A stretch of DNA of 63,022 nt from a virus. Taxonomy: Duplodnaviria; Caudoviricetes. The notes beneath the pieces were generated by a model that did not search any database, had not been told where the DNA came from, and saw only the letters and a program-made list of their open reading frames with translations. Each line of letters opens with the position of its first letter. Positions within the stretch are counted from its first letter, which is position 1. Location of the stretch: IMG/VR virus record IMGVR_UViG_3300031578_012080, positions 1 to 63,022 of that record. One strand, written 5' to 3'. A program made the position numbers and the translations under genes. Below, in pieces: positions 1 to 63,022 of this stretch.

Positions 1-35
1 ACTAATTGTGCCAACGGAATTTTTACTACTTCCAT
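1..35 (-). CDS. 5' end of a gene running off the window (MEVVKIPLAQL...), possibly a ParB-N-like domain
   Basis: ATG at 35 with GGGG RBS upstream, open to the window edge; only 11 codons are visible. Confidence 0.5.
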   Translation of the reverse strand, partial: MEVVKIPLAQL

Positions 36-45
36 TTATATCCCC

Positions 46-384
46 TTAAAAAGTAAGACTGCCAATTCTCCAAAGATTCACTTGTGAAACACCATATAAT
101 ATAATTACATTTTCACATTCTTCAGTTTCACATTGTAAATTATTATCAAGAACATCATTAGGCCCATTAAATATGTAATGTCTACCACACTTTGCACAAG
201 TTAATTCTAACCAGCTACCAAAATAAAAATCTTTATTTGTTGCTTCTTTGTCACCGAATAATGGCTGTGGATTTTCTTCAACTCTTTTTCTGGCAAGATT
301 AAAACCAAACATAACACCAATAAAAAAATCTCTATTGGGCATTACTACATTCGGAGCTAATTTAAAATTATCATCATTCATCAA
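46..384 (-). CDS. hypothetical protein with putative Zn ribbon
   Basis: CAKC and CETEEC motifs; overlaps the ssb stop. Confidence 0.7.
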   Translation of the reverse strand: MMNDDNFKLAPNVVMPNRDFFIGVMFGFNLARKRVEENPQPLFGDKEATNKDFYFGSWLELTCAKCGRHYIFNGPNDVLDNNLQCETEECENVIILYGVSQVNLWRIGSLTF

Positions 385-730
385 CTGTTTTTTCTAAAAC
401 TTGAACACTTTTAGCAAGTATCTCAACAATATTTCTTTTTACGTTATCTTTCTCATATTGTTTACTTTGAAGTTCACCTTCTATTAAAACCTTATCCCCT
501 TTTTGTAAATTTTTCTCACAATAATCAGCGAGTCCAGTCCATGCCGTTACATTAATATAACAAACATCTTCTTTAATCACACCTTCAGCCGTTTTAAAAA
601 TTTTACTTTGGGCAAGTCTAAAATTAACAACTTTTGCCGATGTTTTTTTTGTAAAATTAATTATTGGTATATCAGTAAGATTACCAGAAAAATATACTTT
701 GTTAAACTTTAACGGCATGAACTGTCTCAT
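374..730 (-). CDS. ssb: single-stranded DNA-binding protein (bacterial OB fold, no C-terminal tail)
   Basis: NKVYFSGNLT, FRLA, YINVTAW, LQKGDKVLIEGELQS are classic SSB motifs. Confidence 0.9.
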   Translation of the reverse strand: MRQFMPLKFNKVYFSGNLTDIPIINFTKKTSAKVVNFRLAQSKIFKTAEGVIKEDVCYINVTAWTGLADYCEKNLQKGDKVLIEGELQSKQYEKDNVKRNIVEILAKSVQVLEKTVDE

Positions 731-742
731 TGAATAATATCC

Positions 743-1036
743 TTATTGTGCAGGTGTTTCTTCTGTGTTTTCTTCAGGTTGAGATGTTTCAGGAGTTGCA
801 TCAGCAACTTCTTCAACATTGTCTTCTTTCTTCGCAACCTTTATTTCTTCAGCAAGATCTTTCCTTACAAAAGTAATAAGTTTTCTGATAGTTGTCAATG
901 CACCTCTTGCACGATTACCAGCATTTTTTCTGTTTTTACTTCTGAATAATTCCAGATCATCAGTAAATGAATTGATATTCTCAATTAATGCATCTTCTCT
1001 TTCTTTTGGTGTTGCAGGAACTTCGTATTTTCCCAT
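743..1036 (-). CDS. histone H1-like (Hc1-type) small DNA-binding protein with acidic tail
   Basis: KNAGNRARGAL..IRKL...RKD matches the Hc1-family NKxAGxRARxxL helix-hairpin motif; GGAG RBS. Confidence 0.65.
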   Translation of the reverse strand: MGKYEVPATPKEREDALIENINSFTDDLELFRSKNRKNAGNRARGALTTIRKLITFVRKDLAEEIKVAKKEDNVEEVADATPETSQPEENTEETPAQ

Positions 1037-1058
1037 GGTATAACTCCTTACATTAATG

Positions 1059-1769
1059 TTAAATAAATTTTTTTGTGGTTTTTAAACCTGTTTCTATCTG
1101 AATTAATGGTTCCCACTTATAATATTTAAAATTATCTGATTTATATTCTATATCCAATCTATTCTCATCTACTTCAATTATTATATTACTTTTTCTGTAT
1201 TTTTTTACTAGTTTTAACAAAGTGTCAATTCTTGTTTTTATACCACTTGCAATATCAAATTTTCCTATGATATCATTATTTAATACTATATCAATGGCAC
1301 TTATTAAATCTCCTTCATATAAAAAATCTCTGTATCCATCATTTACCTTTACAAACTTTTGATGAAATAAATCATATATTAAACCATATTTAACATTTGG
1401 ACCATATAGTTCTGAAACTCTAAAGACTGCATATTTTTTATTACTATCCTTTAATCTATTTTCAATTTCAATTATCTTACGTGCACGCTCATTTATAGGT
1501 TCAAATACTTCATAAACGCTAAATGGTAATTTGCAGTTAGTATTCAAATATAAATCACTACCACTAACTAGAAAAACTATTCTTTCAATTTTTTTATCTT
1601 CAATTAAATAAAAAAGTTTTTGGGTTTCCTTAAAATTTATTAAATCAATTATTGCTGTGTCCGTTTTTCCTCTTTGATGAAATGTAACATCATTTTCTCC
1701 ATCATATTCAAGACACATTTGTATATATTTCTTAAAAACAAAATTCGGACTGTACACAAGAATATTCAT
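1059..1769 (-). CDS. NAD-dependent epimerase/dehydratase-like protein (degenerate extended SDR)
   Basis: FRVSELYGP, RDFLYEGD, FDIASG and WEPLIQIETGL match extended SDRs; GxxGxxG and YxxxK are absent. Confidence 0.7.
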   Translation of the reverse strand: MNILVYSPNFVFKKYIQMCLEYDGENDVTFHQRGKTDTAIIDLINFKETQKLFYLIEDKKIERIVFLVSGSDLYLNTNCKLPFSVYEVFEPINERARKIIEIENRLKDSNKKYAVFRVSELYGPNVKYGLIYDLFHQKFVKVNDGYRDFLYEGDLISAIDIVLNNDIIGKFDIASGIKTRIDTLLKLVKKYRKSNIIIEVDENRLDIEYKSDNFKYYKWEPLIQIETGLKTTKKFI

Positions 1770-1772
1770 ACT

Positions 1773-2327
1773 TTAATATTTTTCGACACTATTGTCTCTA
1801 AAAAAAACACTTATATTTGCCATTTTAAACATTTCTTCTGATTCTTCACCAGCATGGTATTTTTTTTGGCATTTTACTTCTTTTATACCACACGAAATTA
1901 TTAACATGGCACAAGTTCTACAAGGTGTCATTTTACAATACATAGTTGAGTTTTCCAATACTACACCATTTTTCGCCGCTTGACATATAGCATTTTGTTC
2001 AGCGTGTATTGTCCTGGTACAATGGCTGGAAACAGGACTCAAATAAACATGATTATCATGATCATGTTTATAATCATCTGGAACATACGTATCAAATTCG
2101 TGAATCTGTTCTTGTGTTATTATCTTTTTACGTTGTTCAAATTGATGTCCATGAGTATCACAATGCGGAAATCCAGGGGGTGAACCAACATATCCAGTCG
2201 TAAGAATCTGGTTTTTATAAACAATAACACATCCACTTCTTCCACGATCACATGTACCTCTTTTTGAAATAGAATCAACTACATCAAAAAAGTATTCATC
2301 CCATTTTGGTCTTACATAATTATTCAT
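1773..2327 (-). CDS. dCMP deaminase (ComEB-like)
   Basis: RPKWDEYF, RGTCDR, TGYVGSP, HAEQNAI, PCRTC; ATG 2327 fits the AAGGA RBS better than 2336. Confidence 0.92.
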   Translation of the reverse strand: MNNYVRPKWDEYFFDVVDSISKRGTCDRGRSGCVIVYKNQILTTGYVGSPPGFPHCDTHGHQFEQRKKIITQEQIHEFDTYVPDDYKHDHDNHVYLSPVSSHCTRTIHAEQNAICQAAKNGVVLENSTMYCKMTPCRTCAMLIISCGIKEVKCQKKYHAGEESEEMFKMANISVFFRDNSVEKY

Positions 2328-3048
2328 CTTTAACATCCTTTAAATCATAAGATCTTACCATATTTTCTAACATATCAAAATGTCTCTCATATACATGAAA
2401 TGAAAATGGATGAAAATAAATTGCACCATCTTTAAGTTCAGGATATATCTTTTTCAAATCATCAAATAATCTCTCATATACTACACAGTGCCAATAGAAG
2501 TCATTAAAAAAACCATATATGGCATCACTTGATCTTTGTTTAACAACATAAATAAGCATATCCATTCTAATAAATATTTGTACACCGTCTGTGCACATAA
2601 AATCTGACATACCATCTCTATTATAATCTTCCCACATTGATGGTCTCTGGTAAATCATAACAGCTCTTCTTGAAAATTTATTTAGTTTTAATTCTTCAAG
2701 ACAATTTTTATATTGTGAACCATTTTCTTCAGAATAAATACACCATCCATAATTACTATTTATCATTCCATTTTTATCTGCAACATCTCGCCATATTTTG
2801 GCTTTCTTTCCTATTTCCTCCACAGATAATGATTGAGAATCATACCATTCTATTTCAGCTTTTGCATATTTTTCTGGTGTTTTTCGTGCACCAAAATCTA
2901 ATACTTTTTGTCTAGGGTCAAGCTTCATAATTGGGCAAAGTGTTTCAACCATTTTAACACCACTTTTATCAATTACAAAATGACCTCTTATACGATCATT
3001 ATTTAATTCTGAAAAGAACTCAAAGAGACGGTCCTCATTTTTTTGCAT
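2320..3048 (-). CDS. 42: dCMP hydroxymethylase (T4 gp42-like, thymidylate synthase fold)
   Basis: INSNYGWCI, SRRAVMIYQRPSM, DGMSDFMCT, RSSDAIYGFFND and HVYERHF track T4 gp42 as recalled (INSNYGWAI, SRRGIMIYTRPSM, DGMSDFMCT, RSNDVVFGFRND, HVYSRHF); Asp at the base-specificity site. Confidence 0.9.
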   Translation of the reverse strand: MQKNEDRLFEFFSELNNDRIRGHFVIDKSGVKMVETLCPIMKLDPRQKVLDFGARKTPEKYAKAEIEWYDSQSLSVEEIGKKAKIWRDVADKNGMINSNYGWCIYSEENGSQYKNCLEELKLNKFSRRAVMIYQRPSMWEDYNRDGMSDFMCTDGVQIFIRMDMLIYVVKQRSSDAIYGFFNDFYWHCVVYERLFDDLKKIYPELKDGAIYFHPFSFHVYERHFDMLENMVRSYDLKDVKDE

Positions 3049-3050
3049 TT

Positions 3051-3575
3051 TTATTCCTTCTTGTCTGTTGAGCCAAAACCACCATCACCACGTACTTTAT
3101 CCATCAACATGTGGTCATAAATTTCTTCTCTTGAAACTTCTTGTGGATTAGGAGTTAAAACAGGAACCATTGTCATCTGCACAAGTTTGTCACCTGGTAA
3201 GATCATTACATCTTCTTTACCAACATTATTCAAATTAATATGGATTTCACCATCATAAAATGTATCAATAACTTGTGCACCAACAAGTAGATGTTTTTTT
3301 GCAGCCACACCTGATTTATTAAGAAGCAAACCCATTGTGCCGTAATCAATTTCAAAAATTACACCAGATGGAATTAAAACTGATTGATTTGGCTGAAGTA
3401 ATATTTTTCCTGTATCGTCTATTTCAACACCTTTATTCACTTTGAGATTTTTTTCGATTAAATCTTTTACATACTTTTCAGTAGAATTTGGTGCAAAAAG
3501 ATCCATACCCGCATCTGTTGCATGTCCTCTTTTTGGAGATGTCACATCCCTAACTTTGGCAAATTTGATAATCAT
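3051..3575 (-). CDS. dut: trimeric dUTPase
   Basis: AGMDL, KSG, VIDTFYDGEI, KLVQ, RGDGGFGST (motifs 1-5). Confidence 0.92.
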   Translation of the reverse strand: MIIKFAKVRDVTSPKRGHATDAGMDLFAPNSTEKYVKDLIEKNLKVNKGVEIDDTGKILLQPNQSVLIPSGVIFEIDYGTMGLLLNKSGVAAKKHLLVGAQVIDTFYDGEIHINLNNVGKEDVMILPGDKLVQMTMVPVLTPNPQEVSREEIYDHMLMDKVRGDGGFGSTDKKE

Positions 3576-3605
3576 TATCTTCTCCTTAGTCTTATTATAG
3601 TATTT

Positions 3606-4241
3606 TTATTTTATGTTTTTTACTCTTTTTACAAATTCGTCAAAAAAATCGTGGTTTTGGCCAGTAGAAGCAAAAATTTCTATGTTAACTGCTTCTTCTG
3701 AGGATTCGTAAACGGGCCTTATAAAAAACTCATAAATTGTAATTAAGTCTGGAAATAACTCATTCTCAATATCTGACGCCCTAAACATTAATGCTATTTT
3801 GTTATCATAATAGTGGATCAATGATAGACAACTTACATCTTTCCCTGATATTTCTGACATATAATAATCTTTAAGACTATTTGCCATTCTTAAAACGCAC
3901 CTTGTAGATTTTCTTTCATCACCAATAGTATTAGCCATCTTTTTTATTAAATTTATTGCTTGATGATATGGAATATCATTTCTATCTTCAACAGCATAAG
4001 TATAAATTGTACCCTCAAGTTTATCCATCTTATCAAAATTCCTGAAAGCGGGTCTATCTTTATGATGTCCGTATGCACCTTTATCTATGTTCTGCTCTGC
4101 AAATGTTCGTGATTTAACATAAAGATATTCATCAACACATTTTAAATCTTTAAGTTCGTCATCATTCAATCCAAAATTATTAATTCTCAAAAAATAAGAA
4201 TCATTTTCATATAGTGGTTTTTTAAAAACTTGAATTTGCAT
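3606..4241 (-). CDS. divergent thymidylate-synthase-fold protein
   Basis: STRCV, VSCLSLIHY (catalytic Cys) and FRASDIENELFPD (RSxD-x7-D); no HxY motif. Confidence 0.65.
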   Translation of the reverse strand: MQIQVFKKPLYENDSYFLRINNFGLNDDELKDLKCVDEYLYVKSRTFAEQNIDKGAYGHHKDRPAFRNFDKMDKLEGTIYTYAVEDRNDIPYHQAINLIKKMANTIGDERKSTRCVLRMANSLKDYYMSEISGKDVSCLSLIHYYDNKIALMFRASDIENELFPDLITIYEFFIRPVYESSEEAVNIEIFASTGQNHDFFDEFVKRVKNIK

Positions 4242-4242
4242 T

Positions 4243-4908
4243 TTAAAGAATCCCTCTATTATTTGAAATTTCCTTAATATAGTCTAATAAAAAACCATAT
4301 TGTGTTTTAACATTTATATCTGTAATTTTATTTCTGCATGATATGTTTGCAACATCTATTTCTGCTTTTTTATCTATAATTGTTTCTGCAAAACCAATTG
4401 TCATATTCCTTATAAAATGATATTCATTTTCCTGAGTATATTTCAAATACTTTTGAGTGTAGTTATCAAATCTTTGCTGTTCTCTTATTGGTTCAAAAAG
4501 AAAAACCATATCATATATATTAAATAAATGGATATGTGTTTTTACTGTCAAAACACTTAAAAATTCATGATATTTTTTTATATTCTCTTCATCAAATGAA
4601 GATTTATCCAAATAAAATGTATAATAAAAATAACTATCAATGAGGCTTCTATCAAAAAATATTATTTTATTGTCATCATATATTTTAGCTGTTTCTTCTT
4701 GAAGTATTTTTTCACCTATCACTTCTATTTCAAAATCAAGATATTTAACTGGATCTTTTCTTATCTCATCAATATTTATATTTTTATCTCTTATAATTTC
4801 TGTTTTATGAACCACATTTTCTGGCCCTAAATCTTTTGTTAATTGTTCAATACAGGTTGTTTTACCTGAATGGGCCGATCCTGATATAACAATTATTAAA
4901 TTACTCAC
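4243..4908 (-). CDS. P-loop nucleotide kinase (AAA_28/NadR/dNMP kinase-like)
   Basis: IIVISGSAHSGKTT Walker A, FFDRSLID, YDMVFLF; GTG at 4908 with GGAG RBS preferred over the ORF-track start at 5010. Confidence 0.8.
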   Translation of the reverse strand: MSNLIIVISGSAHSGKTTCIEQLTKDLGPENVVHKTEIIRDKNINIDEIRKDPVKYLDFEIEVIGEKILQEETAKIYDDNKIIFFDRSLIDSYFYYTFYLDKSSFDEENIKKYHEFLSVLTVKTHIHLFNIYDMVFLFEPIREQQRFDNYTQKYLKYTQENEYHFIRNMTIGFAETIIDKKAEIDVANISCRNKITDINVKTQYGFLLDYIKEISNNRGIL

Positions 4909-6601
4909 TATATGCTCCAATAAATAAATAAACATTTTTATCAGCACGTTCAAATTGAAAAAAGAAATCTTCCATTGCTTGATCAACAGTAAAAACAATG
5001 GGTTTTCCATGTATATTAAAAGATGTATTTATCAATGCTTTTGTTTTATCTTCCATCCTTTTTAATATTTTATAAATAGTTGAATCTCTATCAACAACAA
5101 TTTGTGGTCTACCAGAATATTTATTAATTAATGGATACTTATGCATTATACCACCATACTCTTCACAATAATCTATTTTATAATCATATGTCAAAATCAT
5201 ATATTGATCAGAACCAATAACTCTAGTGAATTGCTCAGCTTTAAAGAAATGATCAATATATTCATATAGAATACATGGTGCCATAGGCATAACTGTATTT
5301 CTTTTATTCAAATGATTAATATACTCAACATTCTTTTTTGTTGGTAATGCAAGAGTTGATGTATGACATAATGCTCTTGGTCCAAATTCCATATTACCAA
5401 ATACAATATTGACAATTTTATCATCCATCAATTTTTCTACAACACCGTCTACCATTTCATCTTGATTACCAACACATTTTATATAATCTGGATAATCTAC
5501 AGTAATATCTGTAATTTCATCTCTTTTTCCCCAAAGTAGACTATCAAATGGAAAGTTATTTTTTTGAAATTCATATAATCCTATTGCTGCTCCTTGATCA
5601 CCGCACACAGGACAAATACAAATATCACCTTCAATTTCATTCATTATTTTATTATTGAGTTTCACATTATAATAAATTCCACCAGTTAGAATAACATTTT
5701 TAATATTGAATTTTTCAATAATAAGAACATGAACACCTTCAATAATTTTTTGTATATAATATCCAACAACTATTCTCTTTATATTTTCATCCATTCTTAC
5801 ATCAAGACATTCAACCATGTTTTCAAAATCTTGATACCATACCTCTTTTGTTTGTTGCAATTCATCAATATTAATATAATCTGATGAATGATTTCCAGAA
5901 TTACTTTCATACATCAATAAATCAAACATGGTTTTTATAACACTTTTGGCAATCATATTTAATTTATCGATATCTTCATCAGAGCATACACTATCAATAT
6001 CAGATTCATACCCAAGGAACTTGTATTCATCCTGGTTCTCTTTCATTCCACAAAACGATGTAGCATATTGATACATAAGTCCTAATGATTTGAAGTATCC
6101 CGATGAATTGAAATCTTTCATTAAGGTTTTCTTCTTACCACCATTAAATGATAATTCATAAACTGAAAGAACTTCTTGATTATTACCAAATCCATCAGCA
6201 ACTATTACAGTTGCATCTTCTCTTCCATTATGTGAAACATAATATGAAACAGCCGACCATGCGTGAGCATCATGATGTGTAAAATCTTCATTCAATATTT
6301 CAAGCTTAAAATTATATTTTTCTTTTATTTCATTAATGAATCCATAATTATAATATTTATTTATTGTCTCATTATATTTTTGATAGAACAAAAAATTATC
6401 AAACCAATGAGAAACATATATTGTATTATCTTTGTCTGGATTGGGTGGACTCAATTCAAATATTTTCCTTATTGAATTTTCAGCAAATAATGAACATGAT
6501 TTTATGCCCGTTAATCTCTCTTCTTCATATGCTGCAATAATTTCATTGTCTTTTATACCTATTGCAGATGCGTTGTGTCCCAGTGTTATAAGTAATTCCA
6601 T
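4901..6601 (-). CDS. carbamoyltransferase (NodU/CmcH/TobZ family), probable 5hmC O-carbamoyltransferase
   Basis: GHNASA, EEERLT, HHDAHA, DGFG, SLGLMY, TGG..NVKLN, GDQG, EFGPRAL, NTSFNIHG; adjacent to the hmC synthesis genes. Confidence 0.92.
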   Translation of the reverse strand: MELLITLGHNASAIGIKDNEIIAAYEEERLTGIKSCSLFAENSIRKIFELSPPNPDKDNTIYVSHWFDNFLFYQKYNETINKYYNYGFINEIKEKYNFKLEILNEDFTHHDAHAWSAVSYYVSHNGREDATVIVADGFGNNQEVLSVYELSFNGGKKKTLMKDFNSSGYFKSLGLMYQYATSFCGMKENQDEYKFLGYESDIDSVCSDEDIDKLNMIAKSVIKTMFDLLMYESNSGNHSSDYINIDELQQTKEVWYQDFENMVECLDVRMDENIKRIVVGYYIQKIIEGVHVLIIEKFNIKNVILTGGIYYNVKLNNKIMNEIEGDICICPVCGDQGAAIGLYEFQKNNFPFDSLLWGKRDEITDITVDYPDYIKCVGNQDEMVDGVVEKLMDDKIVNIVFGNMEFGPRALCHTSTLALPTKKNVEYINHLNKRNTVMPMAPCILYEYIDHFFKAEQFTRVIGSDQYMILTYDYKIDYCEEYGGIMHKYPLINKYSGRPQIVVDRDSTIYKILKRMEDKTKALINTSFNIHGKPIVFTVDQAMEDFFFQFERADKNVYLFIGAYSE

Positions 6602-7342
6602 TTATCCCTCTAACAATTCTTTTATTTTTAAATTATAATGTTGTTTGCCATCTTTAAACTGCTGTCTATATATAAAATACGATGGATGATATGTATAAAC
6701 TGATTCAATTCTATTTTCATTCATAAAATTATAAACATCTCGTCCTAGTGCTAATATCTTTTTAGGTTTCAATATTTTTATTTCTTCTTCTAAAATATGC
6801 AAATATTTCTCATACATCTTCTCGTAAGAATAATTATTATTGTATGATTTATCATTCATTAAATTTCTTGATAAACATAATTTTGATAGATTAGTAAAAT
6901 ATATTCGTTTTAAATCTGATTTAAATCCTTCTCTTAACATTTTTGAAGTTAATGCAAAATAAAATGATGGTTTAAGCGGTTTTGACAACACATCTGTTTT
7001 ATTTGCATTATAAAATCCTGGTGCCATTCCAACTACCATTATACCATCAGTACCTATATACCCATCACCAACACAATTCAATTTATCTTCATCTTCCACC
7101 AAAATATCTTTATTTGTATCGAATAACAGTTGTTTATTTTTTTTATGTTCTTCATCAAAGACATGCATTAAAGGGGAAAATATAAAAAATAGGTTGGAAA
7201 CATCATCATCAACAGTAACAACAAATTCTGGATCAAGAAATTGTTCACGGTACTCTTTAAATACTGTGTATGTTAGTTCATTATATGGAAGAGAACTATT
7301 ATCTAAAATAAATTGTCTGAACCTCGCTAAAAATTCTTTCAT
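6602..7342 (-). CDS. uracil-DNA glycosylase-like protein (family 4/5 fold)
   Basis: IMVVGMAPG, YFTNLSK, EEEIKILKPKKILALG, YHPSY. Confidence 0.8.
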   Translation of the reverse strand: MKEFLARFRQFILDNSSLPYNELTYTVFKEYREQFLDPEFVVTVDDDVSNLFFIFSPLMHVFDEEHKKNKQLLFDTNKDILVEDEDKLNCVGDGYIGTDGIMVVGMAPGFYNANKTDVLSKPLKPSFYFALTSKMLREGFKSDLKRIYFTNLSKLCLSRNLMNDKSYNNNYSYEKMYEKYLHILEEEIKILKPKKILALGRDVYNFMNENRIESVYTYHPSYFIYRQQFKDGKQHYNLKIKELLEG

Positions 7343-7842
7343 TTTGCCAAAACCTTAAATTCATGCCATATTGATTTCAAATTTTCAAGTCTTTTTTTCA
7401 TAGATTTTACTGAATCATCATGCTTTTCATATTTTCTTGGAAATTCAATTTTTTTACCCAAATGAATATAAATTTTATTTTTATAATAGATAATCTTTGT
7501 TTTTAATCTTGTATATTCTACATGTGTTTGTTCCCATTGTCTTACTTTATTGAGACAATGTTTCTTATTCTTTTTATAATATTTTGCTCTTACTTTCTTG
7601 TCTCTCTTTTTTATTTCATGTCTTTGTTTATATTTTTTTACTCTACCTCCACAACATACTTTACATTCACCACTTGAAGGTTTTCCATCTCTTTTCAGAT
7701 AGAATCCATCTTCAATGTCCTTATATTCTTCACATTTACTGCATCTTTTTCTATTTTTTTGAATCTTAGAAAATATCTTGCTGATATCTTTTTTTGTAGT
7801 TTTCATAAAAAGATATGTCCAAAAATTTTTGGTAATCTTCAC
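7339..7842 (-). CDS. basic Zn-finger protein resembling HNH/EndoVII N-terminal domains, no nuclease domain
   Basis: KRCSKC...FY...ECKVC followed by a Lys/Arg-rich helix; start uncertain (ATG 7806 is an alternative). Confidence 0.55.
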   Translation of the reverse strand: MKITKNFWTYLFMKTTKKDISKIFSKIQKNRKRCSKCEEYKDIEDGFYLKRDGKPSSGECKVCCGGRVKKYKQRHEIKKRDKKVRAKYYKKNKKHCLNKVRQWEQTHVEYTRLKTKIIYYKNKIYIHLGKKIEFPRKYEKHDDSVKSMKKRLENLKSIWHEFKVLAK

Positions 7843-8992
7843 ATGCTCTTAATTCATCAATTATTTTCTGATAATCTAATGCTTTAATTTTTTTAATTAA
7901 TTCTTCTTCTGTAACCAGCAAATCATATTTTTCAATAATCTCTTTATACTTTGGTAAATGACCATAGACATGTTGCCATTTAGAATCTTTATGAATTAAA
8001 GGTATACATGCTCTATCTACAGCTTCATGAAATCTAATTAGAGAGAACTCATTCTCACAATATGCTGGAATTACCATTGTATAACGAGCAGCTGCAATAT
8101 ACTTATCGTTATAATCAAACCCATTTACATACGTATTTATTTTTCTTTGTTTATCTTTAAAAAAATGTTTGTAAGTTATACCTTCTTTATCAAAATCTTT
8201 TTCCAGTTCCAAGAGTTTGCCAATCATATTAAATCTATATGGAACAGATGTCATAACACTTGTCATACCAAAAACAAAATCATATTCTTTTTTATATTCA
8301 AAAGTCTGATCTTTGTTTCGTTTGTAAATAAATCCATATTCTACATAAGGAAAATATTCAGCATTTACCCTTGGACAATCATAATAAAAAAATCTTTTAT
8401 TTATAGGATTAACTGCATGAAAACTTAATTCAAGTGGGTCATCCACAAATTGAACAATGGGTACATTATAATTTCTATTCAAATAATATTCAACCATTAT
8501 TCTTCTATAATAGTTCTTTATTGATGAGAAGCTGAATCCATACTTATCATCTTTTACAATATTTTTATATAATCCTTCTAAATTATCTTCATTACCAAAG
8601 CTCCAAGCATCAATTAATGGGGTAAATGCAATTATAACTTTATTGAAATGATATTGTGAAAATAAATCATCAAGTATTTCTAATGATTTTTTCCATGAAT
8701 CACTCTTCATATAATCTGAACCATCAATAAGACTTGTAAATTTTGTTTTATTTTTAAGCGTTTTTTCAAGACGCTCTGGGCGGACAAATGTGAAGAAATG
8801 ATAATTGTTATTTCCAAGTTCCACAAAATCTAGATTTTTATCGATACGGTGTTTTGCGAAAAATCCACAATGATTACATCCAAACATGACTAATGTATTA
8901 TTTTTATATCCTTCTATTTTTTGACCTTTTCTTCTTCTCATAGTTTGTACATTTGTTGTATCAACTTTCACATCACTTTTTCTTTTTATCAT
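7766..8992 (-). CDS. GT-B glycosyltransferase, T4 beta-glucosyltransferase-like
   Basis: QFVDDP, YDFVFG and RYTMVIP....FSLIRFHEAV...CIPLI match a GT-B C-terminal donor-binding segment; hmC gene context. Confidence 0.7.
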   Translation of the reverse strand: MIKRKSDVKVDTTNVQTMRRRKGQKIEGYKNNTLVMFGCNHCGFFAKHRIDKNLDFVELGNNNYHFFTFVRPERLEKTLKNKTKFTSLIDGSDYMKSDSWKKSLEILDDLFSQYHFNKVIIAFTPLIDAWSFGNEDNLEGLYKNIVKDDKYGFSFSSIKNYYRRIMVEYYLNRNYNVPIVQFVDDPLELSFHAVNPINKRFFYYDCPRVNAEYFPYVEYGFIYKRNKDQTFEYKKEYDFVFGMTSVMTSVPYRFNMIGKLLELEKDFDKEGITYKHFFKDKQRKINTYVNGFDYNDKYIAAARYTMVIPAYCENEFSLIRFHEAVDRACIPLIHKDSKWQHVYGHLPKYKEIIEKYDLLVTEEELIKKIKALDYQKIIDELRACEDYQKFLDISFYENYKKRYQQDIF

Positions 8993-8998
8993 GCCGGT

Positions 8999-11900
8999 TT
9001 AAACCTTTAGTTTTAAAATATTATCTATAAAATATGTTTTCATTCCTGCAAAATCTTCATCTCTTCTTATTTTTACTTTTACAAGATCACCATTATAAGT
9101 ATCACTATTTATTAATCCAATATCTTCAGCAACATTTGACCATGCTTTCAAATCAATTGAATAACATTCATCGTATACTGTTGCATAAACTAATTTTCCA
9201 CTAATTTCAATATTATTAATATATCCAAAGCAAAATTTTGGAGGACCTATTGTCATTTCTTCACATTCAATTAATGTTTTTAAATATCTATCTTCAGATT
9301 TTACTTTTTCAAACTGAAATACTCTTTTTTCAATTAGCTCTTCATTTTTCTTATCAATTATGCTATCTATTTCTTCAGTATCTTTGGTTATGTGTATAAA
9401 ACTATTTAATGTACATGGTTTATAACTATAAATTGAATATCTTGAAACAGCAAAATATACAATTCTTCCAAGTTTAATTACATTCTTATAGTTTTCAAAA
9501 ACTGAATTCCATACTTTCAATGTTATAAATGAATTATCATCTTCAATTCTTATCTTATAAAATCTTCTTCCAGCCTTTGTTTCACCATCTTCAATTCTTT
9601 TTATAACACCAATGCTTGCACCATATCCGTTATCCTTTATGTTTTCAATAGTTCCATATTTTTTAACATCAATCTGCAATTGATTCATCTTATTGATAAA
9701 TTCAAAACCTAAAACAGTATTAGTAAATTTATCATTTTCTTCATCTGTAAGTTTGAATAGTTCAAGATCCATATCTTCAATTGTTAATTGTTTAATATCA
9801 ATTGTAAGATTGTTTGTTATTTTCTCAATAGTATTACAAATGGTATCAGAAACTGGATTTTTATCTCTTTCCTTTGCCAATCTACTGTGTTCTCCTACAA
9901 AAAACCCTTTTCTGTTTTGACATTTTTTATAATAAGTAAAAAGAATTTTTATTCTATCACCAAAATCATCAAATCCGCCTACAAGAATTAATGGCATCAT
10001 GACTCGTTTGGTAACTTTACTTTTACCTCTTTGTTTTATTGTTCTTTCAAGGAAATCATCAAAAGATGTGAACGGATGTTTATTTGAAATTTCAGCAGCT
10101 GGTTCAGCACCAACACCTTTCAAATTTATAAATCCAATAACAATACTATTCCCATCTATTGTGAAATTTAATTTACTTTTATTTACATTAATTCCTTCAA
10201 TATTAATTTCTAATTTTTTAGCTTCCCTTATGTAGCTCTCATATTTTGATTCATCTTTTGGAATATTCTGTAATACAGCACAAATATATTCTTTTGGATA
10301 ATATGTTCTGAGCCATGCACAACGATATGAAATTATTGTATAACTTACTGCGTGGGACTTGTTGAAGCCGTAGCCGGCCCATTTTAAAAATCCATCAAAA
10401 AGTTTTTCCAGTTCTTTTACAGGAAGATGTTTCTTACCATTTGCAATAAATTTCTTTTTATATTCCTGAAGTTTTTTCCATTGTTCATCTTTAACTGTTC
10501 CTTTTACTTTAGTAAGTAGTTTTCTTAAAATATCTGTTTCAACCAATGTAAAATCAGCTATTTTATTAGCAATCTGCATTATTTGTTCTTGATAAACTAC
10601 AATACCATAAGTATATCCAAGAACTTCTTCCAATAATGGGTGAATCTTATATTTTGATTTTCCTAATTTTCTTCTACAAAATTCATCAGTCATTCCACTT
10701 TGTAATGGTCCAGGTCTACCTAAAGCTGTAACAGCTGCCAAACAATCAAAACTATCACATTTTGAATCTTTAAGCAGTTTTCTCATCATTGGACTTTCAA
10801 ATTGGAATATTAAATTACCATTTCCAAGCATAATCTGTTCATATATTTTAGGATCATTTAAATTACTATCAATATCTTCATGTGCATCAATTTCTTTTCC
10901 ATGTCTTTCTTTAACAATTTTAATAGTATCCTTAATAAATGTTAGATTTAATAATCCAAGTATATCATATTTGACAAATCCAAAACTTGAAAGTTCCGCA
11001 CCTCTTTTTCCTTCAATCCATGCTGACAATATATTATTTTGTCTTGTAACTAATGGTAAATTTCCTGTCAAATCATGTTTGCTAATAATAAATCCTGCAG
11101 CATGTGCAGAAATATTTCTTATTCTTCCACGTATATTCCAAAATGTGTTATAGGGATTCAATGTTTTTTCTTCTGTTTTTCTTTGAACAAGTTGTTCATA
11201 TTGTTTTTCTCTAAGTGGTTCAAATAATGGACCAAAAGTTTTTTCTGCCTCCTCTTTGTCCATTAGATCAACATCTGATGTCAATTGTTTTGTTATCATT
11301 CTTGATACGACAAGCGGAACATCAAAAACTCTACAAACATCTGCGATTGAAGCTCTTGTCTGATAAGTTCCATAAGTACCAATTGCACATGTTTTGTTTC
11401 TACCATATTTTTGAATAATATAATCTTTTATTGCATCTCTTCCATGAGGTTCAAAATCTATATCAATATCAGGCATATCTTGACGTGCTTCATTTAGAAA
11501 TCTTTCAAAGAATAAATTGAATTGTAATGGATCAACATCAGTTATTCTGAGAACATAACATAATAATGCTCCTGCTGCCGATCCCCTACCACAGCCGACC
11601 CAGATATCATTGTCCCAAGACCATTTTACCATATCCCAAACAATTAAAAAATATCCTGAATATTCTTTTCTTTTTATTACATCAAGTTCCATTTCTAATC
11701 TAGCAATATACTTTTCGTTATTTTTCCCTCTTTCCTTCAAACCTTCAAATGCTAGATGTCTTAAATACTCATATGAACTATCAAAACCTTTAATGTCATC
11801 ATAATCTGCAATTTTCAAACTTGTATCAATTTCAACTTTACAACTATCTGCAAATTTTACTGCATTCTTTTTTGCCTGTTCATATACATCACGTGGAACT

Positions 11901-13273
11901 ATTTCAGTATATAAATCTTCATATGTTTGGTCAAGATCTTCAGCTGATTTATACCATAGTTCTTTAGAATGAAATGTAAATATTTTATCTGGGTCTTCTT
12001 GTAAATCTTTTATCTTATTATTATTTTGTATTAATAGCATAACATCTTGATAATATGAATCATCTTTCTTAACATAATGACAATCACTTGTCACAACTAA
12101 ATCTATGTCTAAATCCTTTGATATTTTTACAAGTTCTGCATTTACTTTTTGTTGTTCTTCAATATCAAGTAACATTAATTCAAGAAAGAAATCTTTTCCA
12201 AATATACTTTTATAATATTCAGATGCCTTATATGCACGATCCAAATCACCATTTAAAATACACTGTGAAATTGGTCCTGCATAACATGCTGTTCCACATA
12301 ATAATCCTTCAGAATATTTTTCAATCATTTCATGTGTTGTTCTTGGTCTTCTATAATATCCATTTATCCATGCATCTGACGTTAATTTTATCAGATTACT
12401 TAAACCTGTATTATTTTTTGCTAATAATGTTAAATGATAATTTTTTCTAAATTTACTTTGTAGATCTTCTAGTGAATCAAATCCTTCTGGCAATTTTAAA
12501 TCTTTTGCTGCTTTTACATTATATTCACGAAGATCTCTATAATCATTTAAATAAATCTCACATCCATATATTGCATTTAATCCTAGTTCTTTACAAATAT
12601 TATATTGTCTTGGAATTTGACCTAACATTCCATGATTGGTAATTGCTAAATGTTTCCATCCTCTTTCTTTTGCAGCATGTGCATATTCTTCAACAGTACC
12701 ATATCCATCTAAAAGTGAATATTCATCATGAATATGTAAATGTACAAACGGTTGGCATCCCTTTAATTTTTTTATTTTATCATCATATTCCTTTATAAAC
12801 TCTTTTATAAGGGGAATAGAAGGTTTTATTTGATCATACCATTCATCATAAGATTCACCTTTATCAATTTGCACAACTTGAGGATGCCAAATCGCAATTG
12901 CGTGGCCATTTTTCTTTTTTTCTAAAATACCATAATCCGCAAGATCCAATAATTCTCTTGCTAATTCGCCAATCGCAATTATTAGTTCTGGTTTCTGTTC
13001 ACCAATTATTCTTGTAATATAATCAACAAGCTCATCTTCATCTTTTTCATTTAAATCGAGTTCATCTTGTTTTCTAGGTAGGGCAGTGATGAAATAATTA
13101 TTAGAAGTTAGTTTTAGTGATGAAAATAATTTTCGTAAATGTTTGGAAAATTTTTCTTTTGCAATTTCTTTCTTTATATCAAATGGAAAATCACAATTAT
13201 CAGTTTCTCTATCTATTAAAATATCTAATCCGAAAATTAGAATCTTAGATTCTTTGTTTCCAAATTCTATCAT
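8999..13273 (-). CDS. dnaE: DNA polymerase III alpha subunit with N-terminal UDG-like domain
   Basis: PHP motifs HLHIH..YSLLDG, TNHG, SDCHY; GRGSAAG; MPDIDIDF; KYDILGL; YGFNKSHA. N-terminal ~165 aa has KPELIIAIG and WHP. Confidence 0.95.
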   Translation of the reverse strand: MIEFGNKESKILIFGLDILIDRETDNCDFPFDIKKEIAKEKFSKHLRKLFSSLKLTSNNYFITALPRKQDELDLNEKDEDELVDYITRIIGEQKPELIIAIGELARELLDLADYGILEKKKNGHAIAIWHPQVVQIDKGESYDEWYDQIKPSIPLIKEFIKEYDDKIKKLKGCQPFVHLHIHDEYSLLDGYGTVEEYAHAAKERGWKHLAITNHGMLGQIPRQYNICKELGLNAIYGCEIYLNDYRDLREYNVKAAKDLKLPEGFDSLEDLQSKFRKNYHLTLLAKNNTGLSNLIKLTSDAWINGYYRRPRTTHEMIEKYSEGLLCGTACYAGPISQCILNGDLDRAYKASEYYKSIFGKDFFLELMLLDIEEQQKVNAELVKISKDLDIDLVVTSDCHYVKKDDSYYQDVMLLIQNNNKIKDLQEDPDKIFTFHSKELWYKSAEDLDQTYEDLYTEIVPRDVYEQAKKNAVKFADSCKVEIDTSLKIADYDDIKGFDSSYEYLRHLAFEGLKERGKNNEKYIARLEMELDVIKRKEYSGYFLIVWDMVKWSWDNDIWVGCGRGSAAGALLCYVLRITDVDPLQFNLFFERFLNEARQDMPDIDIDFEPHGRDAIKDYIIQKYGRNKTCAIGTYGTYQTRASIADVCRVFDVPLVVSRMITKQLTSDVDLMDKEEAEKTFGPLFEPLREKQYEQLVQRKTEEKTLNPYNTFWNIRGRIRNISAHAAGFIISKHDLTGNLPLVTRQNNILSAWIEGKRGAELSSFGFVKYDILGLLNLTFIKDTIKIVKERHGKEIDAHEDIDSNLNDPKIYEQIMLGNGNLIFQFESPMMRKLLKDSKCDSFDCLAAVTALGRPGPLQSGMTDEFCRRKLGKSKYKIHPLLEEVLGYTYGIVVYQEQIMQIANKIADFTLVETDILRKLLTKVKGTVKDEQWKKLQEYKKKFIANGKKHLPVKELEKLFDGFLKWAGYGFNKSHAVSYTIISYRCAWLRTYYPKEYICAVLQNIPKDESKYESYIREAKKLEINIEGINVNKSKLNFTIDGNSIVIGFINLKGVGAEPAAEISNKHPFTSFDDFLERTIKQRGKSKVTKRVMMPLILVGGFDDFGDRIKILFTYYKKCQNRKGFFVGEHSRLAKERDKNPVSDTICNTIEKITNNLTIDIKQLTIEDMDLELFKLTDEENDKFTNTVLGFEFINKMNQLQIDVKKYGTIENIKDNGYGASIGVIKRIEDGETKAGRRFYKIRIEDDNSFITLKVWNSVFENYKNVIKLGRIVYFAVSRYSIYSYKPCTLNSFIHITKDTEEIDSIIDKKNEELIEKRVFQFEKVKSEDRYLKTLIECEEMTIGPPKFCFGYINNIEISGKLVYATVYDECYSIDLKAWSNVAEDIGLINSDTYNGDLVKVKIRRDEDFAGMKTYFIDNILKLKV

Positions 13274-13309
13274 GCATTATACCTTTTCTCTCTTCATAAA
13301 ATATATTAT

Positions 13310-13329
13310 TATTATATTCTTTTTCACAA
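13310..13329 (-). promoter_or_regulatory. putative phage promoter/operator TTGTGAAAAAnnATATAATA upstream of dnaE
   Basis: 18/20 identical to 41610-41629; contains TATAAT; intergenic. Confidence 0.55.
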
Positions 13330-13335
13330 TCAAAT

Positions 13336-13482
13336 TTACTCTTCTCTTTTGATTTCTTTTAATTCATATCTCCCATCGCAATAATCATTACAAACTTCAT
13401 CTATAACTGTCCCTAATTTTTCCCAAAATGCTCTTAAGCTTCTCTTATCCAATTCAGCTTTTAATTCAAATGTTATCTTCAT
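13336..13482 (-). CDS. 48-aa hypothetical protein (not in ORF track)
   Basis: MKITFELKAELDKRSLRAFWEKLG...REE*; AAAGGGG RBS; fills an intergenic gap. Confidence 0.65.
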   Translation of the reverse strand: MKITFELKAELDKRSLRAFWEKLGTVIDEVCNDYCDGRYELKEIKREE

Positions 13483-13493
13483 ATTAATCCCCT

Positions 13494-14396
13494 TTAGAAG
13501 CTTTTAACCTCTTTCAAGTTCTTAATTCTTATTTCATATTCTTCATTTATTTCTTTTTGAATACCGGACCATTGTCGTTCAAGTTCTTTATAATACTGCA
13601 TTTTCTGATGTTGATTTAAACTTAATGCCATATCCGTAGCAATTTTTATTTTATTTAAAACCCGTTCAATTACAACTCTAATATAAATAGTTTCAACTTG
13701 TTTTGAAATCAGTGGACTCATTGATTCAATACCCAAAAAACTTGCTGTTTTTGGATCCAAAAACTTCAAGAATTTTTCAGTCTGATCTAATTCTTTACTC
13801 TTTAATAATGCTTGAGACTGTATTTTAAGTTTTGATAGAATTTGTGTTTGGAGATTATTAACTACATTTTCTTGTTTCATAATCAGATCATCAAGACCCT
13901 CAATTCTATCTTCATCAATTCTATCTTGCTTTATCTGCTCTAATTCTTGTAGCCGTGTAATCTGTTGTTTCATTGAAAGTTCTATTAATTCTAAATCATT
14001 TATTCTTTCATCAACTAAAACTTTAAATATATCTGTCATTTGTTGTTGTTGTTCAACAGGTAAATTATTCATACCATTTTTTCTATTATATTCTGCTACT
14101 GCTGCACCTTTAAAGTTGAAATGATTATTAAAATGTCTAGTCAACATTGCTAATGATATTTTTTCACCAGTTTTTTCGCGAACCTTATCCCCAAATCGTG
14201 TTAATATTTGATCGTATGAAAATCCATTCAGATAAGCTTCATTTATTTTAATTGCAAAATACTGTAGATTACAACAAGGGCACTTTGGATCGATAGTCAT
14301 ATATTTAAAAATAATTTTCTCATCATCTTCATCCTCAAGCGTTGTTGGTACCATCATATTTATTTGTTCTTTTTTTTCTTTTCTTCTATTCATCAT
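13494..14396 (-). CDS. hypothetical protein with CxCC/HxxxH putative Zn-HTH domain and coiled coil
   Basis: KCPCC, GFSYDQI...ISLAMLTRHFNNH, long helical C-terminus. Confidence 0.7.
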   Translation of the reverse strand: MMNRRKEKKEQINMMVPTTLEDEDDEKIIFKYMTIDPKCPCCNLQYFAIKINEAYLNGFSYDQILTRFGDKVREKTGEKISLAMLTRHFNNHFNFKGAAVAEYNRKNGMNNLPVEQQQQMTDIFKVLVDERINDLELIELSMKQQITRLQELEQIKQDRIDEDRIEGLDDLIMKQENVVNNLQTQILSKLKIQSQALLKSKELDQTEKFLKFLDPKTASFLGIESMSPLISKQVETIYIRVVIERVLNKIKIATDMALSLNQHQKMQYYKELERQWSGIQKEINEEYEIRIKNLKEVKSF

Positions 14397-15267
14397 CTAT
14401 TTCTCCAATCTTACACCAATTTCTATTCTTATATTTATCTTGCGTCCACCCACGTACATATTTAGCATGATTTAATCCATTTATAACCGAACTTATATTA
14501 TCTGCTTTCGCAAGTATATATGATTCTTTTGTTTTACATTCTTCTGGACTTCCCCATTCTCGTTTACCATGTGAACTTAAAATCATATGATATAATAACA
14601 TCATCTTTTTAGGACCTATATCATTTGGAATTATTTTAGAAGCAAATAATGCAGATATTGAAAGATGCCCTAGTAAATGTTCCCAATTTGTTTTTATAAT
14701 CATTTTTTTATCACCTAAATCTTTAATATCATAACACTTTAATTTTCCAATATCATGTAATAATCCACCTGTTATAATCAAATCCCTATCCATTTCTTTA
14801 TAATAATCGCATAAATAAATAGCAACCTCTGTCGTTTCAACTGTGTGCTGTAATAATCCATGAGGATAATTATGATGACGATTTTGAGCTGCTGGATATA
14901 TTAAAAATAAATCTAAAATTTCATCAACAAAAATAGAATCTATAATTTTTTTATATTCCTTGTCCTTTATTTGATTACATAAATTTTGAAAACGAATTCT
15001 ATAATCTTCATACATTGGACTGTCTTCTTCATCTATACTTTTTCCTACATAAATTATATCTAAAAATTGTTCGTCTTTTCTTTTTCTTAATCTTCCTTGT
15101 ATTTTTATTTTATCATTTACTTGATAAGAGTTAGCAAATAAATCTATATTATCTTTTAAAATCCCTTCAATCATTCCATTATGATTTTCCAACATGATAG
15201 AAAGATGATTCTTTTTAACCTCAATTTTTCTAATATGATACTCGTCAATTATATCTTTATTTGCCAT
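14386..15267 (-). CDS. yhaM: YhaM/Cbf1-like 3'-5' exonuclease (OB + HD domains)
   Basis: PAA..RHHNYPHGLLQHT, LLHDIGK, LLGHL, HMILSSHG..EWGSP; N-terminal OB fold. Confidence 0.85.
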   Translation of the reverse strand: MANKDIIDEYHIRKIEVKKNHLSIMLENHNGMIEGILKDNIDLFANSYQVNDKIKIQGRLRKRKDEQFLDIIYVGKSIDEEDSPMYEDYRIRFQNLCNQIKDKEYKKIIDSIFVDEILDLFLIYPAAQNRHHNYPHGLLQHTVETTEVAIYLCDYYKEMDRDLIITGGLLHDIGKLKCYDIKDLGDKKMIIKTNWEHLLGHLSISALFASKIIPNDIGPKKMMLLYHMILSSHGKREWGSPEECKTKESYILAKADNISSVINGLNHAKYVRGWTQDKYKNRNWCKIGEIDDE

Positions 15268-15268
15268 T

Positions 15269-15499
15269 TTATCTTTCCTTTTGTTTTAAATAACATTTTT
15301 GACATAAACCTCTTGCAAATAATTTGCCACCGCATCCAATATTACTACAAATGCCATCAATATAAATAAAAACTCTGGTTCTTATTTCGCCTCTTAATCT
15401 CATTTGTTGATAATGTTTATAACACTTCCCTCTACAGACAGCATCTCTTTCACATTTTTTTACTAAACATTTGTTTCCTTTATTTTTTACATATTTCAT
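15269..15499 (-). CDS. small Cys-rich protein with two C-x4-C-x8-C-x2-(H/C)Y repeats
   Basis: CLVKKC...RGKCYKHY and CSNIGC...RGLCQKCY. Confidence 0.7.
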   Translation of the reverse strand: MKYVKNKGNKCLVKKCERDAVCRGKCYKHYQQMRLRGEIRTRVFIYIDGICSNIGCGGKLFARGLCQKCYLKQKER

Positions 15500-15720
15500 A
15501 TTTCTTCAAGATAGATTTTTATTTCTTCAATTGTACACAATTTTTGATTTTTTACATCTTGAAAATCAAATAATCCTTGTTTAAAAACAGTTTCAATAGT
15601 TATTATATTAAATTTCCTTACGTTTTTATCATCAATTATAATTATTTTTTTTCTAATATTACAAAGAGAATCAATAATTAATGTAAATTTTTCATCACCA
15701 TGGTGTGCAATTACTTTCAT
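15496..15720 (-). CDS. hypothetical protein
   Basis: ATGA overlaps with both neighbours. Confidence 0.6.
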   Translation of the reverse strand: MKVIAHHGDEKFTLIIDSLCNIRKKIIIIDDKNVRKFNIITIETVFKQGLFDFQDVKNQKLCTIEEIKIYLEEI

Positions 15721-16010
15721 AGATATGTCCTAACTGTTTTTTCAAAATTACTTTCACTTTTAAATCCATTCATTCTAAAAATAAGCTCATTATCTTTTAT
15801 AAAAATAAAAGTTGGTAATTCTTTTATGTTATAATATTCTGCAGTTGAATAATCATCAATAGCATCGACTCTTACAATAGAAAATTTTTCGTTATAGATT
15901 TTTTCTAATTTGGTGAGGAAAGGTCTTATCTTTTCGCAGAGTATACAAATTGTTGACCAGAATTCTACTATAATAAGCTTATCTGGATTTGCTAACTTCT
16001 TAATATCCAC
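15717..16010 (-). CDS. trxA: thioredoxin
   Basis: IIVEFWSTICILC (CxxC), VRVD, YNIKELPTFIF, G near the C-terminus. Confidence 0.85.
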   Translation of the reverse strand: MDIKKLANPDKLIIVEFWSTICILCEKIRPFLTKLEKIYNEKFSIVRVDAIDDYSTAEYYNIKELPTFIFIKDNELIFRMNGFKSESNFEKTVRTYL

Positions 16011-16028
16011 AATTAATCCTTATTAATC

Positions 16029-16532
16029 TTAAGTTAATGATAAATTTCTAAATAGTGTTGATGAATAATTTAATAAAATTTGATATGCTCTATCTAGTTC
16101 TTTATCATTCATTTCTTTTAATTGTTTTTTTAATCTTCTTTCAATCTCAAAAATAATTGTTCTAACATCATCAGGTGTCAGATATAGTGTTCCAGCTAAA
16201 ACTATTCTCATATCATTATGATTACTATTTCTGACTACATTTTTAAATTGATCTAATTTTAATTTTCTCTTTTTATCATTATAATTGTAAAGTATCTTTT
16301 TACTTAATTTTTTTATTGTATATCCGTCCCAGCTATTAAATGAACTTTTATATGCTGATAATATATCCAAACAAAATCTAAAAATATGTTTTTCATCATT
16401 GTCTTCAATTATTAGCCCAAACGTAGCAAAAAAATTAGCATTGCTAAAATTTTTTCTTGCCAAAGAAAGGATTTGGGTTCTTTCTTTTTTTGAAAGAACA
16501 TGCCATCCATCAAACTCTACACTTAATTTCAT
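16029..16532 (-). CDS. hypothetical protein
   Basis: 167-aa ORF abutting the upstream gene; no motif recognised. Confidence 0.65.
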   Translation of the reverse strand: MKLSVEFDGWHVLSKKERTQILSLARKNFSNANFFATFGLIIEDNDEKHIFRFCLDILSAYKSSFNSWDGYTIKKLSKKILYNYNDKKRKLKLDQFKNVVRNSNHNDMRIVLAGTLYLTPDDVRTIIFEIERRLKKQLKEMNDKELDRAYQILLNYSSTLFRNLSLT

Positions 16533-17087
16533 TTAATCTTCTTTTTTCATAATCCGATCTGCATGATCGACAAGCTTCTTCCATAAATCTTTATCTTTAT
16601 ACTTTTTACTATATAAAAAATTTCTAATTTCTGCTTTTGTAAAACCCTGTTTTAACATGTCAATAATCTGTTCAATTCTTGCTTGAATCTCTCCAGCATC
16701 TGTAACATATTTTTCATAATCTACTGAATTATCACCCTTAGTATAATCTACATGCGGAAAATCTTTATAAATATTCTGAAAAATATGTGTGACCTCATGC
16801 GTAACAACAGATTTTGGATTGTTTAAATATTTCTTTACATCTGCTTCACTTTTAATATCATATCTATCAACTTCCCTTAATGTCATGTAAACTCTTTTTG
16901 TTTTGTGATTTGACGATCCTCTTTCATCTTGTTCTCTAAATTCAAGCTTTATTTTATCAAGAATTTTTTCTAAATCTTTTTTCTCCTTGCCCTCATAAAT
17001 TTCGAGAAGACGATCCAAAATATATTTTCTTTTCTTAGGTGCATCTTTTAAATAGTATGTTTTTTCTAAGAAATCATCTTTAGCCAT
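16533..17087 (-). CDS. zincin-like metallopeptidase
   Basis: VVTHEVTHIFQ (HExxH) with downstream GEIQAR third-ligand Glu. Confidence 0.7.
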   Translation of the reverse strand: MAKDDFLEKTYYLKDAPKKRKYILDRLLEIYEGKEKKDLEKILDKIKLEFREQDERGSSNHKTKRVYMTLREVDRYDIKSEADVKKYLNNPKSVVTHEVTHIFQNIYKDFPHVDYTKGDNSVDYEKYVTDAGEIQARIEQIIDMLKQGFTKAEIRNFLYSKKYKDKDLWKKLVDHADRIMKKED

Positions 17088-17089
17088 AA

Positions 17090-17548
17090 TTAAAACCTAT
17101 TCAACGCCTCTTCAAATTTTTGTTTTAAAATGTTATTTATTCCATATTTACCATTATTATACGCTAAAACTGTTTTGTCTTTATTAGATTCTTTTAAAGA
17201 CAAATTCTTAATCATTTCAACTACAAATCCTTCTAAATTCTCTTTCTTTACATCTTCATTATCTTTTTTTAATTCATCACTTATTTTTTTAATTTGATTT
17301 TCAACATCAGATCTACTTATATTATCATCTTTTATCATTTCATAAAAACGGGAAATACTCACTTTTGCTGTTCCACCTGGGACAGTAATTGTTTTATCAT
17401 TCATTAAGTCATTATATAACTTTACTCTATCATCACGTGATAAAAACTCCATTAAAAAATCACCTTTGTCAATCCATGGTATGGAGATTTTTATTTTTGA
17501 AGCTTTTTCAAGAATAATATTATCAATAAGTTTATTTTCTTGTATCAT
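17090..17548 (-). CDS. hypothetical protein
   Basis: 152-aa ORF coupled to its neighbours. Confidence 0.65.
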   Translation of the reverse strand: MIQENKLIDNIILEKASKIKISIPWIDKGDFLMEFLSRDDRVKLYNDLMNDKTITVPGGTAKVSISRFYEMIKDDNISRSDVENQIKKISDELKKDNEDVKKENLEGFVVEMIKNLSLKESNKDKTVLAYNNGKYGINNILKQKFEEALNRF

Positions 17549-19322
17549 TTATAATATTCTCGATTATTGACGACTTACTTTCTTTATAGTTCATGTCACC
17601 GTCTAAATTTACTTTATTAAGCACATCATACGTTTCTTTGTTAATTTTTCTATCTTTTGATGCAGTTTTCCCAATATTTTTATTTTCTTCGGCCAACATA
17701 TTTTTAATATTTAATGCAAATGAAGCAACGATATTTCTATTACTTCTTTCATAAACTAACTCAGATTCATATTTTTCAATGTACTTGTTTGGCAAGAATG
17801 TCATAGCCTTCTTAAAGATCTTCTTAGCAGCTCTGGGTGAATTAGCGATAGGATTATTAGATAACATTAATCCTACCTTTTCACAACTACCAGATTTATT
17901 GTGGATACATCCTTTACAGTTTTTATTTGACTTCACTGCATGGATTAAACGTTTTCCTACATGACTGATATTAGAAAACGCTTTCCTCATTTCATCAGTT
18001 CTACAATTCGCATAAATATTAGAATCAATAAATACATACCCTAATTGACCATAATTTTTCTCAAGCTTACTTTTATTTTCTTTTACAAATCTTCGTACTT
18101 CATCAAGAGAAAATGCCTTTTTTAATCTTTGTTTTATTTCATCTAATGTTTTGCCGTTTGTCATAAGATTAAATGCATAATTTGTCATTCTTGATTCATT
18201 ATAATTAGCCTTATTCTCTAAATTGTTTACATCTTTTACAACTTCCTCATTCTTCAATTTCGCAAAATCAGTATCGAAATTGGAATGACTTTGTTTATTC
18301 ATAAAATCTTTAATTTTAGAAGCACTATAGATATTGAAATTTTCTACTTCTGTTGGTTTAAATCCTTCATCTAATAATCTTTTTGTTGCTTGTTTCTGAT
18401 CTAAACCATTAAAAATATGAGTTTTAAATACTGGAAATATCTCACCATTCTTTCTCTCTATAGAAACTCTTCTATTCTTTTCAATATTGTTTCTAACTAT
18501 TCTTTCTTTTGCTTGTTTCTTATCACTATCTCTTTTAAAAGAAACGACATTATCTTCATCAACCTTTGATGATGCTCTGATATTATCATCAAAATCTGAA
18601 ACAAAATCAGCCACAACTCTGTTTACGTCTTCACTTGCTAATCTTACAACATATTCTTTAACTATCGTTTCATTTATTGCTGACGAACTGGCAATTTTAT
18701 TGATGACAGCTTTAGCTTGACTCGAACTTGATATTTTTGGGTCTTGTTCAACTTTAAGATTGGTTAAAATACAATAACCTCGTTTTAACATTGAACAATC
18801 ATTACATTCTCCATCATCTCTTACTTTAGAGATAAATGATTGTGCTGCTTTTGTTCTATTTCTTAGATAACTTTTTATTTCATTACAATCTTTAAAACCT
18901 CTTTTATCAACATACACATAACCAATTTGTCCAAATTTGTCCATTAATGTTTTATACGCAAAACTATTAAGATATTGTCTTAAAAGTGATACTGCAAACT
19001 TACGCTTTAATTGCTCAATTAAACCATCAATGCTTGAACCATTATGTAATAAAACTAAGCATGCTTTTTCAATTTTCTTATTCTCTTGGTCATCTTTGAT
19101 TTCTTTATTGGCTACGGTTCTAACATTATCATCTGATAAATCAGTAGCCCTATCAAGATTTCTAGGATCATATTCAATATCAACTGTTTCAATCTTTTCG
19201 GGATCAAAATCAGCATTATCAGTTGCTAATTTATCAATATAATCAGGCAATTTATTTTTATCACTACCAATTATGCCTGAAAAGCCATTATCGAAAACAC
19301 CTTGAAATTCTTGAACACCCAT
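17532..19322 (-). CDS. hypothetical protein with internally duplicated Cys-cluster domain
   Basis: GQIGYVYVD...C...CNDC-x7-C and GQLGYVFID...C...CKGC-x7-C; AAGGAG RBS. Confidence 0.8.
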   Translation of the reverse strand: MGVQEFQGVFDNGFSGIIGSDKNKLPDYIDKLATDNADFDPEKIETVDIEYDPRNLDRATDLSDDNVRTVANKEIKDDQENKKIEKACLVLLHNGSSIDGLIEQLKRKFAVSLLRQYLNSFAYKTLMDKFGQIGYVYVDKRGFKDCNEIKSYLRNRTKAAQSFISKVRDDGECNDCSMLKRGYCILTNLKVEQDPKISSSSQAKAVINKIASSSAINETIVKEYVVRLASEDVNRVVADFVSDFDDNIRASSKVDEDNVVSFKRDSDKKQAKERIVRNNIEKNRRVSIERKNGEIFPVFKTHIFNGLDQKQATKRLLDEGFKPTEVENFNIYSASKIKDFMNKQSHSNFDTDFAKLKNEEVVKDVNNLENKANYNESRMTNYAFNLMTNGKTLDEIKQRLKKAFSLDEVRRFVKENKSKLEKNYGQLGYVFIDSNIYANCRTDEMRKAFSNISHVGKRLIHAVKSNKNCKGCIHNKSGSCEKVGLMLSNNPIANSPRAAKKIFKKAMTFLPNKYIEKYESELVYERSNRNIVASFALNIKNMLAEENKNIGKTASKDRKINKETYDVLNKVNLDGDMNYKESKSSIIENIINDTRK

Positions 19323-19335
19323 AATAACTCCTTTT

Positions 19336-19366
19336 TTGCTTCTCCCTTAGCGGTCGATTGAAGCAA
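19336..19366 (-). promoter_or_regulatory. intergenic stem-loop directly upstream of an RBS
   Basis: TTGCTTC/GAAGCAA 7-bp stem with a GC-rich interior, followed by AAAAGGAG. Confidence 0.4.
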
Positions 19367-19383
19367 GTTAAAATTTATTTATA

Positions 19384-19833
19384 TTAAGAAACTTTATCAG
19401 CTACACCATCTTCAAGCTCATTAAACATTCTTAAAACTGTTTTCCCATCTTCAGAAATTTTCCAAAAATCACCTGTCTCAAGATCTTGATAAACTTGTTT
19501 TTCAGCAAATTTAAAAATACCAAGTTGTCTGAATAATTTTGCTGTCTTAATAGGAAGTTTATCAGTTGCACCTTTTACATTATTAAATTGAGTTGCAATA
19601 CCATCAAAAACATGAAAATGTGATTCACCTGACTGTATTCTTCTAATTTCAGCATCTAAAGTATCTCCTGCAATTATATCATGTCTGGCAATCTTTCTAA
19701 TAACTGCACATGCCTGTTCTTTTGTAAAATTGCCGGTAAGAATACTTTTGTTATCTTCAAAAATTTGTATTTCACCTTCATCATCAATGTGCAATTTATC
19801 CAAAAAATCTGATTGACCTTCTCTTCTTACCAT
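19384..19833 (-). CDS. hypothetical protein
   Basis: AAGGAG RBS; C-terminal DLETGDFWKISEDG motif. Confidence 0.75.
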   Translation of the reverse strand: MVRREGQSDFLDKLHIDDEGEIQIFEDNKSILTGNFTKEQACAVIRKIARHDIIAGDTLDAEIRRIQSGESHFHVFDGIATQFNNVKGATDKLPIKTAKLFRQLGIFKFAEKQVYQDLETGDFWKISEDGKTVLRMFNELEDGVADKVS

Positions 19834-19855
19834 ATTGTGCTCCTTATATGTTATA

Positions 19856-20053
19856 TTATTTTATCTTCCGCTTTTTTAATAATTTGTTTCCTTTTATCAA
19901 CCAAACATTCTCAAAATCAATATTTTCAAATGGATCTTCCTTTTTAATACTTTCAATAAATGCTCTTTGTAATGTAAAATTAAAAGCCTTTTTTGTAAAA
20001 ACTTTATCTAAAAATGAACTTTGTTCTGCACGTGTAAACTTATACATCTTCAA
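19856..20053 (-). CDS. hypothetical protein
   Basis: Fills the gap in operon orientation; GAGG RBS near ATG 20047. Confidence 0.55.
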   Translation of the reverse strand: MKMYKFTRAEQSSFLDKVFTKKAFNFTLQRAFIESIKKEDPFENIDFENVWLIKGNKLLKKRKIK

Positions 20054-20420
20054 CTACCTCAACATCTGTATCATCTATATTACCTTTATCTTCCACGTCT
20101 TCTTTTGGCTTTTTTTCTTTTTTGGATTTTTCTTTAATTTTTGTTCCATCTCTAAATTCACTTATTTTTTCCAATTTATCGGCTAAAAAATTTAATGTTT
20201 TGGAAAATTCTTTTGCATATGATCTCAATACAGATGGTGCTGTTTTTAAAACACCATCACTAATTTGATCTAATCTTACCAATTCTATAATATCTAAAAA
20301 TATTGTTTGGTTTGAATACCCTTTCATAATTGCATTCAAAATGGCATGAATAAAATTACTTTTTGCATTTTGTTCAACTGATTCTGTAAGTACGTTAATT
20401 CTATCTGATTTTTTTTCCAT
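20040..20420 (-). CDS. hypothetical protein
   Basis: AAGGA RBS; first gene after an intergenic region containing TATAAT. Confidence 0.7.
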   Translation of the reverse strand: MEKKSDRINVLTESVEQNAKSNFIHAILNAIMKGYSNQTIFLDIIELVRLDQISDGVLKTAPSVLRSYAKEFSKTLNFLADKLEKISEFRDGTKIKEKSKKEKKPKEDVEDKGNIDDTDVEVVEDV

Positions 20421-20459
20421 TTAAATATCCTTAGAAAATAAGAACAAACCAAATTAATA

Positions 20460-20505
20460 ATATATGGTGTTATTATAGATATTATAAAAAGAAAAGAAAA
20501 GAAGA
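20460..20505 (-). promoter_or_regulatory. putative promoter: pyrimidine tract plus two TATAAT boxes
   Basis: Minus strand TCTTTTCTTTTCTTTTTATAATATCTATAAT; TATAAT at 20481-20486 and 20472-20477. Confidence 0.4.
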
Positions 20506-21225
20506 TTAAAGATGCAATTCTGGTTTTAATTTTACACGTGATTGTGTACAGTAAAGGGAGTTGTATTGTTGAAGTATATTAAAAATCTTGAGATATTTTT
20601 GTGCAGTTTTGTATCTTTCACTTTTATCATTAGGAATATTTCTTATTTTTTTAACACCAAGTGTTATTCTAATTCCTACCGTTCTATTTGTCATCTTTTT
20701 ATTTTCAATAATAATAATGTTGTCAGTTGCTTTTTTAAGATCATGTTCCTTAAAATATTCAACCATTGCAATCTTTTGTTTTTTAGTAACGTTATTACTA
20801 AGAAACTCTTCCATTTCAATTATATCAACTTGTCTAAGCATATATAATAATTTAATTCGTTTAAGTGATCTTTTTCTATAATAACATACCATTTCTTGAG
20901 AAACTTCTAATATTTTACCTATTATCTCCTGTTTTTTCTTAAAGAAATACGTAAAAACTATAACATATTTTTCTATTTCTGGAAGCATAGTATTAATTAT
21001 ATATAAAATTTCATCAATTTTAGCTTGTTTATCGATAGAGATTGAAATATCATTATTTTTATATAATGAATCAACATCGCTAAAAAATTTATCAATAATA
21101 GAACCATCAACTGCAATTTCTGTATTATGATATGTGTAGCCTTCAGCTTTTAGAATACTCAGTTTATTTTGAACTGTATTTGAAGAGTTACTAAAAGTAC
21201 TAAATGCATCTTTAGTTATCATCAT
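20506..21225 (-). CDS. sigma-70 region 4-like HTH protein
   Basis: MLPEIEKYVIVFTYFFKKKQEIIGKILEVSQEMV....KRSLKRIK; second degenerate HTH; no region 2; start set at ATG 21225 (GAGG RBS). Confidence 0.65.
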   Translation of the reverse strand: MMITKDAFSTFSNSSNTVQNKLSILKAEGYTYHNTEIAVDGSIIDKFFSDVDSLYKNNDISISIDKQAKIDEILYIINTMLPEIEKYVIVFTYFFKKKQEIIGKILEVSQEMVCYYRKRSLKRIKLLYMLRQVDIIEMEEFLSNNVTKKQKIAMVEYFKEHDLKKATDNIIIIENKKMTNRTVGIRITLGVKKIRNIPNDKSERYKTAQKYLKIFNILQQYNSLYCTQSRVKLKPELHL

Positions 21226-21376
21226 TTTCCTCTTCTTCATTTGATTTATTGCAGGAACAACTGTTGCAGATAAGAGTACCATTCTTTAATATTTCACCTT
21301 TATTAATTCCACATATAGTACATTTACCAGAAAGAATTGTTATTTTTTGAGGTGTTCCAATTTTAGTAAAAGCCAT
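21212..21376 (-). CDS. small Zn-ribbon protein
   Basis: CTIC...ICNSC; GGAG RBS before ATG 21376. Confidence 0.65.
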   Translation of the reverse strand: MAFTKIGTPQKITILSGKCTICGINKGEILKNGTLICNSCSCNKSNEEEENDDN

Positions 21377-21378
21377 AA

Positions 21379-22299
21379 TTAGTTCTCCATTATACATTCT
21401 TCAGGTTTTATATCAAATCTCATTCGATAATATTTTGGTTCTAAAAAATACATTTGATATCTGTCTAAAGCTTTTATCTCTACAACTTTACCAATATAAT
21501 CGCTTTTATTTTCAAATAAATCTCTTCTAATAGAAATGTCACTTATTGCACCGATTTTTTGAATATCTATTAAAATACCATTTGAATATTGACCTATAGA
21601 AATAGAACAACACTCTCCTTCTCTCTTAGGAGTATCAAATGCATCCATTAAAACAACAAGATAAGACTTTAAAAATTTAAGTATTTTCCATGCATTTGAC
21701 TTATAAAAATGATAAAATGATGTTGGTTTTCTTAAATAAAAAATAGGTGACTGCCCAATTACACCATTTAATGGTTTGTTTTTATAAAAAGAAGGGAAAT
21801 AAATTTTTGATTTTTTTATTTGTTCCATATCTATAATATTATCTTCAATTATTTTTCTTCTTTGTTCAAAATAAGTACTACTTAAGTCTTTTCCATCAAA
21901 GTAAATGACATCATAAATTATAAAAACAGGCATACCGTATTTATCAAATAACTTATTCATATTATCTAGCCCATGTTTATAAAATCTCAAAATATCTTTT
22001 AAAAAACATGAACCATCTAAAATTAAAATACCATCCAATAATGTGTTTCTTGGTAAATATAATCTTTTTAATCCATTTACAATATAATCAAATTTTTTAT
22101 GAAATAAACGAATATGTGGATCTATTTTTTGAATTTTACCATTAAATGTGATATCCTCTTTTATGAGGCACTGTAATCTTAAGCCTTGTTTTATAGATTC
22201 GGCAATATAATTTGACTCTTGAATATATTTTTGTAAAATATCTTCTGGTTTATCGGTTACAATTTTCTTTGGCAACATCAAGTTGACAAAATTAGCCAT
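21379..22299 (-). CDS. ATP-dependent DNA ligase-like protein with degenerate catalytic motifs
   Basis: YIAESIKQGLR (motif I), LLDGIL, FIIYDVIYFDG, FEQRR, C-terminal OB (IGKVVEIK, EPKYYRMRFDIKPEEC). Confidence 0.75.
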   Translation of the reverse strand: MANFVNLMLPKKIVTDKPEDILQKYIQESNYIAESIKQGLRLQCLIKEDITFNGKIQKIDPHIRLFHKKFDYIVNGLKRLYLPRNTLLDGILILDGSCFLKDILRFYKHGLDNMNKLFDKYGMPVFIIYDVIYFDGKDLSSTYFEQRRKIIEDNIIDMEQIKKSKIYFPSFYKNKPLNGVIGQSPIFYLRKPTSFYHFYKSNAWKILKFLKSYLVVLMDAFDTPKREGECCSISIGQYSNGILIDIQKIGAISDISIRRDLFENKSDYIGKVVEIKALDRYQMYFLEPKYYRMRFDIKPEECIMEN

Positions 22300-24691
22300 G
22301 CACAACTTCTACCTTACTTCCTGAAGTAGTTTTATTTATAATAATTTCATCCTTTTGTAAAATATTTTTGAGCTCTTCAATATGAGTAATTACAAAAATC
22401 TGCTTATACTCTTTTGAAATAGAATGTATTATTTTTCCAAATTGTTCTATTCCATGTTTATCTAGTTTTGCAATTTTTTCATCTATAATTAATGCTTCGT
22501 GTTTTTTACCTGCTCTCATAGATAATAGACTTGCCAATCCAAAAATAATACTAAAAACTATTCTTACTGTTTCACCACCCGAATAGTTCTGTAGATTCCT
22601 CAAATCATTTTCACCTTCATCAACATATATTTCAAGTCCACCACCTTTTTTTCTTTCACCACTTTGGGTCTTTGGATCTAAATCAAATTTTATTTTTATT
22701 TTATCTGAACCATCATTAAATTCCCGCATCAAATTATTAGAATATTTTTCCAACATAGGAATTGCATTTTGCATCAACATTTTTTGAATTCCATCTTTCC
22801 CAAAATATTTTGTTAAATGCAAAAATGCTGATTTATATTTTCCATGACTTTTATTTTCTTCATTCAATTTATCAATATGTTTACGTGTTTTTTCAAAATC
22901 CTCTAATTTATCTTTTGCAATTCCTATTTCAATATTTCTTTTTGATATAACTTCATCATACTCTTTCATTTTTTCTTTTGTTAATTCAATTACACTATTT
23001 ATATTTTCCAGTTGTTCTTCATAATCATCACAATCCTTTTCTTTTATTTTCTTTACTTCTTCTTCTTTCTTTTTTATAGCCTCATCAAATTTATTAATTT
23101 CAATTTGTATATCTTCTCTATCTTTTTTCACATCTTTAAAATATTTTTCAATATCTTTTTCCTTCTGCACAAATACATTTATTTTTTCAGTCAAAGTATT
23201 AAACTTATTTTTTTGCTCATTTAGTGTTTGTATATCGTGAATCTTATTATTAAATTTTTTTGAAAATTCATCGTAAATACTTGATAATGTTGAAATATTA
23301 TCTCGATTATCAGCCATTTCATTATTTTTTATGTCTTCACTTGCTTTTAATTTATTTATTTTACCATATATTCCTGTTAATTTAATATTTATGACATTTT
23401 CTTTTTCTTTTATTTCTGCAAGCTCTGCAAGCTTATCACTTTTATAGTCATCTTTATAGTCATTATTAATTACTTCACATTGTTTCTCAGTTATTGGGCA
23501 TACATTTCCGAATTCCTCGATCTTATTCAATAACTTATTCACTTGAGCTTTTTCAGAAATTATTGTTGCTTTTTCTTTTTCATCTTCTTTTGTCTTTTCA
23601 TCTTCTTCTCTTATCTTCTTTCGTATATCACTTAATGATTTTTCTAATTCAATAATCAAATTTTCTTTTTCTTCTTTTTCTTTTTTAACATTAGACATTT
23701 TTGTTTCAATTAAATCATAAGATTCAATAATATTTGTATATTTTTCTATTTGAACATTTACTTCTACTTCTATTTCATTTCTAAATCCATCAACATTTTC
23801 TTTTTCTCTATCATACTTTAATCTTTGTTCACCCTCTTCTTTTTCAATCTCTTCTAAATCATCTAACAAACGGTTAAAATTCCTTGACAATTCAATTATT
23901 TCATTATTTATATTTTCAGTCTTACTTTTCTGTTCTTCTATACTATTACAGATGTTCTGTTTTTTATCTAAATATTTATCTAATTCCTCCATCTCTTCAT
24001 CTCTTAATTTGCTATGATCTATGAGTGATTCTTTACTAGATTTAAGATCATTTTTAATCTGACTTTCGTCTTTTAACTTCTCTTCACGATCTTCAATTAA
24101 TCGTTTGTTAATAATAATTTTTTCATCATATTCTTTAGACTTTTTACTTGATATTTTTGATGCGATTTCATATACATCAATATCCAATAATTCTCTAAAT
24201 ATTGTTTTTCTTTCACTACTTGTTCCATTAATGAATGCCAATGATTCTCTTTCATTGAGATATATTGTTGAGCTATATGTTTTAGCACTCAATCCTAATA
24301 TTGTTTCAATTTTTTTATCAGTTATTTTCCAATCATCTTGTCTCTCACCATTATTTCTATCATAAAATACTTCATGTGTAGCCGATGAACCACGCTTTTT
24401 ATTTCTTACACTTTTCCATCTTTTTCCATCTATCCAAAAAATAACTGCAGTGAATAACTCATCTGATGTCCAGTTTATATAATCATCTAAAATATCACTT
24501 CTTCCTGCTTCTTTCCCAAAAAGATTAAATGGAATCATTTCAAATAGTGAAGATTTACCTGAACCATTTGATAGATCAACATCATCATGTATTTTTCCAG
24601 TTACAAGACAATTTGTTATTCCACTTAAATCAACTACCTGTTTTTCTTGATAGCTTAAAAATCCGCCCAATTCCAATTTTTCAATCAGCAT
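22292..24691 (-). CDS. sbcC: SbcC/Rad50 (gp46-like) recombination ATPase
   Basis: SNGSGKSS Walker A, long coiled coil, YSGGE signature, IIDE..AKLD, VITH. Confidence 0.92.
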   Translation of the reverse strand: MLIEKLELGGFLSYQEKQVVDLSGITNCLVTGKIHDDVDLSNGSGKSSLFEMIPFNLFGKEAGRSDILDDYINWTSDELFTAVIFWIDGKRWKSVRNKKRGSSATHEVFYDRNNGERQDDWKITDKKIETILGLSAKTYSSTIYLNERESLAFINGTSSERKTIFRELLDIDVYEIASKISSKKSKEYDEKIIINKRLIEDREEKLKDESQIKNDLKSSKESLIDHSKLRDEEMEELDKYLDKKQNICNSIEEQKSKTENINNEIIELSRNFNRLLDDLEEIEKEEGEQRLKYDREKENVDGFRNEIEVEVNVQIEKYTNIIESYDLIETKMSNVKKEKEEKENLIIELEKSLSDIRKKIREEDEKTKEDEKEKATIISEKAQVNKLLNKIEEFGNVCPITEKQCEVINNDYKDDYKSDKLAELAEIKEKENVINIKLTGIYGKINKLKASEDIKNNEMADNRDNISTLSSIYDEFSKKFNNKIHDIQTLNEQKNKFNTLTEKINVFVQKEKDIEKYFKDVKKDREDIQIEINKFDEAIKKKEEEVKKIKEKDCDDYEEQLENINSVIELTKEKMKEYDEVISKRNIEIGIAKDKLEDFEKTRKHIDKLNEENKSHGKYKSAFLHLTKYFGKDGIQKMLMQNAIPMLEKYSNNLMREFNDGSDKIKIKFDLDPKTQSGERKKGGGLEIYVDEGENDLRNLQNYSGGETVRIVFSIIFGLASLLSMRAGKKHEALIIDEKIAKLDKHGIEQFGKIIHSISKEYKQIFVITHIEELKNILQKDEIIINKTTSGSKVEVVHG

Positions 24692-25884
24692 TATTTTACC
24701 TCAACGTTTAATACTTCATCAAGAATTTTTTTTCCCTCATCAACAATTATTTGATGTACATCTTTTTTAACTTCATCTTTCTTACCATCTGCATATTTAC
24801 TAAAAATATCCATATGGTCCAGTTCAGACATTTCTTTAACACTTATTTCAGATTTATCGTCTTCGTGGATTTCTGTTATTACTTTGCCAACATAGTTCCA
24901 TGATTTTTCTCTCAATTTTTTCTCAAGATCATCAATAGGAATCACTTTTTTATCAATTGCTTTTATTGTTAACTTTAATCTTGTTATTGAATATTTTAAA
25001 TTTGGTTCAATTTTTACAATTTCCTCTAATGTATTAAATTGTTCAATTGAATCACCTGTTAAATCAGCCTCAATTGTCATGAAATTTCTATCTTTAACTT
25101 CTATAAATTCATCTCTTCCATTTTCATAAAAATAAAAACCTTTTTTCTCTCCTTCTTCCCCAAAATCAACTTTTGCAATAGAACCCATATGCCGACAAAA
25201 ACTATTTAGTTCTTGTTGTTTATGTATATCTCCTAAATATACTTTTGTCCAAACTTTTTCATCAAATATTTTTAGTGGTATTGCTTTTCCATGTGACACA
25301 TATCCCAAATCAATACTGTTTCCAATTTTTGATGCATCTGTTCCAAAATGACCAAAAAATAATTTATGATCTGCTTGTGAAGCCTTTGCCCTTAATTGTA
25401 GTGCATCTATATGTTTCATTTGGTAATCATGAAATTCTTCTTTCTTAATATTCATTTCAATTTTATTAATATGAGGAAAAAAACATAATGTTGCACAATG
25501 TTTATCAATATTGAAAATTTCTTCTTTTTCAATAACATGTAAATTTGGTATTTGAGTGCTTAATTCCACAAGTTCCACAAGATCATGCGCTCTTGTTCTT
25601 CCTTGATCATGATTACCAAGCATTAAATAAACATCAATATCAAATGAAAGCATTTTTTCTATCTTTTGTGACAATAATCTTCTGAATATTTGATCAGGTC
25701 TTTTAATATGATAAAAATCACCAGTTATAATAATCATGTCTACATTTTGTTTTACAGCATAATCAATAGCTTGCTCAACATTATTAAGTATATCTTGTGT
25801 TCTTGTATCATATCCAAGATCAACATCCATTTTTCCATATTTATATCGACCTAAATGAATATCTGATAAAATTACTGCTTTCAT
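24691..25884 (-). CDS. sbcD: SbcD/Mre11 (gp47-like) nuclease
   Basis: SDIHLG, GDFYH, GNHD, GH, LGDIH metallophosphoesterase motifs. Confidence 0.92.
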   Translation of the reverse strand: MKAVILSDIHLGRYKYGKMDVDLGYDTRTQDILNNVEQAIDYAVKQNVDMIIITGDFYHIKRPDQIFRRLLSQKIEKMLSFDIDVYLMLGNHDQGRTRAHDLVELVELSTQIPNLHVIEKEEIFNIDKHCATLCFFPHINKIEMNIKKEEFHDYQMKHIDALQLRAKASQADHKLFFGHFGTDASKIGNSIDLGYVSHGKAIPLKIFDEKVWTKVYLGDIHKQQELNSFCRHMGSIAKVDFGEEGEKKGFYFYENGRDEFIEVKDRNFMTIEADLTGDSIEQFNTLEEIVKIEPNLKYSITRLKLTIKAIDKKVIPIDDLEKKLREKSWNYVGKVITEIHEDDKSEISVKEMSELDHMDIFSKYADGKKDEVKKDVHQIIVDEGKKILDEVLNVEVK

Positions 25885-26345
25885 TTTGTATCCTTCTTGA
25901 ATTTTAAAATCATATTGTTTGGATCTTTTTCTTTTGGTTTTTCTACATCATACATTTTAATTTTATCTTTTATATCATCTGAACTTATTAAAATCATATC
26001 TATTTGTTCTAATATAAAACGATATCTATCTGTAATATTATGCCAAACTTCTCCATCTTTTGAATCAGCCATCATACGTTTTTCTTCAAGTTTTTCTTTC
26101 AACCAAAATAAAGCATGCTGACCATTTACCATCCTTAAATTACTTTTATTTATTAATTCTAAAAATAATTCTATTTGCTCATTTGAAACTTTAGTAATCT
26201 GTAATCCTTCAGCCACTAACACTTGATTTAATAACCAATTTACAGATACTTCAGATTCTCTTACAAAAATACCTTGTTGTTCATCATATCTGTATTGTAT
26301 TTCAGGTGAAGTTTTACTTTTCCTTTTTATCGTCTTTTTCTTCAT
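25881..26345 (-). CDS. hypothetical protein
   Basis: 154-aa ORF coupled to sbcD. Confidence 0.65.
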   Translation of the reverse strand: MKKKTIKRKSKTSPEIQYRYDEQQGIFVRESEVSVNWLLNQVLVAEGLQITKVSNEQIELFLELINKSNLRMVNGQHALFWLKEKLEEKRMMADSKDGEVWHNITDRYRFILEQIDMILISSDDIKDKIKMYDVEKPKEKDPNNMILKFKKDTK

Positions 26346-27051
26346 TTATTATTAAATTATTTCTAACTTTAATGTCCGCAATAGTAATACCAACTGAATC
26401 GCCAATATCACTATTTATACCAGATTCTGTATAAATATTCATACTTATCTGGTCAAATCTTTCTTCCATTTTATAAATTATCTTTTTTAAATCTTTTCTA
26501 ATTAACTTTCTTGCTTCTGTCTTATTTATTCCATCTTTCCCCATTCTTATTTCGATATTTTCTTTTGATAAAGCATCTTCGTTTGTCTTCTCGATATCTG
26601 TGTAGACATCTGAGATCTTCTGTTTATATGAAGATAGTTTATCTTTACTCATCTTTTCGAATATCCTACATACCTCCAGTTGAACATCAGCTTTTTTAGC
26701 ATTTCCTCCAACACCAAGGATTTTTTTCCACTTTTTTGGTTCATAAATATTAGCTTCAATTTTACCATATTCATATGCTTTAAATAATATTATTCCACCA
26801 AATCTTGTCAATATTTTCATAGTTTTTCTATTATTCACAAAGATGGTTTCTTCAATTGCAATATTTTCAGGTTTAAGCTTAGCGAATATTCTTTCAAATT
26901 CATTTCCAAGCAAATAAAGTTTTTGAATATGACTCATTCCTCCATCTGGTTTTATTAAACCAAAATCAATTAATGTAAAATACCCTCTTTTAAAATCAAC
27001 TGCTGACCATCCTGTACTATTACTGGATATATCAATCCCTAAATATCTCAT
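26314..27051 (-). CDS. ruvC: RuvC-like Holliday junction resolvase with helical insertion
   Basis: YLGIDIS..STGWS, IAIEE, YEPKKWKK..G..GNAKK.DV, DIGDSVGI. Confidence 0.85.
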   Translation of the reverse strand: MRYLGIDISSNSTGWSAVDFKRGYFTLIDFGLIKPDGGMSHIQKLYLLGNEFERIFAKLKPENIAIEETIFVNNRKTMKILTRFGGIILFKAYEYGKIEANIYEPKKWKKILGVGGNAKKADVQLEVCRIFEKMSKDKLSSYKQKISDVYTDIEKTNEDALSKENIEIRMGKDGINKTEARKLIRKDLKKIIYKMEERFDQISMNIYTESGINSDIGDSVGITIADIKVRNNLIINEEKDDKKEK

Positions 27052-28244
27052 TGTTGTTTTTCTTCTTTCTCTTCTTTCTCTTTTCTTTCTTTTGCTTTTG
27101 CAATTTTTTCTTTCTCAGAATCCATCATACCATCATCTTCAATATAAAATTCTCCTTCATCTATATATTTTTGAATCATATCTTTGATATGGGGATGTTG
27201 TGCAATAACTTCTGGAAATTCTTTCTTTCTAAAATTTTTTATATTTTCATCAACTAATTCTCTTGTTCCAGGTTTTACTACATTATAATACCCTCTTTTT
27301 ACATTATCAATTATTCCATTTAATTCACCAACACCAAACATTTCATCATCATTGTCTATTCCTGATCCATCATAGTTTATTTTGAATTCAATTGCATCTG
27401 CAGGCAACGAACCAGCTTTATTCTTTTCAAATTTTAATCTTGTTCTATGTGATACTATCTTTCCTCTATCATCTCTTTCTTCTGATTCCCAAACTTTTGC
27501 AACTCTTAATACAATTGTTGCATAAAATGGAAGTGCATTGCCTCCCGTGCGTGTTTCAGGACTGCCAAACATTTTATTTGGATCAGCACGAATTTGGTTA
27601 ATGAAAAACATAATAGTTGGTGATTGTGCTGTTACCATTGCTGATGTTGTTTTCTTTAATCCTTGAGACATAGCAGATGCTAATGATGCCATTCTTAAAC
27701 TTTGATCCATTTTCTTATGAACCATTTCAAGAGGAACTAATTGAGTAACCGAATCAATCATAATAACACCAAAATTACCAGGCTTATTGATTTTTTTCAC
27801 ATATCCATTTTCATCAAGATCAACATCCCCTAAAATAGCCATTTCCATAATATCAAATGCTTCTTCAGCTGAAGAAACAGGTTTTACAAACAATCTTTCA
27901 ACATCAACACCAAGATCTCTTGCCCATCTTGCTTGAAATTTGAACTGATTTTCAGCATCAATTATAAGATGTTCTCTTTCAGGGTGTTTTCTTTGTGAAG
28001 CGGCAATTGCGAGATATCCCATTAATGTTTTGCCTGAATGTTGAGGACCATAAGCTTCTATTGTTGAACCTTCTGGCCATCCTTTACATTCTCCAATTGC
28101 TTCATCAAGAAGTAATGATCCAGTTGGTACAGCAGGTTGTATATTTAATATTGATTTTCCAGCTCTTTCCCATTTTCCACCAAATTTTTCTTCTATTCTT
28201 TCTGATGCCGTCATAGGAATACTTTGTTTTTTCTTTTTTGCCAT
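27048..28244 (-). CDS. recA: RecA recombinase
   Basis: PTGSLLLD.AIG, YGPQHSGKT, IDAE, IDSV, FINQIR, GGNALPFYA, KNK. Confidence 0.95.
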   Translation of the reverse strand: MAKKKKQSIPMTASERIEEKFGGKWERAGKSILNIQPAVPTGSLLLDEAIGECKGWPEGSTIEAYGPQHSGKTLMGYLAIAASQRKHPEREHLIIDAENQFKFQARWARDLGVDVERLFVKPVSSAEEAFDIMEMAILGDVDLDENGYVKKINKPGNFGVIMIDSVTQLVPLEMVHKKMDQSLRMASLASAMSQGLKKTTSAMVTAQSPTIMFFINQIRADPNKMFGSPETRTGGNALPFYATIVLRVAKVWESEERDDRGKIVSHRTRLKFEKNKAGSLPADAIEFKINYDGSGIDNDDEMFGVGELNGIIDNVKRGYYNVVKPGTRELVDENIKNFRKKEFPEVIAQHPHIKDMIQKYIDEGEFYIEDDGMMDSEKEKIAKAKERKEKEEKEEKQQ

Positions 28245-28258
28245 GAATCTACCCCTTT

Positions 28259-28292
28259 AAAAAAAATGGACAGAGAGTTACTCTATCCATTT
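28259..28292 (-). terminator. intrinsic terminator between gp32-like ssb and recA
   Basis: ATGGATAGAG-TAACT-CTCTGTCCAT 10-bp stem (one G-U pair) followed by a T run. Confidence 0.75.
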
Positions 28293-28317
28293 CATATGTT
28301 AATTGTTTAAATCATTT

Positions 28318-29649
28318 TTAAAATGGTACATTGCGACGACGACGTCTTGTTGTTCCATTACCTTCACTCTTTTCATCTTCTTTCTTATCGTCTTCTTTCT
28401 TTTCATCTTTTTTATCTTCTTTTTCTGTTTCCTTTTCAGCTTTTTTTGCTTCTTTTGCTGCCTTCTCCTTTTCTTCTTTCTCCTTCTTTTCTTTTTCTTC
28501 TGCTTCTTTAATTGCTTTTTCTACATCGGCATTAATTAATTCAATTGTTCTTTCACTATACGGTTTAACAGCAATATTAAGTTTAACAGCTTTATTATAG
28601 ATAGGTTGAAATTTTATACATTTTTCTTTTACTGGGCATGGATCATCTTCAGCATTACAACCTTTGTCATCTGCAGTAAACTGACCTTTGCATTCATATT
28701 CATTAATATCGCTTTCATCAGTTCCTTCTTGTTCTTCTTTTGGTTCGTCCTTTTGTACAGTTACTTCTTCTTTATCACTTTTAGTATTTTCCTTAGCAGG
28801 TTTTTCTTCTTCTTTATCTTTTTTTTCTAATTCTTCGGTGTTGACACTTTCATCATCTGGTTTTTTCTTAATGTTTGCATCTTCGATATCATCAGGATCA
28901 ACCATTTTCAATATATCATCAAATGGTTTTTTAGCAGTGGTTAACACTTCAATAATATCCTTTATTGTTGAAGGTCTTTTCAGTGCTTCAAGATCATAAC
29001 CATGATCGATTGCTTTTATTTCTTCTTCAGATAATGGTGATGCATTTCTGTCAGGAACAACAGTATAATTTCTTCTTTTTCCTTCACCATCAGTTTTAAT
29101 TTCAAAATCATAACCTTTTTTAATGTCTGATGGATTCCCCCATTTTGGATTTTTGGCGTATTCAAATATAGTTTTCCAAATTGAAGAAGGAGCAGTCATT
29201 CTTTTGGGTGCAATAACCTTAGGATCATCTTTTTTGTTTTTATCCAGTTTCTGTTCCATTTCGTCACGATCAAAAATGTTCATATCGTATCTTGGTGCAC
29301 CACCGCTGATTTCACTTATTTTTGCAACAAGTGCCACAACTTCAGGACTCTTATCCGTCATATCTTCTTCTTCTTTAAGTCTGTTAACCTCAGTCCAAAG
29401 TTCTCCAACATATTCACAAACAACACATTTGTCTTCAATACCATGTGTTATTGGACGGCCTTTTGCACTGTTGTTCTGGGGAATCCAATGTTGTTTGTAA
29501 CCAAAAAATGGAAATTTACTGGTATCTTTGTTTGGAATAAGTCTGATATTATGGGTTGCATTATCTGAAAACTTCATTTGTCTCACATCTTCATACGTCT
29601 TTTTTTCTCGCTTTTCTGCTTCTGTGGCCCAAGGATTTTCTTTTGTCAT
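28318..29649 (-). CDS. T4 gp32-like single-stranded DNA-binding protein with long charged tail
   Basis: IRLIP, KQHWI, CVVCE, NIFDR, GYDFEIKT.G.G..RNYTV; AAGGAGG RBS; sits between UvsY-like and recA. Confidence 0.75.
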   Translation of the reverse strand: MTKENPWATEAEKREKKTYEDVRQMKFSDNATHNIRLIPNKDTSKFPFFGYKQHWIPQNNSAKGRPITHGIEDKCVVCEYVGELWTEVNRLKEEEDMTDKSPEVVALVAKISEISGGAPRYDMNIFDRDEMEQKLDKNKKDDPKVIAPKRMTAPSSIWKTIFEYAKNPKWGNPSDIKKGYDFEIKTDGEGKRRNYTVVPDRNASPLSEEEIKAIDHGYDLEALKRPSTIKDIIEVLTTAKKPFDDILKMVDPDDIEDANIKKKPDDESVNTEELEKKDKEEEKPAKENTKSDKEEVTVQKDEPKEEQEGTDESDINEYECKGQFTADDKGCNAEDDPCPVKEKCIKFQPIYNKAVKLNIAVKPYSERTIELINADVEKAIKEAEEKEKKEKEEKEKAAKEAKKAEKETEKEDKKDEKKEDDKKEDEKSEGNGTTRRRRRNVPF

Positions 29650-29710
29650 CTTCTATTCCTCCTTAACATAAAAATTTATTAATTATTTTACTTTTAAATA
29701 TACAAAACTA

Positions 29711-30352
29711 CTAAGTTGGCCATCCTCCGTTTTCGCTAATATCCATTTTATATTCTTTTTCTACGCTTTTTTTACTATCTTTTTTATCAATTACATTATA
29801 AGTTTTACTGGATCCAACCCGTTTATTTCCTGCTAAAATTTCTGCTTCCCATTTCATCATAGAAGCAATATTAATTATCTTCTCCCCTTTCTCTCCAAGC
29901 CCATTGGCGATGGCCAATATATTTTTCATATCTCTTTTTGCTTCAGCTATTTCTTGTGATATACTTTCATATTCGTCATCGGATTTCAAAGTATCTTCAA
30001 CAAGTTTATCTGTAACCCTAATTTTTTCTTCTTTCGCAATCTTGTTTAATTCATCTCTGTATTCACGTCCTTTTTTAGCAATCCAAACTTCAAATTTTGT
30101 TTTCAACATATCATGTTCGTAAACTGCCTGATTATATAATGCATTCCACCTTGCATGCAAAGATGGATTTTCTGACATTATTTTTGAAATTATTGCAGGA
30201 TTGAGGTTATTAATTGTTGGAATATATAAAGCTTCATCTATATCTTGATTTATTATATCCTGCCCAATTCTAACACTCACAGTAATTGAAAATTCACTGT
30301 CATTAACTTCTTCTGAATTTACAGATTTAACTGCTTTTTTTCTATTTATCAT
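29711..30352 (-). CDS. UvsY-like recombination mediator
   Basis: Helical protein with P.LHARW and RVTDKLVE..LKSD.EY; upstream of gp32-like ssb and recA. Confidence 0.55.
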   Translation of the reverse strand: MINRKKAVKSVNSEEVNDSEFSITVSVRIGQDIINQDIDEALYIPTINNLNPAIISKIMSENPSLHARWNALYNQAVYEHDMLKTKFEVWIAKKGREYRDELNKIAKEEKIRVTDKLVEDTLKSDDEYESISQEIAEAKRDMKNILAIANGLGEKGEKIINIASMMKWEAEILAGNKRVGSSKTYNVIDKKDSKKSVEKEYKMDISENGGWPT

Positions 30353-31010
30353 ATTTTTTTACTTTTATTGAAAAACCATAAAAATCAAATACTTTTTTTA
30401 ATCTTTTTGAAATTTTATATTCGTCAATATTACCTCTTAGTTCGTCTATAAAAGATTTCATAGGCACAAATCTAATTGTCTTCTTTTTTTTATAATTTCT
30501 ATCTTTTCCAAATAAATGTGTTTGTGAACATTCAAAAAAATCGGAATAGAAAATACCTATATTTTTAAGTTTTATTATTTCATTATCCAATATTTCTTGA
30601 ATAATTCCTTCAATAAATAAATTGAATAAATATTTTGAATCAAGTTTTTTTAATTTTAGAAATTTTCTAGCATAAACAAATATTTCTTTGTGGTTTGTTT
30701 TTTCTGAATATAAACCCTTTGTTTTTCTATTTTTAAATTCTACTTCATTATTAATAAATTGTTTAAAAGTTCTGGACCCATAAAATCTAGGATTATAGAA
30801 AAACCTTTCATTTCTCTTTATATATAATTTTCCAAATAGCAATATATTAATATATTCTTTTTCTATTGTAATTTTTCTTAAAAAATAAATAAAATAATCT
30901 AAGATAAGATATATTTGTGGGATTTTTAATGATGTTCTTTCTTTGAATCTATTTAAAATGTTTTCGCAGTATCCATATTTATAAGCTATTCTATGAAATC
31001 TTGCTTCCAC
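30342..31010 (-). CDS. tandem HU/IHF-like DNA-binding protein
   Basis: Two HU-like units: INILLFGKLY...PRF..S.TFK and IIKLKNIGIFY...KKKKTIRFVPMKSF. Confidence 0.6.
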   Translation of the reverse strand: MEARFHRIAYKYGYCENILNRFKERTSLKIPQIYLILDYFIYFLRKITIEKEYINILLFGKLYIKRNERFFYNPRFYGSRTFKQFINNEVEFKNRKTKGLYSEKTNHKEIFVYARKFLKLKKLDSKYLFNLFIEGIIQEILDNEIIKLKNIGIFYSDFFECSQTHLFGKDRNYKKKKTIRFVPMKSFIDELRGNIDEYKISKRLKKVFDFYGFSIKVKKYDK

Positions 31011-31867
31011 TGACTGATATTCCTAATAAATGATTTAAATTCTAGTTGTTCAAATAATTCTTCGAGAGCATCAAAATCATTTTCTTTATCATTCTCAAGA
31101 CTAAAAAATAAATCAATATTTTCGTTAAGGGTAACTAATTTTCTTGCTAGTTTAATTATATTAATATTACCCCTAATTTTTTCCTTTATTTTATCACTAG
31201 CTCCTTTAATTCCATCAATATCTGCCAACATTGCATCCACTGTTCCATTTAGAGATATCAATTTTGAAGCAGTTTTATTACCAACTCCTGGCACACCTGG
31301 AATATTATCTTTATTATCACCTGTCAATGATAAGAAATCAACAACTTGATCAGGTCTTATAGAAAATTCTTTCATTAACCAATCAACATCAATATACTCA
31401 TGACTGGTTGATCTTGTAATTTTTAAAAGCTTAATATGAGGAGAAATAAGTTGTTGAAAATCATGATCAGCACTTATAATAATAACTTTTTGCCCTTTTT
31501 TCCTTGCTTTTCTAGTTAATGTTGCAACAATATCATCACCTTCAACATCATCAATTTTATATTGTCTTACAAGTTTAAAACATTTAACAATAGTCTGAGT
31601 CATTTGTATTTGTTCATGATAACCAGATTGAAAACCCGTTCGGTTTGCTTTATAATCAGGAAAGATATCTCTTCTAGCTTTATTACCTCCATCCCAACCT
31701 ACAAATATGTAATTTTCTTCTGATTTAAACTGTCTAACAAATGATCTCAATGAATTCAGAAATCCATAAATTCCCTGAGTTTCTTGACCACTACTTGTAC
31801 AAAGTGGTTTCACACCAAAATAACATCTGGCAAAAAGATGATTTCCATCAATTATTATAACCATCAC
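30986..31867 (-). CDS. 5'-3' exonuclease / flap endonuclease (Pol I N-terminal, T4 RNase H-like)
   Basis: IIDGN, YKANR, EGDD, SADHDF.QL, GDNKDNIPGVPGVG.KTA. Confidence 0.92.
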   Translation of the reverse strand: MMVIIIDGNHLFARCYFGVKPLCTSSGQETQGIYGFLNSLRSFVRQFKSEENYIFVGWDGGNKARRDIFPDYKANRTGFQSGYHEQIQMTQTIVKCFKLVRQYKIDDVEGDDIVATLTRKARKKGQKVIIISADHDFQQLISPHIKLLKITRSTSHEYIDVDWLMKEFSIRPDQVVDFLSLTGDNKDNIPGVPGVGNKTASKLISLNGTVDAMLADIDGIKGASDKIKEKIRGNINIIKLARKLVTLNENIDLFFSLENDKENDFDALEELFEQLEFKSFIRNISQWKQDFIE

Positions 31868-32040
31868 ATCATCCTGTTAAATTCTGTTAATACTTCATCA
31901 ATTGTAGTTATTTTTTCACTATCAATTTTTTTAAATATTATATTTTTCTGTCTTTTAGCTTCTTTTCTGTTCATTGAATCTTCAGGCATTTCACTATAAG
32001 CAAAATCAACAACTTCTTTTAATTCTTTTTTATCAATCAT
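31864..32040 (-). CDS. 58-aa hypothetical protein (not in ORF track)
   Basis: MIDKKELKEVVDFAYSEMPEDSMNRK...NRMM*; fills the gap and overlaps the exonuclease start. Confidence 0.6.
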   Translation of the reverse strand: MIDKKELKEVVDFAYSEMPEDSMNRKEAKRQKNIIFKKIDSEKITTIDEVLTEFNRMM

Positions 32041-32046
32041 TTGATA

Positions 32047-33645
32047 TCAGTTTTTTATTGAATTTAAAAAATATTCTGGAAATAAATTCTTATTTTTCAT
32101 TATAAACCAATTTATTCCACTATCCATTATATACGTAGTACATTCATCTTCTTTATGTCGTACACCTCTACCAGCAGCTTGAACTAAAATTAATGCAGCT
32201 TTCCACACATACCAATCATAATCAATTTCCATTCTTCTTTTTATTTGTTTATCCCCAAGAAAAAGATATGGTATTTTTACAATAACAACAAATCGAGCAA
32301 GATCATCTTTGAGATCAATTCCTTCATACATAGATGGACTCATTAAAACTCTTGGCCCATCTGATCTCATAAAACTACTTAATACTTGATCTCTATTTTT
32401 ATCATCATGAAACATTAATCTTCTTCTAGCTTGTGCATTCAAATTTAATCTTATATAATTAGAAATTTTATATGTATGTGTAAATATTAATCCTTTATCT
32501 CCATCATGATGATCCAGAATCTTATGGACATCATTAACAATATTAGGTAATGTTGAATTAATACTTGCAAGATTCATTTTACCAGTATTTGTCAAATAAA
32601 TTGGTCTAATACTAACAGGAAATGTTGATGGATTTTGAATAAATTTTGTTTTATCTATTGATATTCCCAAACTTCTACAAAAATTATCTTTATCCAATAT
32701 TGTTGCAGACATCAAAATCTTTTTATCACAATATTGAAATAAAAAATCTCTTGCAAAATATGAAATAGTAAGCGGTTTAAAGACAATGATTTTTCTTTTT
32801 AATTTTTCATTCGTTGTAATGTCAAAAATCCATTCAGTATGATTATAACTATCTAAAAAATTATTAACTCTATCTCTTTGTCTATCAAGTCCATCCAGTT
32901 CTTTTTTTATTTCTTTTATTCTCTCTTCATGTGCATGATAATCATCTTTTATTTCTTCAAGTTCTTTTGCAAGAATACCAATTAACTCATTTACTTTACT
33001 AAGAACTTTATTCATCCAAGGAATATATTCAGCTACTGTTTTATAAGTTGGTATTTTTGAAGTAACTCCTAGTCTTGAAAGATAGAATGTTGAAAAACTA
33101 AATTCAATAAATCCCATTAATATTTTTTCAACATTATGGGCTTCATCTAAAATTAATAATCTTCGATCTTTAAAAACAGTTGTATAATTCATTACATTAA
33201 GAAAATAAGTATAATTCATTAATGCAATTTTAGAATTTATTGCTTCTCTTTTTGCTATTTCATAAGTACATTGTCCTCTCACGGGACATTTTCCAATTAA
33301 ACAAAATCCATTATCACATGTTTCTCTATTATCTAGAAACACACATGGATAATTATTTTTGCCTTTTAATATTTTAATATCATTAGAAGCATAATCAACT
33401 TCATATTGTGTTTGAAGAATTTTTTGTGATGTTAGAAGATATCCTTTATTGTAGTATAATCCTGCGGTAAGTCCTATTGCACTTTTGCCTGAGCCAGTAG
33501 GGCTTTCTAAAATAACATATTCATAACCTGCTTTGAAATAATCTCTTATCTCTTGTATGGTTTGTTTTTGGTACTGTCTATAATCATCATGTGGAAAAAA
33601 TTCCAAAATATCATGAGTTGGTTCCCAAATATCATGTTCATTCAT
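32047..33645 (-). CDS. dinG: DinG/Rad3-family SF2 helicase
   Basis: R.YQ, SPTGSGKS, LKGKNNYPC plus Cys cluster, DEAH, MSAT, EGIDL, QAAGRGVR. Confidence 0.9.
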   Translation of the reverse strand: MNEHDIWEPTHDILEFFPHDDYRQYQKQTIQEIRDYFKAGYEYVILESPTGSGKSAIGLTAGLYYNKGYLLTSQKILQTQYEVDYASNDIKILKGKNNYPCVFLDNRETCDNGFCLIGKCPVRGQCTYEIAKREAINSKIALMNYTYFLNVMNYTTVFKDRRLLILDEAHNVEKILMGFIEFSFSTFYLSRLGVTSKIPTYKTVAEYIPWMNKVLSKVNELIGILAKELEEIKDDYHAHEERIKEIKKELDGLDRQRDRVNNFLDSYNHTEWIFDITTNEKLKRKIIVFKPLTISYFARDFLFQYCDKKILMSATILDKDNFCRSLGISIDKTKFIQNPSTFPVSIRPIYLTNTGKMNLASINSTLPNIVNDVHKILDHHDGDKGLIFTHTYKISNYIRLNLNAQARRRLMFHDDKNRDQVLSSFMRSDGPRVLMSPSMYEGIDLKDDLARFVVIVKIPYLFLGDKQIKRRMEIDYDWYVWKAALILVQAAGRGVRHKEDECTTYIMDSGINWFIMKNKNLFPEYFLNSIKN

Positions 33646-33667
33646 AAATAAAAATATCCTCTATCAT

Positions 33668-34198
33668 CTATGCATAATCTAATTGACTGATTTTTACTTT
33701 TATAATTTTTTGAAAAAACGGTGGTAATATTTTTGCATATCCATTTCCAATATTTGCATCAACTACTGTTCCTTTTATACAAACTAATCCTCCTTGTTTT
33801 ATAACTACTTCATCTCCAACATTATATACACGCTCATGTTCACATATAATTATATCATCCATATCGAGATAAGCTTTCAAAATCGCCATTTCATCGTCTT
33901 TTGCAATTCCTATATACTCGATAATATTATTTATATCAAGGAGTTTTGAATAATTTTTATCTTTCAATCTTATAAATAAATAACTCGCAAATAATTCATG
34001 CCTTTCTTTTAATTGTAATTTTTTATTTTTTACTTCTCCTATATCTTCTTCAATCATCTCAATTATTTTTTTATTATAATTGGGAATAAACAATTCATCA
34101 ATATTTATTTCTACACCTATCTTATCAACTTCTTCTTTAATTTTAACTTCTTTTCCTAAATAATATGTGAAAACAAACCAGATATTAGTTTGATGCAT
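33668..34198 (-). CDS. nusG: NusG/RfaH-family transcription antitermination factor
   Basis: WFVF...GKE, LFIP, LFASYLFI (NGN domain) and VGDEVVIKQG.....GTV (KOW); ATG 34198 with AAGGA RBS. Confidence 0.75.
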   Translation of the reverse strand: MHQTNIWFVFTYYLGKEVKIKEEVDKIGVEINIDELFIPNYNKKIIEMIEEDIGEVKNKKLQLKERHELFASYLFIRLKDKNYSKLLDINNIIEYIGIAKDDEMAILKAYLDMDDIIICEHERVYNVGDEVVIKQGGLVCIKGTVVDANIGNGYAKILPPFFQKIIKVKISQLDYA

Positions 34199-34220
34199 TA
34201 TACTATCCTTTGTATAATTA

Positions 34221-35150
34221 TTATTTAAAAAAGACTTCATCGACAGTAAGATCAAATTTACTTTTCAATTCTTTTTTTGCAAAATCATGCAACTTATATT
34301 TTATCTTTGTAATTTGACCTCTTGATCTATTAAATTTTTTTGATAACAATCCATCATTTTTAATTCCCCAAAAAGAATAATTAATTATATCTTTAAACAT
34401 CATTTTTTCAAATTCTTCGACAAAAATCTTTTTTAATTCAATAAATTTCTTATGAGTAATCTTATGTTTATCTGCTACGTATTCCAAAACCTCTTTGGTG
34501 TTGGCTTTCATTTTAATTATATTTAGTAAATCTTTAATCAATTCTTCAGGAATTTCCATATCAGTTAAAGCTAATTTTTTATTAATATGTTCAACAATTA
34601 CACGCTGAAAATATATAGTTTCTTTGTTATCCTCTTTACGTCTTGTTTGCAATTTTCCAACTGCTTGTTGTGAGATTACTTCTTCATATTTCATATGCTC
34701 GCCATAAAGATTATTGATCTCAATATTATACATATTAGAAGATGTTTTTCGTTTTATTTTCTCATATCTTTTAAATAAAATATTCATTGATGTTTTCAAT
34801 GTATCCCATGTATACGTAGAAAAACACCAATTAACATCAGGATCAAACCACTTTTCTAATTCAATGTGTAAATGAGTACATGCTTCTTGATATAAGTCAT
34901 TCTCCGATAACATATTATACTTTCTTAAGCGGTTTGAATTTTGTTGTATAAAGTTGTGAATTATTTGATGCCATGTTGCACCGCCGCAACCCCTTTCAAA
35001 TAGAATTATTTTAAACACTTTGTTTTTAATTTTTTGGTCTTCTGTACTTCTGTAGATTCTAACGAGATCTTTTTCGCACAAGTCACGTAAGACATCAATT
35101 CTAGGATTCGTGATAACATATTCGATGGTATATCTGGAATGGGCTAGCAT
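34221..35150 (-). CDS. RNA polymerase sigma factor (sigma-70 family, divergent)
   Basis: DLYQEA......KWFDP....FSTY (region 2) and LSKKFNRSRGQITKI (region 4 HTH). Confidence 0.75.
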   Translation of the reverse strand: MLAHSRYTIEYVITNPRIDVLRDLCEKDLVRIYRSTEDQKIKNKVFKIILFERGCGGATWHQIIHNFIQQNSNRLRKYNMLSENDLYQEACTHLHIELEKWFDPDVNWCFSTYTWDTLKTSMNILFKRYEKIKRKTSSNMYNIEINNLYGEHMKYEEVISQQAVGKLQTRRKEDNKETIYFQRVIVEHINKKLALTDMEIPEELIKDLLNIIKMKANTKEVLEYVADKHKITHKKFIELKKIFVEEFEKMMFKDIINYSFWGIKNDGLLSKKFNRSRGQITKIKYKLHDFAKKELKSKFDLTVDEVFFK

Positions 35151-35221
35151 CCTGACATCCTTTCTAGTTAGAGAGTTTTTAATATTATAATTATTGTTTT
35201 ATCATGTTTCTCCTGTAAATT

Positions 35222-36364
35222 TTAAAAAAACTTTTCAAGTTTAAAATAATTATTTTTCTGTGAAAATGCATCATTAATTTCTTTTTTTATACAATCATCT
35301 GGATCTTTGCCTTGAGGAAGAAGAATATTAGAAACACATATATCTTCTAGACACTCCAGGATTTTTTTTGCTGCATCTTGACCAGGATTCTTTTTCTTTC
35401 CATTGACATCAATCTTCATATCGTTATCCAGTAAAATATCGATGGCATTAAAATTCTTAATTAGAAGTTTTATTCTATACGGATTTATATGACAACTTAA
35501 TGCCGCAACGGCATTATATCCAAAGTTAATTAATTTTATCGCATCGAACACTCCTTCACAGATTATCACGTAGTCCTTTTTTACTGCTTTGTCCCAATTA
35601 AAAAATATTTTTAATAAAGGTGCACCGAACGGATATAATATTTTTTTAACTTCATATTTTTTTCTTAATTCTTTAATTTGATCTTTTGTATAATTTCCTG
35701 CTTTTATTTGGTCTTTTATTTTTTTCCATAAATCAGATCTTCCTGACATATCTCTTGCTGCAAATGTAGCTAATTTGTTTTCAAAATAAACTGGTATTAT
35801 TAATCTATCTCTATATTTCTCATCATATGTAGATTTTGGATCATGACAATACATCATTTTCCATTTTTTTATATTCTTTAAACTTACTCTAAATTTTATT
35901 TTAGATAGATACTTTTCAGCTGGTTCAAAACATTGAGGATATTTTATTTCTTTAACTTCTTTTTCATCTTCCTCTGTATCACAAGGTCTTTTATATGCCA
36001 GCATTTCTTCATACGAACGACCTATTTTGTCAAATACATCTTCTGCTTTTTCTTCTCCAATTCCAACTTTTATTTTTATAAATTTAATTGTTTCCATTAT
36101 GTTTGGTAATTTTTCCATCTTTTTTACAAATGTGAAAAGATTACCACCACCACATACAAAACAATTATAAACACCATCTTTTTCCCTAATAGAAAATGAC
36201 GGACTTAAATCATCATGATCTGGAAATGGACAACAACATTGAAATTCTCTTCCTTTATGACCATGATATTCAGAATAATCAATATCATATTCATCTAAGA
36301 TTCTTATTAAATCAATTTTTTTATAGATTTCTCTATATAATTTTTTAAAATCAATATCACTCAT
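35222..36364 (-). CDS. dnaG: DNA primase
   Basis: CPFPDHDD.SPSF, CFVC, RLIIP, ICEGVFDA, LDND, KDPDD. Confidence 0.92.
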   Translation of the reverse strand: MSDIDFKKLYREIYKKIDLIRILDEYDIDYSEYHGHKGREFQCCCPFPDHDDLSPSFSIREKDGVYNCFVCGGGNLFTFVKKMEKLPNIMETIKFIKIKVGIGEEKAEDVFDKIGRSYEEMLAYKRPCDTEEDEKEVKEIKYPQCFEPAEKYLSKIKFRVSLKNIKKWKMMYCHDPKSTYDEKYRDRLIIPVYFENKLATFAARDMSGRSDLWKKIKDQIKAGNYTKDQIKELRKKYEVKKILYPFGAPLLKIFFNWDKAVKKDYVIICEGVFDAIKLINFGYNAVAALSCHINPYRIKLLIKNFNAIDILLDNDMKIDVNGKKKNPGQDAAKKILECLEDICVSNILLPQGKDPDDCIKKEINDAFSQKNNYFKLEKFF

Positions 36365-37164
36365 TTAATTTTTAAATTGTTTGCTGTAATATGATCTTTC
36401 AAAATATTATTCTTATTATACTCACAATCTACATAATCACAATATCTACAACCATCAGCTGGTTTTTTCTCAAATTCATTATTATCAATACAATCAAACA
36501 TCTTATTTACTAATACTACAATTTCATTATAATCTTTATCTTCTACTTTTTGTATAAAAATATCATTTACTTTTTTGGCAGGATGTACAAACAATACAGC
36601 ATCTTCAACATAACCATATTTTTTATTAAGTGCCCAACTATATATTAATCCTTGTATTCTATAATAATCATAATATTTCCCAGTTTTCCAATCTACAATA
36701 AATAATTTATCATCTACTTGAAATATTGCATCAATATATCCTTTTACATTTATTTCATACCTATCATTTTCATATGGTATTATAAATTCTAATTCAATTC
36801 CATAATCTTTTCCAAGATATTTTGCTTTTTGTAACCATTTATTTTTATGAGCCATGGCCACCCAATTTTTTATCATTGTGTAGCCACTCATTTTTGTATA
36901 CTTTAAATATGGATCAGTACACTTATATTCTTTTGTCTTTTGATTAAAAACACCTTCCCAATCATTGAATAAACTCCTTGTTATGAAATCTTTTTTATAA
37001 TAAAAAGCTTTCATTAATTCATGGAATGCTTGAGCTTTAACTAATGTTGCACCGGCTTTTGATATAGGTTCTCGTTTGAGAATCTTATCTTGTTGAAATG
37101 CCCATGGACAACCATCAAATTTACCCAATGTTGAAGCCGATAGATTAAAATCTAATTTTTTCAT
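36361..37164 (-). CDS. PD-(D/E)XK nuclease (RecB/Cas4-like exonuclease)
   Basis: LSAS....GCP, GYIDA, IVDWKTG, Q..IY, C-terminal CRYCDY..C. Confidence 0.85.
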   Translation of the reverse strand: MKKLDFNLSASTLGKFDGCPWAFQQDKILKREPISKAGATLVKAQAFHELMKAFYYKKDFITRSLFNDWEGVFNQKTKEYKCTDPYLKYTKMSGYTMIKNWVAMAHKNKWLQKAKYLGKDYGIELEFIIPYENDRYEINVKGYIDAIFQVDDKLFIVDWKTGKYYDYYRIQGLIYSWALNKKYGYVEDAVLFVHPAKKVNDIFIQKVEDKDYNEIVVLVNKMFDCIDNNEFEKKPADGCRYCDYVDCEYNKNNILKDHITANNLKIK

Positions 37165-38459
37165 TTTTTAAATATATCAACAACAAAATCTATTGCTTTC
37201 TCATTTAATCTCATATTTTCCATTAATTTATATTGTTCTTTATTTGTTGCCATTTTCTCTATCATTGCTGCTTTTTTTTCATCATCATATAATAAGAGTT
37301 TTGATAATGAATTAACGTGTTCTTCAACTTCCTTCTTGTTGGTTGTAATATTATATTTTTTAGCAATATTTTCTAGTATTAATGTTATTCTTACTGTTTC
37401 ACTTGCTTGATCATTATTGTTATCATAGAAATAAACTTTTCCATTTGCATTGTTTTTCAGAAACTCTTTTTCTGTTTTGCCAAGTCTTGTTAAATAATTA
37501 TTCCAATTTCGAGCTATCTCATCATTTACCATTGCATCAGGAATAGGAGCAAATTTTGATTTCTCTTTTATTGAATTTATAACAATACGTTTAAAATTGT
37601 CATCATAATTTTTCTTTTTGACTTTAAATAATTCTTTTTTTACTTCTTCTTTATAATCATCAACAGATTTATATCCCATTCCTATTGCAAATTCTTCATT
37701 TAATTCCTGCTTAACTTTTTGTTTTATCAAATTAAGCTTAACATTAAATTTTGCTCTTTTTCCTGCTTTTGTTTTATCTCTATAATCTTCTGGAAATGTT
37801 ACATCAATAATTCTTTCCTCATCAATTTTCATTCCTATCATTTGATCTTCAAAATTATCGATAAACTGGTGTTTACCATTTTGAAGTTCATTTATACAAA
37901 TTTTATAATCTTTAGCAGTTCCACCCTTGAATGGTTTTTCCTCACCATGTAATATTCCTTCAAAATCAATTACAGCAACATCAAAATTATTAAGTATTTG
38001 TTTATCTGAATCAACAATTTTATCTTTCTTTGCCAAATCTGCTGTTATCTTATTCTGAATTGCATCTTCATCTACTGTTGGTTCAACATATGATAAATCT
38101 AAATTTTCAATCACTGGTAATTTCACATCAGGCTTTAATTCTGCTTTAAATGACATGGTGAAATCACTTTTATCATTTGTTAAATCACCAAAAAAATTGA
38201 AATCACTTGATGATACTATATTATATTGTGCTGCAACTTGTAAATATATTTCATCAATTAAGTTTTTATAAAGTTGTTCTATATCAAAGTTTTTTTCTGC
38301 AATATTTCTTGGAATATTTCCTTTTCTAAATCCCTCTAGTTGTGGCAAATTTTTTCTTATAGTATTATATGTCTTATCTTTTCTTTTTATGAAAGTATCA
38401 GCATCCTCTTTCACAGTAATCAAAACAGGTTGTGACATTTTTTTTAGTTTAACTTCCAT
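37161..38459 (-). CDS. tig: trigger factor (ribosome-associated chaperone/FKBP PPIase)
   Basis: GFRKGNIP ribosome-binding loop; FKBP domain (IDFEG..F.GG.A, FIDNFEDQMIGMK, VTFPEDY, AGK.A.F.V); helical C domain. Confidence 0.93.
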   Translation of the reverse strand: MEVKLKKMSQPVLITVKEDADTFIKRKDKTYNTIRKNLPQLEGFRKGNIPRNIAEKNFDIEQLYKNLIDEIYLQVAAQYNIVSSSDFNFFGDLTNDKSDFTMSFKAELKPDVKLPVIENLDLSYVEPTVDEDAIQNKITADLAKKDKIVDSDKQILNNFDVAVIDFEGILHGEEKPFKGGTAKDYKICINELQNGKHQFIDNFEDQMIGMKIDEERIIDVTFPEDYRDKTKAGKRAKFNVKLNLIKQKVKQELNEEFAIGMGYKSVDDYKEEVKKELFKVKKKNYDDNFKRIVINSIKEKSKFAPIPDAMVNDEIARNWNNYLTRLGKTEKEFLKNNANGKVYFYDNNNDQASETVRITLILENIAKKYNITTNKKEVEEHVNSLSKLLLYDDEKKAAMIEKMATNKEQYKLMENMRLNEKAIDFVVDIFKK

Positions 38460-38480
38460 TTAATACCACCCTTTTATTAA

Positions 38481-39881
38481 TTATTCATTATTATTTTCTT
38501 CATCTTCATCCATCTCTTCATCTTCTTCAAATCGCATACGCTCAAATTGTTTTATAAAAAATGCTTCTTTTATGTCGGAATCTCTTGTTTTTGGAAATTC
38601 AAATTTTGCACGTTGTTTGTCACCTGTTATTCCAATCATATTGTCAGCATTATGACCAATTTTATCACTAAATGCGGCATCAACTGTGTCAACACCTTTT
38701 CCATGTTTATGTCTACTATGTGATTCTCTATTAAATTGACTTGCCGCTATAACTGGAAATGCCATTTTTCTTCCTAATAATTTTAAATCCCATGTTATAG
38801 CACCAATTTTATCATCAACTGTCTTATCATTTGGAACCATTTGATAAAGTGGATCAATTATTAATAAATCAACTTTTTCGTTTATTGCATTTTCGAAAGC
38901 TATAATTCTAGATTCAATAAATGAAGCATTACAATTTTCAGGTGCATCAATAAAATATAAAAAATTATCATGTGCATCTTTTTCTTTTTTTAATTGTTTT
39001 TCTAAATATTCAATCTCTTGATCTTCTAATAATTCTGGACGCTTCAGCTTATTATAATTTATACCACTAATGTGACAATAATACCTATTCCTTTGTTGAT
39101 CTAGAGGCATCTCTATTGTTATCACAATGACATTATAACGACTGTTATATGCATGACCGGCAAAATTAAGTAGTAAAACAGACTTACCCATTCCTGGACG
39201 ACCAAGAACAATAGTTAATTCTCCTGGAAACCAACCACCAGTCGCCCTATCGATTACGCTATATCCACTTGGGATACCTCTATATTTTGACGGATCTTTT
39301 TTCTTTGCTTTTATAAGATCCATATCCCTCTTAATATCATGAAAGATATTTTCTTCAATCATTCTAAAACTACCTGAACCAGCAGATATTTTAACTATTG
39401 TATCTGATATAGTTTGAATCATTTTTCTAGAATCAACTGTTGATTGATTACTATGAATCTTTTTTAATGAATCATTAACATCTAAATTAAGATCAAATAC
39501 AATTCTACAATTTTGCAACTCTTTAAGTTTATTTAAAGTGATTTTAAATGACTTGGGCTCAAAATCTTTTTCAAATATTTTATCTAACAGTATTTCCTTG
39601 TTTTCAAACTCATCTTTGTTTGTATATTTATGCTTTAGATTTTCTATAAGCATATTCTTTTCGAGACATTCTGAATGTTTTATATAATTCGAAACAATCT
39701 GTTCATATAACCATTTTTTAAATGCAGAATAAAAAATTTCATTACTCAAACCAAAGTTTACAACATAACCAATATTTGAATTAATTTCATTTACGTTGAA
39801 TTCACTATCTTTACTTGCATTATATAATAAACAACGCAAAACTCGATCTTCTAATTCTATATCAACAAACGGTTTTGGCAC
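38481..39881 (-). CDS. dnaB: replicative DNA helicase
   Basis: GIPSGY..ID..TGG, GRPGMGKS, IEM, IIDP, SQFNR, ADNMI. Confidence 0.9.
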   Translation of the reverse strand: MPKPFVDIELEDRVLRCLLYNASKDSEFNVNEINSNIGYVVNFGLSNEIFYSAFKKWLYEQIVSNYIKHSECLEKNMLIENLKHKYTNKDEFENKEILLDKIFEKDFEPKSFKITLNKLKELQNCRIVFDLNLDVNDSLKKIHSNQSTVDSRKMIQTISDTIVKISAGSGSFRMIEENIFHDIKRDMDLIKAKKKDPSKYRGIPSGYSVIDRATGGWFPGELTIVLGRPGMGKSVLLLNFAGHAYNSRYNVIVITIEMPLDQQRNRYYCHISGINYNKLKRPELLEDQEIEYLEKQLKKEKDAHDNFLYFIDAPENCNASFIESRIIAFENAINEKVDLLIIDPLYQMVPNDKTVDDKIGAITWDLKLLGRKMAFPVIAASQFNRESHSRHKHGKGVDTVDAAFSDKIGHNADNMIGITGDKQRAKFEFPKTRDSDIKEAFFIKQFERMRFEEDEEMDEDEENNNE

Positions 39882-40624
39882 TATTTATCGCCCTTTTTCT
39901 CTAATAGTTCATCCATTAATTTTTCACCTAATAAATCTCTGTAATCATCACCAATAAGATCAATTTCTATTAGTCTTTCTTTGAAATTAGAATATAATGC
40001 ATCACCAAAAACATCTTTATTGTCCCTTAACTCATGATTTGCTGTGATTATAGTTACTTTATTGGCATCATCACGTTTTGTGAAGATTTCATCAATATGG
40101 ACTCTTTCCTTTTCAGAAACATCAAATAATCTTACAATATCATCAACAACTAATATATCTGTATTGTCCACTATATAATCCCAATATATTTTTCTATCCT
40201 CACTCTTCCAACCAGAGCGTGCAAAATTAATTATTTCAGATGATTTGCAGAAAAAACATTTATAATGTTGTTTAATAGCTTCTTTAAGTATAATAATAGA
40301 AATAGTAGTTTTTGCCACACCATGTGGGCCCGAAAGATATAATCCTATTCCTTTTTTAACTGCATTTTCAAGATTATTTAAATAACTATCAATTTTATCA
40401 ATAGAATCATAATTTTTTTCAACTGTTAATATTCTTTTCTTTATTTTATCTAATTCAAATTTAAAATATTTTTGTGGTATATTTGCTAAAATATAATTTG
40501 TGTCTAACCATTTTTTAATAGAATCAATATTTTCTAATCTTTGATAAACCTTCTCATTTCCAAATTGAGTCAGTTCTCTGAATCTAAAATAATGATTCCA
40601 AAAATCTTTTTTCTTAGTCATCAT
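39881..40624 (-). CDS. dnaC: DnaC/IstB-like helicase loader
   Basis: ANIP.KY, GLYLSGPHGVAKT, ILVVDDI, TIITAN, GDDYR. Confidence 0.85.
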   Translation of the reverse strand: MMTKKKDFWNHYFRFRELTQFGNEKVYQRLENIDSIKKWLDTNYILANIPQKYFKFELDKIKKRILTVEKNYDSIDKIDSYLNNLENAVKKGIGLYLSGPHGVAKTTISIIILKEAIKQHYKCFFCKSSEIINFARSGWKSEDRKIYWDYIVDNTDILVVDDIVRLFDVSEKERVHIDEIFTKRDDANKVTIITANHELRDNKDVFGDALYSNFKERLIEIDLIGDDYRDLLGEKLMDELLEKKGDK

Positions 40625-41561
40625 TTAACCAATCATATCCATTAAATATTTCATCTTCATTGTTTTCATCTTTTAAAATTTTGACACCTTCATTATATAA
40701 TTTTTTAAGACCTTTTATATCATTTAATTCTAAATATGAATTATATGCTATATTGTCATTAATTTGCCCTTTTGCTATTTTAATTGCTAGATTTCTATTA
40801 CTTTCATTTTTTTCATCTGCATATTTATCTAAATTTTTAGATTTGAAATCATTACTTGAATTTTTTTGAATTGATTCAAATTTTCGTTCATCTTGTATAT
40901 TTCTTAATATTCCTAAAATATAATTTGGATGTCTATTAGCATATAATTTCTCATCATTATTATAAATGTCACAAACTTTTTCTAATATTTTTTCATTTAC
41001 TTCTAATAATGGTTCAGCCAGTTTTCTTATATCTTCAAGTTCAACTTTCTTATTTTTCTTATTATAATATTCAATAGTTCCTTCTATTGTTTTTCTTAAT
41101 TTCTTAATAACTGTTTCTTTTGAACACCTTGGTAAAATACTTTCTTCAATATACTTATCTAAATATATTTTTATATTCTTCTTTCTTCTTATTTTACCTT
41201 TTTTATCAAATATTTTTATAGAAAATTCACCCTTATCATCAGAGTCATTATCTGAATATATTTTAGTTAAATTTAATACATAAACATTGTTTTTATAATA
41301 TCTTTTTGCTAATTCCCAATATGATAATTCTCCCCAAACACTTTCTATAATATCATTATCATCACCAATAATAATTTGACTTTTAAAAACCGAAAATGGT
41401 ACTTCGAATTCATCTTTTTTATCTTTATACTCTTCTTCATTATCAATATAAAATTTATAAAATCTAATTAGAGTATTAAATGCTTCCGGTGATAATAAAA
41501 AACAATATCTTTGAAGAAAGACACTTGGTATTTTATAATACTCCATATTATTTTTTGCCAA
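40614..41561 (-). CDS. putative replication initiator (DnaD/replisome organiser-like)
   Basis: Directly upstream of dnaC-dnaB; wHTH-like N-terminus and a NYILGILRN DnaD-like motif. Confidence 0.5.
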   Translation of the reverse strand: MAKNNMEYYKIPSVFLQRYCFLLSPEAFNTLIRFYKFYIDNEEEYKDKKDEFEVPFSVFKSQIIIGDDNDIIESVWGELSYWELAKRYYKNNVYVLNLTKIYSDNDSDDKGEFSIKIFDKKGKIRRKKNIKIYLDKYIEESILPRCSKETVIKKLRKTIEGTIEYYNKKNKKVELEDIRKLAEPLLEVNEKILEKVCDIYNNDEKLYANRHPNYILGILRNIQDERKFESIQKNSSNDFKSKNLDKYADEKNESNRNLAIKIAKGQINDNIAYNSYLELNDIKGLKKLYNEGVKILKDENNEDEIFNGYDWLNDD

Positions 41562-41609
41562 CTTGAATTAAAATAAATTTTGATGGTCAATATTTAAATT
41601 TATAATGAA

Positions 41610-41629
41610 TATTATATAATTTTTCACAA
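41610..41629 (-). promoter_or_regulatory. putative phage promoter/operator, second copy
   Basis: TTGTGAAAAATTATATAATA, 18/20 identical to 13310-13329. Confidence 0.55.
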
Positions 41630-41647
41630 CAAAATTATCATAATATT

Positions 41648-43126
41648 TTAAAAATGTTCTCTGACTTCAAATTCTTTTTCCATATTATATATTTCTATTC
41701 TTCTCTTTGATTGTCCAGTCAAATATCGTATACGATCATAAAAATCTACAATGATTGCCTCTTCCTTTATATTATTTTCAACATTTGGATATGGTCGTAA
41801 TGTTCTACCAATCCTTTGAAAACATTTGATTAGTGATTTTCCACCTCCAGCAAGTATAGCAGCATCAAGAGCAGGTAAATCCAGTCCTTCATCAGCAACG
41901 GTAGTACCAATCAATACATTTAATTCTCTTTCTCTTATTTTTTGTAATAATATTTTCCTATCTTTCTTTTTTACTTCACCTCTTATAAATGCAGCTTTTA
42001 TATCGGGTATCTCTTCTTCTAACATCTTTAAAATTATTTTTCCATGTTTTATCAATGAAACTGTTATTAGTACAGTCTTATCCATTTCTAAAAATCTATG
42101 AACACAATCAATTATCAATCCATTTCTTTCATCATTTTCAACAATATATTCTTTATATATTGTTCTAAATTTCTTTCTAAAAAATTGATACTTTGTAATC
42201 TTATTTGGTGGCAATATATAAATAATAGGTCTAACTAAAAATCCTCTTTCAATTAAATATGAAGCCGTAATATTTGCAATTATTTTTCCAGTATATGCTT
42301 CAAGTATTATATCAGTTGAATCATATTTAAAAGGCGTTGCGCTCAATCCGTATTTATAAAATGCATTTTCCGCCAGTGTTAAGAAGTTTACAAATGATAC
42401 CGCCTTTGAATGTTGACATTCATCATTTATAACTACATCAGCATTCTCAACCATTCTTCTTACTTCATCTTTTTTATTTAATATCTTTTCTGAAATTTCT
42501 TCTTTTATATATGATTCATCATCAATAGGTTCATATTCATATCCTAACGCCGCATTTATTGTTTGAATAGTAGCAACAGTAAACTTTTTTATTTCACAAT
42601 GTCCGCCGCCTAGTCTTCCAATTTCAAGTTGCAACATATCTGAAATTTCATCATATGCCTGTTCCAAAAGATCAATGGTATGTACAACAAAAATTGTATT
42701 TAAATTCAATCGTGCAATGATGGAAGCACCAATCACAGTCTTACCACCACCAGTGGCAACTTTTATTATGCCTCTTTGTGCTATTATTGCATCATCAATT
42801 ATTTTTTGTTGATAGTCTCTGTACTCTTTACCATGTACTTTCAATTCTTTTGTCTGTTTAGGATATTCTCGTTCATCGACAACATCAAATTTAACTTTGT
42901 GTTTATCAAATACATTTGAAACATATGAATAAAGACCAGTAGGATATTTTACTTCATTACCATTATGTAGAAGGGAATATTTGTAATTCACAGATTCTTT
43001 TCTAAATGGAGAATATTCCTGAATTATATATGATAAATCTTCATTTATCTCTTTCAATAATTCGTGGTCTAATTCTTCCTTAGATTTTATGTGAGTCCAA
43101 ATATTCCCTAATTCAAGTTCAACCAT
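41648..43126 (-). CDS. SF2 DNA helicase (UvsW/XPB-like)
   Basis: RDYQ, ATGGGKT, DECQH, GLSATP, EGLDLP, QRIGR.LR. Confidence 0.9.
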   Translation of the reverse strand: MVELELGNIWTHIKSKEELDHELLKEINEDLSYIIQEYSPFRKESVNYKYSLLHNGNEVKYPTGLYSYVSNVFDKHKVKFDVVDEREYPKQTKELKVHGKEYRDYQQKIIDDAIIAQRGIIKVATGGGKTVIGASIIARLNLNTIFVVHTIDLLEQAYDEISDMLQLEIGRLGGGHCEIKKFTVATIQTINAALGYEYEPIDDESYIKEEISEKILNKKDEVRRMVENADVVINDECQHSKAVSFVNFLTLAENAFYKYGLSATPFKYDSTDIILEAYTGKIIANITASYLIERGFLVRPIIYILPPNKITKYQFFRKKFRTIYKEYIVENDERNGLIIDCVHRFLEMDKTVLITVSLIKHGKIILKMLEEEIPDIKAAFIRGEVKKKDRKILLQKIRERELNVLIGTTVADEGLDLPALDAAILAGGGKSLIKCFQRIGRTLRPYPNVENNIKEEAIIVDFYDRIRYLTGQSKRRIEIYNMEKEFEVREHF

Positions 43127-43200
43127 ATACTTATTAATTTCTTATTTAATCCTTTATGAAATTTTAATTATTTTTATAATAAAACATCAATAAAATTTCA

Positions 43201-46200
43201 TTATTTAATTAATAGTTTTTCATTTAATCTAAAAATATCATAGTGAACTTGTCCTTCTGCTGCTTTATGAACACCTTTATTTCCTATTTGAATAAACAAA
43301 AACATTTCACGTGTTCCTCTATCAATTACCAACAATGGCATTATAAATTCTGCATTTGTTGGATCAGTTGTTGGGTCTTCAAATATAACTTCTAAAAATG
43401 GATTATCTAAAAATCCTCTTGAAGTTGTTTCAGGAGAAGCAGGCATTGTTATTTCAGATTCTTCCCATAATTTGCCACCACCATAGTATCCTAAAACTTC
43501 ATACGCAGCTTGTGTAATAATATCTGTATCAAATTTTAAAGTACCACAACTTCCTAATTCAACTTTTGAACCATCTCTTAGATAATCATCAAATGAACCA
43601 GGCAATCTTATTGAAAGTGGTGTATAATTAATATTTGAAGTTCCCAATGTAGTATTTGCAACAACCCCTCCGCCTGTTCCATTATTAAAGAAAAGTCCAT
43701 TTTGTCTTTTATATAACATTTCAATAGCTTTACTTCCTACATCTGAACCTTGATACGGTGAATATTTGTAAACCATTTTTAGTTGTGCGCTTCTATGTGC
43801 TGCTCCAAGATAGTCAACATCAAGCCAAAGTGGTGTTTCATCAGACATTGTATTAAAATACAATGCAATATCTGCATCTGATCCGGTACAATCAATAATA
43901 AAACCATTCACATCATATCCATCGCCACTACCATTCCTCACAGGTATTTCTCTTCCTGCCCATCTATAATGGGTTACTAATGCACCGCCTGGTATATCAT
44001 ATTGAACACCTGTCGTGTTGTTATATAATCTTACGTAAGTACCTTTTGTATCACCTGTTACATTATGATGTTCAAATACGGCACCATAATCACCAGGATC
44101 ACCAAGATTATTTATTAACAATTCTACTTCACTACCTGTAAACGCACCAGTTGGATCATATTTGAGGGATTCAAGTTCAGCAATATATTTATCCTCATGA
44201 ATGATGAAATAATTTTCAGTTACATCTAGATCACTGATCTGTAAATTTGTTTCTGATTTTGTTGCAACTTCTGTTCCACCAGTGGCAGCTGAATAAATAC
44301 CTTTTACATGTTGTAATGGAAAAGGAACATATAATGCTTTTGTACTAGCAGGACCCGCATCAATTGTTTCTACAGATAATAATCTTGTTCCACCATCTTT
44401 TGTTGAAGTCGTTTCAATAAGCGGACTAAAGAATAATTCCTTTCTTCCATTAATAATATCAATTTCTTTATAAACTTGAGTATCATCTTCATTTTCAAAA
44501 GGATGATTGAATAAAACGTTTTTATTCATCATAATATTCTCAAATGTTTCGCCTCTTAATACAGTTCCTGTAGAAAATGAAGCATGATCTACATATGAAA
44601 CTTTGTAAAAATCAATAGGAACACTTGTTAATCCTTGACCAGCAGGATAAGTTAGTGTATAATAAATCCAAACACTTTTCTGAGTTCCTAAAATAAAAGT
44701 TCCACTACCATTAAATGTAAACAAATAAGGATCAGCAAGAGTACCTGTACCTGACCAGGTTCCAGCAGTACTCATATTAGTTTTATTTTTATCTTCAGTA
44801 TAAATTTCAGGAGTACCATCAATTACTGTACCAGTTGGCAATTTAGTAGTTATTTGAACAGTAATTGTATTACCGGCTGCCCAATTTCCAGTACCACTAC
44901 TTCTATATGCATCAAGACTTGTATCAGTTGTATCATAAGCTACTTTTGCATATATAACTTCTTGATCAGTTTCAGTATCAGACCATACAGTTCTTTTTCC
45001 ACTTGTTCCTTCATTGCCTAAGAAATCTGTATAGCCATTAATATCAGAATCTGCAATTGAATCATACTGTAAAAAATTTGTTTTAGCTGAAGATAATGTT
45101 CCACTAAATAAACGATGAAGATTTTCTTCCATTATTTTATCGAGATTCACATCTGGAAAATTAACCTTAAAACGCATATCTAAAATATCATCAAAATCTA
45201 TTCCATCATTAAATTTGCCATCAGGTCTATCAGAAATTGTATCAGCTAAAACTGTTGCATTTTGTTGTTGATTTTCATATGCAGCAGAAGGATTTGCACC
45301 TGTATCGTTATAAGCTTGATTTCCCCTTCTAGATACTTTAAACATTGGAACGGCATAAGTATATCCATCAGCAGTTCCTAATGCAGTTCTTGAAGCTTCA
45401 TCACCTGCACCGGCTCTCCATAATCCAGGATCATTTAAAACAATATCCATATTTGTAAAATTATATCCTGACATTTGTGGATTAATAGCTGCTCCTTGAC
45501 CTTGAACATTTGCAGTATCATCAAATCCAGTAGAAAAAACATTTGTAAATGTTACTTCATCAACAACTCTTATTCTATATTGAAGCTGAATTCTTTGAGA
45601 TGTTTCAATTCCATCTTCTGATGGTTTTATTGTTGGATCAACAATATCATCAGGAAGATTTGTTCCACCATATTGTGTATTTCCATAAGCATAGATTTCT
45701 GTAAGAGACGGTTTATTCTGTGTTATTGGATTATTGTTAGGGTCTCTTGAACGAACTTGTGCATAGAATACTTCTAAAAATACAAAATCATTTCTTCCTT
45801 CTGTTGTTGCTGCTGAAAGTTCAATAGAATTCAATGAAGCATCAGTATAATTCACACCACCTACAATCATTGGCCAACCATTCACAATAATATTTGGCTT
45901 ATCAATATCTTTCTGATCAAGCGAAGAATAAAATTGAAATGTGTTTGCAATTGCTGAATTACCAATAGGAAATTTATTTCTTCCCATATTCAGCCAACCA
46001 CTTGGAATTTTTGAACTAACTAGGTTTCTTAACCATTCTGATCCAACATCATCCAATAAATTCCATTCTGAATCAAGTGCAGGTTTTCCTGTTCTCCAAA
46101 CTATATTGACCCAAAATCTGTTCTTTGCTTGTAAAGTTCTACTTACAACTTCTTCACTTGGAATATAACCTTTGTTATAATTTCTTGTACCTTCGTTCAT

Positions 46201-46206
46201 TACCAT
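43201..46206 (-). CDS. virion tail/baseplate-associated structural protein (DUF4815/DUF6519-like N-terminus)
   Basis: GKPALDSEWN, R.DFVFLEV, IETSQRIQLQYRIRV, RPDGKF.D...DDILDMR; Gly/Thr-rich beta body. Confidence 0.7.
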   Translation of the reverse strand: MVMNEGTRNYNKGYIPSEEVVSRTLQAKNRFWVNIVWRTGKPALDSEWNLLDDVGSEWLRNLVSSKIPSGWLNMGRNKFPIGNSAIANTFQFYSSLDQKDIDKPNIIVNGWPMIVGGVNYTDASLNSIELSAATTEGRNDFVFLEVFYAQVRSRDPNNNPITQNKPSLTEIYAYGNTQYGGTNLPDDIVDPTIKPSEDGIETSQRIQLQYRIRVVDEVTFTNVFSTGFDDTANVQGQGAAINPQMSGYNFTNMDIVLNDPGLWRAGAGDEASRTALGTADGYTYAVPMFKVSRRGNQAYNDTGANPSAAYENQQQNATVLADTISDRPDGKFNDGIDFDDILDMRFKVNFPDVNLDKIMEENLHRLFSGTLSSAKTNFLQYDSIADSDINGYTDFLGNEGTSGKRTVWSDTETDQEVIYAKVAYDTTDTSLDAYRSSGTGNWAAGNTITVQITTKLPTGTVIDGTPEIYTEDKNKTNMSTAGTWSGTGTLADPYLFTFNGSGTFILGTQKSVWIYYTLTYPAGQGLTSVPIDFYKVSYVDHASFSTGTVLRGETFENIMMNKNVLFNHPFENEDDTQVYKEIDIINGRKELFFSPLIETTSTKDGGTRLLSVETIDAGPASTKALYVPFPLQHVKGIYSAATGGTEVATKSETNLQISDLDVTENYFIIHEDKYIAELESLKYDPTGAFTGSEVELLINNLGDPGDYGAVFEHHNVTGDTKGTYVRLYNNTTGVQYDIPGGALVTHYRWAGREIPVRNGSGDGYDVNGFIIDCTGSDADIALYFNTMSDETPLWLDVDYLGAAHRSAQLKMVYKYSPYQGSDVGSKAIEMLYKRQNGLFFNNGTGGGVVANTTLGTSNINYTPLSIRLPGSFDDYLRDGSKVELGSCGTLKFDTDIITQAAYEVLGYYGGGKLWEESEITMPASPETTSRGFLDNPFLEVIFEDPTTDPTNAEFIMPLLVIDRGTREMFLFIQIGNKGVHKAAEGQVHYDIFRLNEKLLIK

Positions 46207-46445
46207 CCTCCTAATTTATATTTTATTTCATCAAGGACAAATTTATTTATCTGAAATTGTAACTTACTATTAAAATTTAAATTTTCTGGTGGATATTCTT
46301 CTTGTAATTTTTTAAAAATTTTATCTCTTAAATCTAGATCATTTGCTACTCTTGAAGGAAGTAGATCCCAATTTAAAATTAAACTACCATCTTTAGATAT
46401 TGTCACTACTTTCACTTTACTATCCTTATTTAAATTGTGAAACAT
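46200..46445 (-). CDS. hypothetical protein
   Basis: 81-aa ORF overlapping both neighbours. Confidence 0.65.
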   Translation of the reverse strand: MFHNLNKDSKVKVVTISKDGSLILNWDLLPSRVANDLDLRDKIFKKLQEEYPPENLNFNSKLQFQINKFVLDEIKYKLGGW

Positions 46446-46752
46446 TCATTATGAATAAATTATTATTCTGAACTATGTCTCTTAATCTTTCTTCACCAAT
46501 CTCATTTCCCCATATTGTTTTTGAAAATTCAGTTAAAATCAACCAAATATCCTTTGATAGTTTTATAAATTTATCCTCTATATTTTTATCATCAAGTTCA
46601 AAATCATTTAATAAATTTATAAAATCTATTTCTGAATATCTATAATTTCCACCAACGGTTTTCTTAGGAAATATTTTTTTTTGTTTACACAACTTATATA
46701 AAGTTGGTCGTGAAATATTTAATCTTTTAGTTATATCTCCTGTCGTATACAT
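46426..46752 (-). CDS. MerR/excisionase-type winged-HTH regulator
   Basis: MYTTGDITKRLNISRPTLY......I.P.KTVGGNYRYS (IS607/BldC-type HTH); no resolvase domain follows. Confidence 0.8.
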   Translation of the reverse strand: MYTTGDITKRLNISRPTLYKLCKQKKIFPKKTVGGNYRYSEIDFINLLNDFELDDKNIEDKFIKLSKDIWLILTEFSKTIWGNEIGEERLRDIVQNNNLFIMNVSQFK

Positions 46753-46765
46753 CTTAATATTAATC

Positions 46766-46792
46766 CTTTTACAGTTTTTACTGATTTTTACT
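46766..46792 (-). repeat. three short direct repeats (GTAAAA) upstream of the MerR-like gene
   Basis: Minus strand AGTAAAAATC AGTAAAAACT GTAAAAG; 9-10 bp period. Confidence 0.55.
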
Positions 46793-46810
46793 ATATGGTT
46801 TTATAAAGAC

Positions 46811-46840
46811 AAAAGAAAAAGGCCTTCATAAGAAGGCCTT
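46811..46840 (-). terminator. intrinsic terminator
   Basis: AAGGCCTTC-TTAT-GAAGGCCTT perfect 9-bp stem followed by TTTCTTTT. Confidence 0.8.
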
Positions 46841-46868
46841 CATCCAAAAAGAGATATATTTTTTGTTA

Positions 46869-47216
46869 TTAAAATTTTACATCAAAACTCATACTACATG
46901 GATTTTTAAGTTTTTCATCTTCAGCCTTATCTTCTACAAATGACCAAAAAACTTTCAAATATCTTATCTTTTTTCCTATCCGTTTACTTAATCCACTTTT
47001 AATTTTTTTAAGATAATCATCTTCGTCAAAAATACCTGGAAAATTATCAGGATTTATAGTGAAATTAAAGTTAAAAGAAATCTTTTCTTGGTCTTTACCT
47101 TTTAAAACATTATCGATACCAAAACTGAAATCAATAAGACAATCTTTTACATCTGGAAAGATATCAGAAAGAAATTCTTTGATTCCTTTTATTATATTTG
47201 TGTCTGCCACTTTCAT
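46869..47216 (-). CDS. hypothetical protein
   Basis: AAGGAGG RBS; followed by a terminator. Confidence 0.7.
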   Translation of the reverse strand: MKVADTNIIKGIKEFLSDIFPDVKDCLIDFSFGIDNVLKGKDQEKISFNFNFTINPDNFPGIFDEDDYLKKIKSGLSKRIGKKIRYLKVFWSFVEDKAEDEKLKNPCSMSFDVKF

Positions 47217-47220
47217 ATTT

Positions 47221-47275
47221 CCTCCTTACAGGAATAGTCGCCTGAAAGTCATCCGTTTTACCGGGAGAGGCGATA
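47221..47275 (-). promoter_or_regulatory. GC-rich structured 5' leader (candidate cis-regulatory RNA)
   Basis: TCGCCT/AGGCGA outer stem, CCG-GTAAAA-CGG inner stem, and TTCCT-GTA-AGGAG hairpin over the RBS. Confidence 0.45.
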
Positions 47276-47303
47276 ATAAAATTAATTAATTATATATCTC
47301 TTT

Positions 47304-47852
47304 TTAAAATGTTAATCTCCATAAAATTGCCATTGTCATTGCGGTTGTCTTATTTAAGACAGGAAAATTTTTAACATTTACCATTGTTCCATCAGACGCA
47401 ATAGTTGCATCTTCACCACCAAAAAGACCCATTTCTACTAAAGGTCCATTGGCTTCACTTTCAAGAAACGTTGTGGTCAAATCAATGACATTTGTTCTTG
47501 TAAGTGTTGGATCACCGACATCATCAACATATGTTTTATCAGAAAATTCCTTTCTTGTTAATTCCGCAACAAGTTGAGTTTGACTTGCTGATTCTGCTGG
47601 TGGATTTTGTAAATCCCAACCAACACCACCTGTGCCAACTGCAAGAGTTAAAATTCCAGGAATTGTTGGTGATGCAGTTTCAATTGCCCATGAAGCTATC
47701 AAATCACTACAAATATCAACAATCAAATTATCATCATGATAATCAGGTGCTGAAAGAATCTTTTCTCTTGTGAGACCAATTCCCAATTTTATCCAAAGTT
47801 CTCCTTTGTAACGAAATTTAAATTTCTCTGATCCTGTTACAATCTTTTCCAT
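47304..47852 (-). CDS. tail-collar/baseplate fibre-attachment-like structural protein
   Basis: NLIVD, LAVGTG, TQLVAELTRK, F.ESEANG.L.EMGLFGG, NKT....AILWRLTF. Confidence 0.65.
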   Translation of the reverse strand: MEKIVTGSEKFKFRYKGELWIKLGIGLTREKILSAPDYHDDNLIVDICSDLIASWAIETASPTIPGILTLAVGTGGVGWDLQNPPAESASQTQLVAELTRKEFSDKTYVDDVGDPTLTRTNVIDLTTTFLESEANGPLVEMGLFGGEDATIASDGTMVNVKNFPVLNKTTAMTMAILWRLTF

Positions 47853-47868
47853 GTATATCCTCCTGCTA

Positions 47869-47988
47869 TTAAAGATTTATTGTTTGTTTTTTTCCATTTT
47901 CCGTTATTATTATTTTAACATTGCTTTCTCTTATACCTTTATATTTATCGACATTTGGTTTTACCTTTTGTTTCTGCTTCTTTTTCAT
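47869..47988 (-). CDS. 39-aa basic hypothetical protein (not in ORF track)
   Basis: AAGGAG RBS; MKKKQKQKVKPNVDKYKGIRESNVKIIITENGKKQTINL*. Confidence 0.55.
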   Translation of the reverse strand: MKKKQKQKVKPNVDKYKGIRESNVKIIITENGKKQTINL

Positions 47989-47999
47989 TTTAATCTCCT

Positions 48000-50900
48000 T
48001 TATGGTACAAGTACTATTGTCACATCCACATCTGGTCCTACACCATAAGGACCATTTAATATACCGGCATCCTTATCAACAGGGACATCTGGTACTAAAT
48101 AAAATCCTTTATAATGAGCAACAATTTGTCCTATTGTTTCTTCAACTTCTTCTATGTTTTCACTAAGAGCTACACCAACGTCTGGATTTGATTCTTCAAC
48201 CGAAGCATATGTATCACTGAATCCAACAGCAGGATACCACATATCAACACCCAGTAAACTACCAAGCAATACTCGTTCTTCTTCAATTGGTAAAGAACCA
48301 ACCAAAGGACTATATAATTTATTTAATATGAATATCTTTTTAAGATAATCACCAAACATAAATATAACAGTTGGACTATCAGTTGGTAGATCTTTTGTTT
48401 CTTGAAAAAATGAACCACCTAATAATAAATCTGTCCAATCATCAACTAGTTGGTCATACAAATCATCTAAATCATAATTCAGTGTTATCTCATGTCTTGG
48501 GCAATGTACATTATAACTTCTTGTATAATAATCATTAAAATATGAACCAACTTCTGGATCAAAATCACTTCCATCAACTCGATAATCATTTAATATGAAT
48601 CTATGACTACTGTTACATGGTGGAATTACATAATCATCAGATTTTACCCATTCAAATGTAACTTGTCTGAGTTGAGTACAAACATGAGCATGTAGTGGAC
48701 CTTCAAATTCAAATCCACCTAAATAATCATTTACATTAAAAGTATTGAAAATACTTTTTTCAGTTGGGTCGAAGTCACTTCCATCAACAGTGAAATCGTT
48801 AAGATAAAAAGTAATATGACGATATACATAGAATTCATTATAATAGTAAGTAATTTCAATTTGATCTCCATAATTTGGCGGTGCAGTTAATTTTACATAT
48901 CCTCTTGTTGGATCAAACTCATCAACGCTTACAGGTGTTCCATTTATAGTTACAACAAAATCTGTCAATTCAGCAATTTCAAATTCATCTTCTTTTATCC
49001 AAGGCTTAAAATATGTGAAGAAATCATCTTTTGTTGGCTCGCCTAAAAATTGATTTGAAACATTTTCTGTTATCTCTTGTATTTCTGCAGCATATTCTGA
49101 ACAATCTGTTCTCATATCTTCAGGATAAAGATTTTCAAAACCAACTTTATATCTATCACAAATTGCTGTGCTTGTTGTTTTAATTGCAACTTGCCATCCA
49201 TAAATATCTAAGATTGGTATTTTTCTTCCCCATTGGTCCAATATATAATCACCTTGTGGATCTTTTTCCCATTGTAGTTCACAAGCATTTTGAAAATAGA
49301 AATGTTCTGTCCAAATAAATCTTATTATGTAAAAAATATGTGAAGGTTTAACAACTGTCATAAATGCATTTATCTGTTCACTCATTAATGATAAATTTGA
49401 ATCAAGTGGTCCAGCACCTTCAACTAAAACATCAATTTTAACAATAAATTGCTCTGAAATATCAGCATCTTTGCTAAATACTGGCTCTCTTAATTGCACA
49501 TCATTTTCAACAAATAATTCTAATCCACGTTGCAATGATGTTTTCGTTGAACCTTCAAATAATATACTTATCAAAGCTAAAAGTAATTGTCTATAATCTT
49601 CTTGTGATATCACATTACTTGGAGGGATAGTTATTAAATATCCTAAATTTTGCCAAATTAATTTTGGATCCAGAATATCATAATCTAAATCATTTTGTGA
49701 TTTTTCTTCATCATATTCCAATCTTGCTTGTTCCATTGCATGAGATTTAAGATGACCATAAAATATAGTTGATGGTGATCTTGAATAACTACTACCCATA
49801 TTTTTGAATATGTCTTTAATATACTCAAGAGATTGATAATATTGGTCATTTCTTTTTTGAATAGCTCTTGATGCTGTTATATGAGTTGTAAATCTATATT
49901 CAAATGGAACCATTACATTTCCAACATGATCAATTGCATTAATAATAACTATTATTGATGCATTATGTTCAAATTGTCCTGTTGGTGTAGCAAAAACTAT
50001 ATAACCTCTATTTCTTTCAAAAAATGAAAAATTAAGATTATCTTCAAACAAGAATAAATCAAGTATTTGGGAAACAGTAATATCAAGATTGTTTTCATTT
50101 AAAAGATATTTACTTAGCTCTTGATTGTATTTTGAATTTATAATTTCTGCTTCATAGTCATCTAATCCATTAAGATAATCTGCAAGCTTTTTAATTGTAT
50201 TATAAGCATTATTACTTAAATTTAATTGTAGACTTATAATACTATTTATTTTGACAACAAAATTTACATTATCTATTGTTAGTCTTACATTAGTTGATGA
50301 CCCAGTGTATCTGAATCTTATAGTATCACGTGTTATTGGTTTATATATAACATTATTTATTTTAATCTGGACTGTTCTTATATTAACTCCAGATTGATTG
50401 TCATCAATATATGCAATAACATTAGTTTTTGTTGATACGTCAGTAGAATTTGGAGTAGGATAAAGTTCTCTAACTCTAGGTGCTTCAGTATCTGCTTGTA
50501 TAAAATTGAATATTACTTCATCAGCTATATTGCCTGCAATATCACTAACATTATAAATTCTGAGTACTTCTACATCCTCAAAATTTAAAACACCTTGAAT
50601 AGGACTTATTGTTATTTCATAATCTGTTGGATTTAATGGAACCCAAGAAAAATATGAAGAATTTTTAGTTTGAGAATATTCTATACCATTAACTTCAACT
50701 TTTATTGAACTTACATCAACACCTGAAAAATCATCACTTACTTTAAATTTAAATTCTGTTGTTGATTCTGTAATGACACCATCAGGTGGCTCAATATCAT
50801 AAATTACAGGTGGAATTAAATCAATTTTAACAATTTCTGTATTAACAGTTTCTATATTTCCAGCATTATCACGTGAAAAATATTTCAGGGTAAATGTGCC

Positions 50901-53900
50901 AGAACTATTAATATCAACATAATGTCCACTTGGTGATGCTATTGTTGGTGTTGAACCATCAATTGTGAAAAATGTTGTATCCCATCCTGAAGCTTCATCA
51001 TCAACAATAAAATTGATTCGTGTTGATGAAGTAAATCCACTTGGAGGAACATCAGTTGTTGTTACAGGTGGGGTTTTATCAAATTTTACAGTTGTTGTTT
51101 TTACTATTTCTTCGTTTCCAACATTATCAACTGCATAATACTCAATATCATATGCACCTTCAGGCATAAGAAATGGTGCAGTATATTCAACAAATAACAA
51201 ATCATCAGCTAATCTATAGTAAGTCTTGTCCACGCCTGAGTGAATATCAACTGGTACCAATGTTATTTGTACAGTTGGGCTAACAAACCAATCATCTTCT
51301 CCTGTTGGAGTTACAGGATTGGTAAAAAGTTGTGTTGTTGGTGCATCTCCATCAACAAAAACATGAAAGGCTGCTTCTTTAACTGCTTCAATATTTCCAG
51401 CAATATCGACTGAAAAATATTTTATAATAAATTCACCTGAATCATATAATATTATTTTACTATTGACAACAATAGGGGATAAAACTGTAGGTGTAGTACC
51501 ATTAATTGTGAAATATGTTCTATATAAACCTGATGTCACGTCAACTACACTAATATTTATTGTAACCGGACCCTGTCGCCATGATAAATCTACAACATCA
51601 TCAGTTGTTATAGGCGCAATTCTATCTAATTTAAATGGTAAATTAGAATATGCACTTGCTTTTTGATTTTCACCTGTTGTGGGTATAGAATTATTATCAT
51701 ATGCTCTTGCAAATATTGTATGTTCACCATCACCATATCCTGGAAAAATTGTACTTAATGGAGCAGGAATATCAAAAATAAATTTAACTTCTGTTGGTGA
51801 TATACTATCAAATTTTGTCAGATCATTTACAACAGTAATTGTTTTATTTAATGAAACCGAATCGTATCCAAGCTTTAAACTTTCAATTCCTACAAAATAT
51901 TCATAATCACTTAATATTTTATCTTTAATTTTATAATTTGCAATAAGAGAATGAGGTGCTTTTATATCACCAACATGTGATTCACTATTCGGATCGTCAC
52001 TTACAGCAAATCCTATAGTTTGACCTATACTCGTTGCTGTATCTGTACCAGTTGCCCATAATAATGTAAATGTTCCACCACCACCAACACGATTTGAAGA
52101 AAGTGTAAATTTACCAGTGCCACTATTAAAACTAATAGTATAATTTGATGCACCTACTGCTTCTAATTTTGATTCTATTTCATTTGCAAGAGTTGTACTT
52201 GTGTAAACACCTGCAGCTATAGTAGCAGTTAATTCAACAGCTACAGTTTCTTCAAAATTAATTTTATCATTTACACCTGTATTAATTCTATATTTCTGAT
52301 TAATAATGGTAATTGCACCATTTTCATCATTATAACTATAATCAATACCAAGATCTAACATTACATCTGGATCAGGTTCTGTGTCCCAAACTTCTAACGT
52401 ACCATCAATTATTGGAATATTCTGAATTACTGGATCAGTTGGATCAAGTACTTCTCCTACAAAATCTATTGCATCATGTATATTTCCAGCCATTAGAACT
52501 TCATCATAAAGTCCTAATCCTTTTTGCACACCTTTTATTGTATATTGTTCTTGTGAAATTGAAGAATGTGCAGCTATGACTTCTTTAAGAAATTTATTAT
52601 ATAATCTTATTCTTAAATAATCAGATTCATAAGAATCAAACCATGCAATATTAGAAGAAATATCATATCCTAATGTCTCACCTATTGATTCTCCACCTGT
52701 CCATAAAAATGTGATTGGAGAATAATCAGCTAAATAAGCAAGTGATCCTGTATTATCTGAAGTTATATCATATCCAATTATTTCACCAGCTGTTAGTGCT
52801 GTATTTGTTCCTGTTAACCATAACAAATTAAAAATATTACCGCCACCAGTGCCATCTGATGTGATAGTAAACTTATTTGTTCCAGTATCATAAGCTACTG
52901 TATATGTTGAAGCTCCAGCCAAATCCAATCTTGTCTTTATTTCTGTTTCAAGTTCAGTTGATGTATATTGTCCTGAATTTAAAGTAGCAGTTAACTCAAC
53001 AGCAGCAGTTTCTTCAAAATCAATCTTATCATTTACTCCAACAGAAACTTTAAATTTACTATTTATTGTAAATTTTTCACCATCACCATATTGATATTTT
53101 TCAATATCAGCTGTATATTCAAATAAATCTTTTACATTTTCAGCATTTAATTTCGTTGCAACTTCATCTTTTAAATCTGTTCCACTATATGTTCCAGCTG
53201 GTATTATAACATTGAAAATATCAGCTGATTCTTGGATTGATAATCTATCATTTTCACCTGAAATAATTTCATATGTTAATGGTCCAGGTACTGCTTCTTC
53301 TGATAATTTTATAGTTGTATCGTCAGTAGTTATTTCTACATGTAAACCAAAATCTTTATTATACCAACCATTTGTTCCAGTCTCAGATGGATCAGGAATA
53401 TAAGTTATATCAAGTTGAGGAATTCTTCTATCAATAATAATTGGAAATACTGCTTCTTTTACATCTTCAACATTTCCAGCATTATCAACTGAAAAATATT
53501 TTAATGTATATGTTCCATCTTCTATAAGAGTTACTGAATCACCAAATGCCGATTCTTGAGTTGGTGTTGAACCATCAGTTGTATAATAAGTTCTATATTT
53601 TAATGAAGCATTATCGGTAGCTCTGAAATTTATAGTAACAGGATGATCATGAATTAATGGTGCATTTACTGCTTCTAAAATTGTTCTATCTAATGTATTT
53701 AATGCTTGTGGTTCACCTGAAACATCAAAAGCATAATCAACATAAATATAATCACTAACTGATAAAGGAACTCCACCAAATATATAATCAATTTCAACAA
53801 CATCACCAACATCAATTGGATATTCACCTGATAATTTTAAATTACTTTTATTTGGAAATATTCCTATGACTGTATCAGGATGATTAAAATCAACCTCATA

Positions 53901-56354
53901 ATATGCATTTTTATTTACATTAAAAACTCTTAATGCTCTTGAAATAGAATCACTTGCAATTTGAATAACATAATTTGATATTCTTATTGCTTGTTCATTT
54001 TCTGTTAATGGTTCAACAATAACTTCATTTCTATTAACACCATCTATTCTTATCGGATAATAATATTGAAGTTTTGTTTCATTATAAATTCTTGATATAC
54101 TTACAACATTATTATTGTCAAACAATAATCTATTTAATGATATTACAGAAGGATGTTCATCTTCAATGTATTGATATCCTGCTGCAAATGTAGTATATAT
54201 TATCCCTTGTAAACGAATAGAATCATCAATAGTTTCAGGAGGTGTTTTATCATATTTTATTTCATAACTATTTTGATTTTCTATATTTCCTGCTAAATCA
54301 GATGAATAATAATATAAAGTATGAATACCTTCACTTGGAAAATTTATTATATCACCATCTTTGTATTCAACAACTATACCTTCATCCCAACGATAAAACA
54401 TTTTATATACACCAGAAAGATTATCTTCTGCTGATAATGTTATATCTTGGTCTGTTACATACCATCCATTATTACCATCTGGATCAGGAATTGTTAATGT
54501 TGTAACAGGAGATGTTCCATCAAGTTTATATTCTTTTGATTTTACTTCACCTACATTATCTTCATTATCAATAGCATAATATTCAAGTGTCCAATGTGCA
54601 TCATGAGGCAAAGTTACAGGAGATGTATAAACTAAAAATATAACTGTTTCAGAATAAGTATGTGGATATGCACCTTCATCTAATCCAAACACTTCATTTG
54701 TTGCATCATTTCCCGTTGGAGCTAAAAATTTAACTTGAGCTGTAGCCGTATTAGGATTCAATGATTTTATTGTTATATAATTTTCACCAGATTCATCACC
54801 TTCAGCGTCTGTTTCTACAGCAACATCTTGTCCAATTGCATTATTAATTTTGCCTATTATTTCTACAAGTGTTGTTTCAGAAGGTAAAAATCCTGAAATT
54901 TCAATTTCTTCAGGAATACCTGAATTATCAATCTCAATATTTACTTTATAATTTGTGCTTAAATCAATTGTTGTAGCAATTTCAACAGTACTTGTATATT
55001 TTGCAGTTGACGTTACTCCTGTCTCATGTAACTTATAATAAATTGCTTTTATTCCTGATGGATCAGTAGCTGAAACAGTAATATCAGGAGTAGTACGATA
55101 CCAACCATTTGTGCCATTTGGTGGAAAACTTTCAGAAACAAATGCATTTGGTGCCTCAAGATCAATACTAACTTCTACCGTTGCTTGTTTTACTGATTCT
55201 TCATTTCCTGCATTATCAACACCAAAATATTTTATTATATAATTACCTGTTTCATCAAGAATAACTGAAGTTCCCGAAGAAGAAGTTATATCAGGTGTGG
55301 ACCCATCAGTTGTAAAATAAATATTATTTATGCCTGAAATATCATCACTTGAGAAGAAATGAATAGTAACAGGTTCTTTTTGTAAACCTTCGGGGGCATC
55401 ATCAGCAGTAACAGGTGCAACATTATCTAATTTAAAAACATGTGAATTAAGGTCTTCAGTATTGCCAGCAAAATCAATAGCATAATAATCTAATGTATAT
55501 AATCCTTCACTTGGCATTTGAAAACTGTTACCTACTGCTTGAATAACATTTTCACCAATATATGTTAAAGCACCTGTATCATCAGTAACATCAAATCCTG
55601 CATCGGGTCCAACACTTGTTGATGTGTTTGTTCCTGTTGCCCATAATATATTTAATATTCCAATGCCACCAGCACCATCAGAAATTATTGTAATTTTTCT
55701 TGTTATAATATCAAATGTTACTGTATAAACTGAAGATCCAGCAGTATTTAATGCAGCTCTTATTTTTGATGCAAGTGTTGGACCATCATAAGAACCAGGA
55801 TCAATTATTCCAGTTAATTCAACTGATGGTGTTTCCTCAAAATTAATTTTATCATTTACACCACTTTGGACATCAACTTTAAGATATGATTGGAAAGTAT
55901 CACTATTCCATCTATAAAAAATATTTCTTAAACCTGACGTGCCATCTGTTGCACTTATTAATATAGTTGGATTTGTTTTATACCATCCATTTTCACCATC
56001 TGGATCAACAACTGTAAGAGAAGAAACAGGAGCAACATTATCCATCCATAATTCTTGTGTTTTTGTAAATTCCTGATTGCCATTGTTATCAATAGAAAAG
56101 AATTTTACAGTTGTTTTTCCTTGCCCAGTTATCTCAACTTCTGTTGTTATATTATCTGGTTGATTTGGACCAGAAGGTGAACTATAATTAGGTTCACTTC
56201 CATCAAGTGTATAATATGTAGCAGCTAGACCAGAAGGAATATCATGTTCTGTATCACCACTGTCTATACCTTGTAAACGCAACAAAAAGGTATTTGTTTG
56301 GTTCCATGTCTCAAACGGAATATTACTAGTCGTAACTGGAGGTGTATTATCCAA
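48000..56354 (-). CDS. giant baseplate wedge protein with Ig/Fn3-like repeat array (2784 aa)
   Basis: Many D.T(P/A)P.T...YYT.DGS.P...YFS.D.AGN.E repeats; C-terminal P2 gpI-like segment (LIWQNLG, DYRQLL...GST...LQ, KPSHI); follows the gpJ-like gene; TTG start. Confidence 0.8.
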   Translation of the reverse strand: MDNTPPVTTSNIPFETWNQTNTFLLRLQGIDSGDTEHDIPSGLAATYYTLDGSEPNYSSPSGPNQPDNITTEVEITGQGKTTVKFFSIDNNGNQEFTKTQELWMDNVAPVSSLTVVDPDGENGWYKTNPTILISATDGTSGLRNIFYRWNSDTFQSYLKVDVQSGVNDKINFEETPSVELTGIIDPGSYDGPTLASKIRAALNTAGSSVYTVTFDIITRKITIISDGAGGIGILNILWATGTNTSTSVGPDAGFDVTDDTGALTYIGENVIQAVGNSFQMPSEGLYTLDYYAIDFAGNTEDLNSHVFKLDNVAPVTADDAPEGLQKEPVTIHFFSSDDISGINNIYFTTDGSTPDITSSSGTSVILDETGNYIIKYFGVDNAGNEESVKQATVEVSIDLEAPNAFVSESFPPNGTNGWYRTTPDITVSATDPSGIKAIYYKLHETGVTSTAKYTSTVEIATTIDLSTNYKVNIEIDNSGIPEEIEISGFLPSETTLVEIIGKINNAIGQDVAVETDAEGDESGENYITIKSLNPNTATAQVKFLAPTGNDATNEVFGLDEGAYPHTYSETVIFLVYTSPVTLPHDAHWTLEYYAIDNEDNVGEVKSKEYKLDGTSPVTTLTIPDPDGNNGWYVTDQDITLSAEDNLSGVYKMFYRWDEGIVVEYKDGDIINFPSEGIHTLYYYSSDLAGNIENQNSYEIKYDKTPPETIDDSIRLQGIIYTTFAAGYQYIEDEHPSVISLNRLLFDNNNVVSISRIYNETKLQYYYPIRIDGVNRNEVIVEPLTENEQAIRISNYVIQIASDSISRALRVFNVNKNAYYEVDFNHPDTVIGIFPNKSNLKLSGEYPIDVGDVVEIDYIFGGVPLSVSDYIYVDYAFDVSGEPQALNTLDRTILEAVNAPLIHDHPVTINFRATDNASLKYRTYYTTDGSTPTQESAFGDSVTLIEDGTYTLKYFSVDNAGNVEDVKEAVFPIIIDRRIPQLDITYIPDPSETGTNGWYNKDFGLHVEITTDDTTIKLSEEAVPGPLTYEIISGENDRLSIQESADIFNVIIPAGTYSGTDLKDEVATKLNAENVKDLFEYTADIEKYQYGDGEKFTINSKFKVSVGVNDKIDFEETAAVELTATLNSGQYTSTELETEIKTRLDLAGASTYTVAYDTGTNKFTITSDGTGGGNIFNLLWLTGTNTALTAGEIIGYDITSDNTGSLAYLADYSPITFLWTGGESIGETLGYDISSNIAWFDSYESDYLRIRLYNKFLKEVIAAHSSISQEQYTIKGVQKGLGLYDEVLMAGNIHDAIDFVGEVLDPTDPVIQNIPIIDGTLEVWDTEPDPDVMLDLGIDYSYNDENGAITIINQKYRINTGVNDKINFEETVAVELTATIAAGVYTSTTLANEIESKLEAVGASNYTISFNSGTGKFTLSSNRVGGGGTFTLLWATGTDTATSIGQTIGFAVSDDPNSESHVGDIKAPHSLIANYKIKDKILSDYEYFVGIESLKLGYDSVSLNKTITVVNDLTKFDSISPTEVKFIFDIPAPLSTIFPGYGDGEHTIFARAYDNNSIPTTGENQKASAYSNLPFKLDRIAPITTDDVVDLSWRQGPVTINISVVDVTSGLYRTYFTINGTTPTVLSPIVVNSKIILYDSGEFIIKYFSVDIAGNIEAVKEAAFHVFVDGDAPTTQLFTNPVTPTGEDDWFVSPTVQITLVPVDIHSGVDKTYYRLADDLLFVEYTAPFLMPEGAYDIEYYAVDNVGNEEIVKTTTVKFDKTPPVTTTDVPPSGFTSSTRINFIVDDEASGWDTTFFTIDGSTPTIASPSGHYVDINSSGTFTLKYFSRDNAGNIETVNTEIVKIDLIPPVIYDIEPPDGVITESTTEFKFKVSDDFSGVDVSSIKVEVNGIEYSQTKNSSYFSWVPLNPTDYEITISPIQGVLNFEDVEVLRIYNVSDIAGNIADEVIFNFIQADTEAPRVRELYPTPNSTDVSTKTNVIAYIDDNQSGVNIRTVQIKINNVIYKPITRDTIRFRYTGSSTNVRLTIDNVNFVVKINSIISLQLNLSNNAYNTIKKLADYLNGLDDYEAEIINSKYNQELSKYLLNENNLDITVSQILDLFLFEDNLNFSFFERNRGYIVFATPTGQFEHNASIIVIINAIDHVGNVMVPFEYRFTTHITASRAIQKRNDQYYQSLEYIKDIFKNMGSSYSRSPSTIFYGHLKSHAMEQARLEYDEEKSQNDLDYDILDPKLIWQNLGYLITIPPSNVISQEDYRQLLLALISILFEGSTKTSLQRGLELFVENDVQLREPVFSKDADISEQFIVKIDVLVEGAGPLDSNLSLMSEQINAFMTVVKPSHIFYIIRFIWTEHFYFQNACELQWEKDPQGDYILDQWGRKIPILDIYGWQVAIKTTSTAICDRYKVGFENLYPEDMRTDCSEYAAEIQEITENVSNQFLGEPTKDDFFTYFKPWIKEDEFEIAELTDFVVTINGTPVSVDEFDPTRGYVKLTAPPNYGDQIEITYYYNEFYVYRHITFYLNDFTVDGSDFDPTEKSIFNTFNVNDYLGGFEFEGPLHAHVCTQLRQVTFEWVKSDDYVIPPCNSSHRFILNDYRVDGSDFDPEVGSYFNDYYTRSYNVHCPRHEITLNYDLDDLYDQLVDDWTDLLLGGSFFQETKDLPTDSPTVIFMFGDYLKKIFILNKLYSPLVGSLPIEEERVLLGSLLGVDMWYPAVGFSDTYASVEESNPDVGVALSENIEEVEETIGQIVAHYKGFYLVPDVPVDKDAGILNGPYGVGPDVDVTIVLVP

Positions 56355-56372
56355 AGAACGAACCTTTCAAAT

Positions 56373-59300
56373 TTATGCTACATTAATTACTAAAGTATTT
56401 ACTGCTAAAAATTCTAAATCACTAATTGCAATATCACTTGATCCCGATTCACCATTAATTATATATGAAACAGTATAATTATGATTACTTGGTAAATCTC
56501 CATCAATTGTTGAAACTACTATTTCACCTTCAGAAGAAATAAATCCTTGACCTGGTGCAGTATCAACATCATTTTGGTTTGTTACAAGTGTCAATAATCT
56601 ATCACTTTCAAAAATTGCATAAAATCCATCACCTGCATTACTTCCTAATGTTTTATGCAATAATGTGTTTTCACCTGTTGAATAGGAATTTACAACACTA
56701 GATTGAAATAATATAAAATCAGTATTTATTATTTCTCTATTAACTTTTGTCCCATCAGTTTTTATCATAGTTGTCAAAGGAACTAATACCGATTTCACTT
56801 TATCAACATCTTCAATAATATGAATAACATCACTTTGTGCTAAATGACTTCCCATATCTAATGCATCCAGATAATTAACTATTTTTGTAATTATATCTGA
56901 TTTTACCGTTTCAATATCAGCTTCTGTAATAACTGAAGATCTTAAAACAACTGAAAATTCAAAATCAAGTTCAGTTTGCAATACACTTTTTACTAAAATA
57001 TCAGCTGTTATATTTCTTACTTCTTCAATATCTTCTTGAACTATATTTACCAATCTACTCATTGTATATGTAATTGTTAATAATTCTCCATAAACATATA
57101 TTACAGTAACTGGAATACCATTTGGAATTGTTGAAGATGCTGATCTGGCAATCTGAACTTTTTCAGTTGGTTCAGCTTCTTGAATAAGATAATCAATATT
57201 TTCTTGATATATTATTGAACCACTTTTTATAATAATAGATGCTGTATCTATTCCAAGTTTTTCTAATTCTTTATACTCATTGTTTACAAGTGTTATTTCT
57301 TCAGTGTAAGAAAATACATCACCTAATGGAATACCATTTGCAAATATAATTTTAACTTTTCTTTGTGATCTAGAAGAATTTCCTTCTATTAAAATATCAT
57401 CAATGCTCTCAAATTCATAATTTACATTTTCTTCTAATGCACCACTTTCCGATCCAACTACAGAAATTATTGATGTTGCTGGTTGATAAGTTAATAAAAT
57501 AGGTTCACTATCTCTATATCTATATGTTGCTTTTATTAAATCAGTTATAAGCATTCCGATTGATGCATTTGTATAATTTGTTGGTTCAAGTTCAAGTGAT
57601 ACCCCATCAAGTCCAACAAGAAGACTTTCAACGAGATCAGTATTTGCTAATTGTGCTGTTGTTTCTCCACCTGTAGCATTTGAATATAAAACTTCATTTG
57701 TAATCGATGTAGTATATTTATAATTACAAGATAAATGATCACCAATAATCAATCCTGTATTTAATATTATAGAACCATTTAATAATGTTACTGTATATTC
57801 CGATTCATTCATTAATGTACCATTTTTAAAAACAAATAATGATCTTTTTGCAATCGGAAAATTAAGAGTTTGAAAAAATACTTCACCACCTATTGCTGTC
57901 TCAATTAAAACTTCATTTGTTATCTGTGTCTTATAATAATAATCAGCTTCAACTACATCCCCTGTTTCTAATGCTAATGTGAATGTCACTAATCCTGTTT
58001 CAAGATCACAATTAACATCAATTCCTTTTAGCATTTCTGATGAATTTTTTCTTACTCTCCAGTTTCCAAGTAAATCATATTCGCCACTTTGTGTTAAATT
58101 ATTCACATTGTTTACTCTGAATATTGGATATGTTAAAGATGGTAATCCACTTGTAGAACTAATTATCATATTTGTTGCATCATCAATATTAAATTGTTCA
58201 TCTTCTGACTGATTAAATAGAAATCCAATACTTTCTGTAACTTGAATATCATCACCACCTCTTATATAAATATCAACTTTTCCGTAAACGTGTTTTTTTC
58301 TTACTTCATCGTAATCTCTTTGCATCATTGGATGTCCTGCTCCAACAACCATCATGTCTCTCACTTCAGGAACTGACATTACAATTCTTCTATATCCTGC
58401 ATCTGTTCCAACATCTAGTCCAACAAAAGCTAAATTTGCTCTATCAGCCAAATCAGCATTTGATTCTGAATCTTCACCGCCAATAGCAGGTTGTAAATTT
58501 GTAACTCTTAATCCTGCTACAGTTGAACTAACTATTGTATTTGCATTTACATTTCCTGCTGCTCCAGGAACTAGAGCAACAGCAGCCAATGTTATTTCAT
58601 ATTGTTCCGTAATTTCATTCCAATAATCATCAAGTCTATCTACATACATTGTTGCTTCTGATAATGTTGAAAAAGCAATAGCTTCTTCAGTTTCTGTTGG
58701 AATTGTACTTGCTTCAGTTTCAAAAGCTATTGTAATATTTGTTGTTGGGGCAATATTTGTAAAATAAAGAAGATCAACATTTGAACTAGTAGCTTCACCT
58801 CTAGATACTCCAAAATTTGATGCTAATCTATCAAATGATAAATCAATCATTGATTGAACATCATCATCATTTTCAAAAAAGTATGCATCTTTAAGTAATA
58901 ATTTTTTAGTAGATGTCGCAACTGGATCAGAAATTCTATCATTATCCTCATCATCAAGCTTTCTAAGAGCCATAAATGATTGAGATCGCATTGCAAAATC
59001 TAATCTTATATATGCTAAATAAAATTCTCTACTTTGTGGATCAATATGAATTTGTCTTTCAACAGAACCAGGTTTCACATCTAAATTTGGTTCTCTTCCC
59101 AAGAGTATTGTTATTAAATCAAGTGCAACTTCTTTTTGTGTTCTAATTGGAAAATCAATTTCTTCTGTTGTAATCGTAAAAGGTATTACACCTATTTCAA
59201 TTGAATGTGAACTTTCTTCTGCAATATCATTAACCGCAGTAATAACATAATATTGTTTTGCATCTTCAGTTAGTCCTGTATGTTCATAAGAATATATCGT

Positions 59301-59576
59301 CTGTTCTTCAATTGTTTCAACTATTGTTGTTGTCTTTTCAGCTCCAACCTGCCTTACCTCTTCATTAGATGATACAATAACTTGGTCAATTCTTGTTATT
59401 TCATCAATTAAAGAATTATTCAGTTTAACATATCCGCTAACACCACCACCAGATGTGGTAGCATTGTAGATATTGTATCCACTTATATTCGTTTCAGGAT
59501 TTTTTACCCAAAATATAGTAATTCTATTTGAATATACTTGATATGTTAATCCTGTTGGAGGTGTTGGTATAGACAT
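56373..59576 (-). CDS. baseplate J-like wedge protein with N-terminal Fn3 domain and insertions
   Basis: KPGSV.R, DRLASNFGVSR, G.AGNV.AN.I, GG.D.ESNA.LA.R, GKVDIYI, SDVI; Fn3 motifs PTPPTGL, GYNIY, YYVITAV. Confidence 0.85.
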   Translation of the reverse strand: MSIPTPPTGLTYQVYSNRITIFWVKNPETNISGYNIYNATTSGGGVSGYVKLNNSLIDEITRIDQVIVSSNEEVRQVGAEKTTTIVETIEEQTIYSYEHTGLTEDAKQYYVITAVNDIAEESSHSIEIGVIPFTITTEEIDFPIRTQKEVALDLITILLGREPNLDVKPGSVERQIHIDPQSREFYLAYIRLDFAMRSQSFMALRKLDDEDNDRISDPVATSTKKLLLKDAYFFENDDDVQSMIDLSFDRLASNFGVSRGEATSSNVDLLYFTNIAPTTNITIAFETEASTIPTETEEAIAFSTLSEATMYVDRLDDYWNEITEQYEITLAAVALVPGAAGNVNANTIVSSTVAGLRVTNLQPAIGGEDSESNADLADRANLAFVGLDVGTDAGYRRIVMSVPEVRDMMVVGAGHPMMQRDYDEVRKKHVYGKVDIYIRGGDDIQVTESIGFLFNQSEDEQFNIDDATNMIISSTSGLPSLTYPIFRVNNVNNLTQSGEYDLLGNWRVRKNSSEMLKGIDVNCDLETGLVTFTLALETGDVVEADYYYKTQITNEVLIETAIGGEVFFQTLNFPIAKRSLFVFKNGTLMNESEYTVTLLNGSIILNTGLIIGDHLSCNYKYTTSITNEVLYSNATGGETTAQLANTDLVESLLVGLDGVSLELEPTNYTNASIGMLITDLIKATYRYRDSEPILLTYQPATSIISVVGSESGALEENVNYEFESIDDILIEGNSSRSQRKVKIIFANGIPLGDVFSYTEEITLVNNEYKELEKLGIDTASIIIKSGSIIYQENIDYLIQEAEPTEKVQIARSASSTIPNGIPVTVIYVYGELLTITYTMSRLVNIVQEDIEEVRNITADILVKSVLQTELDFEFSVVLRSSVITEADIETVKSDIITKIVNYLDALDMGSHLAQSDVIHIIEDVDKVKSVLVPLTTMIKTDGTKVNREIINTDFILFQSSVVNSYSTGENTLLHKTLGSNAGDGFYAIFESDRLLTLVTNQNDVDTAPGQGFISSEGEIVVSTIDGDLPSNHNYTVSYIINGESGSSDIAISDLEFLAVNTLVINVA

Positions 59577-59588
59577 TAAAATATCCTT

Positions 59589-61079
59589 TTATTGAAGTCT
59601 TATTTCGTCTTTAAGCTCATCCATTTGTCCAGCTTTATTTACAACATTTACTTGAATATTATATAATAATGGTTCAGTTTCATTTTGAGTAACAATTACA
59701 CTTTCAATATATTCCAAAAATTCTTGATCTGTTACTTCTTGATATTCAGCTTGCTTTATTTGAACAGTTTTAAATGTTTCAAGCGTATTTACAATTTCAC
59801 CAGTTATTTTAGTTTCTACAAATTCTGCTATCTGTTTTGTTCCTATCATTGTTTCAAGATTTGTACCATACCAAGATGCAATAGTATCACTTCCTAAAAC
59901 TGTTTTTATCATCTTTTTCAAATCTTGTAATAATTTATCAATACCTCTTACTGTTTTATATTTACCCAATGGATTAAGAGTATAATCTATTAAATCTGAA
60001 TTAACTTTGCATTTATCACATTGGTTAGGATCAACAACATAATCAACTGATATTTTATCTTGTGTAACATCTGCTTCATAATAATAGGATGCTTCTACAA
60101 GATCATCATCATGAGGTGTTAAAACTATTTTTACCCATCCTGTTTCTGGATCAACACCTGTAACTTTTACAGGTTCATTATTTATCCAAACAATAATAGC
60201 ATTATTTAATGTATCAGCTGGAGTTTCTACAAAACTTTGATTCAAAGGCAACAATGGAGAATGAACAGTAAAAAATTCATTTTCTGTTCCAGTAAAATAA
60301 CTTGATACATCTTCTCTTTCAATAAATGTTCTTTGAGTATTTAATTTTTCAAAAAAGATAATATTCAATGCATTTTCAATTAATGATGTTTCATTTTTTT
60401 CTGTATACCACCCATTATTATTTCTTGTAAAATATTGAATTGTTACTTCTTGATCTGCAGCAGGTGTTTCTTTAATAACAATTTTACTATTCACAGCATC
60501 TAGTTCATCAATTTTTGCTTTAAAATAATATGATATTGTAACTGTATCTGAAACTAATGGTGGTTCTGATAATTGAACTCTTCCAGATATTGGTTCAATA
60601 TTTACAATATCAGCATCTTCTACAATATCACCATTTATTTTTACTTCAATATCATCTACTTCAATTTCAGTATTAAAATCATATGTTTTTGATCTTATTA
60701 ATGGAATTCCTTGAGTTATAAAATAATCTTCAGTTCCAGTTAATTGTTCAGAAACATCTTCGTCTACAACCTTCATTTTTACAGTAACATCATCACGATG
60801 TGTTGCGTATTGAGCTAGCTTTAAACCATTATATATTGGTCCAGATGTAACATAAATTATTCTATTTGTTCCATCAAATTGATCACTTACATTTTCCATA
60901 ATTAAGGTTTCTGTTAAACTCCCCCTTAATCTTCGAAAATCATTTATACGCACAACAGTACTATCTGATGTTTTCATTGATTTTTTCAAAACAACAGTCT
61001 GATGATCTTCTCTTACAATTTGATCTTCTTCAATTATTTTATTGTCACATTCTCTTACAAGACTTTTGTCATATGACAT
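59589..61079 (-). CDS. gp25/GPW-like baseplate protein with three N-terminal repeat domains
   Basis: C-terminal G..KL.QD..K...T..GS.....WYGT.L; repeats ENVSDQFDGT, EDVSEQLTGT, EDVSSYFTGT. Confidence 0.75.
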   Translation of the reverse strand: MSYDKSLVRECDNKIIEEDQIVREDHQTVVLKKSMKTSDSTVVRINDFRRLRGSLTETLIMENVSDQFDGTNRIIYVTSGPIYNGLKLAQYATHRDDVTVKMKVVDEDVSEQLTGTEDYFITQGIPLIRSKTYDFNTEIEVDDIEVKINGDIVEDADIVNIEPISGRVQLSEPPLVSDTVTISYYFKAKIDELDAVNSKIVIKETPAADQEVTIQYFTRNNNGWYTEKNETSLIENALNIIFFEKLNTQRTFIEREDVSSYFTGTENEFFTVHSPLLPLNQSFVETPADTLNNAIIVWINNEPVKVTGVDPETGWVKIVLTPHDDDLVEASYYYEADVTQDKISVDYVVDPNQCDKCKVNSDLIDYTLNPLGKYKTVRGIDKLLQDLKKMIKTVLGSDTIASWYGTNLETMIGTKQIAEFVETKITGEIVNTLETFKTVQIKQAEYQEVTDQEFLEYIESVIVTQNETEPLLYNIQVNVVNKAGQMDELKDEIRLQ

Positions 61080-61588
61080 TATACTCTATCCTTATCAAAT
61101 AATTTCTCTGCATTTATTTTATCTTGTTGTGTTCTATACAATGATTTGATATTTGAATTTGTGAATAACGAATTTAAAGTATTTAATAATTCAAAGGTTT
61201 CTGTTTGTGCTATTACTCTTAAATCCCTTTCTTTATATTTTTGTTCTATTGTATCTGTTATCTTTTTTATTTTATACTCAATTCTTTCTCGTTTATATTT
61301 AATATTATCAATAAATGGTTCTTTAATTCGTGCCATAAGGATAGCAGGATTTATATCATCATACATATGTTTTTCTCTTGCTATTTCATTTTCTTTCATT
61401 TCAGTTAGGGCATTTCCACCCATTGCACTATCTGCTGTTTGTAATTCTGCTCTTGTAGTTTCCAAATTAGCAATTTCAGTAATTAAAGTATTTATATGTT
61501 CATTTGTGTTTTCTATCTCAATGCTCAAAAATGATCGCAAACCTTGCAATTCATCACTTGTCATTGTTCCTAGAAAGTTGAACGCCAT
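61079..61588 (-). CDS. hypothetical helical protein in the baseplate module
   Basis: MAFNFLGT start, coiled-coil character, coupled to the gp25-like gene. Confidence 0.75.
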   Translation of the reverse strand: MAFNFLGTMTSDELQGLRSFLSIEIENTNEHINTLITEIANLETTRAELQTADSAMGGNALTEMKENEIAREKHMYDDINPAILMARIKEPFIDNIKYKRERIEYKIKKITDTIEQKYKERDLRVIAQTETFELLNTLNSLFTNSNIKSLYRTQQDKINAEKLFDKDRV

Positions 61589-61619
61589 ATATTTTCCCTA
61601 TTGTTGGTTTTTACATACA

Positions 61620-61673
61620 GCACTATAAGTAGTGCAAAAATGCTCTCCTCCGACTATAAGAGTCTATGAGCAT
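61620..61673. promoter_or_regulatory. twin hairpins sharing an ACTATAAG core
   Basis: GCACTA-TAAG-TAGTGC (61620-61635); ATGCTC/GAGCAT stem (61640-61673) enclosing GACT-ATAAG-AGTC. Confidence 0.5.
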
Positions 61674-61753
61674 CTCTGAGGAATCTAGTCTTTTGAGGTT
61701 ATTTAATGGCTGCTATTATAAAAACTTAAGAAAAACAAACTAAATTATTAATC

Positions 61754-61834
61754 TTATTTTCCTAAGAATTTCATTAGTGCTTATTTTCCTAAGAGTTTCA
61801 TTAGTGCTTCTTTTCCTAAGAGTTTCATTAGTGC
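61754..61834. repeat. 3 x 27-bp tandem repeat spanning a stop codon
   Basis: tt(a/c)ttttcctaaga(a/g)tttcattagtgc at 61754, 61781 and 61808. Confidence 0.95.
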
Positions 61835-63022
61835 TTCACCAGTTTTAACAGCTGGATCACCAAAATTTGGAGCACCCCATGTGACTACAACTCCTCCTGT
61901 AAATCCATCAATACTACTTGATGGACCACCTTCAGCATTTGCAATAGAATCTTTTAAATATTCATTTCCGCCTTTTGATGTAGGAATACTTAATAAATGT
62001 AAATCTGCATCAAAAAATATTGTATCTAATAGATCTATCATTTCCTGAAGTCTTATTAAAACATTTTGTATATATTCTATTTTTTTCTGAATAAGTTCAA
62101 TAAATTTAACAACTGCATTTGATAATTTTTCTGTTCCTGCAAGTAATGATTTTAATAATTTTTCTATTAATCCAATAAGTTCTTCAACTGGTAAAATATC
62201 ACCAATTCTTATTGCATTCCAGTTTGGATATAATCCTGTTAATTCACCAGGTGCAAACACTTTTGAATATCCATCACAACGTTGTGACATTGTGCCATTT
62301 TGACAAGCAGCAACATCCCAAAATTTTTCAAATGGAATATCTTCTGGAACTATTTTTTGATTTTCCAAGTTTGGATCAGCTTTATCTGTAATTGTTTCTT
62401 CATCATAACCATAATGAATTTCAAGTATTCCTGTATATACTGCTGTTAGTTCTACTGTACCATCCTGGGCATTTAATAATTTATATTCTGGTAATACAGC
62501 ATCTTCAGGAAATATTACTACAGACCCTTCATAAACTGGTGTATTCCTTAAATTAATTGTTTGTTTACCTAACTTTGTAATTTCATATTCTTCACCCGAT
62601 ATTGCTTTATATTCACTATTTTTAATTTTCTCTATATATGTTGATATTTTTCTAGTTGAAGTTCCTGTATTACTACATGAAAGACCATCATTATATATAC
62701 AATTTGCATTCTCATATCCATCGCATTGTGTTGTTCCATCATGACAAGTTATTTTATCAAAATAATATTCATTAAAAACACTATCAGTACATCTATAATT
62801 TGTTGAACCTTCAAGATCATAATAATTATACTCAACATTATATTCTATCGGTTGTGTTAATATTGTTGTAGTTATTGAAACTTCACCTGTTTCTGCATTT
62901 ACTAACTCAACTTTTCCAATATATGTTGATGGTGTAAATCTTATAGTTAATGGTTCAACTACAGGATGTTTTCTTAAATAAATCGTATGTGTTTCTTCTT
63001 CTAAATTAAGTTTATGTTTTTC
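61781..63022 (-). CDS. 3' part of a large virion structural protein (start lies outside the window)
   Basis: Frame is open from 63022 to the stop at 61781 (414 codons), so the track start at 62368 is internal; repeated beta units and C..GT...CDGY motifs. Confidence 0.75.
   Translation of the reverse strand, partial: EKHKLNLEEETHTIYLRKHPVVEPLTIRFTPSTYIGKVELVNAETGEVSITTTILTQPIEYNVEYNYYDLEGSTNYRCTDSVFNEYYFDKITCHDGTTQCDGYENANCIYNDGLSCSNTGTSTRKISTYIEKIKNSEYKAISGEEYEITKLGKQTINLRNTPVYEGSVVIFPEDAVLPEYKLLNAQDGTVELTAVYTGILEIHYGYDEETITDKADPNLENQKIVPEDIPFEKFWDVAACQNGTMSQRCDGYSKVFAPGELTGLYPNWNAIRIGDILPVEELIGLIEKLLKSLLAGTEKLSNAVVKFIELIQKKIEYIQNVLIRLQEMIDLLDTIFFDADLHLLSIPTSKGGNEYLKDSIANAEGGPSSSIDGFTGGVVVTWGAPNFGDPAVKTGEALMKLLGKEALMKLLGK

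Follow-up and report, generated by a model that had tools for sequence, protein, structure and literature searches.

The locus described here raises the question of whether a compact set of phage genes directed at cytosine encodes a known DNA modification pathway or a new one. The window, i.e., the whole 63,022-nt stretch of DNA that was analyzed, belongs to an uncultured phage, with an estimated contig completeness of about 37% (CheckV). Eleven open reading frames (ORFs) between positions 1059 and 13273, all on the minus strand (Table 1), had been proposed in an initial annotation to form an operon for cytosine hypermodification that fits neither the pathway of T4 nor that of phage carbamoyltransferases. 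Their core is the pathway from 5-hydroxymethylcytosine (5hmC) to 5-carbamoyloxymethylcytosine (5cmC) of Yang et al. (2021; eLife 10:e70021), which is not new in kind. The linkage of a second thymidylate synthase (TS)-fold gene, TS2, to the carbamoyltransferase, the kinase and its fusions to UDG-like domains, and the recurrence of a rare glycosyltransferase (GT) gene in the same module seem to be undescribed. To a known gene set for making 5-hydroxymethyl- and carbamoyl-cytosine, this large phage adds a rare GT gene and three partner genes that are conserved but unstudied, and its DNA base may therefore be more elaborate than any described.

Layout and Genomic Setting of the Cluster

The initial gene list is mostly borne out, and the genes are tightly packed, as had been claimed: cluster neighbors are separated or overlap by 30 nt at most, with the one exception of the kinase and carbamoyltransferase genes. 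The longest kinase ORF overlaps the carbamoyltransferase gene by 110 nt, but a kinase start at Met26 (position 4935) would remove this overlap. The single-strand layout is unremarkable, because all gene-sized ORFs of the 63-kb window are on the minus strand. Scans for operon limits gave no signal, with 112 promoter-like sites vs. 118 expected from shuffles, and two terminator-like sites on the minus strand that both lie within genes, none above shuffles marking operon limits.

Table 1. Features of the cluster, with positions in the window.
Feature	Position	Strand	Basis
Short SDR-derived (“degenerate epimerase”) protein, 236 aa	1059-1769	-	Sub-threshold Pfam matches
dCMP deaminase, 187 aa, with insertion	1773-2336	-	PF00383
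T4 gp42-type dCMP hydroxymethylase, 242 aa	2320-3048	-	phmmer to PDB 1b49
Trimeric dUTPase-family protein, 174 aa	3051-3575	-	PF00692
TS2, thymidylate synthase fold, 211 aa, cytosine-type active site, outside Pfam	3606-4241	-	Fold, hhalign
P-loop kinase, dNK/NadR-RNK type	4243-5010 (likely start 4935)	-	Pfam
NodU/TobZ-type O-carbamoyltransferase, 566 aa; predicted 5hmC carbamoyltransferase	4901-6601	-	Pfam, PHROG
UDG-superfamily (family-4-like) protein, 246 aa	6602-7342	-	PF03167
Small basic Cys-rich zinc-ribbon protein, 167 aa (155 aa from Met13)	7339-7842	-	Cys pattern
GT-B fold glycosyltransferase-like protein, 408 aa; candidate DNA (5hmC) glycosyltransferase	7766-8992	-	Fold only
DnaE-type (C-family) DNA polymerase alpha subunit, 1424 aa	8999-13273	-	Pfam
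N-terminal UDG-superfamily domain of DnaE, aa 1-176	12746-13273	-	PF03167

A Widespread Carbamoyltransferase Module

The carbamoyltransferase matches PF16861 (Carbam_trans_C, E = 3.5e-30) and PF02543 (Carbam_trans_N, E = 3.5e-17), both above the cut-off, and thus has the two-domain architecture of NodU and TobZ; it also matches phrog_1601 (E = 2.4e-72). Bacteroides, Acinetobacter, and Xanthomonas phages have genes with 35-39% identity to it, and the homologs at 78 IMG/VR loci, which represent 61 clusters once dereplicated, are 31-49% identical. At least one TS-fold gene is present within 10 kb of the carbamoyltransferase gene at 70 of the 78 loci. Two are present in 31 of the 61 clusters, i.e., about half, and this feature is therefore no peculiarity of the window. 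The carbamoyltransferase and hydroxymethylase genes, in most cases joined by the kinase gene and in many by another TS-fold gene, form a module that is found at the 78 loci and in six cultured Bacteroides phages, and the idea that the cluster fits neither known pathway was thus an overstatement.

According to Yang et al. (2021), the carbamoyltransferase that they assayed turns 5hmdC into 5cmdC on single-stranded DNA, less so on double-stranded DNA, and also acts on 5hmdCTP; it requires no partner and is inactive on 5hmdUTP. Motifs in common between that enzyme and the predicted carbamoyltransferase of the cluster were noted by eye. The cluster resembles their system in that the two-domain carbamoyltransferase is encoded on a phage contig alongside a cytosine-type (Asp177) TS homolog and a dCMP deaminase, and this context, together with both Pfam domains, supports the initial identification of the gene. 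In contrast, the words “kinase,” “glycosyltransferase,” and “glycosylase” do not occur in the main text of Yang et al. (2021), where a further TS-fold gene that escapes Pfam is not described either, and the PRA-PH partner of their system is missing from the window, in which no dCTPase (MazG or PRA-PH) was found. They reported group 1 glycosyl transferases by carbamoyltransferases only on unmodified contigs.

The identities proposed for the hydroxymethylase, the dCMP deaminase, and the dUTPase are clear. The gp42-like protein matches T4 dCMP hydroxymethylase (PDB 1b49) over residues 23-230 (phmmer, E = 1.6e-52) and keeps the FMCT (Cys) and GFFND (Asp at T4 D179) motifs. The Cys, an Asp at the position of E. 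coli Asn177, an acidic residue at that of Leu143 (an Asp three residues N-terminal of the Cys), and an Asp at that of D169 are invariant columns in 14 sequences; we interpret them according to Lee et al. (2026; NAR gkag646). The deaminase matches PF00383 (E = 1.4e-21) and phrog_174 (E = 1.1e-38) and has HAE and PCxxC motifs. The dUTPase-family protein matches PF00692 (E = 3.2e-16), TIGR00576 (E = 1.5e-24, below the cut-off), and dCTP_deam (E = 1.4e-7), and its homologs at L003/4, L006, L007, L014, and L019 and in BF486P2 are 31-52% identical.

The presence of a kinase gene is confirmed by matches to AAA_28 (E = 5.6e-12) and dNK (E = 9e-7) in Pfam, and the Walker A and DRS motifs are invariant in its alignment. 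Its best PDB matches are the NadR ribosylnicotinamide kinase (E = 0.009) and a dNK (E = 0.05), and the nearest PHROG families are annotated as thymidylate kinase (E = 4e-8). The gene is present at 43 of the 78 carbamoyltransferase loci (33 of 61 clusters), and among GenBank phages only six Bacteroides phages match, all six with the carbamoyltransferase gene adjoining. The closest solved relatives are small-molecule kinases, which fits a role as a dNMP kinase; modified dCMPs in RB69 and DLP3 need cognate dNMP kinases (Lee et al., 2026).

The Second TS-Fold Protein

TS2 has no Pfam match, and none of 63 family members matches PF00303 (Thymidylat_synt), even at E = 0.1. Nevertheless, with its fold, its nucleophilic Cys, and its phosphate-binding Arg residues, it belongs to the TS superfamily. 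Its AF2 model (pLDDT 94.2) has 127 PDB matches at E ≤ 1e-3 in Foldseek, and among the matches listed all are of the TS family. In VIA, the Z-scores are 12.7 for T4 dCMP hydroxymethylase (rmsd 3.8 over 175 residues), 12.6 for MilA, 12.5 for the HY126 dCMP hydroxylase, and at most 11.1 for TS. Alignment with the gp42-like proteins (hhalign, probability 92%, E = 6e-7) superimposes SRR, Cys138, Arg154, Asp157, and Asp165. Both TS-fold proteins of the cluster have Asp at the E. coli Asn177 position and are thus of the cytosine type, as had been claimed.

Relatives of TS2 comprise 95 representatives, with 15 nearly invariant positions across the 63 members. The carbamoyltransferase gene lies directly upstream of TS2 at all 16 loci found with TS2, as well as on contig L019, so that the association of TS2 with the cluster holds elsewhere. 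Ala155, at the position of TS Ser167, is kept in at least 90% of the 63 members, as in the ribose-preferring enzymes MilA and BcmA. On the other hand, the second determinant of MilA (Lys for Arg126') is inconsistent in TS2, being Thr in the window and mostly Arg elsewhere, and the His-x-Tyr sugar-binding motif of MilA and BcmA is replaced by an invariant Gln-Asn, an equivalence drawn by eye. TS2 apparently acts on C5 of a cytosine nucleotide and combines the signature of a hydroxymethylase with a sugar pocket that seems to be remodeled; as a lead, a ribonucleotide such as CMP is one candidate substrate.

The Glycosyltransferase-Like Protein

The GT-like protein has no match in Pfam (E 0.01), PHROG, or NCBIfam, and in particular none to PF09198 (T4-Gluco-transf). 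Its AF2 model, of mediocre quality (pLDDT 66), displays the two Rossmann domains of the GT-B fold. Foldseek yielded 122 PDB matches at E ≤ 1e-3; among the matches listed all are GT-B, and T4 AGT and BGT rank in the top 11. In VIA, the Z-scores are 14.7 for the glycosyltransferase of phage HY126, 14.0 for T4 BGT, at most 13.9 for generic GT-B enzymes, and 11.7 for T4 AGT, the scores for phage DNA glycosyltransferases and generic enzymes lying within about 1 of each other. The Atlas model gives TM values of 0.55-0.67 to GT4-type clusters, and only one cluster among the language-model neighbors carries PF09198, on 40% of its members. An E315-x7-E323 pair, a hallmark of GT4 enzymes, is invariant in an alignment of four sequences. 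The glycosyltransferase identity put forward initially is thus upheld by the fold and by the presence of phage DNA glycosyltransferases among the best structural matches, but not by any sequence family.

The GT family comprises only four clusters in a set of 5.8 billion proteins, and its gene is present at none of the 78 carbamoyltransferase loci of IMG/VR. It is a rare add-on to the module. It does accompany the module elsewhere: the independent contig L019 carries both GT and TS2 along with six further genes of the cluster, the GT lying between the carbamoyltransferase and the UDG-like domain and being fused to the latter, and the module proteins are only 31-49% identical to those of the window. 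The GT frame of L019 contains an in-frame TAA, and the gene may therefore be decaying there. Another relative, 26% identical, is found at locus L020, where 2.5 kb separate it from a gp42-like gene and a single gene lies between it and a UDP-galactopyranose mutase gene.

UDG-Superfamily Domains

UDG-superfamily domains are found on DnaE, as a free protein beside GT, and fused to the kinase or GT in relatives. The free protein matches PF03167 (E = 2e-10), as expected from the initial annotation, and TIGR00758 (UDG_fam4, E = 7e-7, 29 bits vs. a cut-off of 125), and its family profile retrieves the family-4 UDG structures 4zbx (E = 2.9e-11), 1vk2, and 1ui0. Family-4 enzymes are characterized by a GE[AG]PG motif and four Fe-S cysteines. 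Neither feature is present in the protein of the window, which has GMAPG, with Met where family-4 enzymes have Glu, and HPSY motifs, with two Cys in all, whereas its kinase-fused relatives have GEAPG and HPAA. The UDG-like gene is missing from 65 of the 78 carbamoyltransferase loci. Fusion to the kinase occurs at nine of the 78, and in eight of the 11 dereplicated clusters that carry a UDG-like domain.

For the proposed UDG-DnaE polymerase, the DnaE part is clear (PHP, DNA_pol3_alpha, finger, HHH_6, and OB domains in Pfam), and the gene lies within 10 kb of the module at 10 of the 16 TS2 loci. The UDG part exceeds the Pfam cut-off when residues 1-176 are scanned alone (PF03167, E = 1.2e-5, 25.9 bits vs. 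24.3), but it has no match in the whole-protein Pfam scan or against NCBIfam. The language-model neighbors of the N-terminus are viral UDG clusters (0.82, a weak lead), and hhalign gives a probability of only 7% with the UDG-like family. The domain has no recognizable GxxPG motif, and its activity is therefore doubtful. UDG fused to A-family polymerases in T-modified phages provides a precedent for fork-coupled UDG (Missoury et al., 2026; NAR gkag1018). The cluster shares with that system a replicative polymerase that begins with a UDG-superfamily domain, in a phage for which a modified pyrimidine is predicted, but its polymerase is a C-family DnaE, and that report contains no mention of “DnaE” or “C-family.”

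Comparison with Other Cytosine Modification Systems

With the T4 pathway of hmC glucosylation, which involves gp42, the gp1 dNMP kinase, and alpha- and beta-glucosyltransferases, the cluster has in common a close gp42 homolog, a kinase, a dCMP deaminase, and a GT-B fold that matches BGT and AGT. In contrast, its GT matches neither PF09198 nor any other Pfam family by sequence, its kinase is not gp1-like by sequence, its polymerase is of the DnaE type, and it adds the carbamoyltransferase and TS2.

The pathway of glycosylated 5-hydroxycytosine in RB69, DLP3, and HY126 similarly comprises a TS-fold dCMP enzyme, a cognate dNMP kinase, and DNA glycosyltransferases (Lee et al., 2026; PDB 9iqu, 9iqc, 9iqz), and structural likeness to HY126 extends from the GT to TS2 (Z of 12.0-12.5 with the hydroxylase). 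However, the D169N substitution reported as diagnostic of 5hodCMP synthases (Lee et al., 2026) is missing here: Asp157 of TS2, at the D169 position, is invariant in 13 sequences and aligns with the RSSD Asp that the gp42-like proteins keep. TS2 thus lacks the mark of a 5hodCMP synthase, i.e., a flavin-dependent dCMP 5-hydroxylase.

Proposed Pathway and Alternatives

The reading that we favor, to which we give about an even chance, is that the cluster replaces cytosine via 5-hydroxymethyl-dC and then decorates the hydroxymethyl group, yielding a mosaic of 5cmC and glycosyl-5hmC. It builds on gene identities, folds, catalytic residues, co-occurrence, and fusions, from which we infer the enzymatic steps, their order, and the final base. 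In this view, the cluster would serve a large, uncultured tailed phage of low GC content, equipped with a baseplate, as a module for supplying DNA precursors and modifying DNA. Management of the dU and dC pools would fall to the dUTPase and the dCMP deaminase, the T4-type hydroxymethylase would make 5hm-dCMP, the kinase would convert the modified dNMP to the diphosphate, and the DnaE of the phage would carry out incorporation. The carbamoyltransferase would then convert 5hmC to 5cmC on single-stranded DNA at the fork, or already on the nucleotide, and part of the 5hmC would be glycosylated by the GT-B enzyme. The UDG-superfamily domains may be modules that bring enzymes to replication-fork DNA, with or without residual uracil excision. 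T4 offers a parallel, as the hydroxymethyl group of its cytosines is decorated in two ways, giving a mosaic. Several points count against this reading: GT and carbamoyltransferase would compete for one hydroxyl, no dCTPase was found in the window, the GT model is mediocre, GT is missing from the 78 loci and may be decaying on L019, kinship with small-molecule kinases does not account for the fusion of the kinase to a DNA-glycosylase fold, and the UDG-superfamily domains of the window deviate from the family-4 motif.

A simpler account, which we find somewhat unlikely, is that the DNA carries only 5cmC, perhaps with residual 5hmC. The GT-like protein would then be inactive or act on something other than DNA, the UDG-like proteins would serve replication-coupled uracil repair, the kinase would phosphorylate modified dNMPs, and TS2 would be a redundant or specialized second hydroxymethylase. 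The module is indeed common without GT, the GT of L019 has an in-frame stop, the kinase resembles nucleoside and nucleotide kinases and would have counterparts in those needed by RB69 and DLP3 (Lee et al., 2026), the pairing of UDG with phage polymerases, in cis or in trans, is an established means of repair (Missoury et al., 2026), and the fused UDG forms keep the GEAPG and HPAA motifs. However, GT lies within the module on two contigs with strongly diverged proteins, in one of them translationally fused to a UDG-like domain, and phage DNA glycosyltransferases rank among its best matches in structure. Redundancy is also an unlikely fit for TS2, because of its strict linkage to the carbamoyltransferase and its nearly invariant positions. 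A thymidine target, with 5hmU-based hypermodification and a DNA kinase, is very improbable: dCMP deaminase and dUTPase could feed dUMP, and T-modifying phages do have P-loop kinases and UDG-fold proteins (Missoury et al., 2026), but Asp occupies the Asn177 position in TS2, in the gp42-like protein, and in each of the 14 gp42-like relatives aligned, the gp42-like protein closely matches the T4 enzyme, and the assayed carbamoyltransferase is inactive on 5hmdUTP (Yang et al., 2021).

The initial annotation had also envisaged a compound base, which is possible, although the computed results do not favor it over a mosaic or plain 5cmC, and we consider it improbable. The carbamoyl group could be placed on a sugar first attached to 5hmC; alternatively, a kinase-UDG protein could phosphorylate 5hmC in DNA, or the carbamate could leave, and a further group be installed with the help of TS2, to give a base not yet described. 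Carbamoyltransferases of the NodU/TobZ family normally act on sugars, and TobZ and NodU themselves carbamoylate sugar hydroxyls. In most clusters with a UDG-like domain, the kinase and this DNA base-flipping fold form a single protein, reminiscent of the 5-hmdU DNA kinases that reportedly take part in thymidine hypermodification, and TS2 always accompanies the carbamoyltransferase. Moreover, TobZ is the reference enzyme of Yang et al. (2021), whose text presents no measurement of the base in a phage. On the other hand, the homolog that they assayed carbamoylates 5hmC directly, GT is missing from all 78 loci and the UDG-like gene from most of them, and the scanned ORFs of the window revealed no tailoring gene of the amine, PLP, or radical-SAM type.

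Two Accessory Genes

The zinc-ribbon and epimerase-like genes were not found in the first 16 related loci or on L019, so that the cluster membership attributed to them did not extend to those loci. The proposed zinc finger is apparent as a Cys-rich ribbon (CxxC...CxxCC); the protein has no Pfam match and weak PHROG matches to endonuclease VII and endonuclease (E = 1.3e-4 and 2e-4). The degenerate epimerase has only sub-threshold Pfam matches, to the three extended-SDR families Epimerase (E = 0.02), RmlD_sub_bind (E = 0.023), and GDP_Man_Dehyd (E = 0.029), and a C-terminal match to TIGR01181 (E = 1.5e-3). The Rossmann GxxGxxG and catalytic YxxxK motifs of extended SDRs are missing in all 13 aligned members. 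The homologs form 21 clusters, and the 13 aligned members share 26 invariant columns.

Gene content of the window and of the modification cluster

The window is an entire IMG/VR viral record, linear, with a GC content of about 28% and an estimated completeness of about 37% (CheckV), and every gene-sized ORF of its 63 kb lies on the minus strand. Its genes outside the cluster include, for replication and recombination, those of an SbcCD-like nuclease, a UvsX-like recombinase, a gp32-like SSB, two helicases and a primase, along with a DnaB-like helicase and a loader-like ATPase, RuvC, a 5'-3' exonuclease and a PD-(D/E)XK nuclease. NusG-like, sigma-like and baseplate proteins are also present, and these genes together indicate that the window covers part of the genome of a large, baseplate-bearing tailed phage.

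The eleven ORFs of the cluster are present as the initial annotation described them, with neighbors that abut or overlap. Promoter and terminator scans of the window gave nothing informative on the limits of the operon, and megablast found no match to the whole cluster among GenBank phages. Profile searches clearly identify DnaE, the UDG-like protein, the carbamoyltransferase, a P-loop kinase, a dUTPase, a TS-family protein and a dCMP deaminase. The gp42-like protein matches T4 dCMP hydroxymethylase (PDB 1b49) with an E-value of 1.6e-52, to which it is thus closely related. Its nucleophilic Cys is present, as is the Asp found in place of TS Asn177, and a further Asp precedes the Cys by three residues. 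The Zn finger protein is a Cys-rich ribbon with weak PHROG matches of the endonuclease VII type.

Features of the window and of related loci (positions refer to the window unless a locus is named)
Feature	Position	Remarks
Histone H1-like protein	743-1036	chlamydial Hc1-type (PF07432, E 2.3e-7); just downstream of cluster
Epimerase-like protein	1059-1769
gp42-like protein	2320-3048
TS2	3606-4241
Kinase	4243-5010
Carbamoyltransferase	4901-6601
UDG-like protein	6602-7342
GT	7766-8992
DnaE	8999-13273
OB-fold and HD-domain phosphohydrolase	14386-15267	two genes upstream of DnaE
308-aa protein	21379-22305
HU-like domain protein	30342-31010
1001-aa ORF	43201-46206	no match in Pfam or PHROG
2784-aa ORF	48000-56354	upstream of baseplate genes
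GT-UDG fusion gene	L019:6555-8450	in-frame TAA at 6777-6779
Glycosyl-cytosine-like cluster	L020:6719-12200
Tad6 gene	L003:5895-6626	same gene in L004; E 1.3e-30
Split carbamoyltransferase	L005:715-2394	= L032; two ORFs
Split carbamoyltransferase	L095:7670-9447	two ORFs

The N-terminal UDG domain proposed for DnaE was retained in a weaker form. Residues 1-176, scanned alone, match PF03167 above the cut-off (E 1.2e-5), a match not seen when the whole protein is scanned, and their nearest language-model neighbors are viral UDG clusters, with a weak score of 0.82. Alignment to the profile of the free UDG-like family gave a non-significant hhalign probability of 7%, which is not counted as support, and the canonical pocket motif is unrecognizable in the N-domain of the window's DnaE. 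We accept this region as a degenerate UDG-superfamily domain. The protein described as a degenerate epimerase did not keep that name: it has only sub-threshold matches, to three extended-SDR families, and is devoid of the dinucleotide-binding glycines and of YxxxK. These motifs are likewise absent from 13 of 13 aligned members of its family, a conserved one of about 250-aa proteins, and we regard it as a conserved SDR-derived protein rather than an epimerase.

At its core, the cluster encodes the pathway that Yang et al. (2021) described. Their recombinant carbamoyltransferase converts 5hmdC to 5cmdC; ssDNA is its best substrate, dsDNA is modified several-fold less, and 5hmdCTP is also accepted but 5hmdUTP is not. 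Whether carbamoylation precedes replication was not decided by the authors (Yang et al., 2021). No other relevant paper on the carbamoyl base or its enzyme, and none on a kinase, TS2 or GT in the carbamoyl pathway, was found in a search of the openly available main-text literature, in which the names of the Bacteroides phages with the core genes led to one review.

A second cytosine-type TS fold

TS2 has no sequence match in Pfam, PHROG, NCBIfam or PDB, and none of 63 aligned members of its family matches PF00303. Exhaustive phmmer searches retrieved 95 representatives, nearly all of about 200 aa. Against PDB sequences, neither TS2 alone nor its profile gave anything significant, with TS and MilA appearing only at E-values of 0.7-0.9, and the assignment of TS2 to TS is therefore based on fold and hhalign. 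Its AF2 model, built from the 63-sequence alignment, has a pLDDT of 94.2, and Foldseek matched it to 127 PDB chains at E<=1e-3, with the TS family throughout the matches listed. Cytosine-specific members rank first in VIA-align, with Z scores of 12.7 for T4 dCMP hydroxymethylase, 12.6 for MilA and 12.5 for the phage HY126 dCMP hydroxylase, and of at most 11.1 for canonical TS.

Alignment of TS2 to 14 gp42-like proteins by hhalign (92% probability, E 6e-7) pairs its SRR phosphate motif, Cys138, Arg154, Asp157 (E. coli D169) and Asp165 (E. coli N177) with those of the gp42-like family, and Asp135, three residues before the Cys, occupies the L143 position. Residues and fold thus bear out the claim that the cluster encodes two cytosine-type TS folds. 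According to a recent study, N177D denotes a cytosine substrate, an acidic residue at L143 accompanies hydroxymethyl instead of methyl products, and D169N marks 5-hydroxylases (Lee et al., 2026, NAR gkag646). By these rules, TS2 carries the signature of a hydroxymethylase and not of a hydroxylase. Two features set it apart from all gp42-like proteins, namely an Ala at the Ser167 position in at least 90% of its members, and an invariant Gln-Asn at the site of the His-x-Tyr of TS, an equivalence established by eye. Ala at Ser167 is reported as one of two changes behind the ribose preference of MilA/BcmA (Zhao et al., 2016). TS2 is a candidate for a new activity of the TS superfamily, and its substrate might be a ribonucleotide or an already modified cytidylate.

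A glycosyltransferase-like protein joined to the module

No family match was found for GT in Pfam, PHROG or NCBIfam, and only three other clusters of relatives occur in a set of 5.8 billion proteins, profile search included. The GT alignment retrieved no relative from metagenome contigs, and IMG/VR pattern scans with the single TS2 or GT protein yielded nothing. The AF2 model of GT is mediocre (pLDDT 66, pTM 0.61). Foldseek matched it to 122 PDB chains at E<=1e-3, with GT-B enzymes throughout the matches listed and both the alpha- and beta-glucosyltransferases of T4 within the top eleven. In VIA, the phage HY126 glycosyltransferase ranks first (Z 14.7 over 294 residues, rmsd 4.3), followed by T4 BGT (Z 14.0), with generic GT-B proteins within about 1 Z. 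An Atlas model agrees with GT-B (TM 0.55-0.67 to GT4-type clusters), and an E-x7-E pair is invariant in the alignment. The predicted fold of GT is GT-B, and from the genetic context its acceptor is probably DNA.

Two other contigs carry relatives of GT. L019, a GTDB contig of 15.2 kb and 23% GC labelled as a Patescibacteria MAG, encodes in a single run homologs of the gp42-like protein (43% identity), dUTPase, carbamoyltransferase (49%), GT (43%), UDG-like protein (42%), kinase (41%), TS2 (37%) and dCMP deaminase (32%). Its GT and UDG-like domain form one 553-aa ORF, P0005, with PF03167; the in-frame TAA splits off the first ~75 GT codons and could reflect a nonsense mutation, an error in sequencing or a gene in two pieces. 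With its low GC content and whole modification module, L019 appears phage-like. The relative on L020 is distant (26% identity) and lies 2.5 kb from a gp42-like gene on a contig without a carbamoyltransferase. The neighborhoods on L019 and L020 indicate that the GT family accompanies cytosine C5 enzymes and, in the lineage to which the window and L019 belong, joined the carbamoyl module; a DNA-glycosyltransferase-like gene has been inserted into the module in at least two lineages. The L020 phage cluster, composed of a gp42-like TS, a UDP-galactopyranose mutase (E 4.7e-70), a 391-aa protein of unknown nature, the GT relative and a C5 cytosine DNA methylase, resembles a glycosyl-cytosine pathway in its own right, perhaps one based on a furanose.

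Co-occurrence of the cluster genes

Scanning IMG/VR with a 13-sequence TS2 alignment gave 16 loci, of which three pairs are near-duplicates, and genes were counted in them by tblastn and blastp with the window proteins. The carbamoyltransferase gene lies directly upstream of TS2 or with only kinase/UDG-like genes or one small ORF between. A carbamoyltransferase scan gave 78 loci, many on contigs shared with the TS2 set, which were searched with HMMs from our own alignments and dereplicated at 90% carbamoyltransferase identity to 61; some are cut by contig ends, so that absences are lower bounds.

Loci that carry each gene in the two scans
Gene	TS2 loci (of 16)	Carbamoyltransferase loci, raw (of 78)	Dereplicated (of 61)
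Carbamoyltransferase	16
gp42-like	15 (not L015)
DnaE	10
Kinase	6	43	33
UDG-like	5	13	11
Kinase and UDG-like in one ORF		9	8
GT	0	0	0
Zn finger	0
Epimerase-like	0
TS2		22	18
At least two TS-fold genes		40	31
At least one TS-fold gene		70	57

A dedicated kinase is the usual companion of the carbamoyltransferase and is often fused to a DNA-glycosylase fold; a second cytosine-type TS-fold enzyme, missed by standard annotation, is also often present. Among GenBank phages, tblastn found no match to TS2 or to the UDG-like protein, and matches to the kinase are confined to six Bacteroides fragilis phages, each time next to the carbamoyltransferase. These phages have two Pfam-type TS genes and no TS2, and the second TS of one of them, BF486P2, has no similarity to TS2. 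A rapid ML tree of 75 TS-fold proteins places the TS genes of two-TS loci in two separate, well-supported clades, one of kinase-adjacent and one of distal copies. The loci L044-L067, L077, L083, L092 and L001 (Bacteroides phage BF486P2), which combine a carbamoyltransferase and a kinase with two Pfam-type TS genes, retain two distinct TS paralogues of the cytosine type, the kinase-adjacent copy being in the position of the window's TS2. Since the core (carbamoyltransferase, kinase and two TS genes) occurs in six cultured phages, its chemistry can be checked in a culturable system.

At two loci, the carbamoyltransferase is split by a frameshift, an assembly error or decay. In L003/L004, from a related phage, a gene that matches Tad6 (Pfam), an inhibitor of Type I Thoeris, lies directly upstream of the UDG-like gene, so that an anti-defence gene adjoins the modification module.

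The kinase, the UDG fold and the final base

The kinase is confined to phages that carry a carbamoyltransferase, as would suit a dNMP kinase adapted to 5hm- or 5cm-dCMP; RB69 and DLP3 depend on cognate kinases for their modified dCMP (Lee et al., 2026, NAR gkag646). The repeated kinase-UDG fusions, the GT-UDG fusion of L019 and the UDG domain on DnaE argue for a shared role of the UDG fold at DNA. By analogy with UDG-PolA fusions, which are reported to scan the template ahead of the fork (Missoury et al., 2026, NAR gkag1018), UDG-like domains might bring the kinase, GT and polymerase to the fork, which would also be the best working place for an ssDNA-preferring carbamoyltransferase. Alternatively, these domains might serve plain uracil repair. 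GEAPG is kept in the kinase-fused forms, and the free copy of the window has GMAPG. Complex prediction for the kinase and UDG-like protein, with the window proteins only and without alignments, did not yield an answer (score 0.00). The module offers a test case for the reuse of the UDG fold in DNA-modifying phages.

To our knowledge, 5cmC is known only through one recombinant enzyme of metagenomic origin, and the base has been measured in no phage. GT and the carbamoyltransferase would act on the same target hydroxyl, and a mosaic of modifications would be the simplest outcome, as in T4, where two glucosyltransferases produce a mosaic. A carbamate borne on the sugar would be chemically natural for the enzyme family and is without support here. 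We regard as rather unlikely a multi-enzyme system at the fork, instead of a two-enzyme conversion of hmC to cmC, in which a kinase-UDG unit, TS2 and the carbamoyltransferase, plus a UDG-linked GT in the window's lineage, would yield an undescribed cytosine derivative, such as a carbamoylated glycosyl-hmC or a substitution product at the activated 5-methylene. A reading as thymidine hypermodification was rejected, given the Asp at the Asn177 position in the TS-fold proteins, the match to T4 gp42 and the inactivity of the assayed enzyme on 5hmdUTP. The observation made in the initial annotation is confirmed and its interpretation supported in part. In kind, the pathway is a known one and not new; the cluster is a variant of it that brings several conserved components not described before, and an unusual base is a testable hypothesis. 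The window and its relatives provide concrete gene sets for reconstitution and possibly new enzymes for 5hmC marking.

Other genes of the window

Neither MazG nor a PRA-PH dCTPase was found in the window. The OB-fold and HD-domain phosphohydrolase might use nucleotides. The 308-aa protein has near-threshold matches to ATP-dependent DNA ligase and mRNA capping nucleotidyltransferase domains; DNA ligase domains were found by Yang et al. (2021) to be associated with modified contigs. Finally, the phage encodes DNA-compacting proteins of its own next to the modification genes, the histone H1-like protein being close by and the HU-like one further off.
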